Source of the DNA: Chrysemys picta bellii
Taxonomy: Eukaryota
Reading direction: 5' to 3'
Assembly: GCF_011386835.1 (NCBI RefSeq)
Contig: NC_088806.1
Span: 1,054,001 to 1,118,000, forward strand
Length of the DNA stretch: 64,000 nucleotides
The position numbers were made by a program, and so were the translations under genes. The first letter of the stretch is position 1, and each line of letters opens with the position of its first letter. Under the pieces are notes generated by a model. The model ran no database searches and was not told where the DNA came from. It saw only the letters and a program-made list of their open reading frames with translations. Positions 1-64,000 of the stretch are shown one piece after another.

Positions 1-29
1 TGCAGGGCCCTGAGTCCCCCAATACTCCG

Positions 30-810
30 TGACACCCCTCACTCCCGACCCGCAGCCCCCTCCTCGCCCAGCCCTGCCCCCCCCAGCTCTGCCGGTGCCC
101 CTCACTCCCGACCCGCAGCCCCTGCCAGCCCAGCCCTGCCCCCCCCCAGCTCTGGGGTGCCTCTCACTCCCGACCCGCAGCCCCCTCCTCGCCCAGCCCT
201 GCCCCCCCCCAGCTCTAGGGTGTCCCTCACTCCCGACCCACAGCCCCCTCCTCGCCCAGCCCTGCCCCCCACCCCAGCTCTGGGGTGCCCCTCACTCCCG
301 ACCCGCAGCCCCCTCCTCGCCCAGCCCTGCCCCCCCCAGCTCTGCCGGTGCCCCTCACTCCCGAGCCGCAGCCCCTGCCAGCCCAGCCCTGCCCCCCCCC
401 AGCTCTGGGGTGCCTCTCACTCCCGACCCGCAGCCCCCTCCTCGCCCAGCCTGCCCCCCCCCCAGCTCTAGGGTGTCCCTCACTCCCGACCCACAGCCCC
501 CTCCTCGCCCAGCCCTGCCCCCCCCCAGCTCTGGGGTGCCTCTCACTACCGACCCGCAGCCCCTGCCAGCCCAGCCCTGCCCCCCCCAGCTCTGCCGGTG
601 CCCCTCACTCCCAACCCGCAGCCCCTGCTATCCTGGCCCTGCCCCCCCCCCAGCTCTGCCAGTGCCCCTCACTCCCGACCCGCAGCCCCTGCCAGCCCAG
701 CCCTGCCCCCCCCAGCTCTGCCAGTGCCCCTCACTCCCGACCCGCAGCCCCCTGCTAGCCTAGCCTAGCCCAGCCCTGCCCCCCGCCCAGCTCTGCCGGT
801 GCCCCTCACT
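30..810. repeat. ~62-bp GC-rich minisatellite (CCCCTCACTCCCGACCCGCAGCCCCTGCCAGCCCAGCCCTGCCCCCCCCAGCTCTGCCGGTG), in intron 2 of the ATG16L-like gene
   Basis: About 12-13 tandem units visible; the ORFs here are just the repeat translated. The reverse complement of the same unit recurs at 13905-14236 and 37085-37600. Confidence 0.95.
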
Positions 811-857
811 CCCAATCTGCAGCCCCCAGGAGCAGAGGATTATGGTCCCAGCTTCAC

Positions 858-1541
858 CTGGATTCCTGGGTCCCGGGCTCCAGCTGAAGTTTCTCTACCA
901 ACAGCCGCTCCAGGTCCCGGCGCTCCAGGAGTTTCTCATCTGTAAATGAAGAAAGGGGAGGGGCTGGGAGCCAGGACTCCTGGGTTCTCTCCCCGGCTCT
1001 GGGAGGGGAGTGGGGGCTAGTGGTTAGAGCAGGGGGCTGGGAGCCAGGACTCCTGGGTTCTCTCCCCAGCTCTGGGAGGGGAGGGTGGCTGGTGGGTTAG
1101 ACCGCGGAGGGGGGAGGGGCTGGGAGCCAGGACTCCTGGGTTCTCTCCCCTGCTCTGGGAGGGGGACTGGAGGTCAGGTTTCTGCTATGCCCCCAACTCA
1201 TGGCCCCGCCCCCCCCGCTCGGCACCAGGTCCCACCCCCCCGCTCACGGCTCGGCACCAGGCCCCGCCCCCGCTCACGGCCCGGCACCAGGCCCCGCCCC
1301 CGCTCGGCACCAGGCCCCGCCCCCCGCTCACGGCTCTGCACCAGGCCCCGCCCCCGTTCGGCACCAGGCCGCGCCCCCGCTCACGGCTCGGCACCAGGCC
1401 CCGCCCCCGCTCGGCACCAGGCCCCGCCCCCCGCTCACGGCTCTGCACCAGGCCCTGCACCCGCCGCGTCTCGCGTTCCCGCCGCTCCAGCTCCCGGCGC
1501 ACGTGGCGCCTCCAGGCCGGGCCGGGCCCCGCCCCCTCCAT
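858..1541 (-). CDS. ATG16L-family (autophagy-related 16-like) gene, exons 1-2; the gene continues beyond the left edge
   Basis: Exon 1 1541-1439 (MEGAGPGPAWRRHVRRELERRERETRRVQGLVQS, donor C|GTGAGC) and exon 2 939-858 (acceptor ttcatttacag|, HEKLLERRDLERLLVEKLQLEPGTQESR, donor AG|GTGAAG) splice in frame. The product resembles ATG16L1 [47 protein letters not shown] and the ATG16L2 N-terminus. The paralog cannot be assigned from two exons. Confidence 0.8.
961..1165 (+). mobile_element. Tandem tRNA-derived SINE-head-like repeat (GGGCTGGGAGCCAGGACTCCTGGGTTCTCTCCCC...), about 3 units
   Basis: Units carry an A-box-like TAGTGGTTAGAGC (1019-1031) and a B-box-like GGGTTCTCTCCC. The same repeat occurs at 13447-13660 and 36625-36835. 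Confidence 0.55.
1205..1460 (-). repeat. Minisatellite made of copies of the ATG16L-like exon 1/intron 1 junction (GCCTGGTGC..AGCC|GTGAGCGGGG)
   Basis: CGCTCACGGC (the minus-strand donor GCC|GTGAGCG) occurs 5 times between 1241 and 1441; the copy at ~1325-1345 is identical to the true junction. Confidence 0.85.
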
Positions 1542-1644
1542 CGCTTCCGGGTCACGTGTGCCGCCGCCGCAATGTAGCGCCGAGAAGGGGAGGGGGCGGA
1601 GCCCGGGCCGCGCATGCGCTGAGAGCGTCGGGGCGCGCGGGGCC
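1542..1644. promoter_or_regulatory. 103-bp CpG-rich bidirectional promoter between the ATG16L-like and MED11 start codons
   Basis: Head-to-head ATGs at 1541 (-) and 1645 (+). Contains ETS/GABPA-type CTTCCGG 1544-1550, E-box GTCACGTG 1551-1558 and NRF1-type GCGCATGCGC 1610-1619. Confidence 0.7.
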
Positions 1645-3389
1645 ATGGCCACCTACAGCGTCGCCAACGAGCGGCTGCGGGTGCTGGAGGAGCTGGAGCG
1701 CGAGATCGGCGCCTCGCTGCAGAGCGCGGGTAGGGGCGGGGCCCGGCTGCAGAGCGCGGGTAGGGGCGGGGCCAGCGCCCGGGGGCGGGGCCCGGCTGCA
1801 GAGCGCGGGTAGGGGCGGGGCCAGCGCCCGGGGGCGGGGCCCGGCTGCAGAGCGCGGGTAGGGGCGGGGCCAGGGGCGTGGCTATCGGGTGGGGGCTGGC
1901 TGCAGAGCGCGGGTAGGGGCGGGGCCAGGCTGCAGAGCGCGGGTAGGGGCGGGGCCAGCGCCCGGGGGCGGGGCCCGGCTGCAGAGCGCGGGTAGGGGCG
2001 GGGCCAGGGGGCGTGGCTAACGGGCGGGGGCGGGGGCCGGATTGCAGAGCGCGGGTAGGGGCGGGGCCAGGGGCGTGGCTATCGGGTGGGGGCTGGCTGC
2101 AGAGCGCGGGTAGGGGCGGGGCCAGCGGCCGGGGGCGGGGCCCGGCTGCAGAGCGCGGGTAGGGGCGGGACCAAGGGGCGTGGCTAACGGGCGGGGGCGT
2201 GGCCTGACTGCAGAGCGCGGGTAGGGGCGGGGCCAGGGGGCGTGGCTAACGGGCGGGGGCTGGCTGCAGAGCGCGGGTAGGGGCGGGGCCAGGGGGCGTG
2301 GCTAACGGGCGGGGTGGGGCTGCAAGGGGCGTGGCTAACGGGCGGGCGGGGCCAGGGGGCAGGGGACCCTGTGTCCGGTTGTCGACCCGAACGCCCCATC
2401 GAAGGGGACCTGGCGGCGCCGGTCGGCAGCACTGACCGAGCAGGTAAATGTCCGGTCGGGGCTAAGGCAGGCGAGTCCCCACCTGTCCCGGCTCCGCATG
2501 CCCCTGGGCCGGGAACCAATGGGAGCGAGGGGGCGGGGCCCATGGAGCCTCCCACCCCCCCACCTAGGAGCCCCACCGTCCGGCCAGGCAGCCAGCCTTA
2601 GCCCCCCACTGCTTGGGAGCCCCCCAGGTTACCCCGCGCCCCAACCCCCTCCCCAGCCCTGAGCCCCCCACGGCCCCCTCCTGCCCCCCAATCCTCTCAT
2701 CCCCGGCCCCTCCCAGTGACAGTGAGTGAGGGTGGGGGAGAGGAAGCCGCGGAGGGAGGGGGAATGCAGTGATCGGGGGCGGGGCCTGGGGGAAGGGGCG
2801 GGGCCTCAGTGTTCGGTTTGGTGCAATTAGAAAGTTGGCAACACTAATCCCTTGTGGGAGGTCATGGCGATGGGGGGGGAGAGGTGCCGGGGAATCCCCT
2901 GAGGCGGGGGAGAGGTGCCGGGGTGGATCCCGCCAGCGGGTCAGGCCCGGAACAGGGGGGCGCTTTGGGACGAGGCTCCCCCTCGGGGAGGCGGGGGGGT
3001 TATCGGGGCGCCCCCTCACCCCCGTGCCCCCCCAGGGAACGTGATCCTGGAGCTGTCGAAGGAGAAGCCGAACGAGCGGTTGCTGGAGCGCCAGGCTGCC
3101 CAGTTCACCGCCTCGGTGCAGAAGGTGGAGTCGGAGCTCTCGGGGCAGATCCGGTACCTCACCCAGGTGAGGGGGCGGGGCCGGCGTGGGGGGGCGGGGC
3201 CGTGGGGCGCGCAGGCTCACCCCCCTCTCTGCCATCTCCCCACACACACAGGTGGCCACGGGGCAGCCCCACGAGGGCTCCAGCTACTCGGCCCGCAAGG
3301 GCTGCCAGATGGCGCTGAACCGCGTCGACTACGCCCGCGTCAAGCTGGGAGAGCTGGCCCGCACCTGTGAGCACACGCTGGAGCAATAG
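1645..3389 (+). CDS. MED11: Mediator subunit 11, copy 1, complete (117 aa)
   Basis: Exons 1645-1729, 3036-3166 and 3252-3389, all GT-AG and in frame. [117 protein letters not shown] closely matches human MED11. Confidence 0.98.
1717..2360 (+). repeat. MED11 intron 1 G-rich minisatellite containing about 12 copies of the exon 1 donor (CTGCAGAGCGCGG|GTAGGGGCGGGG)
   Basis: Direct inspection; unit length varies from about 26 to 63 bp. Confidence 0.9.
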
Positions 3390-3769
3390 GGGGCGCCCGC
3401 CCGCCGGCCGGACACGGAGCCCACGCGGGAACACGCCAAGGACACACCAAGAACACACTAAGGACACAGGACCCGCCGGCTGGCCGCTCGCTCGCTCTGC
3501 GCGTCAGGCGGGACAGGCTCTGCTAGGGGAGCGTGGCGCCATTTGCCACAGACGTGACCCACAGGACACATGACAACACAGGACACACAGGATCTCAGGC
3601 CTGGCGTGGGATCGACACGGCGACTGGGCCACGCTCCAACATATGGACTGGTCCCCCCCACCCCCTGGGCGTACCGGGAACATGCGGTGACCCACGCGGC
3701 TCTTGGCTCGGGGGGGGGCCCCCACCGGCGATGGGGGGGGGGGGCTGTTTTTTTCTACTGCCTGTGTTA

Positions 3770-3775
3770 AATAAA
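3770..3775 (+). terminator. Candidate MED11 polyadenylation signal AATAAA (second candidate at 4253-4258)
   Basis: AATAAA lies about 380 nt downstream of the MED11 stop codon. Confidence 0.55.
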
Positions 3776-4961
3776 AGGGGGGAAAAAACCCAAATTGCCC
3801 CACGCTGAGCACCTCGGTCAGGGGTAGGGGGGTGGATGGGGCAGGAGCTGGCAATGGGGCAGCCCCATGCCTGGAAGTGCGGGAGGAGGGAGCCCCCCCG
3901 TGTGGGTCTCCCCACAGTGTAAATCTCACTCCTCCCCCCCCCACACATACACATCCTGATTCCTCACCGATCCCGCCCCCGCTCCGGCCTCCGCACAGAG
4001 GAAGTGAAAATGTCTGGTAGCCGGGGGGGGATGGGGGGGTTCCTCTCTCCAGAGTTGCCCCCCCATCCGTCTCTGGGGGAGGGGCCCCTTGCACGCTGGG
4101 GGTTCAGGCCAGTTCCAGGTGCCCCCCCCCACAGAGAAAGCCTCGGAGAACCGCCCCCGGCACAAATACAGGGACCCCCAAAACCATGCCCACCCCCCAT
4201 GAATAACCAGCCGCAGCCTTGTACAAACATCTGTATTTAAGCTCTTCCAGGGAATAAATTAGTGGGGGCTCTGGGGGGCGGGGGCAGGGCTGGCGTCTCC
4301 CCAGAGCTGGAGTACCTCGTCTGTGGTTAGCGATTAGCTTAGTGCGGGGGGGGGCAGCTCTGCGGGGGCCCCCCCCCAGAGTCGGGGTCCTTCATCAAGT
4401 GGAGGGGGCGGCTGGGCATTAGACCCCCAAGCCCTCTCCCCTGCATACCATCACCCTCCACCCACCCCCCCAAGAAATCAGTGGGGTGCTGGGGTCCATT
4501 CGTGGGGGTAGCCGACAGGTGGCGCCATCCGTCAGCCCAGCTCGCAGGGGGTAGTACGGCGTCCCGGTGCCTGGGGGGGGACAAAACAGGGGGGGGTAAG
4601 AGCAAACTGAGGTCCCCCCGAACCCAGCATGGCCAGGACCCGCTCCGGGAGCTCCCCATGGATAGCAGGAGAGTGGGCGTGGGGGGGGGGTAAATGGGGA
4701 GGGGAAACAAACCCCCACGCCCTGGGTCCAGGGGGTGCAGGGGGGCACAGATCAGGGATGGGTGGATCGGCTGTGGGGGGGGAACATGGGAGGCACACAC
4801 CAGGGATGGGGGGTGGATTGGCCGTGGGGGGGAACGTGGGGGGCACAGACCAGGGACGGGGGGTGGATCGGCTATGGGGGTGCCGGGGGGCACAGAGCCA
4901 GGGGTAAATAGCCAGTCCCCCCAGGGAAGCAGAGCCCCCTAACCCCGCTGCCCCCACTTAC

Positions 4962-6934
4962 CTGGGTCTCTGTGGGGGGGGGGCGGGTCCCCGGGGGGGC
5001 CGCCGGCTCCTCCGGCAGAGCACGTAGGTCAGGGCCCCCACCAGCAGCAAGGTGATGCCCAACAGCACCAGCACCGCCGGGAGGTAGGGACGGGGCTGCC
5101 CCGGGGGGGCCCCGTCGCCTGCTCCCTCCCCCTGCCAGGGCGCCAGGCCGGGCCCCCCAACGGGGTCTGCAAGACAAAGGGGGAGGGGGTTAGAAACCAG
5201 GGGCGGTGCAGAGATCCCCTCCCCCTTGGGGGATCACAGCTGTGAGCTCACCGGTGGTCAGGGCTTCATCTGTGGGTCTGGCCGTGGGTCCGTGTGGCTC
5301 TGGAGGTCCATCTGTGGGTTCGTGGGGCTCCGGGGGTCTGGCCGTGGGTCCGTGCGGCTCTGGGGGTCCGTCTGTGGGTTCGTGGGGCTCCGGAGATCTG
5401 GCCGTGGGTCCGTGCAGCTCTGGGGGTCCGTCTGTGGGTTCGTGGGGCTCCGGGGGTCGGGCCGTGCTGGGCATGGGGGGGTGGGCGTTGGGGGGCGGGG
5501 GGCGTGCTGGTGGGGTTTGGGGCCAGCCCCCCACCCCCTTGGCGGGCATCAATCCGTCCGGCTTCTGCAGGACACGGTGAGTTACTGACCTGGCTGGGCC
5601 AGACGAGGGGGTCTGGGCCCCCCTGCCCCCCAACAGAGTCAGCTCCACCCCCCAGCACCCCACTGTCATCTCTGCCCTGCCCACCCCACCCAGCCCCCCT
5701 TCCCCCGTGTGCCCCCCGTGCCCATCAGACCCGCCCCCCCGCCCGCTCGCGGGGAAGCTGTAGGATCCAGCCCCCTTCCCCCGTGTGCCCTATTCCCAAC
5801 CCCAGAGCCGTGGATGGGGACCCCCCAATCCCAGCTCCATCAAGGGGCACCCCCTTTGTGCAGGGGGGTGGCAGCGGTTGGGGGGAGGGGTCGGACCCAC
5901 CTTTCTTCTCCCAGAGCCGGCGGAGCTCGGTCACCCAGTTGGCGCTGGCCAGCCCACAGATCTGGCCCCGGGGCAGCTCGAACCTGGGGGGCAGGGGGGA
6001 GAAGTGAGGGGGGAGGGTCCGGCCTGGCCCCACGGCAGGGCGGTGGGGAGGACCCAGGCAGGAGCGGCACCAGGGTTTTTGGTGCCCTAGGCGGGGGTCC
6101 TGCCGCACTCCCGGTCGGCGGGGGCAATTCTGCGGCCGGTCCCGGAGCGAGTGAAGGACCCACCGCAGAATTGCCGCCCCCCCCAAATCCTGGCGCCCTA
6201 GGCGACCGCCTAGATCACCTAAATGGAAGGCCCGGCCCCAGGGGGGCTGTGGGGATGGGGGGCTGGCAGGGGGAGGGGCTGGCAGGGGGGCTGTGGGGAT
6301 GGGGGGGCTGGCAGGGGGAGGGGCTGGCAGGGGGGCTGTGGGGATGGGGGGCTGGCAGGGGGATGCGGGGGGAGGGGGCCGGGGCCGGGAATTTGCAGCA
6401 CCAGGCACTGGGGGTGCTCTGGGCAGCGGGGGGCAGGCGGGGTACGTACCGGACGAGGTGCTGGCCGCAGGCCTGGTGGCCCCTCACCTTGTCGGCGAGG
6501 TCCTGGAGCCGGCTCGGGGGGCTCGTCAGCCGCAGGCATTTGCAGAGCCCGAGCGCGCCCCCCTCGTTCCCCCCGCCTGTGGGAGGGAGACACTTGGGGT
6601 TAGGGGTCAGGCACTGGGCACAGGGGGTCCCCCGGGGAGAGATCGGGGGTCCCAGCTGGAGCGGATGGGGGGGTCACACCCCCCGATGGCAGCGGGGGGG
6701 CTATATGGGGGTCAGTAGGGGGGTGTTTAGCCCAGAACCTTCAGCGGGCGGGGGCGGGGGCGGGTCTCAGCCTGGTGCCCCCCCAGCCCCGGGGAGCCGG
6801 GGGGGAGCTGGAGCCGGGCGCGGGGCGCAGTTGGGGACGGGGGGGGGCTCAGCGGGGGGGCTCTTACCCGGCGGGGGGGCCGCCAGCAGCAGCAGCAACA
6901 GGAGGGTCGCTCCGAGGCGGGGGGGCGCTGCCAT
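4962..6934 (-). CDS. CXCL16: Transmembrane chemokine CXCL16, copy 1 (signal peptide, CxC chemokine domain, mucin-like stalk, TM); last exon uncertain
   Basis: Exons 6934-6868 (MAAPPRLGATLLLLLLLAAPPP), 6576-6450 (GGGNEGGALGLCKCLRLTSPPSRLQDLADKVRGHQACGQHLV), 5983-5901 (RFELPRGQICGLASANWVTELRRLWEKK), 5593-5252 (Pro/Thr/Glu stalk) and 5166-~4962 (PYLPAVLVLLGITLLLVGALTYVLCRR, TM) join in frame. GNEG..CxC and RFxL...C...WV.EL match human CXCL16, as does the position between MED11 and ZMYND15. Confidence 0.88.
6058..6240. mobile_element. Putative non-autonomous DNA transposon (MITE-like) in CXCL16 intron 2
   Basis: Internal perfect inverted pair GGCAATTCTGCGG (~6123-6135) / CCGCAGAATTGCC (~6162-6174) and repeated GCCCTAGGCG motifs. 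No clear TSD found. Also present in copy 2 at ~29735-29915. Confidence 0.45.
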
Positions 6935-6947
6935 GGGGCCGGGCACG

Positions 6948-7069
6948 AACCGAAACTGCGCCCGCCGCGCCAGGCACCGGGAACTTTTGAGCCGCCCGGG
7001 GACTTTCCGAGCAGCGCGGGGCGGGGCGGGGCGGGGGCGGCGCGTCCTGGTCCCTGCCTGGGAACTCCC
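6948..7069. promoter_or_regulatory. CXCL16 proximal promoter with NF-kB and IRF-type motifs
   Basis: Canonical kB site GGGACTTTCC 6999-7008, second kB-like site GGGAGTTCCC on the minus strand 7060-7069, IRF-type AACCGAAAC ~6949-6957, and GC boxes 7018-7040. Confidence 0.6.
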
Positions 7070-7895
7070 CCCCCCGGCTCCCTGCAGCCCCCCCCCCCGG
7101 CTCCAATCCCCCCCGGCTCCCTGCAAATCCCCCCCGGCTCCAATCCCCCCCCCCCGGCTCCCTGCAGCCCCCCCCCCGGCTCCAATCCCCCCCCCCGGCT
7201 CCCTGCAGCCCCCCCCCGGCTCCAATCCCCCCCCCGGCTCCCTGCAGCCCCCCCCGGCTCCAATCCCCCCCCCCGGCTCCCTGCAAATCCCCCCCGGCTC
7301 CAATCCCCCCCCCGGCTCCCTGCAAATCCCCCCCGGCTCCAATCCCCCCCGGCTCCCTGCAGCCCCCCCCCGGCTCCAATCCCCCCCCGGCTCCCTGCAG
7401 CCCTCCCCCAACTCCAATCCCCCCCCAGCTCCCTGCAAATCCCCCCGGCTCCCTGCAGCCCCCCCCGACTCCAATCCCCCCCCCAGCTCCCTGCAGCCCC
7501 CCCCCGGCTCCAACCCCCCCGGCTCCCTGCAGCCCCCCCGGCTCCCTACAGCCCCACCCCGACTCCAATCCCCCCCGGCTCCCTGCACCCCCCCCCCGAC
7601 TCCAATCCCGCCCCCGGCTCCCTGCAGCCCCCCCCCGGCTCCAATCCCCCCGGCTCCCTGCAGCCCCCCCGGCTCCAATCCCCCCCCCGGCTCCCTACAG
7701 CCCCCCCCAACTCCAATCCCCCCCCAGCTCCCTGCAAATCCCCCCGGCTCCCTGCAGCCCCCCCCGACTCCAATCCCCCCCGGCTCCCTGCAGCCCCCCC
7801 CCCGACTCCAACCCCCCCCGGCTCCCTGCAGGCCCCCCCCCTGGCTCCAATCCCCCCCCCCGGCTCCCTGCAGCTCCCCCCGACTCCAACCTCCC
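7070..7895. repeat. C-rich minisatellite (GGCTCCCTGCAGCCCCCCCCGGCTCCAATCCCCCCC) immediately upstream of CXCL16
   Basis: About 820 bp here versus about 320 bp in copy 2 (30745-31065); the minus strand is rich in G-runs. Confidence 0.95.
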
Positions 7896-8674
7896 CGGCT
7901 CGGGACAGGCCACCCCATGGCCCGTGGCCCAGGGAAGCCGGCGCCTTTCCCCGGCGGGGGACATGGCCCTGCCCCACCCGGGTCTTCGCACCTTGGCGTT
8001 CGCTGCGGGGAAACGCCGGGTTTGGGGGCGTTGTGCATCTCGCGGTTCCGTGTGAATTGGCCCTTGGGTTCGTTAAGAGCCGAATGGCTTTTGTGCCTCA
8101 GGTGGGGGCAGAAAAGTCACAGGAAAAGTGACCCCCCCCTCCCCCCTCCAAAAAGACCTCAACGGATTTAAAGACAGTTCGGCTTTGCAGCCCGTGGGAA
8201 CGTGGACGGGGGATCCGGGAGGGGAAACGGGATCTTGGTCTCGGTCGCTTGTTGGCTTTGCTCTAAATAGTCCCGGGGGGGCTGGAGGGGGGGGGGGCTG
8301 TTGAGTTGTTTTTGTTGCATGTTCTCGCTTTTGTTTCCTGGGGCTTTTCTGTGACTAACACGGCTGCAGAAGTGGCTATTGGCCAGCTGGGGAGAGCGGC
8401 GAGAAAACGCGCCCTTGGGTGCGTGGGGTTTGGAGCTCGGCAGCTGGGCCCCCCAATCTTCTCTCTAGCCCCCCTCTTTCCCCTCCCCCGGGAAGGGGCT
8501 GGAACCTGTTTCCCCCACAGCCTGACCGACTCCCTGCCTGGTGCGTGTGGGGGCAAAGAGACACCCTCATGGGGGCGAAGGGGGCTGGGGTTGGAGGCAG
8601 ATTAGCAGAGACATTCTGGGGCGGGGTGGGAGCCAAAGGGGAGTTCGCAGGTCGGGTTGGTTTAAAGCGATTTA

Positions 8675-10680
8675 AATCAGAGAATCAGAGAACGGGAAGG
8701 GACCTCGTGAGGTCTCTAGACCCGACCCCTGCACTCAAGTCAGGACTAGGTATTGACCAGCCCTGACGGGTGTTTGTCCAGAGGGCTCTTAAAAATCCCC
8801 AACGATGGAGATTCTACAACCTCCCTGGGCAATTTATTCCAGTGCTTAGCCCCCCTGAAAGGAAGTTTTTCCTAATGTCCAACCTAAACCGCCCTGGCTG
8901 CAATTTAAGCCCATTGCTTCTTGTCCTGTCCTCAGAGGTTAAGAAGAACAATTTTTCTCCCTCTTCCTTGTAACAACCTTTTATGTACTTGAAAACTGTG
9001 ATCATGTCCCCTCTCAGTCTTCTCTTCTCCAGACTAAACAAACCCACGTTTTTCAATCTTCTCCCATCGCTCATGTTTTCTAGACCTTTCATCTTTTTTG
9101 TTGCTCTTCTCTGGACTCTCTCCAATTTGTCCACATCTTTCCTGAAATGTGGGGCCCAGAACTGGACACAATACTCCACTTGAGGCCTAATCAGCGCCGA
9201 GTAGAGCAGAAGAATTACTTCTCGTGTCTTGCTTACAACACTCCTGCTAATACATCCCACAATGTTGTTTGCTTTTTTTGCAACAGCGTTACACTGTTGA
9301 CTCATATTTATCTCGTGATCCTCTCTGACCCCCAGATCCCTTTCCGCAGGACTCCTTCCTAGACAGTCATTTCCCATTTTGTATGTGTGCAACTGATTGT
9401 TCCCTCCTCAATGGAGAACTTTGCATGTGTCTGTGAGGAAGTGGGACTGTTCTTAATGTTTCCTTTGAATACTGTGTGGGTGCCTCAGTTTCCCCTATGC
9501 AGTTCTTAAGTCTCTAGGGGGTGAGATTGCTGCAGAGCAAAGGGCCGGTGTACATAAATGGCCGACTCTGTCTCCTGGCAACTGATGTCCGGGGCCCTTC
9601 CCCCCTGCAAGAGGATGCTAAAGGTGTGGGAGAACAAAGTAATCAGGTGATCTCCTGGCCCGGGAAAGGAACTCAGCATAGAAGGAGGGGCTGGAGAGTT
9701 TCAGTTTGGAGCTGGCTGGGGACGGGAAGTGAGGGCAGATGGGGGTGTCTGGCTCACTGCCCCCCAAAATGGACCCAGCTGAGGGGTCCTGTTCTCTGTA
9801 TGTACAAGCTCTGTTTTAGACTGTGTTCCTGTCATCTAATAAACCTCTGTGTTACTGGCTGGCTGAGAGTCACGTCTGACTGCGAAGTGAGGGTGCAGGA
9901 CCCTCTGGCTTCCCCAGGACCCCGCCGGGGCGGACTCGCTGTGGGAAGTGCACAGAGGGGCATATGCTGAATGCTCCCAGGAGAGACCCAGGAGGTGAAG
10001 CCATGTGAGCGTCTTGCCCTGAAGACAGTCTGCTCCGAGGGAGAGGAGGCTCCCCAAAGTCCTGCCTGGCTTTGTGGGGAGCAGTTCCAGAGCATCGCCC
10101 GGGGACGCCGTGACAGTGTCCTTATGGAATTTCATCCTATTTACTTCAGACCATTTCTCCGGTTTGTCCAGATCATTATGAATTTTAATCCTATCCTCCA
10201 AAGCACTTTTAACCCCTCCCAGCTTGGTATCGTCCACAAACTTTATAAGTGTCCTCTCTAGGCCATTATCTAAATCATTGATGAAGATATTGAACAGAAC
10301 CAGACCCAGAACCGATCTCTGCGGGACTCCACTCGTTATGCCCTTCCAGCATGACTGTGAACCACCGATAACTACTCTGTGGGGACAGTTTTCCAACCAG
10401 TTTTGTGCCCACCTTATAGCAGCTCCATCTAGGTTGTATTTCCCTAGTTTGTTTATGAGAAGGTCATGCGAGACAGTATCAAAAGTCTTACTAAAATCAA
10501 GATATACCCCATCTACCGCTTCCCCCCAGCCACAAGCCTTGTTATCATGTCAAAGAAAGCTATCGGGTTGGTTTGACACGATTTGTTCTGGACAAATCCA
10601 TGCTGACTGTTACTCATCAGCTATTATCTTCAAGATGTCTGCAAACTGATTGCTTAATTATTTGCTCCGTTAACTTTCTG
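8675..10680 (-). mobile_element. 5'-truncated CR1 LINE (ORF2 reverse transcriptase C-terminal half and 3' tail), split by a solo LTR
   Basis: Translations show ..FNIFINDLD..LIKFVDDTKLGG..RMKFHKDT and ..QQCNAVAKKAN..GCI..VQFWAPHFRKDVDKLERVQRRATK, typical of CR1 RT. A degenerate (ATTCTRTG)n-like 3' tail reads AATCAGAGAATCAGAGAA on + at ~8675-8692. Confidence 0.95.
9432..10115 (+). mobile_element. 684-bp solo LTR inserted in the CR1 RT
   Basis: TG...CA ends and a perfect 5-bp TSD GTGTC (9427-9431, 10116-10120). Removing it restores the CR1 frame RMKFHKDTCK. AATAAA at 9838-9843. Confidence 0.85.
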
Positions 10681-10959
10681 GGGGCTGCAAAATCTGGCTT
10701 GAAAACCTCAACGTTCCTTATGGTTTGCATTTTTCGTTCTCTTCCTGGAGAGCGGAGCCTTTGTCCCATCCGGGAGCCGGGCCCACGCAGTAATCTCTAC
10801 TTTGGTGCCGCTTTGGGCTGGCCCAGGGGCTTCGCCAGAGCGAAGCACGTTTATTGATGTGGCTGTAGATTTCTCCAGATGAACATTGCCGGGCTTGGAC
10901 GAGCTTAGAAGATCTTCTGGCTCGGATACAGCCCTTCCCGTCTGGAGATCTCGAAGCAC

Positions 10960-11030
10960 TTTATAAAGCAGGTGGGTCTCGTTAGCTCCACTTCACAGAT
11001 GGGGAAACCGAGGCACGGAATGGCCCGTGA
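10960..11030 (+). mobile_element. CORE-SINE/MIR-like fragment
   Basis: CACTTCACAGATGGGGAAACCGAGGCAC resembles the MIR core TTTACAGATGAGGAAACTGAGGC; shorter cores occur at ~12455, ~51722 and ~62575. Confidence 0.55.
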
Positions 11031-11081
11031 AGCACACCTGTGTGCTCTACCCACTATCATTTTTTTTACCTTGTGCTCCCC

Positions 11082-12178
11082 TGCGACATTATTGACAGAA
11101 TCTGTGTCCATCTGTTGCAACCACTGTTGTATATTTGCAGCAGGTGCTGTACAAAGGTTGTCGTGCGAGGTGTTTGTGGAGAGGTTGTGGTGTGCTGGGG
11201 GGTGTGTGTATTGGTTTTGTAGTTGACGGTAGGAATGTTGGCTCTGCGCTCGTATCTCAAGGTGTGTGACTCTAAGTACCCGCAGTGAAGCATTGGGGCG
11301 GCTTCTTGAGAAAGGAATTTGCAAGTTAAGGGCCCAATCCAGAAACACTTAACAGACAATGGATCTTGGGAGACTCCAATCCAGATAAGAAATCTACCTG
11401 GGGGTGTTCAGGATGGCGTGTGGGCAGTGGCTACCACCTGTAAAAACTGAGTCACGCCTGGACATGTGACTGGCCCATGTGACTCCAAACTCCATTTTGT
11501 TGTAATTTTCCACAGTAGGAACAAAGAGTGTTCTTACACCTGGAGGAGACTATAAAAGGCTGATGCCTCATCTCCATCTTGTCTTCAATCCTGCTTCTTA
11601 CCTCTGGAGGGACTTTGCTACAAACGGAAGCTCTGAACAAAGGACTGAGGACCCATCCCAGCTGGGGATGTTCCAGAGACTTGATTTGAACCTGCAGTTT
11701 ATTCCATCGCTGCTGCAAGCCTGAACCAAGAACTTTGCCATCACTGTACGTAACTGATTCCATGTAACCAATTCTAGCTCTCAGCGATATTTCTTCCTTT
11801 TATGAATAAATCTTTAGATTGTAGATTCTAAAGGATTGGCTTGTGGGGAAGATCTGACTTGTCTAGTGACCTGGGTCTGGGGCTTGGTCCTTTGGGATCG
11901 GGAGAACCTTTTTCTTTTACTGGGGTATTGGTTTTCATAACCATTCATCCCCATAACGAGTGGCGCTGGTGGTGATACTGGGAAACTGGAGTGTCTAAGG
12001 GAATTGCTGGTGTGACGTGTGGTTCGCCAGTGGGGTGAGACCAAAGTCCTCTCTGTCTGGCTGGTTTGGTGCTGGGTGTGCAAAGGACCCGAGCCTTGGG
12101 CGGGGTCTGCCCTGCTCTGAGCGATTTGTCCTGGATTGAGGCTCTCAGTTGGGTCCCACCAGAACCAGCATCATTACC
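11082..12178 (+). mobile_element. ~1.1-kb solo LTR-like element
   Basis: Starts TGCGACATTATTGACA..TGTTGCAACCA like the LTR at 62831 and shares a long internal block with 63180-63354 (GACTGGCCCATGTGACTCC..GACTATAAAAGG..GAAGCTCTGAACAA). Has TATAAAA and AATAAA (~11805). The 3' end and TSD are not clean. Confidence 0.65.
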
Positions 12179-13161
12179 GACCCCTTACCCCTGTCTGTGA
12201 CCCCCAATCCCCAGAGCCAGGCCCGGGAGGGAGGGACGCGGACAGGGGTGAGGGGACCCAGGCCTCCATTGTGCTGGGGGGTGGGGGGAGTTTGTCCAAA
12301 CCCGGGTTGCGTTTAAAACGAAGTGAGGAACGGAAGCATTGTGGTTTCCTGTCGCGCTGGGCCAGACGCTGTGAGCTCTGGAAAGCTGCCAAGGGCCGGG
12401 TTAGGAGCCATGGGCATAGGACAGAGGTTGTTAGCAGCAGCAGGGGCCTGCAGCAGGGAAACTGAGGCACACAAACCAGTGAGAGTCACATGCCACACAA
12501 CATGGGGAAACCCCCCCCCCCGGTCACACGGCATCCTGCGTGCCTCGGACTCAGCCGATCCCCCCGCCCGGGCGCCGGGTCAGGGGTGGGAGAGGAATGT
12601 GCAGCTTTTGGAAACTTTCCCATGACCTGTCCCCGGAGGAATGCCACGGCCTGGGGGATGCGGGGGAGACCTGCCAGCTGGCCGGGCAGCGACCATTAAT
12701 GCCCGGAAGCCATGGGGAGCAGGAACTGGAGGCCGAGTGCCTGGGGGCCAGGCTGGGAGTCCGTCCTGCGACTCTGAACATTACGATAGAGGCAGATTTT
12801 TTAAAAACACTTAAACCCCCTGTCCCAGACCCCCATATTCCCCCCCCCACGTGCTCTCTCTCGGCTCCACACAGCCCTGGGGGGGTCTCCCTGCAATGCG
12901 ACGGCCCCTCTTGGGGACCTGCTGTCTCTCCCAGGGCCCCAGCCCTGCCTGGGCCCGCACCTCTGAGCCCCCCACAGCTGGGCCCCCTTGCTCTGGGGCG
13001 GGGGACATGCGGGGCGAAGAAGCCCCCCGGGGCCAGGGATGTATGCGCATGGCCCTTTAAATATCACTGTGATGTCATCGCTGGCGCTACTGTGACATCA
13101 CGGCAGGCAGCTCCTCCCCCTGTGCCCACCCACCGCCTCTCCCGCTGCTGGGGGGCAGCCA

Positions 13162-20340
<7,179 letters not shown>

Positions 20341-20489
20341 GCGAGACACAAGGCATGCTGGGAAGAGGACAGAGCCGCCGCCGCCAAGGATTGTGGGCGG
20401 GGATGGCTACGTTGGCCACTGAGATTGGCCAACACTTTGGGAGGGAGGGGCAGGAGGGCGAAGGGGCATTAAATATTATGTAGAGAAGC

Positions 20490-21020
20490 GGAGAGCGAAC
20501 TGTTCACTGGGAATAGGGGACCCAGGCAACCAGGAGAGCAGAGCAGGACGCTCGCCTCTGGGGAGGGGAGATGGGACCCAGGCATCTGGGACGGCAGCGG
20601 AGGGTGCTCGCCTCTGGGGAGGGGAGATGGGACCCAGGCATCCGGGACGGCAGCGGAGGGTGCTCGCCTCTGGGGAGGGGAGATGGGACCCAGGCATCCG
20701 GGACGGCAGCGGAGGGTGCTCGCCTCTGGGGAGGGGAGATGGGACCCAGGCATCCGGGACGGCAGCGGAGGGCGCTCACCCCTGGGAAGGGGACATGGGA
20801 ACCAGGTGTCCAGGAGAGCAGAGCAGGACGCTCGCCCCTGGAGAGGGGAGATGGGACCCAGGCGTCCGGGAAAGCAGAGCAGGGCGCTCATCCTAGGGGG
20901 ACGGTGGGGAGGGGAGATGGGGCCCAGGCATCTGGGACGGCAGCGCAGGGTGCTCGCCCCTGGGGAGGGGAGATGGGACCCAGGCATCCGGGATGGCAGC
21001 GCAGGGCACTCGCCCCTGGG
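20490..21020. repeat. ~55-bp minisatellite (GGGAGGGGAGATGGGACCCAGGCATCCGGGACGGCAGCGGAGGGTGCTCGCCTCT) between the protease and ZMYND15
   Basis: About 9 units here and about 14 units in copy 2 (40470-41270). Confidence 0.9.
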
Positions 21021-21469
21021 GCGCCCCGGGGGAGTGGGGCGGGATCTCAGGGTGGTGGGAGCTGGGGCAGGGCGGGGGAGGGTATCCCTGGGGAGCTGGA
21101 ACCCCGTGATGTCACAGTGGAATCTCGGGGCGCCCGGGGTATTTACCTTCAAATCAGCTGGAGGAAGCAGGTACGGGGGGGGGAGCTGGGGAGATGGGGG
21201 GAGGGCTGGATTGGGGTTATTATAGGGGGTGGGGGGCAGCAGTGGGGGGGGGACGGGCAGATCTGGGGGTCCAGGGGGTTGGGGTCCAGGAATCTGGGAG
21301 GACTTTACTCAGGAGTGCCGGGGGGGGTGCTAGGATGGGGGTCAAGGACAGGGATGCAGGAGGTGGGCTGGGGAACGGGGGGCTAGGGGGTGTCTCAGCC
21401 CCCCAGGAACGAATTCAGAACGGGGTACTGAGTTGGGGGGTAATGGGGGGGCGCAGGGTGGAGGTTTGG

Positions 21470-21710
21470 GGGCTCCGTGCTCTAACCGGCCACATCCCCC
21501 CAGGATGGAGTTCGTGACGGGGTACCGGGGTGGAGGTTTGGGGGTGCGGGGTGGAGGTTTGGGGGGCTCCCTGCTCTAACCCCCTGGCCCCCCAGGATGG
21601 AGTTCATGACGGGGTACCGGGGTGGAGGTTTGGGGGTGCAGGGTGGAGGTGTGGGGGGCTCCCTGCTCTAACCCCCCCGCCCCCCAGGATGGAGTTCGTG
21701 ACGGGGTACC
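21470..21710 (+). repeat. 92-bp tandem triplication of the ZMYND15 acceptor plus start codon (CTAAC..CCCCCAG|GATGGAGTTCGTGACGGGGTACCGGG)
   Basis: ATGs at 21505, 21597 and 21689; only the third continues into the ZMYND15 ORF. Copy 2 has two units (ATGs ~41757 and 41849). Confidence 0.9.
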
Positions 21711-24700
21711 GGGCTGAGGTGCTGGACCTGGCCGAGTTGCTGCTCGCCTGGCACCGGTCCCAGGCCGGGGGGCCCCGGGACAGGCAGCACCAGCGGCGCC
21801 AGGAGGGGCACGTCCGGCGCCTGCCCCCCGACCCCGCCCTCTGGCTGCTGCACATGCTGCCCAACTCCCGGCTGGGGCTGGCGCTGCCGGGGGGGGTCCG
21901 GGGGGAGCCCCGGGGGCGGCTCTGCGGGGAGGACGCCCTGCAACTGCGGGACCTGCAGCGGGCGGTCACCTTCCTGAGCCTGGACGAGGAGGACGAGGGG
22001 CCGGAGACAGGTACCCCCCAGCCCCCCACCCCCCTCGGGGCTCCCCCGTCTGCCCCCTCCCCTGCCTGTCCCCGTGGGGCTCCCCTGCCTGCCCCTCTCT
22101 CCCCAGCCTCCTGTCCCACATGGGGCTCCCCCATCTGCCCCCTCCTCTGCCTGGGCCCCTCTCCCCAGCCCCCCGCCCCTCTCTGGGCTTCCCCGTCTGC
22201 CCCCCTCCCCTGCCTGCCCCTGCCTCCATCCCACCACCAGGCCCCCATCCCCGTGGAGCTCCCCCGTCTGCCCCCTCCCCTGCCCCATCTGCCCCCCCGT
22301 TCCTGTGGGGTTTCCTGCCTGGCCCCCTACCCCCAACCCTGCCAGACACCCCCTATTCCCCGGGCACCCCCCTGCCCATCCCCCTATCTTCCCACCCCTG
22401 CTGGGCCCCTCCCTATCCCCTGCCCCACACCCAGGGCTCTGAACCCCGCCCTCCGCCGGTCTCACCTCTGCCCCCCTCCCCCCAGGCCAGGCCCTGGTGC
22501 ATGTGGAGCGCCTCCTGCTGGTTACAGACGAGCACGGCACGGTGATGGGCCTGGATTTCCAGCTGGGGGCCGGGGCCCCGCCCAAGCCGTCCACACCCCC
22601 CCCACTGGAGCAGCTGGCGCTCGGTCTGCTCTGCCAGAGCATGGCCTGTCCAATGGGCGGGGGGGAGCCCCGCCGGCCCCGGCTGCTGGCCGTGGGGGAC
22701 CCCACCTTGCACAAGTGAGTGTGAGCGGGTGGGCGGCGGAGGGGTTGCGTGCCCATCCCCCACCTCACTGACCCCTCCCCCTTGCCTCTCCCCACAGGTC
22801 ACTGGAGCCCCTGCTGCCCCGGCTGGGGGTCAGACTGAGCCCAGGCCCCATGAGGGGCTGGGGGCCGAAACCCACCTTCACCTTGCCCTCCATGCGCGTG
22901 CGAGCCTGTCACGTGTGCAAGAGACACGGGTTCCACGGGCGGCTGGTGCCGTGGTGAGCGCGGGGTGGTGGTGGCGGGACCCTGCAGCCCCCCGGGGTGA
23001 CCTTTGCCCGCCCCCCTGGCCTGTGCCCGGGCCAGGGTTTGAGGGGGCCGCAGGCTAGCTCTGAGCCCCCCTATCTGTCCTGTCCCCCCCAGCCAGCAGT
23101 GCCGGGCCGTGCTGTACTGCTCCGAGCGGTGCCGGGCGGCCGACTGGGCCCGCAGCCCCGAGGACGCGGCCCACCGGGCCTGGTGCCCCCGCATGGCCGG
23201 GTACATGGCCCGCGCCCGCCAGCTGGCCGACCTGCCCTTCACCTTCGCCGCTGGTGAGCCCTGGGCAGGGGAACGTGGCGGGGGGGGCAGGGGGACGGGG
23301 CCGTAGTGCACTGGGGGTGGGGTGCAGGGGGACATGGGGGGCCCTGGGCAGGGGCAGCTCTGGGTGGGGGGGTTGCCAGGTGGGGGGGCTGGGCAGGGAG
23401 AGGCCACTGGGGGGCACCAGGTGTTGTACTTAAAGTACTGCACAGGATCTTTTCCGGGGGAATAAGGCAAAACGCCACATTTATTAGTGATACATGTATT
23501 CATTAACACTGTATCATATGCATATATTACACTTACACTCACACACACACACAAACACACTCCGTCTTGTTGTTACCAATTAGTTGCTCCCCTTAACTTC
23601 ACTGGCCAGGTGAGTTAGATGGGGGAGGGGGTGGAGCCGGGCTTCTGCCGATCCGGATCGATGCTCCCATGTTGACAAGACGAGACCCGGGGTCCTCTGC
23701 AAGACACCTCACTTTTATAGCAGCTTTCCTCTTATGCAAATCTATACCAGATTCAAACTCTGTGTCTGTGTCCATTGGTCCTTTGTGCTGCTTTCTTTTG
23801 AGTGTTGTCCCAATGCTGCAAAGAGGGTGTTTCCAAAAGAAGGAGCTTGCTTCTAACCCCCCCAGGCCGTCAGTATGTCTGCTTGTCTTTAATGAGCCCA
23901 CTTGACACGTTTTATTGTTCTTGGGTCTGGCTCCCAGCCCCTCTCCAACAGTTGAGGCTGTCTGGAGGTGCTGCCTTCCTGCCTTGCTCATCCACACCTC
24001 ATTCATTCAACAGGGCAATTGATTAAGAGGGGGGGGGGGGAGAGCTCTTGTTCTACTGCTAGCAAACAGAAATTTTTCTTCTATCTTATTCTATCCTTAG
24101 GGGCTATAATATTATACCAAGGGCAATGCAAAGTTTCTAAATGAGGCTTTGATACAAAGTCCATGAAAACAGAGGTCACACGTGGGTAGACCCACCACAA
24201 GGTTATATGAAGAGGCACAATGTAAAGTCATATGAAAATTATCAGAGATTGATCTACACAGGCAGGGGCACTGGGGCAGGGGAAGGGGGGCTCTCGGTGG
24301 GGGGGCTGGGCAGGGAAGGGGGCACTGGGCAGGGGGTGCTGGGCAGGGGGGCTCTCGGTGGGGGGGCTGGGAAGGGAAGGGGGCACCAGGCAGGGGGCGC
24401 TGGGGCAGGGGAAAGGAAGGGGGGCATGGGGCAGGAGGCATTGGGCACGTGAAGGGGGGGGCTCCGGGTGGGAAATGTGGGGGTGCACAGAGCCGGACTT
24501 TATCGGGGGGTCCCGGCCCCCCATTTCCCTTGCAGAGGTGACCAGCGACGGGTTCAACAGGGAGGGGTTCCTGGCCGCCCGGGGGCTGACGCGGGGGTAC
24601 TGGGCCCACGAGAGCATGCTGGTCCGGGCCCCCGACTATGGCGTGGGGCTGGGGGGCCAGAAGGACTGGAGACCCGGCCTGCTGCAGAGCGGTGAGCATG

Positions 24701-24864
24701 GGGGGCCGGGGGCCTGTCCCCTCTGGGGGGCGCCGGCTCCTGTCCCCACCTTAACCCCACCTTTCCCTCCCGCCCAGGTAACCCCTTCGAAGCACTGAGG
24801 CTGGAGGGGGGAGCGGCTCTGCCCCCCACCTCCCCGGAGCCCCCTGCACCCAGGACCTATTTCA
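21689..24864 (+). CDS. ZMYND15: ZMYND15, copy 1, coding exons 1-6; cut off by the assembly gap
   Basis: Exons 21689-22010, 22486-22714, 22798-22953, 23093-23253, 24536-24691 and 24778-24864 join in frame. MEFVTGYRAEVLD.., LLLVTDEHGTVMG, the MYND finger CHVC..C..C..VLYCSERC..DW..H..WC and EVTSDGFNREGFLAARGLTRGYW match human ZMYND15. Confidence 0.95.
23422..24258 (-). mobile_element. 837-bp solo LTR in ZMYND15 intron 4
   Basis: TG...CA termini with a 4-bp TSD CAGG (23418-23421, 24259-24262). AT-rich relative to its flanks. TATAAAA and AATAAA read on the minus strand, which suggests antisense orientation. Confidence 0.75.
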
Positions 24865-25007
24865 GTGAGATGGGGAGGGGCGGGTTATAGCTCGGGGGGG
24901 CGGGGCCTGGCAGCTGGGGGGAGGGGCTGGTCCCATCTGGGGGGGAGGGGCCAATGGCAGCTGGGGGTGGTGCGGTCCCAGCTCTGGGGGAGGGGGAGGA
25001 GCCAGTC

Positions 25008-25507
25008 NNNNNNNNNNNNNNNNNNNNNNNNNNNNNNNNNNNNNNNNNNNNNNNNNNNNNNNNNNNNNNNNNNNNNNNNNNNNNNNNNNNNNNNNNNNNN
25101 NNNNNNNNNNNNNNNNNNNNNNNNNNNNNNNNNNNNNNNNNNNNNNNNNNNNNNNNNNNNNNNNNNNNNNNNNNNNNNNNNNNNNNNNNNNNNNNNNNNN
25201 NNNNNNNNNNNNNNNNNNNNNNNNNNNNNNNNNNNNNNNNNNNNNNNNNNNNNNNNNNNNNNNNNNNNNNNNNNNNNNNNNNNNNNNNNNNNNNNNNNNN
25301 NNNNNNNNNNNNNNNNNNNNNNNNNNNNNNNNNNNNNNNNNNNNNNNNNNNNNNNNNNNNNNNNNNNNNNNNNNNNNNNNNNNNNNNNNNNNNNNNNNNN
25401 NNNNNNNNNNNNNNNNNNNNNNNNNNNNNNNNNNNNNNNNNNNNNNNNNNNNNNNNNNNNNNNNNNNNNNNNNNNNNNNNNNNNNNNNNNNNNNNNNNNN
25501 NNNNNNN
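25008..25507. other. Assembly gap (500 N)
   Basis: Run of exactly 500 N, a round placeholder size. Confidence 1.
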
Positions 25508-26758
25508 GGGACGGGGCCAGCGCCCGGGAGCGCGGCCTGGCTGCAGAGGGCGGGTAGGGGCGGGGCCAGGGGGCGTGGCTAACGGGCGGGGGGCGGGGCC
25601 TGACTGCATAGCGCGGGTAGGGACGGGGCCAGCGGCGGGTAGGGGCGGGGCCAGCGCCGGGAGCGCGGCCTGGCTGCAGAGGGCGGGTAGGGGCGGGGCC
25701 AGGGGGCGTGGCTAACGGGCGGGGGGCGTGGCCTGACTGCATAGCGCGGGTAGGGACGGGGCCAGCGGCGGGTAGGGGCGGGGCCAGCGCCGGGAGCGCG
25801 GCCTGGCTGCAGAGGGCGGGTAGGGGCGGGGCCAGGGGGCGTGGCTAACGGGCGGGGGGCGGGGCCTGGCTGCAGAGCGCGGGTAGGGGCGGGGCCAGGG
25901 GCGTGGCTAACGGGCGGGGGTCGGGCTGCAAGGGCGTGGCTAACGGGCGGGCGGGGCCAGGGGGCAGGGGACCCTGTGTCCGGTTGTCGACCCGAACGCC
26001 CCATCGAAGGGGACCTGGCGGCGCCGGTCGGCAGCACTGACCGAGCAGGTAAACGTCCGGTCGGGGCTAAGGCAGGCGAGTCCCCACCTGTCCCTGGGCC
26101 GGGAACCAATGGGAGCGAGGGGGCGGGGCCCATGAGCCTCCCACCCCCCCCACCTAGGAGCCCCACCGTCCGGCCACTTCCGGGGTGCGCGCACATCACC
26201 CCTGTCAGGCCAGGCAGCCAGCCTTACCCCCCCACTGCTTGGGAGCCCCCCGAGGTTACCCCGCGCCCCAACCCCCCTCCCCAGCCCTGAGCCCCCCACG
26301 GCCCACTCCTGCCCCCCAAACCCCTCATCCCCACCCCCTGAGCCCCCCACAACCCCCTCCTGCCCCCCAAACCCCTCATCCCCACCCCTGAGCCCCCCGC
26401 GGCCCACTCCTGTCCCCCGAACCCCCCACGGCCCCCTCCTGCCCCCCAATCCTCTCATCCCCGGCCCCTCCCAGTGACAGTGAGTGAGGGTGGGGGAGAG
26501 GAAGCCGCGGAGGAGGGGGAATGCAATGATCGGGGGCGGGGCCTGGGGAAGGGGCGGGGCCTCCGTGTTCGGTTTGGTGCCATTAGAAAGTTGGCAACAC
26601 TAATCCCTTGTGGGAGGTCATGGTGATGGGGGAGCAGTGCCGGGGTGGATCCCGCCAGCGGGTCAGGCCCGGAACAGGGGGGCGCTTTGGGACGAGGCTC
26701 CCCCTCGGGGAGGCGGGGGGGTTATCGGGGCGCCCCCTCACCCCCGTGCCCCCCCCAG

Positions 26759-27113
26759 GGAACGTGATCCTGGAGCTGTCGAAGGAGAAGCCGAACGAGC
26801 GGTTGCTGGAGCGCCAGGCCGCCCAGTTCACCGCCTCGGTGCAGAAGGTGGAGTCGGAGCTCTCGGGGCAGATCCGGTACCTCACCCAGGTGAGGGGGGC
26901 GGGGCCGGCGTGGGGGGGCGGGGCCGTGGGGCGCGCAGGCTCACCCCCCTCTCTGCCATCTCCCCACACACACAGGTGGCCACGGGGCAGCCCCACGAGG
27001 GCTCCAGCTACTCGGCCCGCAAGGGCTGCCAGATGGCGCTGAACCGCGTCGACTACGCCCGCGTCAAGCTGGGAGAGCTGGCCCGCACCTGTGAGCACAC
27101 GCTGGAGCAATAG
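26759..27113 (+). CDS. MED11: MED11 copy 2, exons 2-3 only (exon 1 missing at the gap)
   Basis: Exons 26759-26889 and 26976-27113; protein identical to copy 1, with one synonymous change noticed (GCT/GCC). Confidence 0.9.
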
Positions 27114-28651
27114 GGGGCGCCCGCCCGCCGGCCGGACACGGAGCCCACGTGGGAACACGCCAAGGACACACCAAGAACACACTAAGGACACAGGACCCGC
27201 CGGCTGGCCGCTCGCTCGCTCTGCGCGTCAGGCGGGACAGGCTCTGCTGGGGGAGCGTGGCGCCATTTGCCACAGACGTGACCCCACAGGACACATGACA
27301 ACACAGGACACACAGGATCTCAGGCTGGCGTGGGATCGACACGGCGACTGGGCCACGCTCCAACATATGGACTGGTCCCCCCCACCCCCTGGGCGTACCG
27401 GGAACATGCGGAGACCCACGCGGCTCTTGGCTTGGGGGGGGGCCCCCACCGGCGATGGGGGGGGCTGTTTTTTTTCTACTGCCTGTGTTAAATAAAAGGG
27501 GGGAAAAAACCCAAATTGCCCCACGCTGAGCACCTCGGTCAGGGGTAGGGGGGTGGATGGGGCAGGAGCTGGCAATGGGGCAGCCCCATGCCTGGAAGTG
27601 CGGGAGGAGGGAGCCCCTCACTCCTCCCCCCCCCCCCACACACACATACACATCCTGATTCCTCACCGATCCCGCCCCCGCTCCGGCCTCCGCACAGAGG
27701 AAGTGAAAATGTCTGGTAGCCGGGGGGATGGGGGGGTTCCTCTCTCCAGAGTTGCCCCCCCATCCGTCTCTGGGGGAGGGGCCCCTTGCACGCTGGGGGT
27801 TCAGGCCAGTTCCAGGTGCCCCCCCCCACAGAGAAAGCCTCGGAGAACCGCCCCCGGCACAAATACAGGGACCCCCAAAACCATGCCCACCCCCCATGAA
27901 TAACCAGCCGCAGCCTTGTACAAACATCTGTATTTAAGCTCTTCCAGGGAATAAATTAGTGGGGGCTCTGGGGGGCGGGGCAGGGCTGGCGTCTCCCCAG
28001 AGCTGGAGTACCTCGTCTGTGGTTAGCGATTAGCTTAGTGCGGGGGGGGCCTGCTCTGCGGGGCCCCCCCCCAGAGTCGGGGTCCTTCATCAAGTGGAGG
28101 GGGCGGCTGGGCATTAGACCCCCAAGCCCTCTCCCCTGCATACCATCACCCTCCACCCACCCCCCAAGAAATCAGTGGGGTGCTGGGGTCCGTTCGTGGG
28201 GGTAGCCGACAGGTGGCGCCATCCGTCAGCCCAGCTCGCAGGGGTAGTACGGCGTCCCGGTGCCTGGGGGGGGACAAAACGGGGGGGGTAAGAGCAAACC
28301 GAGGTCCCCCCGAACCCAGCATGGCCAGGACCCGCTCCGAGAGCTCCCCATGGATAGCAGGAGAGTGGGCGTGGGGGGGGGTAAATGGGGAGGGGAAACA
28401 AACCCCCACGCCCTGGGTCCGGGGGGTGCAGGGGGGCACAGATCAGGGATGGGTGGATCGGCTGTGGGGGGGGAACATGGGAGGCACACACCAGGGATGG
28501 GGGGTGGATTGGCCGTGGGGGGGAACGTGGGGGGCACAGACCAGGGACGGGGGGTGGATCGGCTATGGGGGTGCTGGGGGGCACAGAGCCAGGGGTAAAT
28601 AGCCAGTCCCCCCAGGGAAGCAGAGCCCCCTAACCCCGCTGCCCCACTTAC

Positions 28652-30627
28652 CTGGGTCTCTGTGGGGGGGGGCGGGTCCCCGGGGGGGCCGCCGGCTCCT
28701 CCGGCAGAGCACGTAGGTCAGGGCCCCCACCAGCAGCAAGGTGATGCCCAACAGCACCAGCACCGCCAGGAGGTAGGGACGGGGCTTGCCCCGGGGGGGC
28801 CCCGTCGCCTGCTCCCTCCCCCTGCCAGGGCGCCAGGCCGGGCCCCCCAACGGGGTCTGCAAGACAAAGGGGGAGGGGGTTAGAAACCAGGGGGCGGTGC
28901 AGAGATCCCCTCCCCCTTGGGGGATCACAGCTGTGAGCTCACCGGTGGTCAGGGCTTCATCTGTGGGTCTGCCGTGGGTCCGTGTGGCTCTGGAGGTCCA
29001 TCTGTGGGTTCGTGGGGCTCCAGGGGTCTGGCCGTGGGTCCGTGCGGCTCTGGGGGTCCGTCTGTGGGTTCGTGGGGCTCCGGGGGTCTGGCCGTGGGTC
29101 CGTGCAGCTCTGGGGGTCCGTCTGTGGGTTCGTGGGGCTCCGGGGGTCGGGCCGTGCTGGGCATGGGGTGGGGGCGTGCTGGTGGGGTTTGGGGCCAGCC
29201 CCCCACCCCCTTGGCGGGCATCAATCCGTCCGGCTTCTGCAGGACACGGTGAGTTACTGACCTGGCTGGGCCAGACGAGGGGGTCTGGGTCCCCCTGCCC
29301 CCCAACAGAGTCAGCTCCACCCCCCAGCACCCCACTGCCATCTCTGCCCTGCCCACCCCACCCAGCCCCCCTTCCCCCGTGTGCCCCCTGTGCCCATCAG
29401 ACCCGCCCCCCCGCCTGCTCGCGGGGAAGCTGTAGGATCCAGCCCCCTTCCCCCGTGTGCCCTATCCCCAACCCCAGAGCCGTGGATGGGGACCCCCCAA
29501 TCCCAACTCCATCAAGGGGCACCCCCTTTGTGCAGGGGGGGTGGCAGCGGTTGGGGGGAGGGGTTGGACCCACCTTTCTTCTCCCAGAGCCGGCGGAGCT
29601 CGGTCACCCAGTTGGCGCTGGCCAGCCCACAGATCTGGCCCCGGGGCAGCTCGAACCTGGGGGGCAGGGGGGAGAAGTGAGGGGGGAGGGTCCGGCCTGG
29701 CCCCACGGCAGGGCGGTGGGGAGGACCCAGGCAGGAGCGGCACCAGGGTTTTTGGCGCCCTAGGCGGGGGTCCTGCCGCGCTCCCGGTCGGCGGGGGGCA
29801 ATTCTGCGGCCGGTCCCGGAGCGAGTGAAGGACCCACCGCAGAATTGCCGCCCCCCCAAATCCTGGCGCCCTAGGCGACCGCCTAGATCACCTAAATGGA
29901 AGGCCCGGCCCGGCCCCAGGGGGGCTGTGGGGATGGGGGGGCTGGCAGGGGGAGGGGCTGGCAGGGGGGCTGTGGGGATGGGGGGCTGGCAGGGGGAGGG
30001 GCTGGCAGGGGGGCTGTGGGGATGGGGGGGGCTGCAGGCGGAGGGGCTGGCAGGGGGGCTGTGGGGATGGGGGGCTGGCAGGGGGATGCGGGGGGAGGGG
30101 GCCGGGAATTTGCAGCACCAGGCACGGGGGGGGCTCTGGGCAGCGGGGGGCAGGCGGGGGTACGTACCGGACGAGGTGCTGGCCGCAGGCCTGGTGGCCC
30201 CTCACCTTGTCGGCGAGGTCCTGGAGCCGGCTCGGGGGGCTCGTCAGCCGCAGGCATTTGCAGAGCCCGAGCGCGCCCCCCTCGTTCCCCCCGCCTGTGG
30301 GGGGAGACACTTGGGGTTAGGGGTCAGGCACTGGGCCACAGGGGGTCCCCCGGGGAGAGATCGGGGGTCCCAGCTGGAGCGGACGGGGGGTCACACCCCC
30401 CGATGGCAGCGGGGGGGCGATATGGGGGTCAGTAGGGGGGTGTTTAGCCCAGAACCTTCAGCGGGCGGGGGGCGGGTCTCAGCCTGGTGACCCCCCCAGC
30501 CCCGGGGAGCCGGGGGGGAGCTGGAGCCGGGCGCGGGGCTCAGCGGGGGGGGCTCTTACCCGGCGGGGGGGCCGCCAGCAGCAGCAGCAACAGGAGGGTC
30601 GCTCCGAGGCGGGGGGGGCGCTGCCAT
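28652..30627 (-). pseudogene. CXCL16: CXCL16 copy 2, frameshifted as assembled (possibly sequencing error)
   Basis: ATG at 30627. C8 instead of C7 in exon 1 shifts the signal peptide (MAAPPPPRSD..). The stalk exon 29265-28943 is 323 nt versus 342 nt in copy 1 (18-nt in-frame deletion plus 1-nt loss at ~28971). One extra base at ~28787 in the TM exon. Confidence 0.7.
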
Positions 30628-31826
30628 GGGGCCGGGCACGAACCGAAACTGCGCCCGCCGCGCCAGGCACCGGGAACTTTTGAGCCGCCCGGGGACTTTC
30701 CGAGCAGCGCGGGGCGGGGCGTCCTGGTCCCTGCCTGGGAACTCCCCCCCCGGCTCCCTGCAGCCCCCCCCCCGGCTCCCTGCAGCCCCCCCCCCGGCTC
30801 CAATCCCCCCCGGCTCCCTGCAAATCCCCCCGGCTCCAATCCCCCCCGCGGCTCCCTGCAGCCCCCCCCGGCTCCAACCCCCCCCCCCCCCCGGCTCCCT
30901 GCAGCCCCCCCCGACTCCAATCCCCCCCCGGCTCCAATCCCCCCCCCGGCTCCCTGCAGCCCCCCCCCGACTCCAACCCCCCCGGCTCCCTGCAGCCCCC
31001 CCCCCCCGTCTCCAACCCCCCCCCCCCCCGGCTCCCTGCAGCCCCCCCCCGACTCCAAACCCCCGGCTCGGGACAGGCCACCCCATGGCCCGTGGCCCAG
31101 GGAAGCCGGCGCCTTTCCCCGGCGGGGGACATGGCCCTGCCCCACCCGGGTCTTCGCACCTTGGCGTTCGCTGCGGGGAAACGCCGGGTTTGGGGGCGTT
31201 GTGCATCTCGCGGTTCCGTGTGAATTGGCCCTTGGGTTCGTTAAGAGCCGAATGGCTTTTGTGCCTCAGGTGGGGGCAGAAAAGTCACAGGAAAAGTGAC
31301 CCCCCCAAAAGACCCCAACGGATTTAAAGACAGTTCGGCTTTGCAGCCCGTGGGAACGTGGACGGGGGATCCGGGAGGGGAAACGGGATCTTGGTCTCGG
31401 TCGCTTGTTGGCTTTGCTCTAAATAGTCCCGGGGGGGGCTGGAGGGGGGGCTGTTGAGTTGTTTTTGTTGCATGTTCTCGCTTTTGTTTCCTGGGGCTTT
31501 TCTGTGACTAACACGGCTGCAGAAGTGGCTATTGGCCAGCTGGGGAGAGCGGCGAGAAAACGCGCCCTTGGGTGCATGGGGTTTGGAGCTCGGCAGCTGG
31601 GCCCCCCAATCTTCTCTCTAGCCCCCCTCTTTCCCCTCCCCCGGGAAGGGGCTGGAACCTGTTTCCCCCACAGCCTGACCGACTCCCTGCCTGGTGCGTG
31701 TGGGGGCAAAGAGACACCCTCATGGGGGCGAAGGGGGCTGGGGTTGGAGGCAGATTAGCAGAGACATTCTGGGGCGGGGTGGGAGCCAAAGGGGAGTTCG
31801 CAGGCCGGGTTGGTTTAAAGCGATTT

Positions 31827-33840
31827 AAATCAGAGAATCAGAGAACGGGAAGGGACCTCGTGAGGTCTCTAGACCCGACCCCTGCACTCAAGTCAGGACT
31901 AGGTATTGACCAGCCCTGACGGGTGTTTGTCCAGCGGGCTCTTAAAAATCCCCAACGATGGAGATTCTACAACCTCCCTGGGCAATTTATTCCAGTGCTT
32001 AACCCCCCTGACAGTTAGGAAGTTTTTTTCCTAATGTCCAACCTAAACTGCCCTTGCTGCAATTTAAGCTCCTCGCTTCTTGTCCTGTCCTCAGAGGTTA
32101 AGAACAACAATTTTTCTCCCTCCTCCTCATAACAACCTTTTATGTACTTGAAAACTGTGATCATGTCCCCTCTCAGTCTTCTCTTCTCCAGACTAAACAA
32201 ACCCACGTTTTTCAATCTTCTCCCATCGCTCATGTTTTCTAGACCTTTCATCTTTTTTGTTGCTCTTCTCTGGACTCTCTCCAATTTCTCCACATCTTTC
32301 CTGAAATGTGGGGCCCAGAACTGGACACAATACTCCACTTGAGGCCTAATCAGCGCCGAGTAGAGCAGAAGAATTACTTCTCGTGTCTTGCTTACAACAC
32401 TCCTGCTAATACATCCCAGAATGTTGTTTGCTTTTTTTGCAACAGCGTCACACTGTTGACTCATATTTATCTCGTGATCCTCTCTGACCCCCGGATCCCT
32501 TTCCGCAGGACTCCTTCCTAGGCCGTCATTTCCCATTTTGTATGTGTGCAACTGATTGTTCCCTCCTCAATGGAGAACTTTGCATGTGTCTGTGAGGAAG
32601 TGGGACTGTTCTTAATGTTTCCTTTGAATTCTGTGTGGGTGCCTCAGTTTCCCCTATGCAGTTCTTAAGTCTCTAGGGGGTGAGATTGTTGCAGAGCAAA
32701 GGGCCGGTGTACATAAATGGCCGACTCTGTCTCCTGGCAAGTGATGTCCGGGGCCCTTCCCCCCTGCAAGAGGATGCTAAAGGTGTGGGAGAACAAAGGA
32801 ATCAGGTGATCTCCTGGCCCGGGAAAGGAACTCAGCATAGAAGGAGGGGCTGGAGAGTTTCAGTTTGGAGCTGGCTGGGGATGGGAAGTGAGGGCAGATG
32901 GGGGTGTCTGGCTCACTGCCCCCCAAAATGGACTCAGCTGAGGGGTCCTGTTCTCTGTATGTACAAGCTCTGTTTTAGACCGTGTTCCTGTCATCTAATA
33001 AACCTCTGTTTTACTGGCTGGCTGAGAGTCACGTCTGACTGCGAAGTGGGGGGTGCAGAACCCTCTGGCTTCCCCAGGACCCCGCCGGGGCGGACTCGCT
33101 GTGGGAAGCGCACGGAGGGGCAGATGCTGAATGCTCCCAGGAGAGACCCAGGAGGTGAAGCCGTGTGAGCGTCTTGCCCTGAAGACAGTCTGCTCCGAGG
33201 GAGAGGAGGCTCCCCAAAGTCCTGACTGGCTTTGTGGGGAGCAGTTCCAGAGCATCGCCCGGGGACTCCGTGACAGTGTCCTTATGGAATTTCATCCTAT
33301 TTACTTCAGACCATTTCTCCGGTTTGTCCAGATCATTATGAATTTTAATCCTATCCTTCAAAGCACTTGTAACCCCTCCCAGCTTGGTATCGTCCACAAA
33401 CTTTATAAGTGTCCTCTCTAGGCCATTATCTAAATCATTGATGAAGATATTGAACAGAACCAGACCCAGAACCGATCTCTGCGGGACTCCACTCGTTATG
33501 CCTTTCCGGCCTGACTGTGAACCACCGATAACTACTCTCTGGGGACAGTTTTCCAACCAGTTTTGTGCCCACCTTATAGCAGCTCCATCTAGGTTGTATT
33601 TCCCTAGTTTGTTTATGAGAAGGTCATGCGAGACAGTATCAAAAGTCTTACTAAAGTCAAGATAGACCACATCTACCGCTTCCCCCCAGCCACAAGGCTT
33701 GTTACCCTGTCAAAGAAAGCTATCGGGTTGGTTTGACATGATTTGTTCTGGACAAATCCATGCTGACTGTTACTCGTCAGCTATTATCTTCAAGATGTCT
33801 GCAAACTGATTGCTTAATTATTTGCTCCGTTAGCTTTCTG
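31827..33840 (-). mobile_element. CR1 fragment, copy 2, with the same solo LTR at 32591-33275 (TSD GTGTC)
   Basis: ORF 33029-33670 gives MVYLDFSKTFDTVSHDLLINKLGKY..FVDDTKLGG (RT); same nested structure as copy 1. Confidence 0.93.
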
Positions 33841-34242
33841 GGGGCTGCAAAATCCGGCTTGAAAACCTCAACGTTCCTTGTGGTTTGCATTTTTCGTTCT
33901 CTTCCTGGAGAGCGGAGCCTTTGTCCCGTCCGGGAGCCGGGCCCACGCAGTAATCTCTACTTTGGTGCCGCTTTGGGCTGGCCCAGGGGCTTGGCCAGAG
34001 CGAAGCACGTTTATTGATGTGGCTGTAGATTTCTCCAGATGAACATTGCCGGGCTTGGACGAGCTTAGAAGATCTTCTGGCTCGGATACAGCCCTTCCTG
34101 TCTGGAGATCTCGAAGCACTTTATAAAGCAGGTGGGTCTCGTTAGCTCCACTTCACAGACAGGGAAACCGAGGCACGGAATGGCCCGTGAAAGCACACCT
34201 GTGTGCTCTACCCACTATCATTTTTTTTACCTTGTGACCCCC

Positions 34243-35357
34243 TGCGACATTATTGAGAGAATCTGTGTCCATCTGTTGCAACCACTGTTATATATTTGCA
34301 GCAGGTGCTGTACAAAGGTTGTCATGCGAGGTGTTTGTGGAGAGGTTGTGGTGTGCTGGGGGTGATTGTGCTGGGTGGGTGTGTATTGGTTTTGTAGTTG
34401 ACGGTAGGAATGTTGGCTCTGCGCTCGTATCTCAAGGTGTGTGACTCTAAGTACCCACAGTGAAGCACTGGGGTGGCTTCTTGAGAAAGGAATTTGCAAG
34501 TTAAGGGCCCAATCCAGAAACACTTAACGGACAATGGATCTTGGGAGACTCCAATCCAGATAAGAAATCTACCTGGGGGTGTTCAGGATGGCGTGTGGGC
34601 AGTGGCTACCACCTGTAAAAACTGAGTCACGCCTGGACATGTGACTGGCCCATGTGACTCCAAACTCCATTTTGCTGTAATTTTCCACGGTAAGTACAAA
34701 GAAGTGTTCTTACACCTGGAGGAGACTATAAAAGGCTGATGCCTCATCTCCATCTTGTCTTCAATCCTGCTTCTCACCTCTGGAGGGACTTTGCTACAAA
34801 CGGAAGCTCTGAACAAAGGACTGAGGACCCATCCCGGCTGGGGATGTATTCCAGAGACTTGATTTGAACCTGCAGTTTATTCTATCACTGCTACGAGCCT
34901 GAACCAAGAACTTTGCCATTACTGTATGTAACTGATTCCATGTAACCAGTTCTAGCTCTCAGTGATATCTTTTTTCTTTTTATGAATAAACCTTTCAATT
35001 GTAGATTCTAAGGATTGGCTTGTGGGGAAGATCTGACTTGTCTATCGACCTGGGTCTGGGGCTTGGTCCTTTGGGATCAGGAGAACCTTTTCCTTTTACT
35101 GGGGTATTGGTTTTCATAACCATTCGTCACCATAACGAGTGGCGCTGGTGGTGATACTGGGAAACTGGAGTGTCTGAGGGAATTGCTGGTGTGACGTGTG
35201 GTTCGCCAGTGGGGTGAGACCAAAGTCCTCTCTGTCTGGCTGGTTTGGTGCTGGGTGTGCAAAGGACCCGAGCCTTGGGCGGGGTCTGCCCTGCTCTGAG
35301 CGATTTGTCCTTGGATTGAGGCTCTCAGTTGGGTCCACCAGAACCAGCATCATTACC
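34243..35357 (+). mobile_element. Solo LTR-like element, copy 2
   Basis: Counterpart of 11082-12178. Confidence 0.65.
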
Positions 35358-36338
35358 GCCCCCTTACCCCTGTCTGTGACCCCCAATCCCCAGAGCAGGC
35401 CCGGGAGGGAGGGATGCGGACAGGGGTGAAGGGACCCAGGCCTCCATTGTGCTGGGGGGTGGGGGGAGTTTGTCCAAACCCGGTTGCGTTTAAAACGAAG
35501 CGAGGAACGGAAGCATTGTGGTTTCCTGTCGCGCTGGGCCAGACGCTGCGAGCTCTGGAAAGCTGCCAAGGCCGGGTTAGGAGCCATGGGCATAGGACAG
35601 AGGTTGTTAGCAGCAGCAGGGGCCTGCAGCAGGGAAACTGAGGCACACAAACCAGTGAGAGTCACATGCCACACAACATGGGGAACCCCCCCCCCCCCGG
35701 TCACATGGCATCCTGCGTGCCTCGGACTCAGCCGATCCCCCCGCCCGGGCGCCGGGTCAGGGGTGGGAGAGGAATGTGCAGCTTTTGGAAACTTTCCCAT
35801 GACCTGTCCCCGGAGGAATGCCACGGCCTGGGGGATGCGGGGGAGACCTGCCAGCTGGCCGGGCAGCGACCATTAATGCCCGGAAGCCGTGGGGAGCAGG
35901 AACTGGAGGCCGAGTGCCTGGGGGCCAGGCTGGGAGTCTGTCCTGCGACTCTGAACATTACGATAGAGGCAGATTTTTAAAAAACACTTAAACCCCCTGT
36001 CCCGGACCCCCATATTCCCCCCCCCACGTGCTCTCTCTCGGCTCCACACAGCCCTGGGGGGGTCTCCCTGCAATGCGACGGCCCCTCTTGGGGACCTGCT
36101 GTCTCTCCCAGGCCCCAGCCCTGCCTGGGCCCGCACCTCTGAGCCCCCCACAGCCGGGCCCCCTTGCTCTGGGGCGGGGGACATGCGGGGCGAAGAAGCC
36201 CCCCGGGGCCAGGGATGTATGCGCATGGCCCTTTAAATATCACTGTGATGTCATCGCTGGCGCTACTGTGACATCACGGCGGGCAGCTCCTCCCCCTGTG
36301 CCCACCCACCCGCCTCTCCCGCTGCTGGGGGGCAGCCA

Positions 36339-39300
36339 ATGGCAGCGTGGCGACTGCTGGAGCTCCTCCTCCTTGGGGCCACGGGCATCTGGGCGACAGG
36401 TGGGTGCCGGGGGGGATGGACAGGTGCCCCTGCCCCAATCATACCCTCCCCCCCTGCCCTGGAAGGGGGACGGGTCCTTCCCTACAGTCGATGTCACAGG
36501 GCAACCCCTCCCCCTCCCAGCCTTTGATGGCGTGTGATGTCACGGAGGCCTCTGATGTCACACATGTGGCGCTGTGATGTCATCCAGTGAACGGGAACAG
36601 GGGGGTGGAGATGTGGCATGTGAAGGGCTGGGAGCCCGGACGCCTGGGTTCTCTCCCCGGCGCTGGGAGGGGAGTGGGGGTTGGTGGGTCAGAGCAGGGG
36701 GGGCTGGGAGCCAGGACTCCTGGGTTCTCTCCCCGGCTCTGGGAGGGGAGTGGGGGTTGGTGGGTCAGAGCAAAGGGGCTGGTAGCCAGGACTCCTGGGT
36801 TCTCTCCCCGGCTCTGGGAGGGGAGTGGGGGCTGGCAGGGAGAGGGGGGGCAAATGTCTCTAACGGGGGGCTCTGTCTCCCCAGGCTGTGGCTTCCGGCC
36901 GGGATACGACAGCCCCAGCCTCTCCCCCGCACCCCGCATCATCGGGGGGCAGAAAAGCCGCCCTGGGGAATGGCCCTGGGTTGTGAGTCTCCAGACCCAA
37001 GGGCACCACTTCTGTGGGGGGGAGCGTCATACACTCCTGGTGGGTGCTGAGCGCAGCCCACTGCTTCCACGACACCCGGTAAGGGGGTTGCGGGTCGGGA
37101 GTGAGGGGCACTGGCAGAGCTGGGGGGGGGGGCAGGGCTGGGCTGGCAGGGGCTGCGGGTCGGGAGTGAGGGGCACCGGCAGAGCTGGGGGGGGCAGGGC
37201 CGGACTGGCAGGGGCTGCGGGTCGGGAGTGAGGGGCACCGGCAGAGCTGGGGGACAGGGCTGGGCTGGCAGGGGCTGCGGGTCGGGAGTGAGGGGCACCG
37301 GCAGAGCTGGGGGGCAGGACTGAGATAGCAGGGGGCTGCGGGTCGGGAGTGAGGGGCACCGGCAGAGCTGGGGGGCAGGGCTGGGCCAGCAGGGGCTGCG
37401 GGTCGGGAGTGAGGGGCACCGGCAGAGCTGGGGGGGCAGGGCTGGGCTGGCAGGGGCTGCGGGTCGGGAGTGAGGGGCACCGGCAGAGCTGGGGGGGGCA
37501 GGGCCGGGCTAGCAGGGGCTGTGGGTCGGAAGTGAGGGGCACCGGCAGAGCTGGGGGGCAGGGCTGGGCCAGCGGGGGCTGTGGGTCGGGAGTGAGGGGT
37601 GCCATCCCTGTGCCCAGGCCCCAGGACGTGACGGTGGCGGCCGGCAGCGTGACCCTGGGCATGGGCGGCGTCACCCGGCGGGTTCGACGGATCCTGTCCC
37701 ACCCCAGCTACAGCCGCAGCACCTACGACTCGGACCTGGCCCTGCTGCTGCTGAGCCGCCCCCTGCCCCCGGGCCGGGGTCTCGGCCTCGTCTGCCTCCC
37801 CGGGGAGCCGGACGACGAGGACGACGGGCAGTGGGGCAGCTGCTATGTGGCCGGGTGGGGCACCACGGAGTACGGTGAGCGGGGCCACCTGGTGGGCCTG
37901 AGCCGGGGGGAGCAGGGGGCGGGGCTGGGAGGGGGCTGGGGAGGAGGGGGTCTCTCCAGGGGTGTCTGGCTGGGGGGGGTCAGGCCGGAGGGGGTGGGGC
38001 TGATGGCTGGGGGGGCCCATGGCTGGGGGGGGTCTCTCTGGGGGTGGTCTGGCCGGGGCTGCACCGTCGTCTCTCGCAGGGCAGGAGACGGTGTCGGGAG
38101 TGCTGCAGGGGGCTGGCAGGGCCCATGGCTGGGGGGAATCTGGTCGCGGGGGGGTCCGGCAGGGGGTTCCGGCAGGGGGGTCCGGCCGGGCTGCAGCGTC
38201 GTCTCTCGCAGGGCAGGAGACGGTGTCGGGGGCGCTGCGGGAGGCTGGCGTGCGGATCGTCGATTGGCTGCGCTGCATGTGGTGGATGGGGGCCCTGACC
38301 CAAAACATGGTCTGCGCCGGGCACGAGGAGGGCGGCCGGGACGCCTGCCAGGTGGGGACCCCCCCAGCCCCTCCCCCGCCCAGGCCCCCCCATTCCTCCC
38401 AGCCCCTCCCCCAAACCCCACCTCTGCCCCACCCCAGGGCGCAGGCCCCTCCCACAGGGCCCCAAACTCCCCCCCGTCATCCCCCCGACACCCTCATGCC
38501 CTGGACAGGGGACCCCCCGTGGTTCGTCCTTCGCTCCCCCGTCTGCCCCGTTCCCGCGGCGGCTTCTGGAGGTTCCCCTCCATGCCGGGGTCGCGCGTTC
38601 GCTGCCTCCCTCCGCGTCTGTCCTTCCTCTGTCACTTCCTTCGCTTCCTCCGCGTCTGTTCTTCCTCCTTCACTTCCTCCCTCCTCCGCTTCCTCCGTTG
38701 CATCCTCCTTCCTTTGCTTCCTCCGTATCTGTCCTTCCTCCGTCACTTCCTCCTTCCTCCACTTCCTTCATTCACTGCCTCCTCTGCGTCTTTCCTCCTT
38801 CCTCCGTCGCTTCCTCCTTCCTCTGCTTCCTCCGTCGCTTCCTTCCTTCCTCCACTTCCTTCAATCGCTGCCTCCGCCGCGTCTGTCCTCCCTCAGTCGC
38901 TTCCTTCCTTCCTCCACTTCCTTCAATCGCTGCCTCCGCCGCGTCTGTCCTTCCTCCGTCGCTTCCTCCTTCGCTTCCTCCCTCCTCCGCTTCCTCCGCC
39001 GATTCCTTCCTTCCTCTGTCAATTCCTCCGTCGCTTCCTCCTTCGCTTCCTTCCTCCGTCGCTTCCTCCGTCGCTTCCTTCCTCCGTCGCTTCCTTCCTC
39101 CGTCGCTTCCTTCCTTCCTCCACTTCCTTCAATCGCTGCCTCCTCCATGTCTGTCCTTCCTCCGTCGCTTCCTTTATTCGCTGACTCCTCCGCATCACTC
39201 CTCCTTCCTCCTCCACTTCCTTCCTCCCTCGTTTCCTTCCCCCCTTGCTTCCTCCGGCGCCTCCTTCGCTTCATCCACGTCTCTCCTTCTCCGCTTCCTT

Positions 39301-40314
39301 CATTCGCTGCCTCCTCCGCATCTGTCATTCTTCCTCCTTCGCTTCCTTCATCCGTCGCTTCCTTCCTCTACCACTTCCTCTGCATCTGTCCTCCTCTGCT
39401 TCCTTCATTGGCTGCCTCCTCCGGGTCTGTCCTTCCTCCATCGCTTCCTCCTCTGCGTCTCCTCCTTTCTTCCTCCTTCCTCCCTCGTGTCTTTCCTCCT
39501 TCCTCTGTCGCTTCCTCTGCTTCCTCCCTGGTTGGTTTGTTGGTTCTCGCTGGCGCGTTCTTGCGTTTTCTCCTTCGTCCATTCAGCCCGCGTCTCGTTC
39601 CTTCGCTTTCTCGGTGACCTGGCTTCTCCTTCGATGCTCGTCCATTGTCTCCATTTCTCCTTCGTTTCTTCGTTCGTTTTCTCCTTCTGTCCCCGACTCC
39701 TTTTCTCGTCAGTTCGTTCGTGGCCTCGTTTTTCTCGTTGGTTTGTTTTCTCGCCTGTTCATTCATTGAGTCATTTTCTCCATTTTTCTCCCCCTTGTCA
39801 ATTTGTTAATTGACTCGTCTGCTCGTTCGTCGCCTCGTTCTCTCGTTCGTTTCCTGCTTTTCTCGCTCGTTGAGTCTCGTCCTCATTTGCTTCTTTCCTC
39901 GCTCAATAGTTGATTCATTTCTTCCTTTGTTCGGCCTCTCGGTTTCTTGCTGGTTCGTTTTCCTCCTTCGTTGGCTGACTCGTTCTCTCGTTCCAGGGTG
40001 ACAGCGGGGGGCCCCTGCAGTGCCAGGCCCCCCAGGGCTCCCCCTGGTACCAGGTGGGCGTCGTGAGCTGGGGCCGGGGCTGCGGGAGGCGCCAGCGTCC
40101 GGGCGTCTACACCCGCGTGGCCAACTACCGGGCCTGGATGGATGAGGCCACCGCAGCAGTGGGGAGACCCCTGAGGCCCCAGAAGGCCACCCCCACCAGG
40201 CTGGGCTCCGCCCCCCAAAAGACAGAGCCGGAGGTCGCCGGAGGCCCCCGCCCCTGCCCGTGGCGGCCCCTGGGCCTTTCCCTGGGGCTGGCTCTGGGGA
40301 GGTGGCTGGGCTGA
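36339..40314 (+). pseudogene. Serine protease copy 2; +1 frameshift in exon 2 as assembled
   Basis: Exons 36339-36399, 36885-37078, 37618-37874, 38212-38351 and 39997-40314. G7 instead of G6 at 37016-37022 (..[10 protein letters not shown]..). Triad codons are intact. Three amino-acid differences from copy 1 were seen (M/T, A/D, S/R). Confidence 0.75.
38600..39960. repeat. Pyrimidine-rich satellite, copy 2 (about 1.4 kb)
   Basis: Same start and end sequences as 15250-19990 but about 3.3 kb shorter. Confidence 0.93.
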
Positions 40315-41848
40315 GCGAGACACAAGGCATGCTGGGAAGAGGACAGAGCCGCCGCCGCCAAGGATTGTGGGAGGGGATGGCTACGTTGGCCACTGAGATT
40401 GGCCAACACTTTGGGAGGGAGGGGCAGGAGGGCGAAGGGGCATTAAATATTATGTAGAGAAGCGGAGAGCGAACTGTTCACTGGGAATAGGGGACCCAGG
40501 CAACCAGGAGAGCAGAGCAGGACATTCGCCCCTGGGGAGGGGAGATGGGACCCAGGCGTCCGGGAGAGCAGAGCAGGACGCTCGCCTCTGGGGAGGGGAG
40601 ATGGGACCCAGGCATCTGGGACGGCAGCGGAGGGTGCTCGCCTCTGGGGAGGGGAGATGGGACCCAGGCATCCGGGACGGCAGCGGAGGGTGCTTGCCTC
40701 TGGGGAGGGGAGATGGGACCCAGGCATCCGGGACGGCAGCGGAGGGTGCTCGCCTCTGGGGAGGGGAGATGGGACCCAGGCATCCGGGACGGCAGCGGAG
40801 GGCGCTCACCCCTGGGAAGGGGACATGGGAACCAGGTGTCCAGGAGAGCAGAGCAGGACGCTCGCCCCTGGAGAGGGGAGATGGGACCCAGGCATCCAGG
40901 AAAGCAGAGCAGGACGCTCGCCTCTGGGGAGGGGAGATGGGACCCAGGCATCCGGGACGGCAGCGGAGGGTGTTCGCCTCTGGGAGGGGAGATGGGACCC
41001 AGGCATCCGGGACGGCAGCGGAGGGTGTTCGCCTCTGGGGAGGGGAGATGGGACCCAGGCATCCGGGACGGCAGCGGAGGGCGCTCACCCCTGGGAAGGG
41101 GACATGGGAACCAGGCATCCGGGAGAGCAGAGCAGGGCGCTCATCCTAGGGGGACGGTGGGGAGGGGAGATGGGGCCCAGGTGTCCGGGACAGCAGCGCA
41201 GGGTGCTCGCCCCTGGGGAGGGGAGATGGGACCCAGGCATCCGGGATGGCAGCGCAGGGCACTCGCCCCTGGGGCGCCCCGGGGGAGTGGGGCGGGATCT
41301 CAGGGTGGTGGGAGCTGGGGCAGGGCGGGGGAGGGTATCCCTGGGGAGCTGGAACCCCGTGATGTCACAGTGGAATCTCGGGGCGCCCGGGGTATTTACC
41401 TTCAAATCAGCTGGAGGAAGCAGGTACGGGGGGGGAGCTGGGGAGATGGGGGGAGGGCTGGATTGGGTTATTATAGGGGGTGGGGGGCAGCAGTGGGGGG
41501 GGGGACGGGCAGATCTGGGGGTCCAGGGGGTTGGGGTCCAGGAATCTGGGAGGACTTTACTCAGGAGTGCCGGGGGGGGTGCTAGGATGGGGGTCAAGGA
41601 CAGGGATGCAGGAGGTGGGCTGGGGAACGGGGGGCTAGGGGGTGTCTCAGCCCCCCAGGAACGAATTCAGAACGGGGTACTGAGTTGGGGGGTAATGGGG
41701 GGGCGCAGGGTGGAGGTTTGGGGGCTCCGTGCTCTAACCGGCCACATCCCCCCAGGATGGAGTTCGTGACGGGGTACCGGGGTGGAGGTTTGGGGGTGCG
41801 GGGTGGAGGTTTGGGGGGCTCCCTGCTCTAACCCCCCCGCCCCCCAGG

Positions 41849-44800
41849 ATGGAGTTCGTGACAGGGTACCGGGCTGAGGTGCTGGACCTGGCCGAGTTGC
41901 TGCTCGCCTGGCACCGGTCCCAGGCCGGGGGGCCCCGGGACAGGCAGCACCAGCGGCGCCAGGAGGGGCACGTCCGGCGCCTGCCCCCCGACCCCGCCCT
42001 CTGGCTGCTGCACCTGCTGCCAACTCCCGGCTGGGGCTGGCGCTGCCGGGGGGGGTCCGGGGGGAGCCCCGGGGGCGGCTCTGCGGGGAGGACGCCCTGC
42101 AACTGCGGGACCTGCAGCGGGCGGTCACCTTCCTGAGCCTGGACGAGGAGGACGAGGGGCCAGAGACAGGTACCCCCCAGCCCCCCACCCCCCTCGGGGC
42201 TCCCCTGTCTGCCCCCTTTCCCCTGGCCCCCCATCCCGATGGGGCTCCCCCGTCTGCCCCCCTCCCCTGCCTGTCCCCGTGGGGCTCCCCTGCCTGCCCC
42301 TCTCTCCCCAGCCTCCTGTCCCACATGGGGCTCCCCCATCTGCCCCCTCCTCTGCCTGGGCCCCTCTCCCCAGCCCCCCGCCCCTCTCTGGGCTTCCCCG
42401 TCTGCCCCCCTCCCCTGCCTGCCCCTGCCTCCATCCCACCACCAGGCCCCCCATCCCCGTGGAGCTCCCCCGTCTGCCCCCTCCCCTGCCCCATCTGCCC
42501 CCCCGTTCCTGTGGGGTTTCCTGCCTGGCCCCCTATCCCCAACCCTGCCAGACACCCCCTATTCCCCAGGCACCCCCCTGCCCATCCCCCTATCTTCCCA
42601 CCCCTGCTGGGCCCCTCCCTATCCCCTGCCCCACACCCAGGGCTCTGAACCCCGCCCTCCGCCGGTCTCACCTCTGCCCCCCTCCCCCCAGGCCAGGCCC
42701 TGGTGCATGTGGAGCGCCTCCTGCTGGTTACAGACGAGCACGGCACGGTGATGGGCCTGGATTTCCAGCTGGGGGCCGGGGCCCCGCCCAAGCCGTCCAC
42801 ACCCCCCCCACTGGAGCAGCTGGCGTTCAGTCTGCTCTGCCAGAGCATGGCCTGTCCAATGGGCGGGGGGGAGCCCCGCCGGCCCCGGCTGCTGGCCGTG
42901 GGGGACCCCACCTTGCACAAGTGAGTGTGAGCGGGCGGGCGGCGGAGGGGTTGCGTGCCCATCCCCCACCTCACTGACCCCTCCCCCTTGCCTCTCCCCA
43001 CAGGTCACTGGAGCCCCTGCTGCCCCGGCTGGGGGTCAGACTGAGCCTGGGCCCCATGAGGGGCTGGGGGCCGAAACCCACCTTCACCTTGCCCTCCATG
43101 CGCGTGCGAGCCTGTCACGTGTGCAAGAGACATGGGTTCCACGGGCGGCTGGTGCCGTGGTGAGCGTGGGGTGGTGGTGGCGGGACCCTGTAGCTCCCCG
43201 GGGTGACCTTTGCCCGCCCCCCTGGCCTGTGCCCGGGCCAGGGTTTGAGGGGGCCGCGGGCTAGCTCTGAGCCCCCCTATCTGTCCCGTCCCCCCACAGC
43301 CAGCAGTGCCGGGCCGTGCTGTACTGCTCCGAGCGGTGCCGGGCGGCCGACTGGGCCCGCAGCCCCGAGGACGCGGCCCACCGGGCCTGGTGCCCCCGCA
43401 TGGCCGGGTACATGGCCCGCGCCCGCCAGCTGGCCGACCTGCCCTTCACCTTCGCCGCCGGTGAGCCCTGGGCAGGGGAACGTGGCGGGGGGGGCAGGGG
43501 GACGGGGCCGTAGTGCACTGGGGGTGGGGTGCAGGGGGACATGGGGGGCCCTGGGCAGGGGCAGCTCTGGGTGGGGGGGTTGCCAGGTGGGGGGCTGGGC
43601 AGGGAGAGGCCACTGGGGGGCACCAGGTGTTGTACTTAAAGTACTGCACAGGATCTTTTCCGGGGGAATAAGGCAGAACGCCACATTTATTAGTGATACA
43701 TGTATTCATTAACACTGTATCATACGCATATATTACACTTACACTCACACACAAACACAAACACACTCCGTCTTGTTGTTACCAACTAGCTGCTCCCCTT
43801 AACTTCACTGGCCAGGTGAGTTAGATGGGGGAGGGGGTGGAGCCGGGCTTCTGCCGATCCGGATCGATGCTCCCATGTTGACAAGACGAGACCCGGGGTC
43901 CTCTGCAAGACACCTCACTTTTATAGCAGCTTTTCTCTTATGCAAATCTAGACCAGATTCAAACTCTGTGTCTGTGTCCATTGGTCCTTTGTGCTGCTTT
44001 CTTTTGAGTGTTGTCCCAATGCTGCAAAGAGGGTGTTTCCAAAAGAAGGTGCTTGCTTCTAACCCCCCAGGCCGTCAGTATGTCTGATTGTCTTTCATGA
44101 GCCCACTTGACACGTTTTATTGTCCTTGGGTCTGGCTCCCAGCCCCTCTCCAACAGTTGAGGCTGTCTGGAGGTGCTGCCTTCCATGCCTTGCTCATCCA
44201 CACCTCATTCATTCAACAGGGCAATTGATTAAGAGTGGGGGGGGGGGGAGAGCTCTTGTTCTACTGCTAGCAAAAAGAAAATTTTCTTCTATCTTATTCT
44301 ATCCTTAGGGGCTATAATATTATACCAAGGGCAATGCAAAGTTTCTAAATGAGGCTTTGATACAAAGTCCCATGAAAACAGAGGTCACACGTGGGTAGAC
44401 CCACCACAAGGTTATATGAAGAGGCGCAATGTAAAGTCATATGAAAATTATCAGAGATTGATCTACACAGGCAGGGGGCACTGGGGCAGGGGAAGGGGGG
44501 CTCTCGGTGGGGGGGGCTGGGCAGGGAAGGGGGCACTGGGCAGGGGGTGCTGGGGCAGGGGGTGCTGGGGCAGGGGGGCTCTCGGTGGGGGGGCTGGGCA
44601 GGGAAGGGGGCACCAGGCAGGGGGCGCTGGGGCAGGGGAAAGGAAGGGGGCATGGGGCAGGAGGCATTGGGGCACGGGAAGGGGGGGCTCCGGGTGGGAA
44701 ATGTGGGGGTGCACAGAGCTGGGGTTTATCGGGGTGTCCCGGCCCCCCATTTCCCTTGCAGAGGTGACCAGCGACGGGTTCAACAGGGAGGGGTTCCTGG

Positions 44801-47800
44801 CCGCCCGGGGGCTGACGCGGGGGTACTGGGCCCACGAGAGCATGCTGGTCCGGGCCCCCGACTATGGCGTGGGGCTGGGGGGCCAGAAGGACTGGAGACC
44901 CGGCCTGCTGCAGAGCGGTGAGCATGGGGGGCCGGGGGCCTGTCCCCTCTGGGGGCGCCGGCTCCTGTCCCCACCATAACCCCACCTTTCCCTCCCTCCC
45001 GCCCAGGTAACCCCTTCGAAGCACTGAGGCTGGAGGGGGGGGCGGCTCTGCCCCCCACCTCCCCGGAGCCCCCTGCACCCAGGACCTATTTCAGTGAGAT
45101 GGGGGAGGGGCGGGTTATAGCTCGGGGGGGCGGGGCCTGGCAGCTGGGGGGAGGGGCCAATGGCAGCTGGGGGTGGTGCGGTCCCAGCTCTGGGGGAGGG
45201 GGAGGAGCCAGTCACAGCTCGTCGGGGGCGCTCCCATCGGGGGGGGGCCGGTCCAGGGGGGCCGGGGAGGAGGGGCCGGTCCCGGGGGGGGGCCGGTCCC
45301 ATGGGGAGGGGCCGGTCCCATGGGGGGGGGAAGGAGGGGTCGGTCCCGGGGGGGGGGGCGGTCCCGTGGGGAGGGGCCGGTCCCGGGGGGGGCTGACCCC
45401 CGTGTCCCCCCAGGCTCGTGGCGCGAGTACTACGCGTGGCGGGGGCTCCCGCTGGGCTCCCCCTGGCGGCGCTGCTCAGTTACCCCCTGAGCGTCTATTA
45501 CATCGTCACCCAGCTCGTCCCCCGGCACTGTGAGTGGGGGGCTCGGGGGGCGGGGGGGGTCGGCAGTGTGAGTGGGGGGGTACGGGGGGCGGGGGGGCCC
45601 GGGGGGCGGGGGGGGCCCCGGCACTGAGAGTGAGGGGAGTCCGGGGGGGCGGGGGGGGGTCGGCAGTGTGAGTGGGGGGGCACGGGGGGGGCGGGGGACC
45701 CCGGCACTGTGAGTTGGGGGGGGGCCCGGGGGGCGGGGGACCCCGGCACTGAGAGTGGGGGGGGGCCCGGGGGGCGGGGGACCCCGGCACTGTGAGTGGG
45801 AGGGATCCGGGGGGCGGGGGGGGTCGGCACTGAGAGTGGGGGGGGCCCGGGGGGCGGGGGGGCCCAGCACTGAGAGTGAGGGGAGTCCGGGGGGCGGGGG
45901 GGGTCGGCAGTGTGAGTGGGGGGGGGCCGGGGGGCGGGGGGGCCCGGCACTGAGAGTGAGGGGAGTCCGGGGGGCAGGGGGGTCGGCAGTGTGAGTGGGG
46001 GGGCACGGGGGGCGGGGGACCCCGGCACTGAGAGAGAGGGGAGTCCGGGGGGCGGGGGGGGGTCAGCAGTGTGAGTGGGGGGGCACAGGGGGCGGGGGAC
46101 CCGGCACTGAGAGAGAGGGGAGTCTGGGGGTCGGGGGGGGTCGGCAGTGTGAGTGGGGGGGTACGGGGGGCGAGGGACCCTGGCACTGTGAGTGGGAGGG
46201 ATCCGGGGGGCAGGGGGACCCCGGCACTGTGAGTGGGGCCCGGGGGGGCTGGGAGGCGGAGGTCACCGTCTGGGCAGGGGTGGGGGAGCCCCAGTCCTGG
46301 AAGGAGGGTCTGGGGACTGGGGGGGTCCCCTGCCCCCTTCTGACCCCCCCATTGCTCTGCCCCCCACCCCCAGTCCCGGAGCTGAACATCCTGAACAAAC
46401 AGTCGCTGCGGATTCACATCGTGGAGACAGGGAAGGAATCGGACATGGCCCCCCTCTTCTGGGTGCGCGGGGGTCGCCATAGGGCGCTGTGGGGCAGGGC
46501 TGGGCTCTGGTGGGTATGGGGGCAGGGGGCGCCGTGGGGCAGGGCTGGGCTCTGGTGGGTATGGGGGCGCCGTGGGGCAGGGCTGGGCTCTGGTGGGTAT
46601 GGGGGAGCAGGGGGTGCCGTGGGGCAGGGCTGTGCTCTGGTGGGTATGGGGGGGCAGGGAGCGCCGTGGGGCAGGGCTGGGCTCTGGTGGGTATGGGGGA
46701 GCAGGGGGTGCCGTGGGGCAGGGCTGGGCTCTGGTGGGTATGGGGAGCAGGGAGCGCCGTGGGGCAGGGCTGTGCTCTGGTGAGCATAGGGGGGCACCGT
46801 GGGGCTGTGTGGGGCTTGCCGTGCGCATGGGGGGGCAGTGGCAGACATCCCCCCTCGGAGGGCAGGTTCAGAGCAGGCCCCATCTGTGACCCCCCCCTCC
46901 CCTTTGGGCCACCAGGAGCTGTCGGTGCTGCTGCCCCACGTGTCGCTGGAGCTGCTGTTCGTGGGGGCGTGTTGCCCCCCGAGGCCGACGGGCAGCAGGT
47001 CCTGCTGCAGAGAACGGTGAGGGGGGGGCCATGGGGGCGGGAGGAGGGGGAGCCCCAAGCCTCAACCCCCCCATGGCTGATTCCCCCCGTCTCTCCCCCG
47101 CCCCCAGGAGGCACAGGGGGTGCGCATCTGGCCCGGCCCCGCCCCCAAGGCCAAGGGAGGTCGGGGGGGGCTGCAGCTGAAATTCTGCGCCCAGCCCACC
47201 CCCCTGCTGCCAGGCCCCAAACCCGACCTGGTCATCGGTGAGTCCTCCGGGGGGGCCCTGGCTGGGGGGGGGGGGAGTCTGGGGGGTGGGGCACAGGGGG
47301 GCAGGGCACAGGGAAGGGAGGGGTACCCTGGGATGCTGTTGGGGGGGGAGGGGCTCAGGCCAGGGAGGGGGACCCTGGGGGGCTGTTGGGGGGGAGGGGC
47401 CCAATCTGGGGGCCCTGGGGGGGCTGTGTGGCAGGGAGGGGAGAGGGGGCTTTCTAGGGGGGACACCCGGGAAACCCCAATGCATGGGGGTGGCACAGGC
47501 CGGGGTGGAGGAGGGCTGACAGTGAGGGGAGGGGTTCCTCGAGGGAGGAGGGGGGTTCCCCCGGGGGGTCTCCCCGTTTGTGGCAGACCCCTGAGGCCCC
47601 CCCCTGTTATTTCTCAGGGTTCAATTCCGGCTTTGCACTGAAGGACACGTGGCTCAGCGCCCTGCCCCGGCTGCAGGTGGGAGCCCCTGGCCCCCCCGGG
47701 TCCCCCCAAACCCTCCCTCCCCCACTGCACCCGGGCCCCCCTGTGCCCCCCAAACCCCCCCAACCGCCCCTCTGAACCCCCAACCTCCCGGCCCTCTGGT

Positions 47801-48967
47801 GGTCCCTGGCGACTCTGGCCCCAAATGCCCGGGTCCCCTCCCCGGCAGCTCCATCCCCGGACGCCTGGGTCCCCGGACGCCTGGCTCCCCGTGTCTCCGT
47901 CTCCTCCGCAGGCACTCCGGGTCCCGGCCTACTTCACGGAGTGCAGCGAGTACAGCTGCGCGGTGGACGAGGCCACGGTCTCCATGGCGACGGGGGGCAG
48001 CGCCGGACCGGCCCACGTCAACCCCTTCCGCTCGCCCTTCCGTCAGGCTGGCATCGACAACGCCATGCCCTGGTGGGTGCCGGGGGGTGGCGGGCATCGG
48101 GAGGGAAGGGGGCGGATGCTAAAATGACCTCTGACCCCAGTGGTGGCTGTAGGGTGACCTCTGACCCCCACCCTTGATGTGACCTCTGACCCCCTCAGTC
48201 ATTATTAACCTGACCTCTGACCCTGGTTGCGCTATGACCCCTTGTACGTCACAAGTGACCTATGACCCGCACACCCCCCCCCGTTAATCTGACCCCCCTC
48301 CAAAATTATCTCCATTCGGCTGAACTCTGACCCCTGGGCTGCCTCATCAATTGACCTCTCACCCATGCTTCATTCTGAATTTGAATGACCTCTGACCCCA
48401 GTAGTATGGCGGGGGGGCGTAATGCGTTAGAATGACCTCTGACCCCATGTTCTCATTAGAATGACCTCTGACTCTCCCAACACCAGTGACCCTTCCCTCG
48501 GCCTTGACAGAATGTCCTTTGACCCAGGTCATCCACCACCTGTGTGACCTCCGACCCCATGACATTGTCTCCCGTTCTTGTGACCTCTGACCCCAGCGTC
48601 ACTGTGCCCATTGCAATGACCTGTGACCTCAGCCCCTCTCCGTGACCTTTAACCCCCATAACATGACCTCTGACCTATTGACCCTCACCACTCTATTTTG
48701 ACTCTCCCTGACCTTCACCCACCCATGACCCCCGACCCCTGTTGCCTACCGTTACCATGACCTCTGACCCCTGTATCCTCCCCTCCCCCCAGGTACTCCA
48801 ACGCCTTCATCTTCCACCTGCTGTACAAAGGGGGCGCGGGGGGGGTACGGCAGCTCCCGGGGCCGGCCCCGCCCCCTGCCCCCAGCCCCACCCGTCAGGA
48901 GCCGGGCCCAGGCCGCGCTCGCCGGAAGGAGAAGCGGCAGAACCGCAGCGGCCGCCGGCGCAAATGA
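41849..48967 (+). CDS. ZMYND15: ZMYND15, full-length model (13 coding exons) with three 1-nt homopolymer frameshifts as assembled
   Basis: Exons 41849-42169, 42692-42920, 43004-43159, 43300-43460, 44762-44917, 45007-45093, 45414-45529, 46374-46462, 46916-47016, 47108-47237, 47618-47676, 47912-48072 and 48793-48967. Matches human PELNI.NKQSL.IH, GPKPDLVIGFNSGFALKDTWL, NPFRSPF, WY.NAFIFHL.YK and the basic tail. One base is missing at ~42020 (CC vs CCC), 45459-45463 (C5, needs C6) and 46963-46967 (G5, needs G6). AATAAA at 48998-49003. Confidence 0.92.
43628..44467 (-). mobile_element. Solo LTR in ZMYND15 intron 4, copy 2
   Basis: TG...CA termini, TSD CAGG; counterpart of 23422-24258. Confidence 0.75.
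45519..46245 (+). repeat. ZMYND15 intron 7 minisatellite built from the exon 7 donor (CCCCGGCACT|GTGAGTGGGG)
   Basis: At least 10 GTGAGT donor-like copies alternate with GAGAGT variants in G-rich units. Confidence 0.9.
46480..46805. repeat. ~40-bp minisatellite in ZMYND15 intron 8 (GTGGGGCAGGGCTGGGCTCTGGTGGGTATGGGGG)
   Basis: About 8 tandem units visible. Confidence 0.9.
48125..48771. promoter_or_regulatory. Cluster of about 15 DR1-type nuclear-receptor motifs (TGACCTCTGACCCC = GGGGTCAGAGGTCA) in the last ZMYND15 intron
   Basis: Exact TGACCTCTGACCC at 48125, 48155, 48180, 48211, 48386, 48433, 48581 and 48758; near-matches at 48256, 48321, 48352, 48462, 48545, 48617 and 48664. The motif is seen directly; function is inferred. 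Confidence 0.5.
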
Positions 48968-49378
48968 GGGGGGGGGGCGGCGAGGGGAGGGGGGACTAAT
49001 AAACCCACCCCGGCTAATGGAGCCTGCGCCTCATTACTGTCCCACTCGGGTCCCCCCCCCCGGCCCTGCCCCCCCCACCACCCGGCACTGACATCACCCC
49101 CCCACCCTCCCCAGCCGGGCCAACACCAGCTTCCCCACACACACACACACTTCAAGGCCGAGCCACGACTCTCCCCCTGGCACCGGGGGGGTGGTGACGT
49201 TTCATCCGCCCCAGCCCTTTGCCCGGCTTATCGCAGAGCAAACAGCCCAGGCCAGGGAGACGCGACTGGGAATCCTCCGGCTCCGGGCAGCGGCCCCCCC
49301 AAATCCTCCGGCTCCGGGCAGCGGGTGCCCCGATCTCCCCCCGGCTCCAGGCAGTGACGTCCCGCCCCTTCCCGAGCC

Positions 49379-52300
49379 ATGTGCACGGGGCGCTGCTCGC
49401 GGCTCGTGGGGCTGGCGCTGGTGCCCATGGCGCTGGGCTGCATCGTGGCCAACGTCCTGCTGATGTTCCCCAACGGGGAGACGGGCTGGACCGAGCACCT
49501 CACCCTGCAGGTCTGGCTGATGGGGGGCCTGGTCGGCGGGGGGCTCATGGTGAGTGGAGCAGCACGGGGGGAGGGGACCCTGAGCCAGAACGACCTCCCG
49601 CCCCACTCCCCCCGCCGGGCCTCAGCTTCGTGTGTCTGTCCTCCTGTCCCACCCAGCTCCCGCCCATCTCAGGGCTTTCTGTCTGTCCAGGCCGCTGGGT
49701 CCCCCCGTCTGTCCAACTGGCTATCCCTGCGCACACCTGGCCACGTGTCCCTCCGCACCTTGTCCCGCCATCTGTGTGCGCCTCTGTCCCGCATCCCCCT
49801 GTCTGTCTGTCCCTCTGTTCCGCGTCCCCCCATCTGTCCCTCTGTTCCACATCCCCCTGTCTGTCCGTCCCTCCGAGCCACGTCCCCCCATCTGTGTGCG
49901 CCTCTGTCCTGTGTCTCCCCATCTGTCCTGCATCCCCCTCATCTGTCCCTCTGTTCCGCATCTCCCCGTCTGTCTGTCCCTCCGAGCCACATTCCCCCCC
50001 ATCTGTCCCGCATCTCCCCATCCCTCTGCGCCCTGTCCCTCCGTCTGTCCCATGTCCCCCCATCTGCCCGTCCCTCCGCGCCTTGTCCCCATCTGTCCCT
50101 CTGTCCCGCATCTCCCCATCTGTCTGTCCCTCCGAGGCGCATCCCTTCATCTGTCCCATGTCTCCCGCATCTGCCCGTCCCTCCGTGCCTTGTCCCCCCG
50201 TCTGTGTGCGCCTCTGTCCCGCATCTCCCCATTTGTCTGTCCCTCCACACCTTGTCCCTCCATCTGTCCCATGTCCCCCCATCTGCCCTTCCCTCTGCGC
50301 CTTGTCCCTCCGTCTGTCCTGCATCCCCCCGTCTGTCTGTCCCTCTGCGCCGTGTCCCCGTGTCTGTCCCATGTCCCCCCATCTGCCCGTCCCTCCGAGC
50401 CACATCCCCACCATCTGTCTGCCCCTCCGAGCTGCGTCCCCCATCTGTCTGTCCCTCCCCGCATGTCATGTTCCCACCTCTTTGTCTGCCTGGCCCTCCA
50501 TCCGTGCGCACGTCCCCCCTGCCGACCCGGTCTCTCTGCCCCCCTCCCCCGGGTGCTGCCAGCATGTGGGGCGTGGGGGGAAAGGGGAGATGCGGTGATC
50601 GCCGGGGGTTGCTCCAGGGTACGCGTTGTTCGGCAGCCCTGTGTGCGACAGGGACGTGCGACCCGTGGGGAGAGACACGCTCATCGGATTCCCTCCCGGG
50701 GAGACCCGGGGCCGAGTCGCGGAGAAGCTCCAGCGGGAGCTTCGAGGACCGAACCTTGACTCCTTCGCCCGCCCCGCATTGGCCAAGCGACAGCCCCCAG
50801 CTGGCGGGTGAAGACATGAGGTGCTGGGGGCGTCCGGCACGCTCTCGGAGTTGCTCCTGGGACATTGGGTAAAGGCTGGGGCGTGGCACAGACCCTGTGA
50901 ATCGGTGACGGGGGTACGCATTGGACGAGGACCCAAAGACATCCCCACCCCCAGATACCTTGCGCGGAAACTTTGCTTGGGCTGGTTTCCGCTACAGGTC
51001 TGTATCCCACCGCTGCCACTAACAGCGTCCCGACCTGCCCCTTCCTGGGCACGGCCACCCCGGGGTCCGTAGCTCCGCCCAGCGACCTCTGTTCTCTTGA
51101 TCACTGGCCAGACACGTACCCGTCGGGCAAGTCCTTGTCACCGGTAATGACCCCCCGGCTGATGGGGTGTCCCGGATCCACGGGCTCGGCACTACAGCCC
51201 GGCTTTTAAACTGCCCCTTGGAGGGACCAGGCTGGGTCGGTCCCATTCTTCCTTCAGGGTCGGCCCAGGCAGCCTCACCGCCTCCACGGCCGAGTCTCCT
51301 GTCCCCAGCCCTCCGCATGCTCGACCTTGTGCGTCCCACCGAGCCAGACCCCTCTGCCGGGACCCACTGGGGTCCGATCCAGATTGCAGCAGGCTCCTGA
51401 GACACCACCCCCCGCCCCAGGATCTGGGCCCGGAGTGCTCGCTGCCCCAGATTTGTGTGTGGATGGAAGCGCCGGGGGCTAGGTCTCAAACCGGAGCCAG
51501 CGCTTGTGCCGTGTAGACATTCCCGGAGAGCTCCCCTCTTAACCCAGCCGCCTGGCCTTAGGTCCTCCGGCTCGGGGCCTTTCCTCATTTCCCTGCAGAG
51601 CAGTGGGGGATGGGGGAATCTCTTGGCGATAAGTGGCTTGGTGGGGTTCACTGCCCCTTGTCTCTTCTGGTGCCTCTGCTCCCCCCTTGGATGCTCAGGG
51701 CACAGCAAGGCAGAGCCCAGAGGGAAACTGAGGCACACTTAGGCCGCATAACAATTTCTCGCGCATTCCCACCCTCCTCACACATGGTCCCTTCCCCACA
51801 GGGAATCGTATTGATTGGGGGTGGGGCTGTGCGTGCTGGGGAGCATCCCGTGCCAGCGCTTCCCCCCACTGCTAGCTTCCTTTTTCGACCAAGTACACCC
51901 CGTTTGCCCTTTGCCCTGGCGCTGCCGATATCAGGCGGCTGATACCGGGGCCTTATCGGCCGATACCGGTGACACAGCCACTCGGGAGGGGCCTGGGGAA
52001 CTGCCTGACACCGGATGGGCCCGTGGGACTGATTGCGGGGGGCGGGGGGGGGGCTTAGGAGCTGCTGGTTTTGATCTGTGTCCCCCCCCCCCCCCATTTC
52101 AGGTTCTCTGCCCCGGGCTCTCGGCCATCCGCGCCGGGGGGAAGGGCTGCTGTGGAGTCGGATGCTGCGGGAACCGGTGCCGGGTACGGACCCTCCTTCC
52201 TGGGGCAGGTGGGCAGTTGGGGGGCAGTGTGGGGACTGTAAGGGATGAGGTGGGGGCAGTGGGGGAGCGGGGGGGCTGCTCTCTGCTCTCACAACCCCCC

Positions 52301-55300
52301 GTTTCCCCCCACAGATGCTGCGCTCCGTGTTCTGCTCGCTATGGGGCGTCCTGGGGGGGTTTTACTGCCTGGTTGTGTCTGCCACCGGCCTGGCCAAGGG
52401 GCCCCTCTGCCAGGATGCTGAGGGGACATGGGGGTCGCCCTTCCAGGACATCAGGTAAGGGGGCGGGGCCCTGCTCCATCCCATAATAATCTTGGTGGGG
52501 AGCCCCGGGAGCTGGGAGCCCCCCAGCCTGACACCCGAAAACTCTAGCCCCCCACAACCCCAACCCTGACCCGCCCAGCCCCCCAAATCCTGCCCCCCCC
52601 ACAACCCTGGCCCTCCTAACCAGGGCTGGCTTTAGGAAGTGCGGGGCCCAATTCAAACATTTTTGGCGGGGCCCCAAAAAAAACATGTACAAAAAAGCCT
52701 TTCATTTCTTCCATGTATTATTTACTTTCCATAACTGTATAAATAATAAAATTATATATTATGTACATTGCATCATATATGCTGTTGATCGGTTATTAAT
52801 GAGCTCCGTTTCACGTGTGTGGGTCCCCGCCACTCCCTGAGGGTGTGCTAGGGTGACCAGATGTCCTGATTTTATAGGGACAGCCCCGATTTTGGGGTCT
52901 TTTTCTTATATAGGATCCTATTACACCCCACCCCCTGTCCCGATTTTTCACACTTGCTGTCTGGTCACGCTAGTGGTGTGCACATGTGTGGGTCCCAGCT
53001 GCTCCCTGCCCCCCTCATTGAAGCAGGTGTGCAGGGTTACTGCCCTGGGAACTGCAGGGCACCAGTGGACATGGGGCTGGCTGGAGGCAGGGCAGGGGGT
53101 GCGGGGCTGGCTGGAGACAGGGGTGTGTGGGGTGGGCTGGCTGGCTTCAGGCAGGGCCGCAGGGGGGTGCGGCAGGGGTTGGCAGGGCTGGAGACAGAGG
53201 AGTGCGGGACTGGCTGGCTTCAGGCAGGGGGGAGCAGCAGGGATTGGCTGCAGGCAGGGCAGGGGGTGCAGGGCTGGTGTGGGCAGGGGGGTGCAGCAGA
53301 GGCAGCTGGATCCCCGGCCCTTTAAATAGCCCCCGGAGTCTCCCGCTATCCCAGGGCTCTGGGGGCTATTTAAAGGGCCCGGGGCTCCCCTGCTTCCACC
53401 GCCCCAGCCCTTTCAATAGCTGCGGGAGCCCTGGGGAAGCGGTGGGGCTCCAGCGGCTATTTAAAGGGCCGGGGCAGTAGAAGCAACGGGAGCCCCGGAC
53501 TTTTTAAATAGCCCCCAGAGCCCCGCAGCCCTACCCCAGGGCTCCAGCAGTGGGGGTCTGGTGGCAATTTAAAGGGCCTGGGTCTCGAGCCCATGCTGGG
53601 AGCCCCAGGCCCTTTAAATTGCCCCCTGGGGAAGCCGGGCCACCCCGGTACGGCGCACTGGCTCCTGCCGTCATGCTGTGCCGGGGCTTGGGCGCGGGGC
53701 CCTCTTAGGCACGAGGCCCGATTCAGGGGAATTGGTTGAATTGGCCTAAAGCCGGCCCTGCTCCTAACCTTCACCGGAATCCTCCCCCTTCCACAGCTCT
53801 CAGAAATCCTGCCTCCCCCCAGATCCAGGTCCCCCCCACCCCATGGACCCAGGTCTGCCCCTCCGCAATGCCCCAAAATTTCCCCTGGCAGTGCTGGGGG
53901 CGCACCCCCTCCCTCGCTCCCACCCCACCCCAAGGCCAACAGGAACCCCCTGGGGAAAACAAGGCAGGCGTGGGGAAGGGAGGTTCATAAAGATAGCACC
54001 CCAACTCCCACGCTCCCTGCCCCCTTCCCCCACCACTCCTGCCCCCAATTCTGATTCCACTCGCTGCCCCCCTCCCTGACCTCGGCCGCCCAGGATCACA
54101 CTCCCCCCCCGCTCTGCTCCCTGAGCCGCCTCACCCTGACTGTGTCCCCCCGCCCCACAGCGAGAACTACCTGGCGAACCGGACGCTGTGGGAGCTGTGC
54201 GTGACTCCGCCACGGGTGGTGCTGTGGCACGTGGTCCTGTTCTCCGTCACCCTGGGGCTGGGGGCCATGGAGCTGGCCCTGTGCACCCTGCAGGTGCTCA
54301 ACGGGCTACTGGGCACCGTGTGCGGGGACTGCCGCAAGCCAGCCGAACGCCAGGTGAGAGACGCCCGGGGGTTGGGGAATACCTGGCTGGGGCCCACGGG
54401 GAGCTGGGTAAATACCGGCTGGGGCATGCGGAGACCTAGGTAAAAACCCAGTTTACGGGGCGGCCGGGGAGCTGGGTAAATACCCGGTTTGGGGGGCGCC
54501 CGGGGAGCTGGATAACTACCCGGTTTGTGGTGCCCGGGGAGCTGGGTAACTACCCAGTTTGGGGCGCCCGGGGAGGTGGGTAACTACCCGGTTTGTGGCG
54601 CCCGGGGAGCTGGGTAAATACCCGGTTTGCGGGGCGCCTGGGGAGCTGGGTAACTACCCGGTTTGGGGGCACCCGGGGAGCTGGGTAAATACCCGGTTTG
54701 GGGGGTGCCCAGGGAGGTGGGTAACTACTCGGTTTGGGGGGTGCCCGGGGAGGTGGGTAACTACCCGGTTTGGGGGGCGCCCAGGGAGGTGGGTAACTAC
54801 TCGGTTTGGGGGGTGCCCGGGGAGGTGGGTAACTACCCGGTTTGGGGGGCGCCCCGGGAGCTGGGTAAGTACCCGGTTTGTGGCGCCCGGGGAGCTGGGT
54901 AAATACTCGGTTTGGGGGGTTCCGGGGTAACTACCCGGTTTGGGGGCACCCGGGGAGCTGGGTAAATACCCGGTTTGGGGGGCGCCCGGGGAGCTGGCTA
55001 AATACCTGGTTTGGAGCACCCGGGGAGCTGGCTAAATACCTGGTTTGGAGCGCCCGGGGAGCTGGGTAAATACCTGGTTTAGGGGGCGTCCGGGGAGCTG
55101 GGTAAGTACCCGGTTTGTGGCGCCCGGGGAGCTGGGTAAATACCCGGTTTGGGGGGCGCCCGGGGAGCTGGGTAAGTACCCGGTTTGTGGCGCCCGGGGA
55201 GCTGGGTAAATACTCGGTTGGGGGGGGGGGCCGGGGTAACTACCCGGTTTGGGGGGCGCCCAGGGAGCTGGGTAACTACCCGGTTTGGGGGGCGCCCGGG

Positions 55301-58278
55301 GAGCTGGGTAAATACCCGGTTTGGGGGGCACCCAGGGAGCTGGGTATATACCCGGTTTGGGGGCGCCCCGGGAGCTGGGTAAATACCCGGTTTGTGGCAC
55401 CTGGGGAGCTGGGTAAATACCCGGTTTGGGGGTGCCCAGGGAGCTGGGTAAATACCCGGTTTGTGGCACCCGGGGAGCTGGATAACTACCCAGTTTGGGG
55501 CGCCCGGGGAGGTGGGTAACTACCCGGTTTGTGGTGCCCGGGGAGCTGGGTAAATACCCGGTTTGCGGGGCGCCTGGGGAGCTGGGTAACTACCCGGTTT
55601 GGGGGCACCCGGGGAGCTGGGTAAATACCTGGCTTGCAGGATGGCCCGGGGAGCTGGGTAACTACCCGGTTTGGGGGGCGCCCGGGGAGCTGGGTAAATA
55701 CCTGGTTTGGGACTCCGGGGGAGCTGGGTAACTAACCGGTTTGGGGGACGCCCGGGGAGCTGGGTAAGTACCCGGTTTGGGGGGCGCCCAGACAGCTGGG
55801 TAAATACTCGGTTTGGGGCGCGCCCAGGGAACTGGGTAAATACCCAGTTTGGGGCGCTGGGGGAGCTGGGTAAATACCTGGCTTGGGGGGCACCCGGGTA
55901 GCTGAGTAACTACCCAGTTTGGGGGGTGCCCGGGGAGCTGGATAACTACCCAGTTTGGGGGGGTGCCCAGACAGCTGGGTAAATACCCGGTTTGGGTTGG
56001 CGCCCAGGGAGCTGGGTAAATACCTGGTTTGGGGGTGCCCGGGGAGCTGGGTAAATACCTGGTTTGGAGGGCACCCGGGGAGCTGCGTAAATACCCGGTT
56101 TGGGGGGTGCCCGGAGAGCTGGGTAAATACCCGGTTTGGGGGGCGCCTGGGGAGGTGGGTAACTACCCGGTTTGGGGGGCACCCGGGGAGCTGGGTAACT
56201 ACCTGGTTTGGGGAGCGCCCGGGGAGCTGGGTAACTACCTGGTTTTGGGGGGGCCGGGGTAACTACCCGGTTTGGGGGGCGCCCAGGGAGCTGGGTAACT
56301 ACCCGGTTTGGGGGGCGCCCGGGGAGCTGGGTAAATACCCAGTTTGGGGGGCGCCTGGGGAGCTGGGTAAATACCTGGTTTGTGGCACCCGGGGAACTGG
56401 GTAAATACTCGGTTTGGGGGGCGCCCGGGGAGCTGGGTAAATACCCGGTTTGGGGGGCGCCCAGGGAGCTGGGTAACTAACCGGTTTGCGGGGCACCCGC
56501 GGAGCTGGGTAACTAACCGGTTTGGGGGTGCCCAGGGAGCTGGGTAACTAACCGGTTTGCGGGGCACCTGCGGAGCTGGGTAACTAACCGGTTTGCGGGG
56601 CGCCCGCGGAGCTTGGTAACTACCCGGTTTGGGGGGCGCCCGCGGAGCTGGGTAACTACCCGGTTTGGGGGGCGCCCAGGGAGGTGGGTAACTACTCGGT
56701 TTGGGGGGTGCCCGGGGAGGTGGGTAACTACCCGGTTTGGGGGGTGCCCGGGGAGGTGGGTAACTACCCGGTTTGGGGGGGCGCCCAGGGAGGTGGGTAA
56801 CTACTCGGTTTGGGGGGTGCCCGGGGAGGTGGGTAACTACCCGGTTTGGGGGGCGCCCAGGCAGGTGGGTAACTACTCGGTTTGGGGGGTGCCCGGGGAG
56901 GTGGGTAAATACCTGGTTTGGGGGGCGCCCGGGGAGCTGGGTAAGTACCCGGTTTGTGGCGCCCGGGGAGCTGGGTAAATACTCGGTTTGGGGGGTTCCG
57001 GGGTAACTACCCGGTTTGGGGGCACCCGGGGAGCTGGGTAAATACCCGGTTTGGGGGGCACCCAGGGAGGTGGGTAACTACTCGGTTTGGGGGGTGCCCG
57101 GGGAGGTGGGTAACTACCCGGTTTGTGGCACCCGGGGAGGTGGGTAACTACTCGGTTTGGGGGGTGCCTGGGGAGATGGGTAACTACTCGGTTTGGGGGG
57201 TGCCTGGGGAGATGGGTAACTACTCGGTTTGGGGGGCACCCGGGGAGCTGGGTAACTAACCGGTTTGCGGGGCGCCCGCGGAGCTTGGTAACTACCCGGT
57301 TTGGGGGGCGCCCGCGGAGCTTGGTAACTACCCGGTTTGGGGGGCACCCGCGGAGCTGGGTAACTACCCGGTTTGGGGGGCGCCCAGGGAGGTGGGTAAC
57401 TACTCGGTTTGGGGGGTACCCGGGGAGGTGGGTAAATACCCGGTTTGGGGGGTGCCCAGGGAGGTGGGTAACTACTCGGTTTGGGGGGTGCCTGGGGAGG
57501 TGGGTAACTACCCGGTTTGGGGGGCGCCCGGGGAGGTGGGTAACTACTCGGTTTGGGGGGTGCCCGGGGAGGTGGGTAACTACCCGGTTTGGGGGGCGCC
57601 CAGGGAGTTGGGTAACTACTCGGTTTGGGGGGTGCCCGGGGAGGTGGGTAAATACCCGGTTTGGGGGGCACCCGGGGAGCTGGGTAAATACCCGGTTTGG
57701 GGGGCGCCCGGGGAGCTGGGTAAGTACCCGGTTTGTGGCGCCCGGGGAGCTGGGTAAGTACCCGGTTTGTGTCACCCGGGGAGCTGGGTAAATACTCGGT
57801 TTGGGGGGCGCCCGGGGAGCTGGGTAACTACCCAGCTGGGGCATGTGGGGAACTGGGTAAATACCTGGTGACTAACTTCCTGGATCTCTGGTTCCCCTCC
57901 CCCAGGGCGAAGGTCTCTGAGCTGCCAATGGACCCCGAAAACCCGGTTTCCGGGGGGCTCTGTCACTCGTTGTCACCCTCCCATCCATCTGTCCATTGCG
58001 GGGGCCTGTGGGATGCCTGGGCCCTTTATGGCGGGGGCTCAAGCCGGGCCCCCCAGACCGCGTTCTCATCCACCACTGCCCCCAGACCTCCCAGCTTGTA
58101 CCTAATTAAAGAGCCCCCCTGCTTCTGCCTGGCACGTGTGGGTTTCATTGGGAGCATGATTTGGGGTGGGGCAGTTGGGAGGAGGGGGGCTGCGGGTGGG
58201 GGTCCAGACTCTTAGGGGTCTGACCTCCCCCCCCAGGTCTTGGAGGAGGGGCTGATGCGGAGGTGGGAGCCATTCTAA
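49379..58278 (+). CDS. TM4SF5: Transmembrane 4 L six family member 5 (about 208 aa; last exon tentative)
   Basis: Exons 49379-49549 ([35 protein letters not shown]..), 52103-52183 ([27 protein letters not shown]), 52315-52454 (MLRSVFCS..) and 54161-54353 (..[29 protein letters not shown]) join in frame. Tentative terminal exon 58237-58278 ([13 protein letters not shown]). Confidence 0.93.
49680..50525. repeat. C/T-rich degenerate repeat (CATCTGTCC/CTGTCCCTC) in TM4SF5 intron 1
   Basis: Recurrent CATCTG and CTGTCC motifs; low-complexity ORFs. Confidence 0.85.
52600..53720. mobile_element. Putative non-autonomous DNA-transposon-derived segment with multiple internal inverted repeats in TM4SF5 intron 3
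   Basis: Repeated inverted pairs CCCTTTAAATAGCCCCC / GGGGGCTATTTAAAGGG at 53315-53620; AT-rich head at 52660-52800. Boundaries are approximate. Confidence 0.45.
52849..52972. mobile_element. 124-bp MITE with TAGGGTGACCAGA / TCTGGTCAC(G)CTA terminal inverted repeats (hAT-Blackjack/MER81-like)
   Basis: 13-bp TIRs with one mismatch; no clean TSD seen. Confidence 0.6.
54400..57860. repeat. 3.45-kb minisatellite, unit about 35 bp (CCCGGGGAGCTGGGTAAATACCCGGTTTGGGGGGCG), with an internal palindrome
   Basis: Roughly 95-100 units; most contain GGGTA-NN-TACCC or a close variant. Confidence 0.97.
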
Positions 58279-58684
58279 GGGGGGCAGAGCCCTATGGAAG
58301 GGGCTGGGGGCCCAGGAGAGGGGGCAGAGCTGGGGGGCTCAGTGAAGGGGGCTACTCCTCCCACTGGCCCTTGATGGGGTGCAACTCTGCCTCCCATGCC
58401 CCCCCCAGATTCCCTCTTGCCCCCCAAGCCAGGCAGTCCATGCCCTGGAGCCAGGTGGGAGCCCCCGCCTTCTAGAGGGGACAGGCCCCTGCCCTATTCC
58501 CCACCCCCCTGAGCCAGGCAGTCTGTCTGGCGGGGGGGGGTGAGGGAATTGGATGGGAGGGTTGGATCTCTAATTCCCACCCTCTGCCCCCCCTTAGCTG
58601 GGAGGGAGCGACATCCCCCCACCCCATAGCCAGGGTGGTGTCCGGCCATTAAGATGCCGGTCAGCTCAGGTCCAAAGTAAGTCG

Positions 58685-58690
58685 TTTATT
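58685..58690 (-). terminator. VMO1 polyadenylation signal AATAAA
   Basis: TTTATT on +, 24 nt beyond the stop codon at 58714. Confidence 0.8.
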
Positions 58691-58713
58691 GGGGGGGGTC
58701 ACACAGACAGGGG

Positions 58714-61128
58714 CTAGCGGGGGAGCAGCTGGGAGCAGGGTTCATGGGGGGGCGGGGAGTGGGAGTAGCAGGGATTGGGGGGCAGGGGGCAGTGGGGCGT
58801 GGTCAGCGCCCACCGGACGACCTGGTTTGGGGGTTCTGCGGTGAGGTGCGAGGGGTCCGGGGGGGTGTGCGGGGTGTCTGCGGTGGGGTGGTGGGGGTCT
58901 GGGTTGTGGTTGGGGTCTGGGTTGTGGTGATGGGGGGCTTGGTTGAGGTGGGGGTCTGGGTTGTGGAGGTAGGGGGCTGCGTTGAGGTGATGGGCTCGGT
59001 TGACGTGGGGGTCTGGGTTGAGGTGGGGGTCTGGGTTGTGGAGGTAGGGGGCTGCGCTGAGGTGATGGGGGGCTCGGTTGACGTGGGGGTCTGGGTTGAG
59101 GTGATGGGGGGCTCGGTTGAGGTGGGGGTCTGGGTTGTGGAGGTGGGGGGCTGTGTTGAGGTGGGGGTCTGGGTTGTGGAGGTAGGGGGCTGCGTTGTGA
59201 TGGGGGGCTGGGTTGAGGTGGGGGGCTGGGTTGTGGAGGTAGGGGGCTGCGTTGAGGTGATGGGGGGCTCGGTTGATGTGGGGGGCTGGGTTGAGGTGAT
59301 GGGGGGCTCGGTTGATGTGGGGGTCTGGGTTGTGGAGGTGGGGGGCTGCGTTGAGGTGATGGGGGGCTCGGTTGAGGTGGGGGACTGGGTTGTGGAGGTG
59401 GGGGGCTGCGTTGAGGTGGGGGACTGGGTTGTGGAGGTGGGGGGCTGCGTTGAGGTGATGGGGGGCTCGGTTGAGGTGGGGGTCTGGGTTGTGGAGGTGG
59501 GGGGCTGCGTTGAGGTGGGGGGACTGGGTTGTGGAGGTAGGGGGCACGGCTGTGGTGGTGGTCAGGGTTTCAGGCCTGCAGCATCTGAAGTAGACATCGT
59601 TCAGGGCCGTGTCATCCCCTTTGCCCTGGGGGGCCTCCACTTTGGTGGCGATGGTGCAGATGCCCCGCGGGCCGCAGGAGCAGCTCTGGGGGCCCCAGTT
59701 GCCCCGGCGCAGCCCGTCCCCCCTCAGCTCCGCCCCGCCCGTGCAGACGAACTCGATGTTGTTGGCGGCCGTGTCGTCCTTGAGGCCCCGGCAGGGCTCC
59801 ACCCGCAGCCGGAACTGGGTCAGCCGCTGCCCCGAGGGGCATTTCTTCACTAGACCCCACGAGCCCCACCTGGGAGGAGAGAACGGGTCAGCTGGGTACG
59901 GCCCACAGGGGGTGCTGCCTTCCCCCCAACCTCTGCCACCCTGGGCTGGGAGCTGCTGCCCTAGTGTCCCACCGCTACCACCACCACGATCCCACTTCTG
60001 ACACCACTAACCCACTGTCAATACCACGATCCCACCCCTGCCCCCCACTAACCCACTGCCAATACCACGATCCCACCACTAACACCAGTAACCCGCTGTC
60101 AATACTATGATCCCACCCCTGCCCTCCAACCAGCTGTCAATACCACGATCCCACTTTTACCACCACTAACCCACTGCTGTCACTGACGTCCCGCCATCGA
60201 TGCCACCCTCCCATCTCCGCCACCACTAACCCACTGTCAATACCATGATCCCACCCCTGCCCCCACTAACCCACTGCCAATACCGCGATCCCATCTTCGC
60301 CACCACTAACCCACTGCCAATACCACGATCCCACCACTGCCACCACTAACCCACTGCTGACACTGACGTCCCACCATTGATGCCACCCTCCCATCTCTGC
60401 CACCGACCCCAGCTCTCTTGGTGACACCCCTTTTCCACTTGTGCGCATGGAGCCTGGTGCCCCCTCTGCCAGGTGCCCGCACCCTCCGTTGGGCCCCTCC
60501 CCACAGTACTCACGGCCCCACGTTGGACTGGATGGTGCTGCCGTCAGAGCAGAGCAGCCGGATCCCGTTCAGCGCCGTGTCATCCCCGGCGAGCTGGGGC
60601 AGCTCCACCTGCAACGGGGTATTGGGGGGGAACAAGCCTGGGCATTAGAGACTGGTCCCCCATCACTTCAGTGCAAGGAGATGGGGGCCAGAGGGGTGTG
60701 GGGAGGGGGAAATTGAGCAGAGGGGCTCAGGACTGTGGGGTTGGGGAGGAGGGCAGGGGCAGGGGGAGCTGGGCTGGGGAAGGGGGAAGGGATGTGGGAG
60801 GGTGAAGGGTGCAGGGAGTGGGGCAGGGATGTGGGAGGGTGAAGGGGGCAGGGAGTGGGGCAGGGGGGAGCTGAGCTGGGGAAGGGGGCAGGGGATGGGG
60901 GGAGGGTGAAGGGGGCAGGGAGTGGGGCAGGGGGGAGCCGGGCTGCCGAGTGTGAATCTTTACCTTCAGGGAGAACCCAATGGCGAAGCTGTTGCCGGGG
61001 CAGGACTGTTCTGCGCCCCACGTGCCCCATATCCCCCCGTTGCTAACGTGGATCTTGGTGTGGCCCCATGCGCCCCACAGGCAGCAGCCGAGCAGAAGGC
61101 CGAGCGTGGCGTGCAGGGAGCTGTCCAT
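58714..61128 (-). CDS. VMO1: Vitelline membrane outer layer protein 1 homolog with a long repetitive C-terminal extension (471 aa as assembled)
   Basis: Exons 61128-60964 (signal peptide plus IHVSNGGIWGTWG..CP..FAIGFSLK), 60608-60514 (VELPQLAGDDTALNGIRLLCSDGSTIQSNVG) and 59869-58714 (WGSWG..CPSG..FRLRVEP..DDTAANNIEFVC..WG..C..GIC.I.TKVE.PQG.GDDTALNDVYFRCC plus a 287-aa tail). The three DDTA.N repeats are diagnostic of the VMO1 beta-prism. TATAAAA on the minus strand at 61199-61193. Confidence 0.93.
58880..59545 (-). repeat. Coding tandem repeat in VMO1 exon 3 (units of 18, 21 and 39 nt)
   Basis: A single reading frame is held across about 640 nt of repeat, with only substitutions and codon-sized indels. 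Confidence 0.9.
59960..60410. repeat. Degenerate repeat in VMO1 intron 2 (CCACTAACCCACTG.CAATACCACGATCCCAC)
   Basis: About 10 imperfect units. Confidence 0.8.
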
Positions 61129-62830
61129 GGCTGGGTAGGCGAGCGGAGGAAGCCAGCAGCAGATGTGCAGCTCCTGGCACGGGGCAGGGGTGTTTTATAC
61201 CCGGGGGTGTGGGCTGGGCTGGGTTCCAGCCTGTGTGGGCAGTGCAAAGGGGTCGGTCTCGCCTTCTCTCGGCATGGGGTCAGGGCTATAATTAGGTTAA
61301 TCCTGCCCAGACTATCCCGGGGCGCATGATGCAAGGTTCCTACGCCACCCACCTAGGGTTCTGCTGCCTCATCGGCCCAAAACTCCCAGAGCAAACACGT
61401 AATGTGACAACACCTCTGGCCTCACGCCAAACGATTCAACCATGCCCGCTGACACCGGGTGCCTTTATGGGGCCAGCATCCCACTGTTACCACTTTGGAC
61501 GTGGTATCCCACCGCTAACACCACTATGCTGTTACGGTGCCAGGATCCCACTGTTAACACTTCCGTGGGAAATAAGGCGTGGAAACGAGGGAGAGGCCGG
61601 GTCCCCGGTTCAGAGCGATGTGGATCACAACCCAGTACTGTGGTTTGAATGCGGCTAAATGCCACCGTACACAACACGGAACGAGGCGCGTCAGCCGTAC
61701 ACGGGCCGGGGAGTCTCTCCTGGGGAGCAGCAACTCTGAAGCAGATTTGGGGGGCGGGGAGGGTAATCAGCGGAACGTGAGCTCCCGGGGCGACGCTGTG
61801 ACCAGAAGGGCGAATGCCATCCCGGGCTGCGTAAGCGGGAATCTCGCGTAGGGGCAGAGAGGCGATTTCACTGCTGGATCGGGCCCAGACGCTGCCCACA
61901 GTTCCGGCCGGAGGGTGATTCCATCGCAGAGGGGTCAGAGAGGAGCCAGGAGAAGGATTAAAAACCCTGCCTGCGAGTGAGAGACTCCAGGAGCTCAGTT
62001 AGCGTAACGAAGAGGCGGCGAAGGGGTGACGGATCCCGGGCTGTAAGTACCGACGCGGGGAGCGAATGTTTCACTAGCAGAGGCAGGTCTAACCCGGTCG
62101 AGGGCCGGGAGTTGGAACCAGACGAATTCGGACTGGAAACAAGATGGAAAACGTCTAACAGTGAGGGGGGCTTGTCCCCATGGGCCCGTCTGAGCTGGGG
62201 AAGGGCGGTGAGGCCAGGCAGCGTAGATTCGCCACGGGGTTAAGGCAGCTAGTGGCGGCTGGGATGAACCAGGCTGGAGTCGGACTTTCCTGGCAGAAGC
62301 AATGACGCTTGTTTTCTGTGGCCTCCAGGAGGCCTGTCTCGGTTTGGCTCCATGTGGTCGTGGCCGGGGCACCAGCAGGGCTTCAAAGCCCATCTGCTCA
62401 CGTCCAGGCCTGCAGCCCCTACCGCTCATTATGAGTTAATTGTCTGTGTACCTCTGGGGTCATTTCCAGAGCCAGGCAGCCGACGGGGTGACCTCCATCG
62501 ATGTCTCCCTCCCAGGGGGGGTCTTCACTCCCATGCACCCGCTGGGTGGTAATGCATAATAAATTGGGGAAACTGAGTCACACGGCTAGTTCACTTGGAA
62601 ATTTCTGCAATCCCTGCGTTCTCTACGCCTAACATCTTATCTCCCCTTTTGGATGGCAGCTGCCCCACCTTCCCGTTTCTCAGAAACACCCAGTCCACCC
62701 AGATATCCGTGTCATTCCTTATAATTATAGGCCTGTTTGTCTGAAACAGATCCAGGGCGAGATAATGGAGCGGCTGATATGGGGACTGAATTAATAAACA
62801 ATTAAGAGGGCGTAATGCAATGAATTCCAC

Positions 62831-63354
62831 TGTCACGTTATTGACATGAACTGGGACCATATAGATCATTGTTGCAACCAAGGTCCTGGAGTGGCACCAA
62901 ATCTTGTATAAAGGGGGTCAAATAAGGTGTTTAAGACCAGGCTATGGGTTGCTGGTTATGATTATGCTGGCTGGGTGCATGGATCATTTTTGTAGTTGAA
63001 GTTATGAATATTGTATTTCTATCTGTGTTTACCGCTTGTGCTCTGCTTCTGGGAGACACCCCAGACAAGCTGGTGTCAGCTCTGCCTAGCCTGCTTGATG
63101 GCCCATTAAGGCCCATCAGCTACACAACTGCCCCATTGAGAGAAGGCAGATACACCTTGTGACTCAGCAAAGTATGCAGGGACTGGCCCATGTGACTCCA
63201 GACTCCATTTTGCTGTAGTTTTCCACAGTAAGGACAAAGAGGTGTTCTCACACCTGGAGGAGACTATAAAAGGCAGCTTCAGCTCCTCCATGCTGTCATC
63301 AGTCCTGCTTCTCACCTCTGGAGGGACTTTGCTACAAACGGAAGCTCTGAACAA
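62831..63354 (+). mobile_element. 5' part of an LTR, interrupted by CR1
   Basis: Begins TGTCACGTTATTGACATG..TGTTGCAACCA; 63180-63354 aligns by eye with 11465-11640, and similarity stops abruptly at ..GAAGCTCTGAACAA. Confidence 0.65.
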
Positions 63355-64000
63355 GTCTCTGCCGAGACTCATCAAGCCCTCGGATCGCTACCCCTTCCTG
63401 CTTCTCCACGTGGGCACCAATGATACTGCCAAGAATGACCTTGAGCGGATCACTGCAGACTACGTGGCTCTGGGAAGAAGGATAAAGGAGTTTGAGGCGC
63501 AAGTGGTGTTCTCGTCCATCCTCCCTGTGCAAGGAAAAGGCCGGGGTAGAGACCACTGAATCGTGGAAGTCAACGAATGGCTACGCAGGTGGTGTCGGAG
63601 AGAAGGCTTTGGATTCTTCGACCATGGGATGGTGTTCCAAGAAGGAGGAGTGCTAGGCAGAGACGGGCTCCACCTAACGAAGAGAGGGAAGAGCATCTTC
63701 GCCAGCAGGCTGGCTAACCTACTGAGGAGGGCTTTAAACTAGGTTCACCGGGGGAAGGAGACCAAAGCCCTGAGGTAAGTGGGGAAATGGGATCCTGGGA
63801 GGAAGCACAAGCAGGAGAGCGCAAGAGGGGAGGACTCCTGTCTCATGCTGAGAAAGAGGGACGATCGATGAGTTATCTTAAGTGCCTATACACAAATGCA
63901 AGAAGCCTGGGAAACAAGCAGGGAGAACTGGAAGTCCTGGCACAGTCAGGGAACTATGATGTGATTGGAATAACAGAGACTTGGTGGGATAACTCACATG
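63355..64000 (+). mobile_element. CR1 LINE: 3' part of ORF1 (SGNH esterase domain) and start of ORF2 (APE endonuclease); extends past the window
   Basis: SLPRLIKPSDRYPFLLLHVGTNDTAK..VVFSSILPV..*IVEVNEWLRRWC..DGLHLTKRGK..RRALN* (premature TGA 63557-63559, normal stop ~63742), followed by YLKCLYTNARSLGNKQGELEVL..YDVIGITETWWDNSH. Confidence 0.93.

What the first reader, a model, noticed from the sequence alone, without database searches (positions are those of the whole stretch)
858..1541. ATG16L-family gene head-to-head with MED11: candidate additional ohnolog lost in mammals
Seen: two spliceable exons encode WRRHVRRELERRERE, fitting the ATG5-interacting motif W-x3-I/V-x3-L-x2-R-x2-[QE], then HEKLLERRDLERLLVEKLQ, which parallels ATG16L1 [19 protein letters not shown]. 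The intron falls at the matching phase-1 position. Known: human 17p13.2 has ARRB2, not an ATG16L gene, upstream of MED11; ATG16L1 lies beside SAG (2q37) and ATG16L2 lies in the ARRB1 region (11q13). Inference: an ATG16L gene in the ARRB2-MED11 neighbourhood fits a third whole-genome-duplication paralog retained in this lineage, which would mean an uncharacterised ATG12-ATG5-ATG16 complex variant.
Basis: partly seen in the sequence, partly recalled or inferred. Interest (0 to 1): 0.78.

Follow-up and report, generated by a model that had tools for sequence, protein, structure and literature searches.

The report
Short ATG16L gene without WD40 in reptiles
The two exons are the start of a real, transcribed painted-turtle gene for a short autophagy protein of the ATG16L family that lacks the usual WD40 propeller, sits between ARRB2 and MED11 in turtles and lizards, and has not been described in the papers searched.

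Summary
Minus-strand exons 1541-1439 and 939-858 are joined in transcript contigs of 4 of 4 runs from 4 studies. The joined 61 residues match the ATG16L1 N-terminus (E=1.5e-7). MED11 starts 103 bp away on the other strand. The window is Chrysemys picta bellii (identical to GCA_011386835.2).

The gene is not a full ATG16L. NCBI models in 7 turtle, 2 alligator and about 14 squamate species give 216-333 residues: an ATG5-binding helix, one long coiled-coil helix and a disordered tail, with no WD40. In all five loci fetched it lies antisense between the 3' end of ARRB2 and MED11, with no room for a propeller.

Six intron positions and phases match fish ATG16L1, which itself lies next to an arrestin gene. 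All RAB33B-contact residues of ATG16L1 are invariant. The WIPI2b salt-bridge residues E226 and E230 are replaced.

The third-ohnolog idea is plausible (about 0.55), supported by arrestin-linked synteny and a very long stem branch. It is unproven: the trees are inconclusive, ATG16L2 could not be fetched, and no member was found outside non-avian reptiles.

The gene is annotated automatically as "autophagy-related protein 16-like". I found no paper on it.

The parts
1439..1541 (-). Coding part of exon 1 of the short ATG16L-like gene. The conserved start ATG is at 1541. It encodes 34 codons plus 1 base, including the ATG5-binding helix anchors W10, V14, L18 and R21.
   Evidence: Identical to the Chrysemys picta bellii models P0013 and P0123. 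The conserved start is shared with Malaclemys, Caretta, Carettochelys and Emydura.
1542..1730 (-). 5' leader and shared divergent promoter region. An upstream in-frame ATG at 1646-1644 is used by the Chrysemys Gnomon models, but the resulting extension is not conserved in other turtles.
   Evidence: Transcript contigs run unbroken from 1439 to 1730 across both gene starts. This could mean overlapping divergent transcripts, or an unstranded assembly merging the two. The extension differs in Gopherus and Pelodiscus.
940..1438 (-). Intron 1 (499 nt, GT..AG, phase 1). It begins inside a GC-rich minisatellite (1202-1464) whose unit copies the exon-1 end and its donor site. It also holds a 73-bp dispersed-repeat array (954-1164).
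   Evidence: The same minisatellite read-through appears in Malaclemys.
858..939 (-). Exon 2 (82 nt, starts in phase 1 and ends in phase 2), encoding (H)EKLLERRDLERLLVEKLQLEPGTQES(R).
   Evidence: Exon length and phases are the same in Malaclemys and Carettochelys.
1..857 (-). Start of intron 2. A 63-bp tandem array (35-827) continues off the window. Exon 3 lies about 7.5 kb further on in the same assembly.
   Evidence: L005 is identical to the window and places exon 3 at L005 18290. The loose end beyond 857 in the transcript contigs reads ...ESRAPLELASLQL, which is exon 3.
1645..1730 (+). MED11 exon 1, the head-to-head neighbour. Its ATG is 103 bp from the short gene's ATG.
   Evidence: Contigs join position 1730 to MED11 exon 2. 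The Pfam Med11 label is given to the neighbouring gene in all five loci.

Best explanation
Window 1541-858 (minus strand) holds the first two coding exons of a real, expressed gene for a short ATG16L-family protein, called ATG16S here. It is about 250 residues long: an N-terminal ATG5-binding helix, one long coiled-coil helix and a disordered acidic, serine-rich tail, with no WD40 propeller.

The gene has been inherited vertically in turtles, crocodilians and squamates since at least their common ancestor. In the turtles and lizards whose loci were fetched it always lies antisense between ARRB2 and MED11.

The most likely origin is a third copy from the vertebrate genome duplications that also gave ATG16L1 (beside an arrestin gene in fish) and ATG16L2. 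This copy then lost its 3' half.

The most likely function, which is inferred, has three parts. The protein dimerises through its coiled coil. It binds ATG12-ATG5 through its N-terminal helix. It is recruited by RAB33B-GTP, whose contact residues are invariant. It cannot use ATG16L1's first WIPI2b site or any WD40-dependent route. It would therefore either direct ATG8 lipidation to RAB33B membranes or modulate ATG16L1 by competing with it or pairing with it.

Confidence by sub-claim: real gene and its architecture about 0.95; ohnolog origin about 0.55; binding of ATG5 and RAB33B about 0.5.
For: - Splicing and expression: the 1439/939 joint is present in 4 of 4 runs from 4 studies, and the contigs continue into exon 3.
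- Homology: the joined 61 residues match ATG16L1 at E=1.5e-7. Full-length P0003 matches human ATG16L1 residues 11-226 at E=4e-10. The family profile hits ATG16L1 proteins at E down to 1e-26.
- Gene structure: six intron positions and phases are shared with fish ATG16L1 (1, 2, 0, 2, 2, 2). Two exons have identical length, 74 and 66 nt. One intron has been lost.
- Family: 216-333-residue models exist in 7 turtle, 2 alligator and about 14 squamate species.
- Tree: the family is monophyletic at 100/100, and its internal branching follows the species tree.
- Selection: dN/dS between Malaclemys and Carettochelys is 0.22 (YN00) to 0.51 (NG86).
- Architecture: AlphaFold2 gives helix 8-54, helix 62-200 at pLDDT 93-99, and a disordered tail.
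- No room for WD40: the gene spans 2.9-5.9 kb in four loci and 10.6 kb in Chrysemys, where one intron is expanded by repeats. The arrestin gene follows tail-to-tail within 1.3-2.9 kb.
- Neighbour identity: the arrestin's last exon scores best against beta-arrestin-2. PELP1 lies beyond it in the gecko.
- Paralogous synteny: fish ATG16L1 is followed by an arrestin gene.
- Stem branch: 2.36 changes per site, against about 0.9 for the whole roughly 280-My crown.
- Binding sites: ATG16L1 R193, W194, E197, K198, E201, A202, R204 and N206 are invariant in 19 of 19 members. E226 is R in 13 of 19 and E230 is A or G in 17 of 19. Site definitions come from PMC7395093 and PMC9977175.
- ATG5 motif: anchors W, V, L and R are present in 18 of 19 members.
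Against: - No binding or dimerisation was tested.
- The last AFIM position (Q/E) is T in this turtle and varies across the family.
- Pfam ATG16 scores stay below the gathering cut-off, 21-32 bits against 33.7.
- Evolution is fast: 43% identity between turtle and lizard, against 85% for ATG16L1 between bird and lizard. Constraint is therefore only moderate.
- Ohnolog origin needs losses in mammals and probably other lineages. No member was found in birds, amphibians or fish, although the search was limited by shared words and by length.
- AU tests reject neither placement.
- ATG16L2 was never compared.
- ATG16S and ARRB2 are tail-to-tail, whereas fish ATG16L1 and its arrestin are in tandem.
- In the Chrysemys assembly itself, off-window exons 4 and 5 carry +1 and +2 homopolymer differences from Malaclemys. 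These put about 40 coiled-coil codons out of frame. If real, the copy in this species may be impaired.
Confidence: 0.55

Rival explanations
1. ATG16S arose in the sauropsid stem (or a little earlier) by a DNA-level partial duplication of the 5' half of ATG16L1. The copy landed between ARRB2 and MED11, took over MED11's divergent promoter and then evolved very fast.
For: Members were found only in turtles, crocodilians and squamates. The AU test does not reject a clade of ATG16S plus sauropsid ATG16L1 (p=0.115). The RAB33B site is shared with ATG16L1 and is reported as not conserved in ATG16L2 (PMC7395093). Shared introns rule out retroposition but fit a genomic copy.
Against: The copy would have had to land by chance next to ARRB2, a paralogue of the arrestin that flanks ATG16L1 in fish (PMC5795056). 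The stem of 2.36 changes per site would have to build up in a few tens of millions of years, many times the family's later rate. The held-together tree is 3.9 log-likelihood units worse.
Confidence: 0.3
2. ATG16S is the reptile counterpart of ATG16L2, relocated and truncated, rather than a third gene.
For: ATG16L2 could not be fetched, so this was never tested directly. Like ATG16L2, ATG16S lacks the WIPI2b E226/E230 pair (PMC7395093 reports that ATG16L2 does not bind WIPI2b).
Against: ATG16S keeps every RAB33B-contact residue, while ATG16L2 is reported not to conserve that site or bind RAB33B (PMC7395093). It lies in the ARRB2 block, not the ARRB1 block where mammalian ATG16L2 lies (the latter is from my own knowledge). 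A 2026 survey that included Gopherus and Anolis treats ATG16L1 and ATG16L2 as a pair dating to jawed vertebrates and reports no sauropsid loss (PMC13020874). From memory, and untested here, reptiles and chicken have an annotated full-length ATG16L2.
Confidence: 0.05
3. The locus is a decaying or non-coding by-product of MED11's bidirectional CpG-island promoter. It is transcribed and spliced, but the protein is not functional, at least in Chrysemys picta.
For: Evolution is fast. NG86 dN/dS is 0.5-0.7 in some pairs. Models show many alternative 3' ends. There is a +1/+2 frame disturbance over about 40 codons in the Chrysemys assembly. Pfam scores are below threshold.
Against: Open reading frames with the same exon structure are kept in more than 20 species across about 280 My. 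Eight RAB33B-site residues and four ATG5-motif anchors are invariant or nearly so. Deletions in the coiled coil are 14 and 7 residues, which are whole heptads. YN00 dN/dS is 0.22. The two indels lie in C and G runs and add up to 3, which fits assembly error as well as a real change.
Confidence: 0.08

Closest known systems
ATG16L1 (vertebrate autophagy-related 16-like 1)
   Same: The N-terminal ATG5-binding helix and the coiled coil are collinear over ATG16L1 residues 11-226. Six intron positions and phases are shared, and two exons have equal length. All RAB33B-contact residues are identical. There is an arrestin gene as next neighbour.
   Different: ATG16S has no linker and no WD40 propeller. 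Identity is 23-29%. The WIPI2b site-1 residues E226, E230 and Q217 are replaced. The coiled coil has 14- or 7-residue deletions and one intron is lost. ATG16S evolves about ten times faster and lies in a different locus.
ATG16L2
   Same: It is a divergent paralogue that is dispensable for canonical autophagy, does not bind WIPI2b, and is reported to act through heterodimers with ATG16L1 (PMC7395093; bioRxiv 10.64898/2026.06.01.729256). This gives a precedent for a modulating paralogue.
   Different: ATG16L2 keeps the WD40 propeller and is reported to have lost RAB33B binding. ATG16S shows the reverse pattern.
Yeast Atg16
   Same: The architecture is the same: an Atg5-binding N-terminal helix plus a dimeric coiled coil, with no WD40.
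   Different: Yeast Atg16 is the ancestral fungal form, about 150 residues long. ATG16S is a secondarily shortened vertebrate paralogue that exists beside full-length ATG16L1. No sequence comparison was run here.
Engineered ATG16L1 truncations without the WD40 domain
   Same: They have the same domain content, the ATG5-binding helix plus the coiled coil. These alleles are known to separate canonical autophagy from WD40-dependent ATG8 conjugation to single membranes.
   Different: Those constructs keep E226 and E230 and therefore WIPI2b binding. ATG16S naturally carries R and A/G at those positions, which resembles the binding-dead E226R and E230R mutants (PMC9977175).
TECPR1 AIR region
   Same: It carries the same ATG5-interacting motif type (PMC4453027).
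   Different: It is an unrelated protein outside the motif. ATG16S continues as an ATG16-type helix and coiled coil.

Membership tests
ATG16 / ATG16L family | Significant sequence similarity to the ATG16L1 N-terminus and coiled coil | tested here: met
   The window's joined exons match at E=1.5e-7. Orthologue P0003 matches at E=4e-10 over ATG16L1 11-226. The family profile hits ATG16L1 at E down to 1e-26 in a 5.8-billion-sequence database.
ATG16 / ATG16L family | Pfam ATG16 (PF08614) above the gathering score | tested here: not met
   ATG16 is the best family for 7 of 8 members scanned, but at 21-32 bits against a cut-off of 33.7. The 61-residue window peptide gave no hit.
ATG16 / ATG16L family | ATG5-interacting motif anchors W-x3-I/V-x3-L-x2-R on an N-terminal helix | tested here: met
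   W10, V14, L18 and R21 are in the window. They are present in 18 of 19 family members. The helix 8-54 is predicted at pLDDT about 90.
ATG16 / ATG16L family | Last motif position, x3-Q/E (PMC4453027) | tested here: not met
   The window has T25. Across the family: T 7, A 7, and Q, E, G, V one each, with one gap.
ATG16 / ATG16L family | Long coiled-coil domain after the N-terminal helix | tested here: met
   A single helix 62-200 is predicted at pLDDT 93-99. Indels relative to ATG16L1 are 14 and 7 residues. Dimer formation itself cannot be tested with these tools.
ATG16 / ATG16L family | Gene structure shared with ATG16L1 | tested here: met
   Intron phases 1, 2, 0, 2, 2, 2 fall at homologous codons. 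The 74-nt and 66-nt exons are identical in length to those of Caranx ATG16L1.
Metazoan ATG16L (full-length type) | C-terminal seven-bladed WD40 propeller | tested here: not met
   All models are 216-333 residues and none has a WD40 Pfam hit. The stop codon is followed within 1.3-2.9 kb by the 3' end of ARRB2.
Metazoan ATG16L (full-length type) | WIPI2b-binding site 1 (Q217, L224, E226, A227, E230) | tested here: not met
   L224 is kept. Q217 is V in 18 of 19, E226 is R in 13 of 19, and E230 is A or G in 17 of 19. E226R and E230R abolish binding in ATG16L1 (PMC9977175).
Metazoan ATG16L (full-length type) | RAB33B-binding site (R193, K198, A202, N206 and W194, E197, E201) | tested here: met
   All are invariant in 19 of 19 members. 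The site is defined in PMC7395093. Binding itself was not tested.
ATG16 / ATG16L family | Physical binding to ATG12-ATG5 and E3-like activity | not testable with these tools
   This needs pull-down and lipidation assays.
Third 2R ohnolog of ATG16L1/ATG16L2 | Lies in a paralogous block, linked to an arrestin paralogue | tested here: met
   ATG16S lies next to ARRB2 in Malaclemys, Carettochelys, Elgaria, Heteronotia and Chrysemys. ATG16L1 lies next to an arrestin in Caranx. The four arrestins form a paralogon (PMC5795056).
Third 2R ohnolog of ATG16L1/ATG16L2 | Branches outside the bony-vertebrate ATG16L1 clade and outside ATG16L2 | tested here: inconclusive
   The attachment point within ATG16L1 is unresolved. 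AU p=0.115 for ATG16S plus sauropsid ATG16L1 as a clade, and p=0.377 for tetrapod ATG16L1 as a clade. There were no ATG16L2 or outgroup sequences.
Third 2R ohnolog of ATG16L1/ATG16L2 | Orthologues in other jawed-vertebrate classes | tested here: inconclusive
   None were found in birds, mammals, amphibians or fish. These searches depend on shared 5-residue words, a length band of 0.55-1.75 times the query, or a 34-residue query.

The most novel reading that the evidence does not exclude
ATG16S is a third whole-genome-duplication copy of ATG16L that survives only in non-avian reptiles as a natural WD40-less ATG16. It would form an ATG12-ATG5-ATG16S complex (or ATG16S-ATG16L1 heterodimers) recruited by RAB33B rather than by WIPI2 or the V-ATPase. 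That would be a separate, membrane-specific branch of ATG8 lipidation that mammals have lost.
Probability: 0.3. Interest if true: 0.75.

Novelty: new variant of a known kind. Interest (0 to 1): 0.6.

Why it matters
ATG16L1 decides where ATG8/LC3 is attached to membranes. Its separate modules, which bind WIPI2, FIP200, RAB33B and (through WD40) the V-ATPase, have so far been taken apart only with engineered truncations.

Reptiles appear to carry a natural version with the ATG5 and RAB33B modules only, kept for about 280 million years. It offers three things:
- an evolutionary test of which modules can stand alone;
- a possible new regulator of the shared lipidation machinery, by analogy with the ATG16L1-ATG16L2 heterodimer;
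- a correction to the view that vertebrates have just an ATG16L1/ATG16L2 pair (PMC13020874).

If the ohnolog origin holds, it also adds a marker to the arrestin paralogon.

Tried and rejected
I then sent exon 1 by reference and did not send the joined peptide anywhere afterwards.
- Pfam on the 61 residues gave nothing.
- The look-up of encoding contigs failed for proteins that are not the longest isoform. Longest isoforms worked.
- The single-sequence word search found turtles only. Alignment queries were needed to reach alligator and squamates.
- To bring in ATG16L1 I added a 53-residue ATG16L1 stretch, printed, to the query alignment. That recruited ATG16L1 but not ATG16L2, so no tree with ATG16L2 or invertebrate outgroups could be built.
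- Tree attachment and AU tests were inconclusive.
- YN00 failed on the saturated turtle-lizard pairs.
- My exon threading produced false micro-exons for Heteronotia and for the 3' end of P0008. Only the first five Heteronotia exons are trustworthy, and they were not used.
- One literature search on ATG16L2 in reptiles was too loose to be useful. Searches for 'ATG16L3', for arrestin plus ATG16L synteny and for the NCBI product name found no paper on this gene.
- Human protein hits (P0054-56, P0066-67) were left out of all alignments and trees. No human DNA was fetched.
- I did not run fold search, because a model made of two long helices gives meaningless structural matches.
Full report
**1. 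What is in the window**

On the minus strand an ATG at 1541 opens 34 codons plus one base (MEGAGPGPAWRRHVRRELERRERETRRVQGLVQS), ending at 1439 before a GT. After an AG at 941-940, bases 939-858 continue the frame as (H)EKLLERRDLERLLVEKLQLEPGTQES, again followed by GT. On the plus strand MED11 exon 1 starts at 1645, 103 bp from the other ATG.

Exon 1 alone gives ATG16L1 as the three best PDB matches, but weakly (E=0.06). The two exons joined give E=1.5e-7 over ATG16L1 residues 8-60.

**2. Transcription and splicing**

Contigs of four probable RNA runs from four studies all carry the joint 1439/939, which skips 499 bases with GT..AG on the minus strand. They run on for 359-815 nt beyond 857. The first letters beyond 857 translate in frame as ...ESRAPLELASLQL.

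The same contigs run unbroken through 1439-1730 and into MED11 exon 2. Either the two divergent transcripts overlap at their 5' ends, or the unstranded assembly merged them. Contigs cannot give strand or expression level.

**3. Which genome and which gene**

A full scan of 1.84 billion proteins with exon 1 returned two turtle proteins that NCBI names autophagy-related protein 16-like. The Chrysemys picta bellii models P0013 and P0123 contain the window's exons exactly. The locus of P0123 (GCA_011386835.2, CM062333.1) is identical to the window over all 11,646 shared bases. The window is therefore painted turtle.

In that assembly:
- Exon 3 lies 7.5 kb to the left of the window, beyond a long 63-bp tandem array.
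- The gene ends about 10 kb from its start.
- ARRB2's last exon (..DDDIVFEDFARLRLKG..) follows tail-to-tail about 2.9 kb further on.

**4. The family**

Word searches with a single protein and then with alignments found 216-333-residue proteins in these groups:
- Seven turtle genera: Chrysemys, Malaclemys, Gopherus, Caretta, Pelodiscus, Carettochelys, and the side-necked Emydura.
- Two alligator species.
- About fourteen squamates: geckos, lacertids, an amphisbaenian, anguid, cordylid, agamids and anoles.

None has a WD40 hit. The Pfam ATG16 domain is the best family for 7 of 8 members scanned, but stays under threshold at 21-32 bits against 33.7.

In Malaclemys, Carettochelys, Elgaria and Heteronotia the gene spans only 2.9-5.9 kb. 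Its neighbours are the same each time. MED11 is head-to-head on one side. An arrestin gene is tail-to-tail on the other, 1.3-1.6 kb away in three loci and 0.8 kb away in the gecko. CXCL16, a trypsin-like gene and ZMYND15 lie beyond MED11, and PELP1 lies beyond the arrestin. The arrestin's last exon scores best against beta-arrestin-2. There is no room for a propeller.

**5. Homology at the level of gene structure**

I threaded proteins onto genomic DNA. The Caranx (fish) ATG16L1 gene has coding exons of 100 (counting the ATG), 94, 106, 74, 70, 182, 66 and 87 nt, with end phases 1, 2, 0, 2, 0, 2, 2, 2. Malaclemys ATG16S has exons of 103, 82, 70, 74, 210, 66 and 49 nt, with end phases 1, 2, 0, 2, 2, 2.

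- The 74-nt and 66-nt exons have identical length.
- ATG16L1 exons 5 and 6 are fused in ATG16S, so one intron has been lost.

ATG16S is therefore a genomic paralogue, not a retrocopy. Relative to ATG16L1, the coiled coil is 14 residues shorter in turtles and 7 shorter in squamates, which are whole heptads.

**6. Architecture and sites**

AlphaFold2 on an 18-sequence alignment gives helix 8-54, a short break, one helix 62-200 (pLDDT 93-99) and a disordered tail. That is the N-terminal half of ATG16L1.

- ATG5 motif (W-x3-I-x3-L-x2-R-x3-Q/E, PMC4453027): W, V, L and R are present in 18 of 19 members. The last position varies and is T in this turtle.
- RAB33B site of ATG16L1 (E186-N206; K198A, A202W and N206K abolish binding, PMC7395093): R193, W194, E197, K198, E201, A202, R204 and N206 are invariant in all 19 members. 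This is the most conserved block of the family.
- WIPI2b site 1: the salt-bridge residues E226 and E230 are R (13 of 19) and A or G (17 of 19), and Q217 is V. E226R and E230R abolish binding in ATG16L1 (PMC9977175).
- Tail: a conserved serine-rich, acidic motif (..ELVTSE..SCEE..) lies in the exon that corresponds by position to ATG16L1's DDDIEV...ETSP exon. Its role is unknown.

**7. Constraint**

The family tree follows the species tree: alligator with turtles, and geckos basal among squamates, with 100/100 support for family monophyly. Open frames and exon structure are kept in more than 20 species.

dN/dS between Malaclemys and Carettochelys is 0.22 (YN00) to 0.51 (NG86), with GC3 of 0.8-0.9. 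The protein changes fast: 43% identity between turtle and lizard, against 85% for ATG16L1 between bird and lizard. Constraint is therefore moderate and concentrated on the binding sites.

**8. Origin**

Two things favour an old, block-duplication origin.

- Synteny. ATG16S sits beside ARRB2. In a teleost, ATG16L1 is followed within a few kb by an arrestin gene whose tested exon scores highest against S-arrestin. The four jawed-vertebrate arrestins lie in one paralogon (PMC5795056). A late copy of ATG16L1 would have had to land next to an arrestin paralogue by chance.
- Branch length. The branch joining ATG16S to ATG16L1 is 2.36 changes per site. That compares with about 0.9 for the whole roughly 280-million-year crown of ATG16S and about 0.4 for fish-to-tetrapod ATG16L1. 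This is hard to fit into the short interval before the sauropsid crown. The strong shift in GC and amino-acid composition may inflate the figure.

Several things count against it, or leave it open.

- The attachment point inside ATG16L1 is unresolved. AU tests reject neither a clade of ATG16S with sauropsid ATG16L1 (p=0.115) nor tetrapod ATG16L1 monophyly (p=0.377).
- No ATG16L2 or invertebrate sequence could be fetched.
- No member was found in birds, mammals, amphibians or fish, though the searches could easily miss divergent or longer relatives.
- Gene orientation relative to the arrestin differs between the two blocks.

I put the ohnolog origin at about 0.55, a sauropsid-stage duplicate of ATG16L1 at about 0.3, and a relocated ATG16L2 at about 0.05. 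The last is low because ATG16L2 is reported to have lost the RAB33B site that ATG16S keeps (PMC7395093).

**9. How it most likely works (inferred)**

ATG16S is probably a coiled-coil dimer that binds ATG12-ATG5 at its N-terminus and RAB33B-GTP near the end of the coil. It has neither the first WIPI2b site nor any WD40-dependent recruitment. Two outcomes are possible:
- It targets ATG8 lipidation to RAB33B-positive (Golgi-derived) membranes.
- It tunes ATG16L1, either by competing for ATG5 and RAB33B or by heterodimerising with it. A 2026 preprint reports heterodimerisation for ATG16L2 (bioRxiv 10.64898/2026.06.01.729256).

None of these interactions was tested.

**10. Novelty**

NCBI's pipeline already names the gene in many reptiles, so the sequence is not new. 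I found no paper about it:
- 'ATG16L3' gives no hit.
- No paper combines arrestin, ATG16L1, ATG16L2 and synteny.
- Of the 68 papers holding the NCBI product name, the ten listed all use it for ATG16L1.
- A 2026 survey of ATG gene duplication that included Gopherus and Anolis treats ATG16 as a pair. Its methods filtered by conserved domains and removed some short sequences (PMC13020874).

It is best described as a new variant of a known kind.

**11. Caveat for this species**

Compared with Malaclemys, the Chrysemys assembly has one extra C in a C-run in exon 4 and two extra G in a G-run in exon 5. Both exons are off the window. Together these put about 40 coiled-coil codons out of frame in the Gnomon models. 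This could be assembly error or a real compensated frameshift. I could not lay reads there.

**12. Limits kept**

Human protein hits were left out of the alignments and trees. No human DNA was fetched. No N stretch was filled.

Noticed in passing
window 1202-1464 and 1716-2352: Both divergent first introns begin inside GC-rich minisatellites whose units copy the end of their own exon 1 together with the splice donor. The ATG16S unit is ..GGCCTGGTGC(A/C)GAGCCGTGAGCGGGG.. and the MED11 unit is ..GCTGCAGAGCGCGGGTAGGGGCGGGGCC... This creates rows of decoy donor sites. Transcript contigs use only the first donor, at 1439 and at 1730. Malaclemys has the same ATG16S array.
   Followed up: partly
L005 18488 and 18645 (Chrysemys, off the window to the left): There is a +1 C difference in exon 4 and a +2 G difference in exon 5 relative to Malaclemys, both in homopolymer runs. 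About 40 coiled-coil codons are read out of frame in all Chrysemys Gnomon models. This is either an assembly error or a real compensated frameshift.
   Followed up: partly
window 2906-24927 versus 26628-45157, gap at 25008-25507: A block of about 22 kb is present twice at about 88-97% identity. It holds the 3' end of MED11, CXCL16 and the trypsin-like gene. The two copies are separated by the window's only N gap. This could be a recent segmental duplication or a falsely duplicated haplotype around an assembly gap. The ATG16S exons and MED11 exon 1 are not in the second copy.
   Followed up: partly
window 35-827, continuing to L005 about 18250: Intron 2 of ATG16S is swollen to about 7.5 kb in Chrysemys by a 63-bp tandem array. 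The same intron is only about 300 bp in Malaclemys.
   Followed up: partly
window 54360-57870: A long tandem array with many self-matches at about 83% identity and offsets of roughly 35-70 bp and multiples. It was not examined further.
   Followed up: no
L002 1-2052, L003 1-137: Gene models next to CXCL16 carry a trypsin domain. In Carettochelys the trypsin domain is fused in one model with zf-MYND/MSS51_C (ZMYND15).
   Followed up: no
L006 10001-24129: The GenBank annotation splits Caranx melampygus ATG16L1 into two gene models, of 415 and 165 residues.
   Followed up: no

Follow-up and report, generated by a model that had tools for sequence, protein, structure and literature searches.

The window analysed here, a stretch of 64,000 nucleotides from Chrysemys picta bellii (contig NC_088806.1), carries on its minus strand an emydid VMO1 gene of three exons, which is transcribed and in our estimate (a probability of roughly 85%) encodes a protein of 441 residues with a mucin-like tail of 257 residues, the His-rich form of 471 residues given by the assembly resulting from one surplus C. 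The product would combine a signal-like N-terminus and a complete VOMI domain with about 30 short Thr/Ser/Pro units where VMO1 normally terminates. Such a protein is probably secreted, and its tail, if densely O-glycosylated, would form a stiff, hydrated stalk. It could then serve as a soluble mucin of small size that does not form gels, with a VMO1 head that may bind carbohydrate and lysozyme or ovomucin. The tail itself appears to have originated from a short Thr/Pro-rich C-terminal extension that expanded in testudinoid turtles, with a length that depends on the species.

The locus lies beside TM4SF (L6_membrane) and ZMYND15-like genes, the position held by VMO1 in mammals; we take the neighbours of the human gene to be TM4SF5 and ZMYND15, matching the turtle locus. 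No further VMO1 copy was detected within the window by tblastn. A TATA box (TATAAAA, 61193-61199) stands about 35-40 nt upstream of the start of an RNA contig (61156) that covers 61156-60962 and joins exon 2. The coding part of exon 1 (60964-61128) begins with the ATG at 61128 and specifies the first part of the VOMI domain, preceded by the hydrophobic, signal-like N-terminus. It is followed by intron 1 (60609-60963; 355 nt, GT..AG), which is skipped as a 355-nt gap in an RNA contig of the public run X2, and by exon 2 (60514-60608), which continues the VOMI domain and agrees between the gene model and the RNA contig. Intron 2 (59870-60513; 644 nt, GT..AG) is likewise skipped, in runs X2 and X12, and harbors a 40-bp tandem array at 59982-60357 (Tandem Repeats Finder). 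The VOMI part of exon 3 (59578-59869) ends with the last Cys-Cys codons at 59583-59578, and the tail coding region extends from there over 58806-59577 when one base of the C6 run is omitted. The Thr/Ser/Pro frame is closed by a TGA at 58803-58805, and a poly(A) signal (AATAAA) follows at 58685-58690, at which an RNA contig (58690-58970) ends, the depth of X2 falling to zero over 58600-58686. That X2 and X12 contain RNA is deduced from these intron-skipping contigs, neither run being recorded as RNA, and X12 also yields a contig inside intron 2, indicating that unspliced RNA or DNA is present in it too.

Pfam VOMI (PF03762) matches over profile positions 1-167 of 167 with an E-value of 2.4e-49 and a score of 168.1 bits (curated cut-off 25), and the chicken VMO-I structure 1VMO is matched by phmmer with an E-value of 4.9e-46. 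The eight cysteines of chicken VMO-I, which form four disulfides in its beta-prism fold, are all aligned (8/8), and a hydrophobic stretch of 22 residues precedes the point at which the mature chicken protein begins to align. The VOMI domain is thus held in common over its full length with chicken VMO-I and human VMO1, and the turtle protein may likewise be secreted. The domain is a member of the VOMI family, and the architecture is a variant of it: canonical VMO1, a protein of egg membranes and tears, has a single domain, a length of about 180-200 residues and an end one or two residues past the Cys-Cys pair, whereas the turtle protein adds 257 Pro/Thr/Ser-rich residues beyond it, with no stop codon after the terminal pair in the DNA, as the earlier note had claimed, or in the RNA.

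These additional residues consist of a linker (RPETLTTTTAVPP), some 30 units of the types TSTQPP, TSTTQ(T/S)P and TSTEPPI, and an end of the form ..SSGGR. Ser and Thr make up 52.5% of the tail (135 residues) and Pro a further 24.5%; Pro, Thr and Ser together amount to 77%, the best window of 100 residues containing 81 of them. At the DNA level the tandem array proper occupies 58890-59545, with periods of 21, 39, 60 and 99 nt (Tandem Repeats Finder), and is confined to exon 3, the RNA contig connecting the VOMI sequence with the array. It contains 32 C-runs of five or six bases. As this array of about 650 bp is C/A-rich, all three frames are open across it, and an open frame by itself was for this reason rejected as an argument for coding.

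The frame depends on the C6 run (G6 on the plus strand) at 59517-59522, where sister units have C5. Read as assembled, the sequence leaves the Thr/Ser/Pro frame at this run and continues as a His/Pro/Asn-rich tail of 287 residues to a TAG at 58714-58716, a stop which we judge to be unused; with one C removed, the 441-codon frame runs on from VMO1 through the tail of 257 residues to the TGA. Both translations, and the difference in run length from which they stem, are as the earlier note had described them. The spliced contig of X2 (669 nt) spans exons 1-2-3 with zero mismatches to the window and lacks exactly one base, at 59517. Further X2 contigs cover 59251-59375, 59445-59517 and 58690-58970, and neither a junction nor a dangling end occurs at the array. 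Its central stretch (about 58971-59250) lies between the RNA contigs, and more length errors are possible there. With the same frame recurring in Emys orbicularis and Mauremys mutica, the mucin-like VMO1 reading, in which the assembly holds one surplus C, is supported, and the C6 of the assembly would reflect an assembly error or else a rare allele. The surplus base is also absent from two contigs of run X1 and one contig of run X5, both DNA; these contigs are possibly derived from a paralog.

With position beside the same neighbour genes as the criterion of orthology, counterparts of the window's gene were recognized in other turtles. The Emys ortholog (XP_065273430.1; 307 residues, labelled 'VMO1-like') has an in-frame tail of 124 residues, which ends where a CAG-to-TAG change has created a stop within an otherwise in-phase array, with more in-phase units beyond it. 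The Mauremys mutica ortholog, of 385 residues, has an in-frame tail of about 215 residues as read from the genome; its designation as 'mucin-2-like' is an automatic label, the protein being without MUC2 domains. Both models share with the window the position beside the L6_membrane gene, the VOMI domain and the frame of the tail. The repeat unit is ITSTQPP in the window and Emys and ITSAQPP in Mauremys, with Ala for one Thr, and the tail of the window is the longest and Thr-richest of the three. The frame is preserved in the in-phase arrays of Emys and Mauremys but not in the assembly of Gopherus evgoodei: there the tail of about 80 residues is in frame only in the NCBI model, the assembled sequence starting off frame and carrying +1 and -1 shifts 78 nt apart. 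The VMO1 loci of Lepidochelys (a sea turtle), Carettochelys and Emydura (side-necked) have no array, and in sea turtles the protein ends with Cys-Cys-Arg-Pro and a stop that replaces a Glu codon, with no array after it. The loci of Chrysemys XP_008176032.1 and XP_065426534.1 and of Malaclemys XP_053861786.1 were set aside as paralogs rather than the window's gene and served solely to illustrate short tails, of 30-55 residues. In the window as in Mauremys, the ..SSGG.. end lies in the Thr/Ser/Pro frame, and it resembles the ends of short-tailed paralogs; the final 25 or so residues are not conserved in frame between species. Long VMO1 proteins of Rhinophrynus, Ascaphus, Channa, Crotalus and Orchesella represent tandem domains or fused models, with no mucin tail among them.

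Three alternative accounts of the transcript and its frame have to be weighed against this reading. If the sequenced animal genuinely carries C6 as an allele, at least one chromosome would encode the His/Pro/Asn-rich tail, perhaps a metal-binding one. The assembly itself reads C6, homopolymers are prone to mutation and the array is full of C-runs, and tails with a nonsense codon (Emys) or frame shifts (Gopherus) are tolerated; moreover, contigs drop rare variants, so that the lack of the longer run in any X2 RNA contig is weak evidence. Against this, the sole RNA contig that spans the site reads C5 and differs from the window in nothing else, the X1 and X5 contigs at the site likewise lack the base, the interval with the C6 run is the sole one out of phase among the 24 between unit anchors, and the Thr/Ser/Pro frame is the one found in Emys and Mauremys, all of which leaves the His-rich frame proposed as an alternative in the earlier note quite improbable. 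It is about as doubtful that the array is an intron, with a donor at about 59547 and an acceptor at 58275, whose removal would give a protein of 214 residues like the old Chrysemys model XP_008175664.1, tail-bearing RNA then being minor or unprocessed. The last exon of this model can indeed be located at 58212-58274, preceded by an acceptor with a pyrimidine tract and AG: tblastn aligns the last 20 residues with 100% identity at 58274-58215, and the model as a whole (204-residue query) is 95% identical to the window. Yet the X2 contig from which both real introns have been removed continues unbroken across the supposed donor as far as 59488, with no dangling end, the X2 contigs on the array stop at the AATAAA, some 400 nt before the supposed exon, and more recent NCBI models for relatives extend into the array; we conjecture that the old model may have been the detour of a gene predictor round the frame shift. 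That the array is a 3' UTR, which would require a stop after Cys-Cys-Arg once a base missing near 59572 is restored, draws on a TGA that does lie at 59572-59570, one frame off, as the earlier note had pointed out, and on the sea turtles, which stop after Cys-Cys-Arg-Pro. However, the RNA contig equals the window over 59866-59518 with no base missing, which refutes this account for the animal of X2, and the stop of the sea turtles is a substitution of the Glu codon in genes without the array; we regard this alternative as having a negligible chance of being correct.

A different kind of alternative accepts that the tail is translated but holds it to be functionless, a coding microsatellite that expands and shrinks neutrally behind a functional VMO1. 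The tail lengths scatter from 257 residues in the window and about 215 in Mauremys through 124 in Emys and about 80 in Gopherus to the 30-55 of the paralogs, the array of Emys is interrupted by a nonsense codon with in-phase units after it, and the Ala that replaces a Thr of the window lowers the Ser+Thr content in Mauremys. Further, with unit lengths of 18 and 21 nt, the gain or loss of complete units cannot disturb the phase. Nevertheless, the C-runs show no phase-breaking small indel in three species: the intervals between unit anchors are multiples of three in 23/24 cases in the window, 18/18 in Emys and 17/17 in Mauremys, as opposed to 13/20 in the neighbouring non-coding 36-bp array, which breaks phase in 7/20, so that the codon-sized spacing of the repeat indels, to which the earlier note had appealed, is borne out. 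Variation among units is also unevenly spread over the codon, with a near-invariant second position (1 change, vs 8 and 12 at the first and third). The Pro/Thr/Ser-rich composition persists in three turtle families, and accepted mucins vary in length too (PMC1552070). On balance a functionless tail is unlikely, if less remote than the alternatives above, and the translated, mucin-like tail of the preferred reading is under loose constraint.

How far the protein may be called a mucin can be gauged against the functional mucin criteria of Pajic et al. 2022 (PMC9417175), namely more than 20% Thr+Ser, tandem repeats confined to an exon, clustering of Pro/Thr/Ser and more than 4% predicted O-glycosylation sites, along with dense O-glycosylation itself. 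Ser and Thr account for 36% of the whole protein of 441 residues, the repeats lie inside exon 3, and Pro, Thr and Ser are clustered in the tail. Membership of the gel-forming or membrane mucins is a different matter: Pfam finds VOMI only, with no VWD, CysD, cysteine-knot or SEA domain (the relatives likewise) and no match for either tail translation. Lacking VWD, cysteine-knot and SEA domains, the protein is not a classical mucin. It shares with MUC2, MUC5AC and MUC6/ovomucin the placement of Pro/Thr/Ser tandem repeats in one large exon (PMC1552070), but the absence of VWD, CysD and cysteine-knot domains leaves the turtle protein no means of forming disulfide-linked polymers. A closer parallel is offered by the orphan mucins, such as rodent Muc10 (from PROL1) and MUC7, which gained Pro/Thr/Ser repeats in one exon in a single lineage, are similarly devoid of VWD, cysteine-knot and SEA domains and vary in repeat number (PMC9417175). 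Their precursors were proline-rich proteins without structure, encoded in the mammalian SCPP locus (PMC9417175), unlike the precursor in turtles, which was a folded, disulfide-bonded, sugar-binding protein. As far as can be read from sequence, the architecture is best described as a lineage-specific 'mucinization' of VMO1. That testudinoids as a whole (pond turtles, Asian pond turtles and tortoises) turned the TM4SF5-proximal copy into a lineage-specific small mucin via an expanded C-terminal extension, with a tail of up to 257 residues, we hold to be an evenly balanced proposition. If it is true, mucinization would have occurred outside mammals and from a folded sugar-binding domain in place of an unstructured proline-rich protein, and the origin of mucins by exonic repeat gain (PMC9417175) would extend to reptiles and to a folded precursor.

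In searches of the literature for VMO1 in combination with turtle, mucin and tear, or ovomucin, no paper describing a VMO1 with a mucin tail was found, and automatic annotations already contain such proteins. For annotation, the case demonstrates how a C-run with a single extra base makes a mucin-like tail appear as a spurious His-rich protein and how an older model spliced the whole array away; the proper entry would be a VMO1 of 441 residues with a Pro/Thr/Ser tail.

Canonical VMO1 has been reported as non-glycosylated; the chicken protein binds ovomucin strongly, and its human counterpart is a lysozyme binder with a stabilising effect on the tear film (PMC9989928). Sugars and heparin are further ligands, according to work in which the physiological function of VMO1 is still regarded as uncertain (PMC9363672). 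While bird VMO1 binds ovomucin non-covalently, the turtle protein, if correctly read, would carry its own mucin stalk, for instance into egg coats, oviduct fluid or tears. Such a fusion points to work in glycan-rich gels (egg coats, tears, mucus), and a role as a component of the egg coat, the oviduct or a mucosal gel, as the earlier note had proposed, would be in keeping with it. Turtle tails of 0, 80, 124, 215 and 257 residues constitute a natural series on the effect of a tail on a lectin-like domain. Compared with chicken VMO-I and human VMO1, the turtle protein has two extra cysteines, one of which is shifted relative to the turtle paralogs.

The VMO1 gene on the minus strand has a TATA box (61199-61193), three modeled exons (61128-60964, 60608-60514 and from 59869) and an AATAAA poly(A) signal (58690-58685). 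The first 204 residues of its product match the whole Pfam VOMI profile (E 2.4e-49) and the chicken VMO-I structure 1VMO (E 4.9e-46), with 8/8 chicken cysteines aligned; the proteins nearest to this part come from Chrysemys picta bellii (92-95% identity) and other turtles, which identifies the window as emydid turtle DNA. A tblastn search found no second VMO1 copy within the window. Canonical VMO1 proteins end one or two residues past a Cys-Cys pair. Here the Cys-Cys codons closing the domain (59583-59578) are followed by no stop, and exon 3 runs on into a tandem array (58890-59545) with periods of 21, 39, 60 and 99 nt.

As assembled, the frame encodes 471 aa, of which 287 form a tail rich in Pro, His, Asn, Ala and Leu that ends at a TAG (58716-58714). 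The linker past the Cys-Cys reads Thr/Ser/Pro units up to a C6 run (59517-59522), at which it departs from their frame; sister units of the array have C5 at this place. Omission of one base of this run gives an ORF of 441 aa, ending at a TGA (58805-58803), whose 257-aa tail is built from about 30 repeats (TSTQPP, TSTTQ(T/S)P and TSTEPPI) and closes with ..SSGGR (38.5% Thr, 24.5% Pro, 14% Ser; 135 Ser/Thr). The earlier note had described the missing stop, the His-rich tail, the C6 run and the alternative Thr/Ser/Pro tail, and sequence and translation bear out each of these. The array is open in all three frames on account of its C/A-rich composition, and the openness of a frame by itself proves nothing about coding.

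The frame was addressed by aligning contigs of four public sequencing runs to 58600-61200. A 669-nt contig of run X2 covers 61156-60962, 60606-60511 and 59866-59488, omitting both introns (355 and 644 nt, GT..AG), and hence derives from spliced RNA. It shows zero mismatches to the window, its sole difference being one base absent at 59517. The longer C run is carried by no X2 contig; a second one simply stops at 59517, with a 30-letter overlap with the first, an end taken as a branch point of the assembly graph. The base is also absent from two X1 contigs and one X5 contig (runs taken as DNA), which count for less because they could originate from a paralog. These data support the interpretation preferred in the earlier note, a VMO1 domain with a Thr/Ser/Pro mucin-like tail, in which one C of the run is surplus, and either an artefact or a rare allele accounts for the His-rich tail. 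The latter reading, that C6 is a real allele of the assembled individual, is an unlikely one, with no contig of the four runs in its favour.

Two further readings would remove the tail from the protein. A stop just past Cys-Cys-Arg, which would turn the repeat into a 3' UTR through a TGA at 59572-59570, requires a base to be missing near 59572; the RNA contig is identical to the window there, and this possibility falls. Alternatively, the array could be spliced out, as in the old Chrysemys model XP_008175664.1 (214 aa), which splices from about 59547 to 58274 and whose last exon is found in the window, 100% identical and preceded by a usable acceptor. However, the RNA contig crosses the supposed donor unbroken, and that exon lies about 400 nt past the poly(A) signal. 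Further X2 contigs cover 59251-59319, 59329-59375, 59445-59517 and 58690-58970, the last stopping at the poly(A) signal, with zero X2 depth at 58600-58686. At the array, the X2 contigs show neither joints nor loose ends, and the array thus belongs to the mature RNA.

Changes within the array speak for the Thr/Ser/Pro frame. As 32 C-runs of 5 or 6 occur in it, small slips would be expected were phase irrelevant; instead, 23/24 unit-anchor intervals are multiples of three, and the sole out-of-phase interval (22 nt) is that containing the C6 run. In contrast, the adjacent non-coding 36-bp array (56000-57833) has its phase broken in 7/20 intervals, in keeping with the earlier claim that repeat indels are codon-sized in this array, unlike in the window's non-coding arrays. 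Additionally, in the Thr/Ser/Pro frame the units differ 8 times at first, once at second and 12 times at third codon positions, a coding pattern in a small sample. The 36-bp array itself comprises about 52 copies immediately downstream of the VMO1 gene and contains spurious long ORFs on both strands; in Emys it occupies the same position, within the span of the L6_membrane (TM4SF) gene model.

Between about 50 and 61 kb, the window is colinear with an Emys orbicularis locus (L001), including the 36-bp array and the L6_membrane gene. Emys XP_065273430.1 (307 aa) enters the Thr/Ser/Pro frame straight from the Cys-Cys and continues for 124 aa, until a CAG-to-TAG change inside the array (L001 11330-11710), beyond which about 50 further Pro/Thr/Ser codons lie in phase; this change may truly shorten the tail, or it may be a polymorphism or a base error. 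The Mauremys mutica copy, adjoining L6_membrane and ZMYND15-like genes, is annotated as 'mucin-2-like' (385 aa), and its genomic frame holds about 27 ITSAQPP units with the end ..SSGGIVAGG... All intervals of the array are in phase in Emys (18/18) and Mauremys (17/17). In Gopherus evgoodei as assembled, +1 and -1 shifts lie 78 nt apart (L006 10576-10760). In NCBI's model, the tail of that same-position copy is about 80 aa long; the copy may be decaying or reflect an assembly with two homopolymer errors. Its assembled tail goes off frame from a C7 run and returns at a C5 run, the model leaving out the off-frame stretch and lacking exon 1; one terminal Cys and another conserved Cys are missing.

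The tails of paralogs in Chrysemys, Malaclemys and Emys are short (10-55 aa), and some end ..SGG..GR like the ..SSGGR of the window. In one paralog, Chrysemys XP_008176032.1 (L002 13229-14700), the array is broken after about 55 aa by about 1.2 kb of unrelated sequence, followed by a degenerate exon 3 fragment and the usual 3' end, which suggests an insertion or rearrangement. The array is absent at the Lepidochelys, Carettochelys and Emydura loci, the last also adjoining L6_membrane. Lepidochelys VMO1 reads Cys-Cys-Arg-Pro, then stop, and the distance from the last VOMI motif to the poly(A) signal is about 210 nt in Lepidochelys and Emydura as against about 930 nt in the window (no such signal lies in the Carettochelys stretch read). 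Outgroup loci without the array and relatives with in-frame tails mark the array as an expansion specific to testudinoid turtles, flanked by older in-frame sequence.

By sequence, the domain belongs to the VOMI family and the architecture is a variant thereof. The protein exceeds the 20% Thr+Ser applied to lineage-specific mucins, its repeats are confined to one domain within an exon, and Pro/Thr/Ser cluster in those repeats; it thus qualifies on three of four such criteria, the fourth being predicted O-glycosylation sites. The nearest concept is the 'mucinization' of mammalian proline-rich proteins (PMC9417175), a paper that does not mention VMO1. Literature searches for a VMO1 with a mucin tail found no description. 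Proteins of this type are present among the automatic annotations of Emys and Mauremys; as far as found, the class is in databases yet undescribed.

The protein is probably secreted, judging from its hydrophobic N-terminus and its alignment to mature chicken VMO-I. Mucin domains acquire dense O-glycosylation and are extended and hydrated (PMC1552070, PMC9417175), and the tail, alike in composition with over half Ser/Thr and a quarter Pro, would probably share these traits. Pfam found no VWD, cysteine-knot or SEA domain in the protein, which would accordingly not form gels but be a small soluble mucin. In the hen's egg the VMO1 head is a strong binder of ovomucin; in humans and camels it binds lysozyme and stabilizes the tear film; it also binds chito-oligosaccharides and heparin (PMC9989928, PMC9363672). 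Such binding fits a role in glycan-rich gels, and egg coats, oviduct fluid, tears or mucus would thus be plausible settings for a VMO1 that carries a mucin stalk of its own. Tail length and the last residues are loosely constrained, and the tail may therefore be of little importance.

Turtle VMO1 paralogs have an additional Cys pair relative to chicken (..EPC.. and ..GRCWGKW..). The window's protein (at 59690-59720, within exon 3) and XP_008175664.1 have lost the second Cys of this pair (LRRGNW) and gained one three residues ahead of a conserved Cys (QSCSC), while the Mauremys protein has lost it unreplaced, leaving an odd number; these patterns might allow disulfide-linked dimers. Intron 2 holds a 40-bp tandem array (59982-60357), which has grown to about 2 kb in the Chrysemys paralog (L002 about 10676-12829). 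At the Carettochelys locus (L008 14668-19086), a gene model fuses a trypsin domain with a ZMYND15-like gene (Pfam Trypsin, zf-MYND, MSS51_C). Elsewhere in the window, a block of about 19 kb occurs twice (6278-24927 and 30001-45157; 88-97% identity) around a 500-N gap (25008-25507), and may represent either a genuine segmental duplication or a haplotype copy that the assembler retained.
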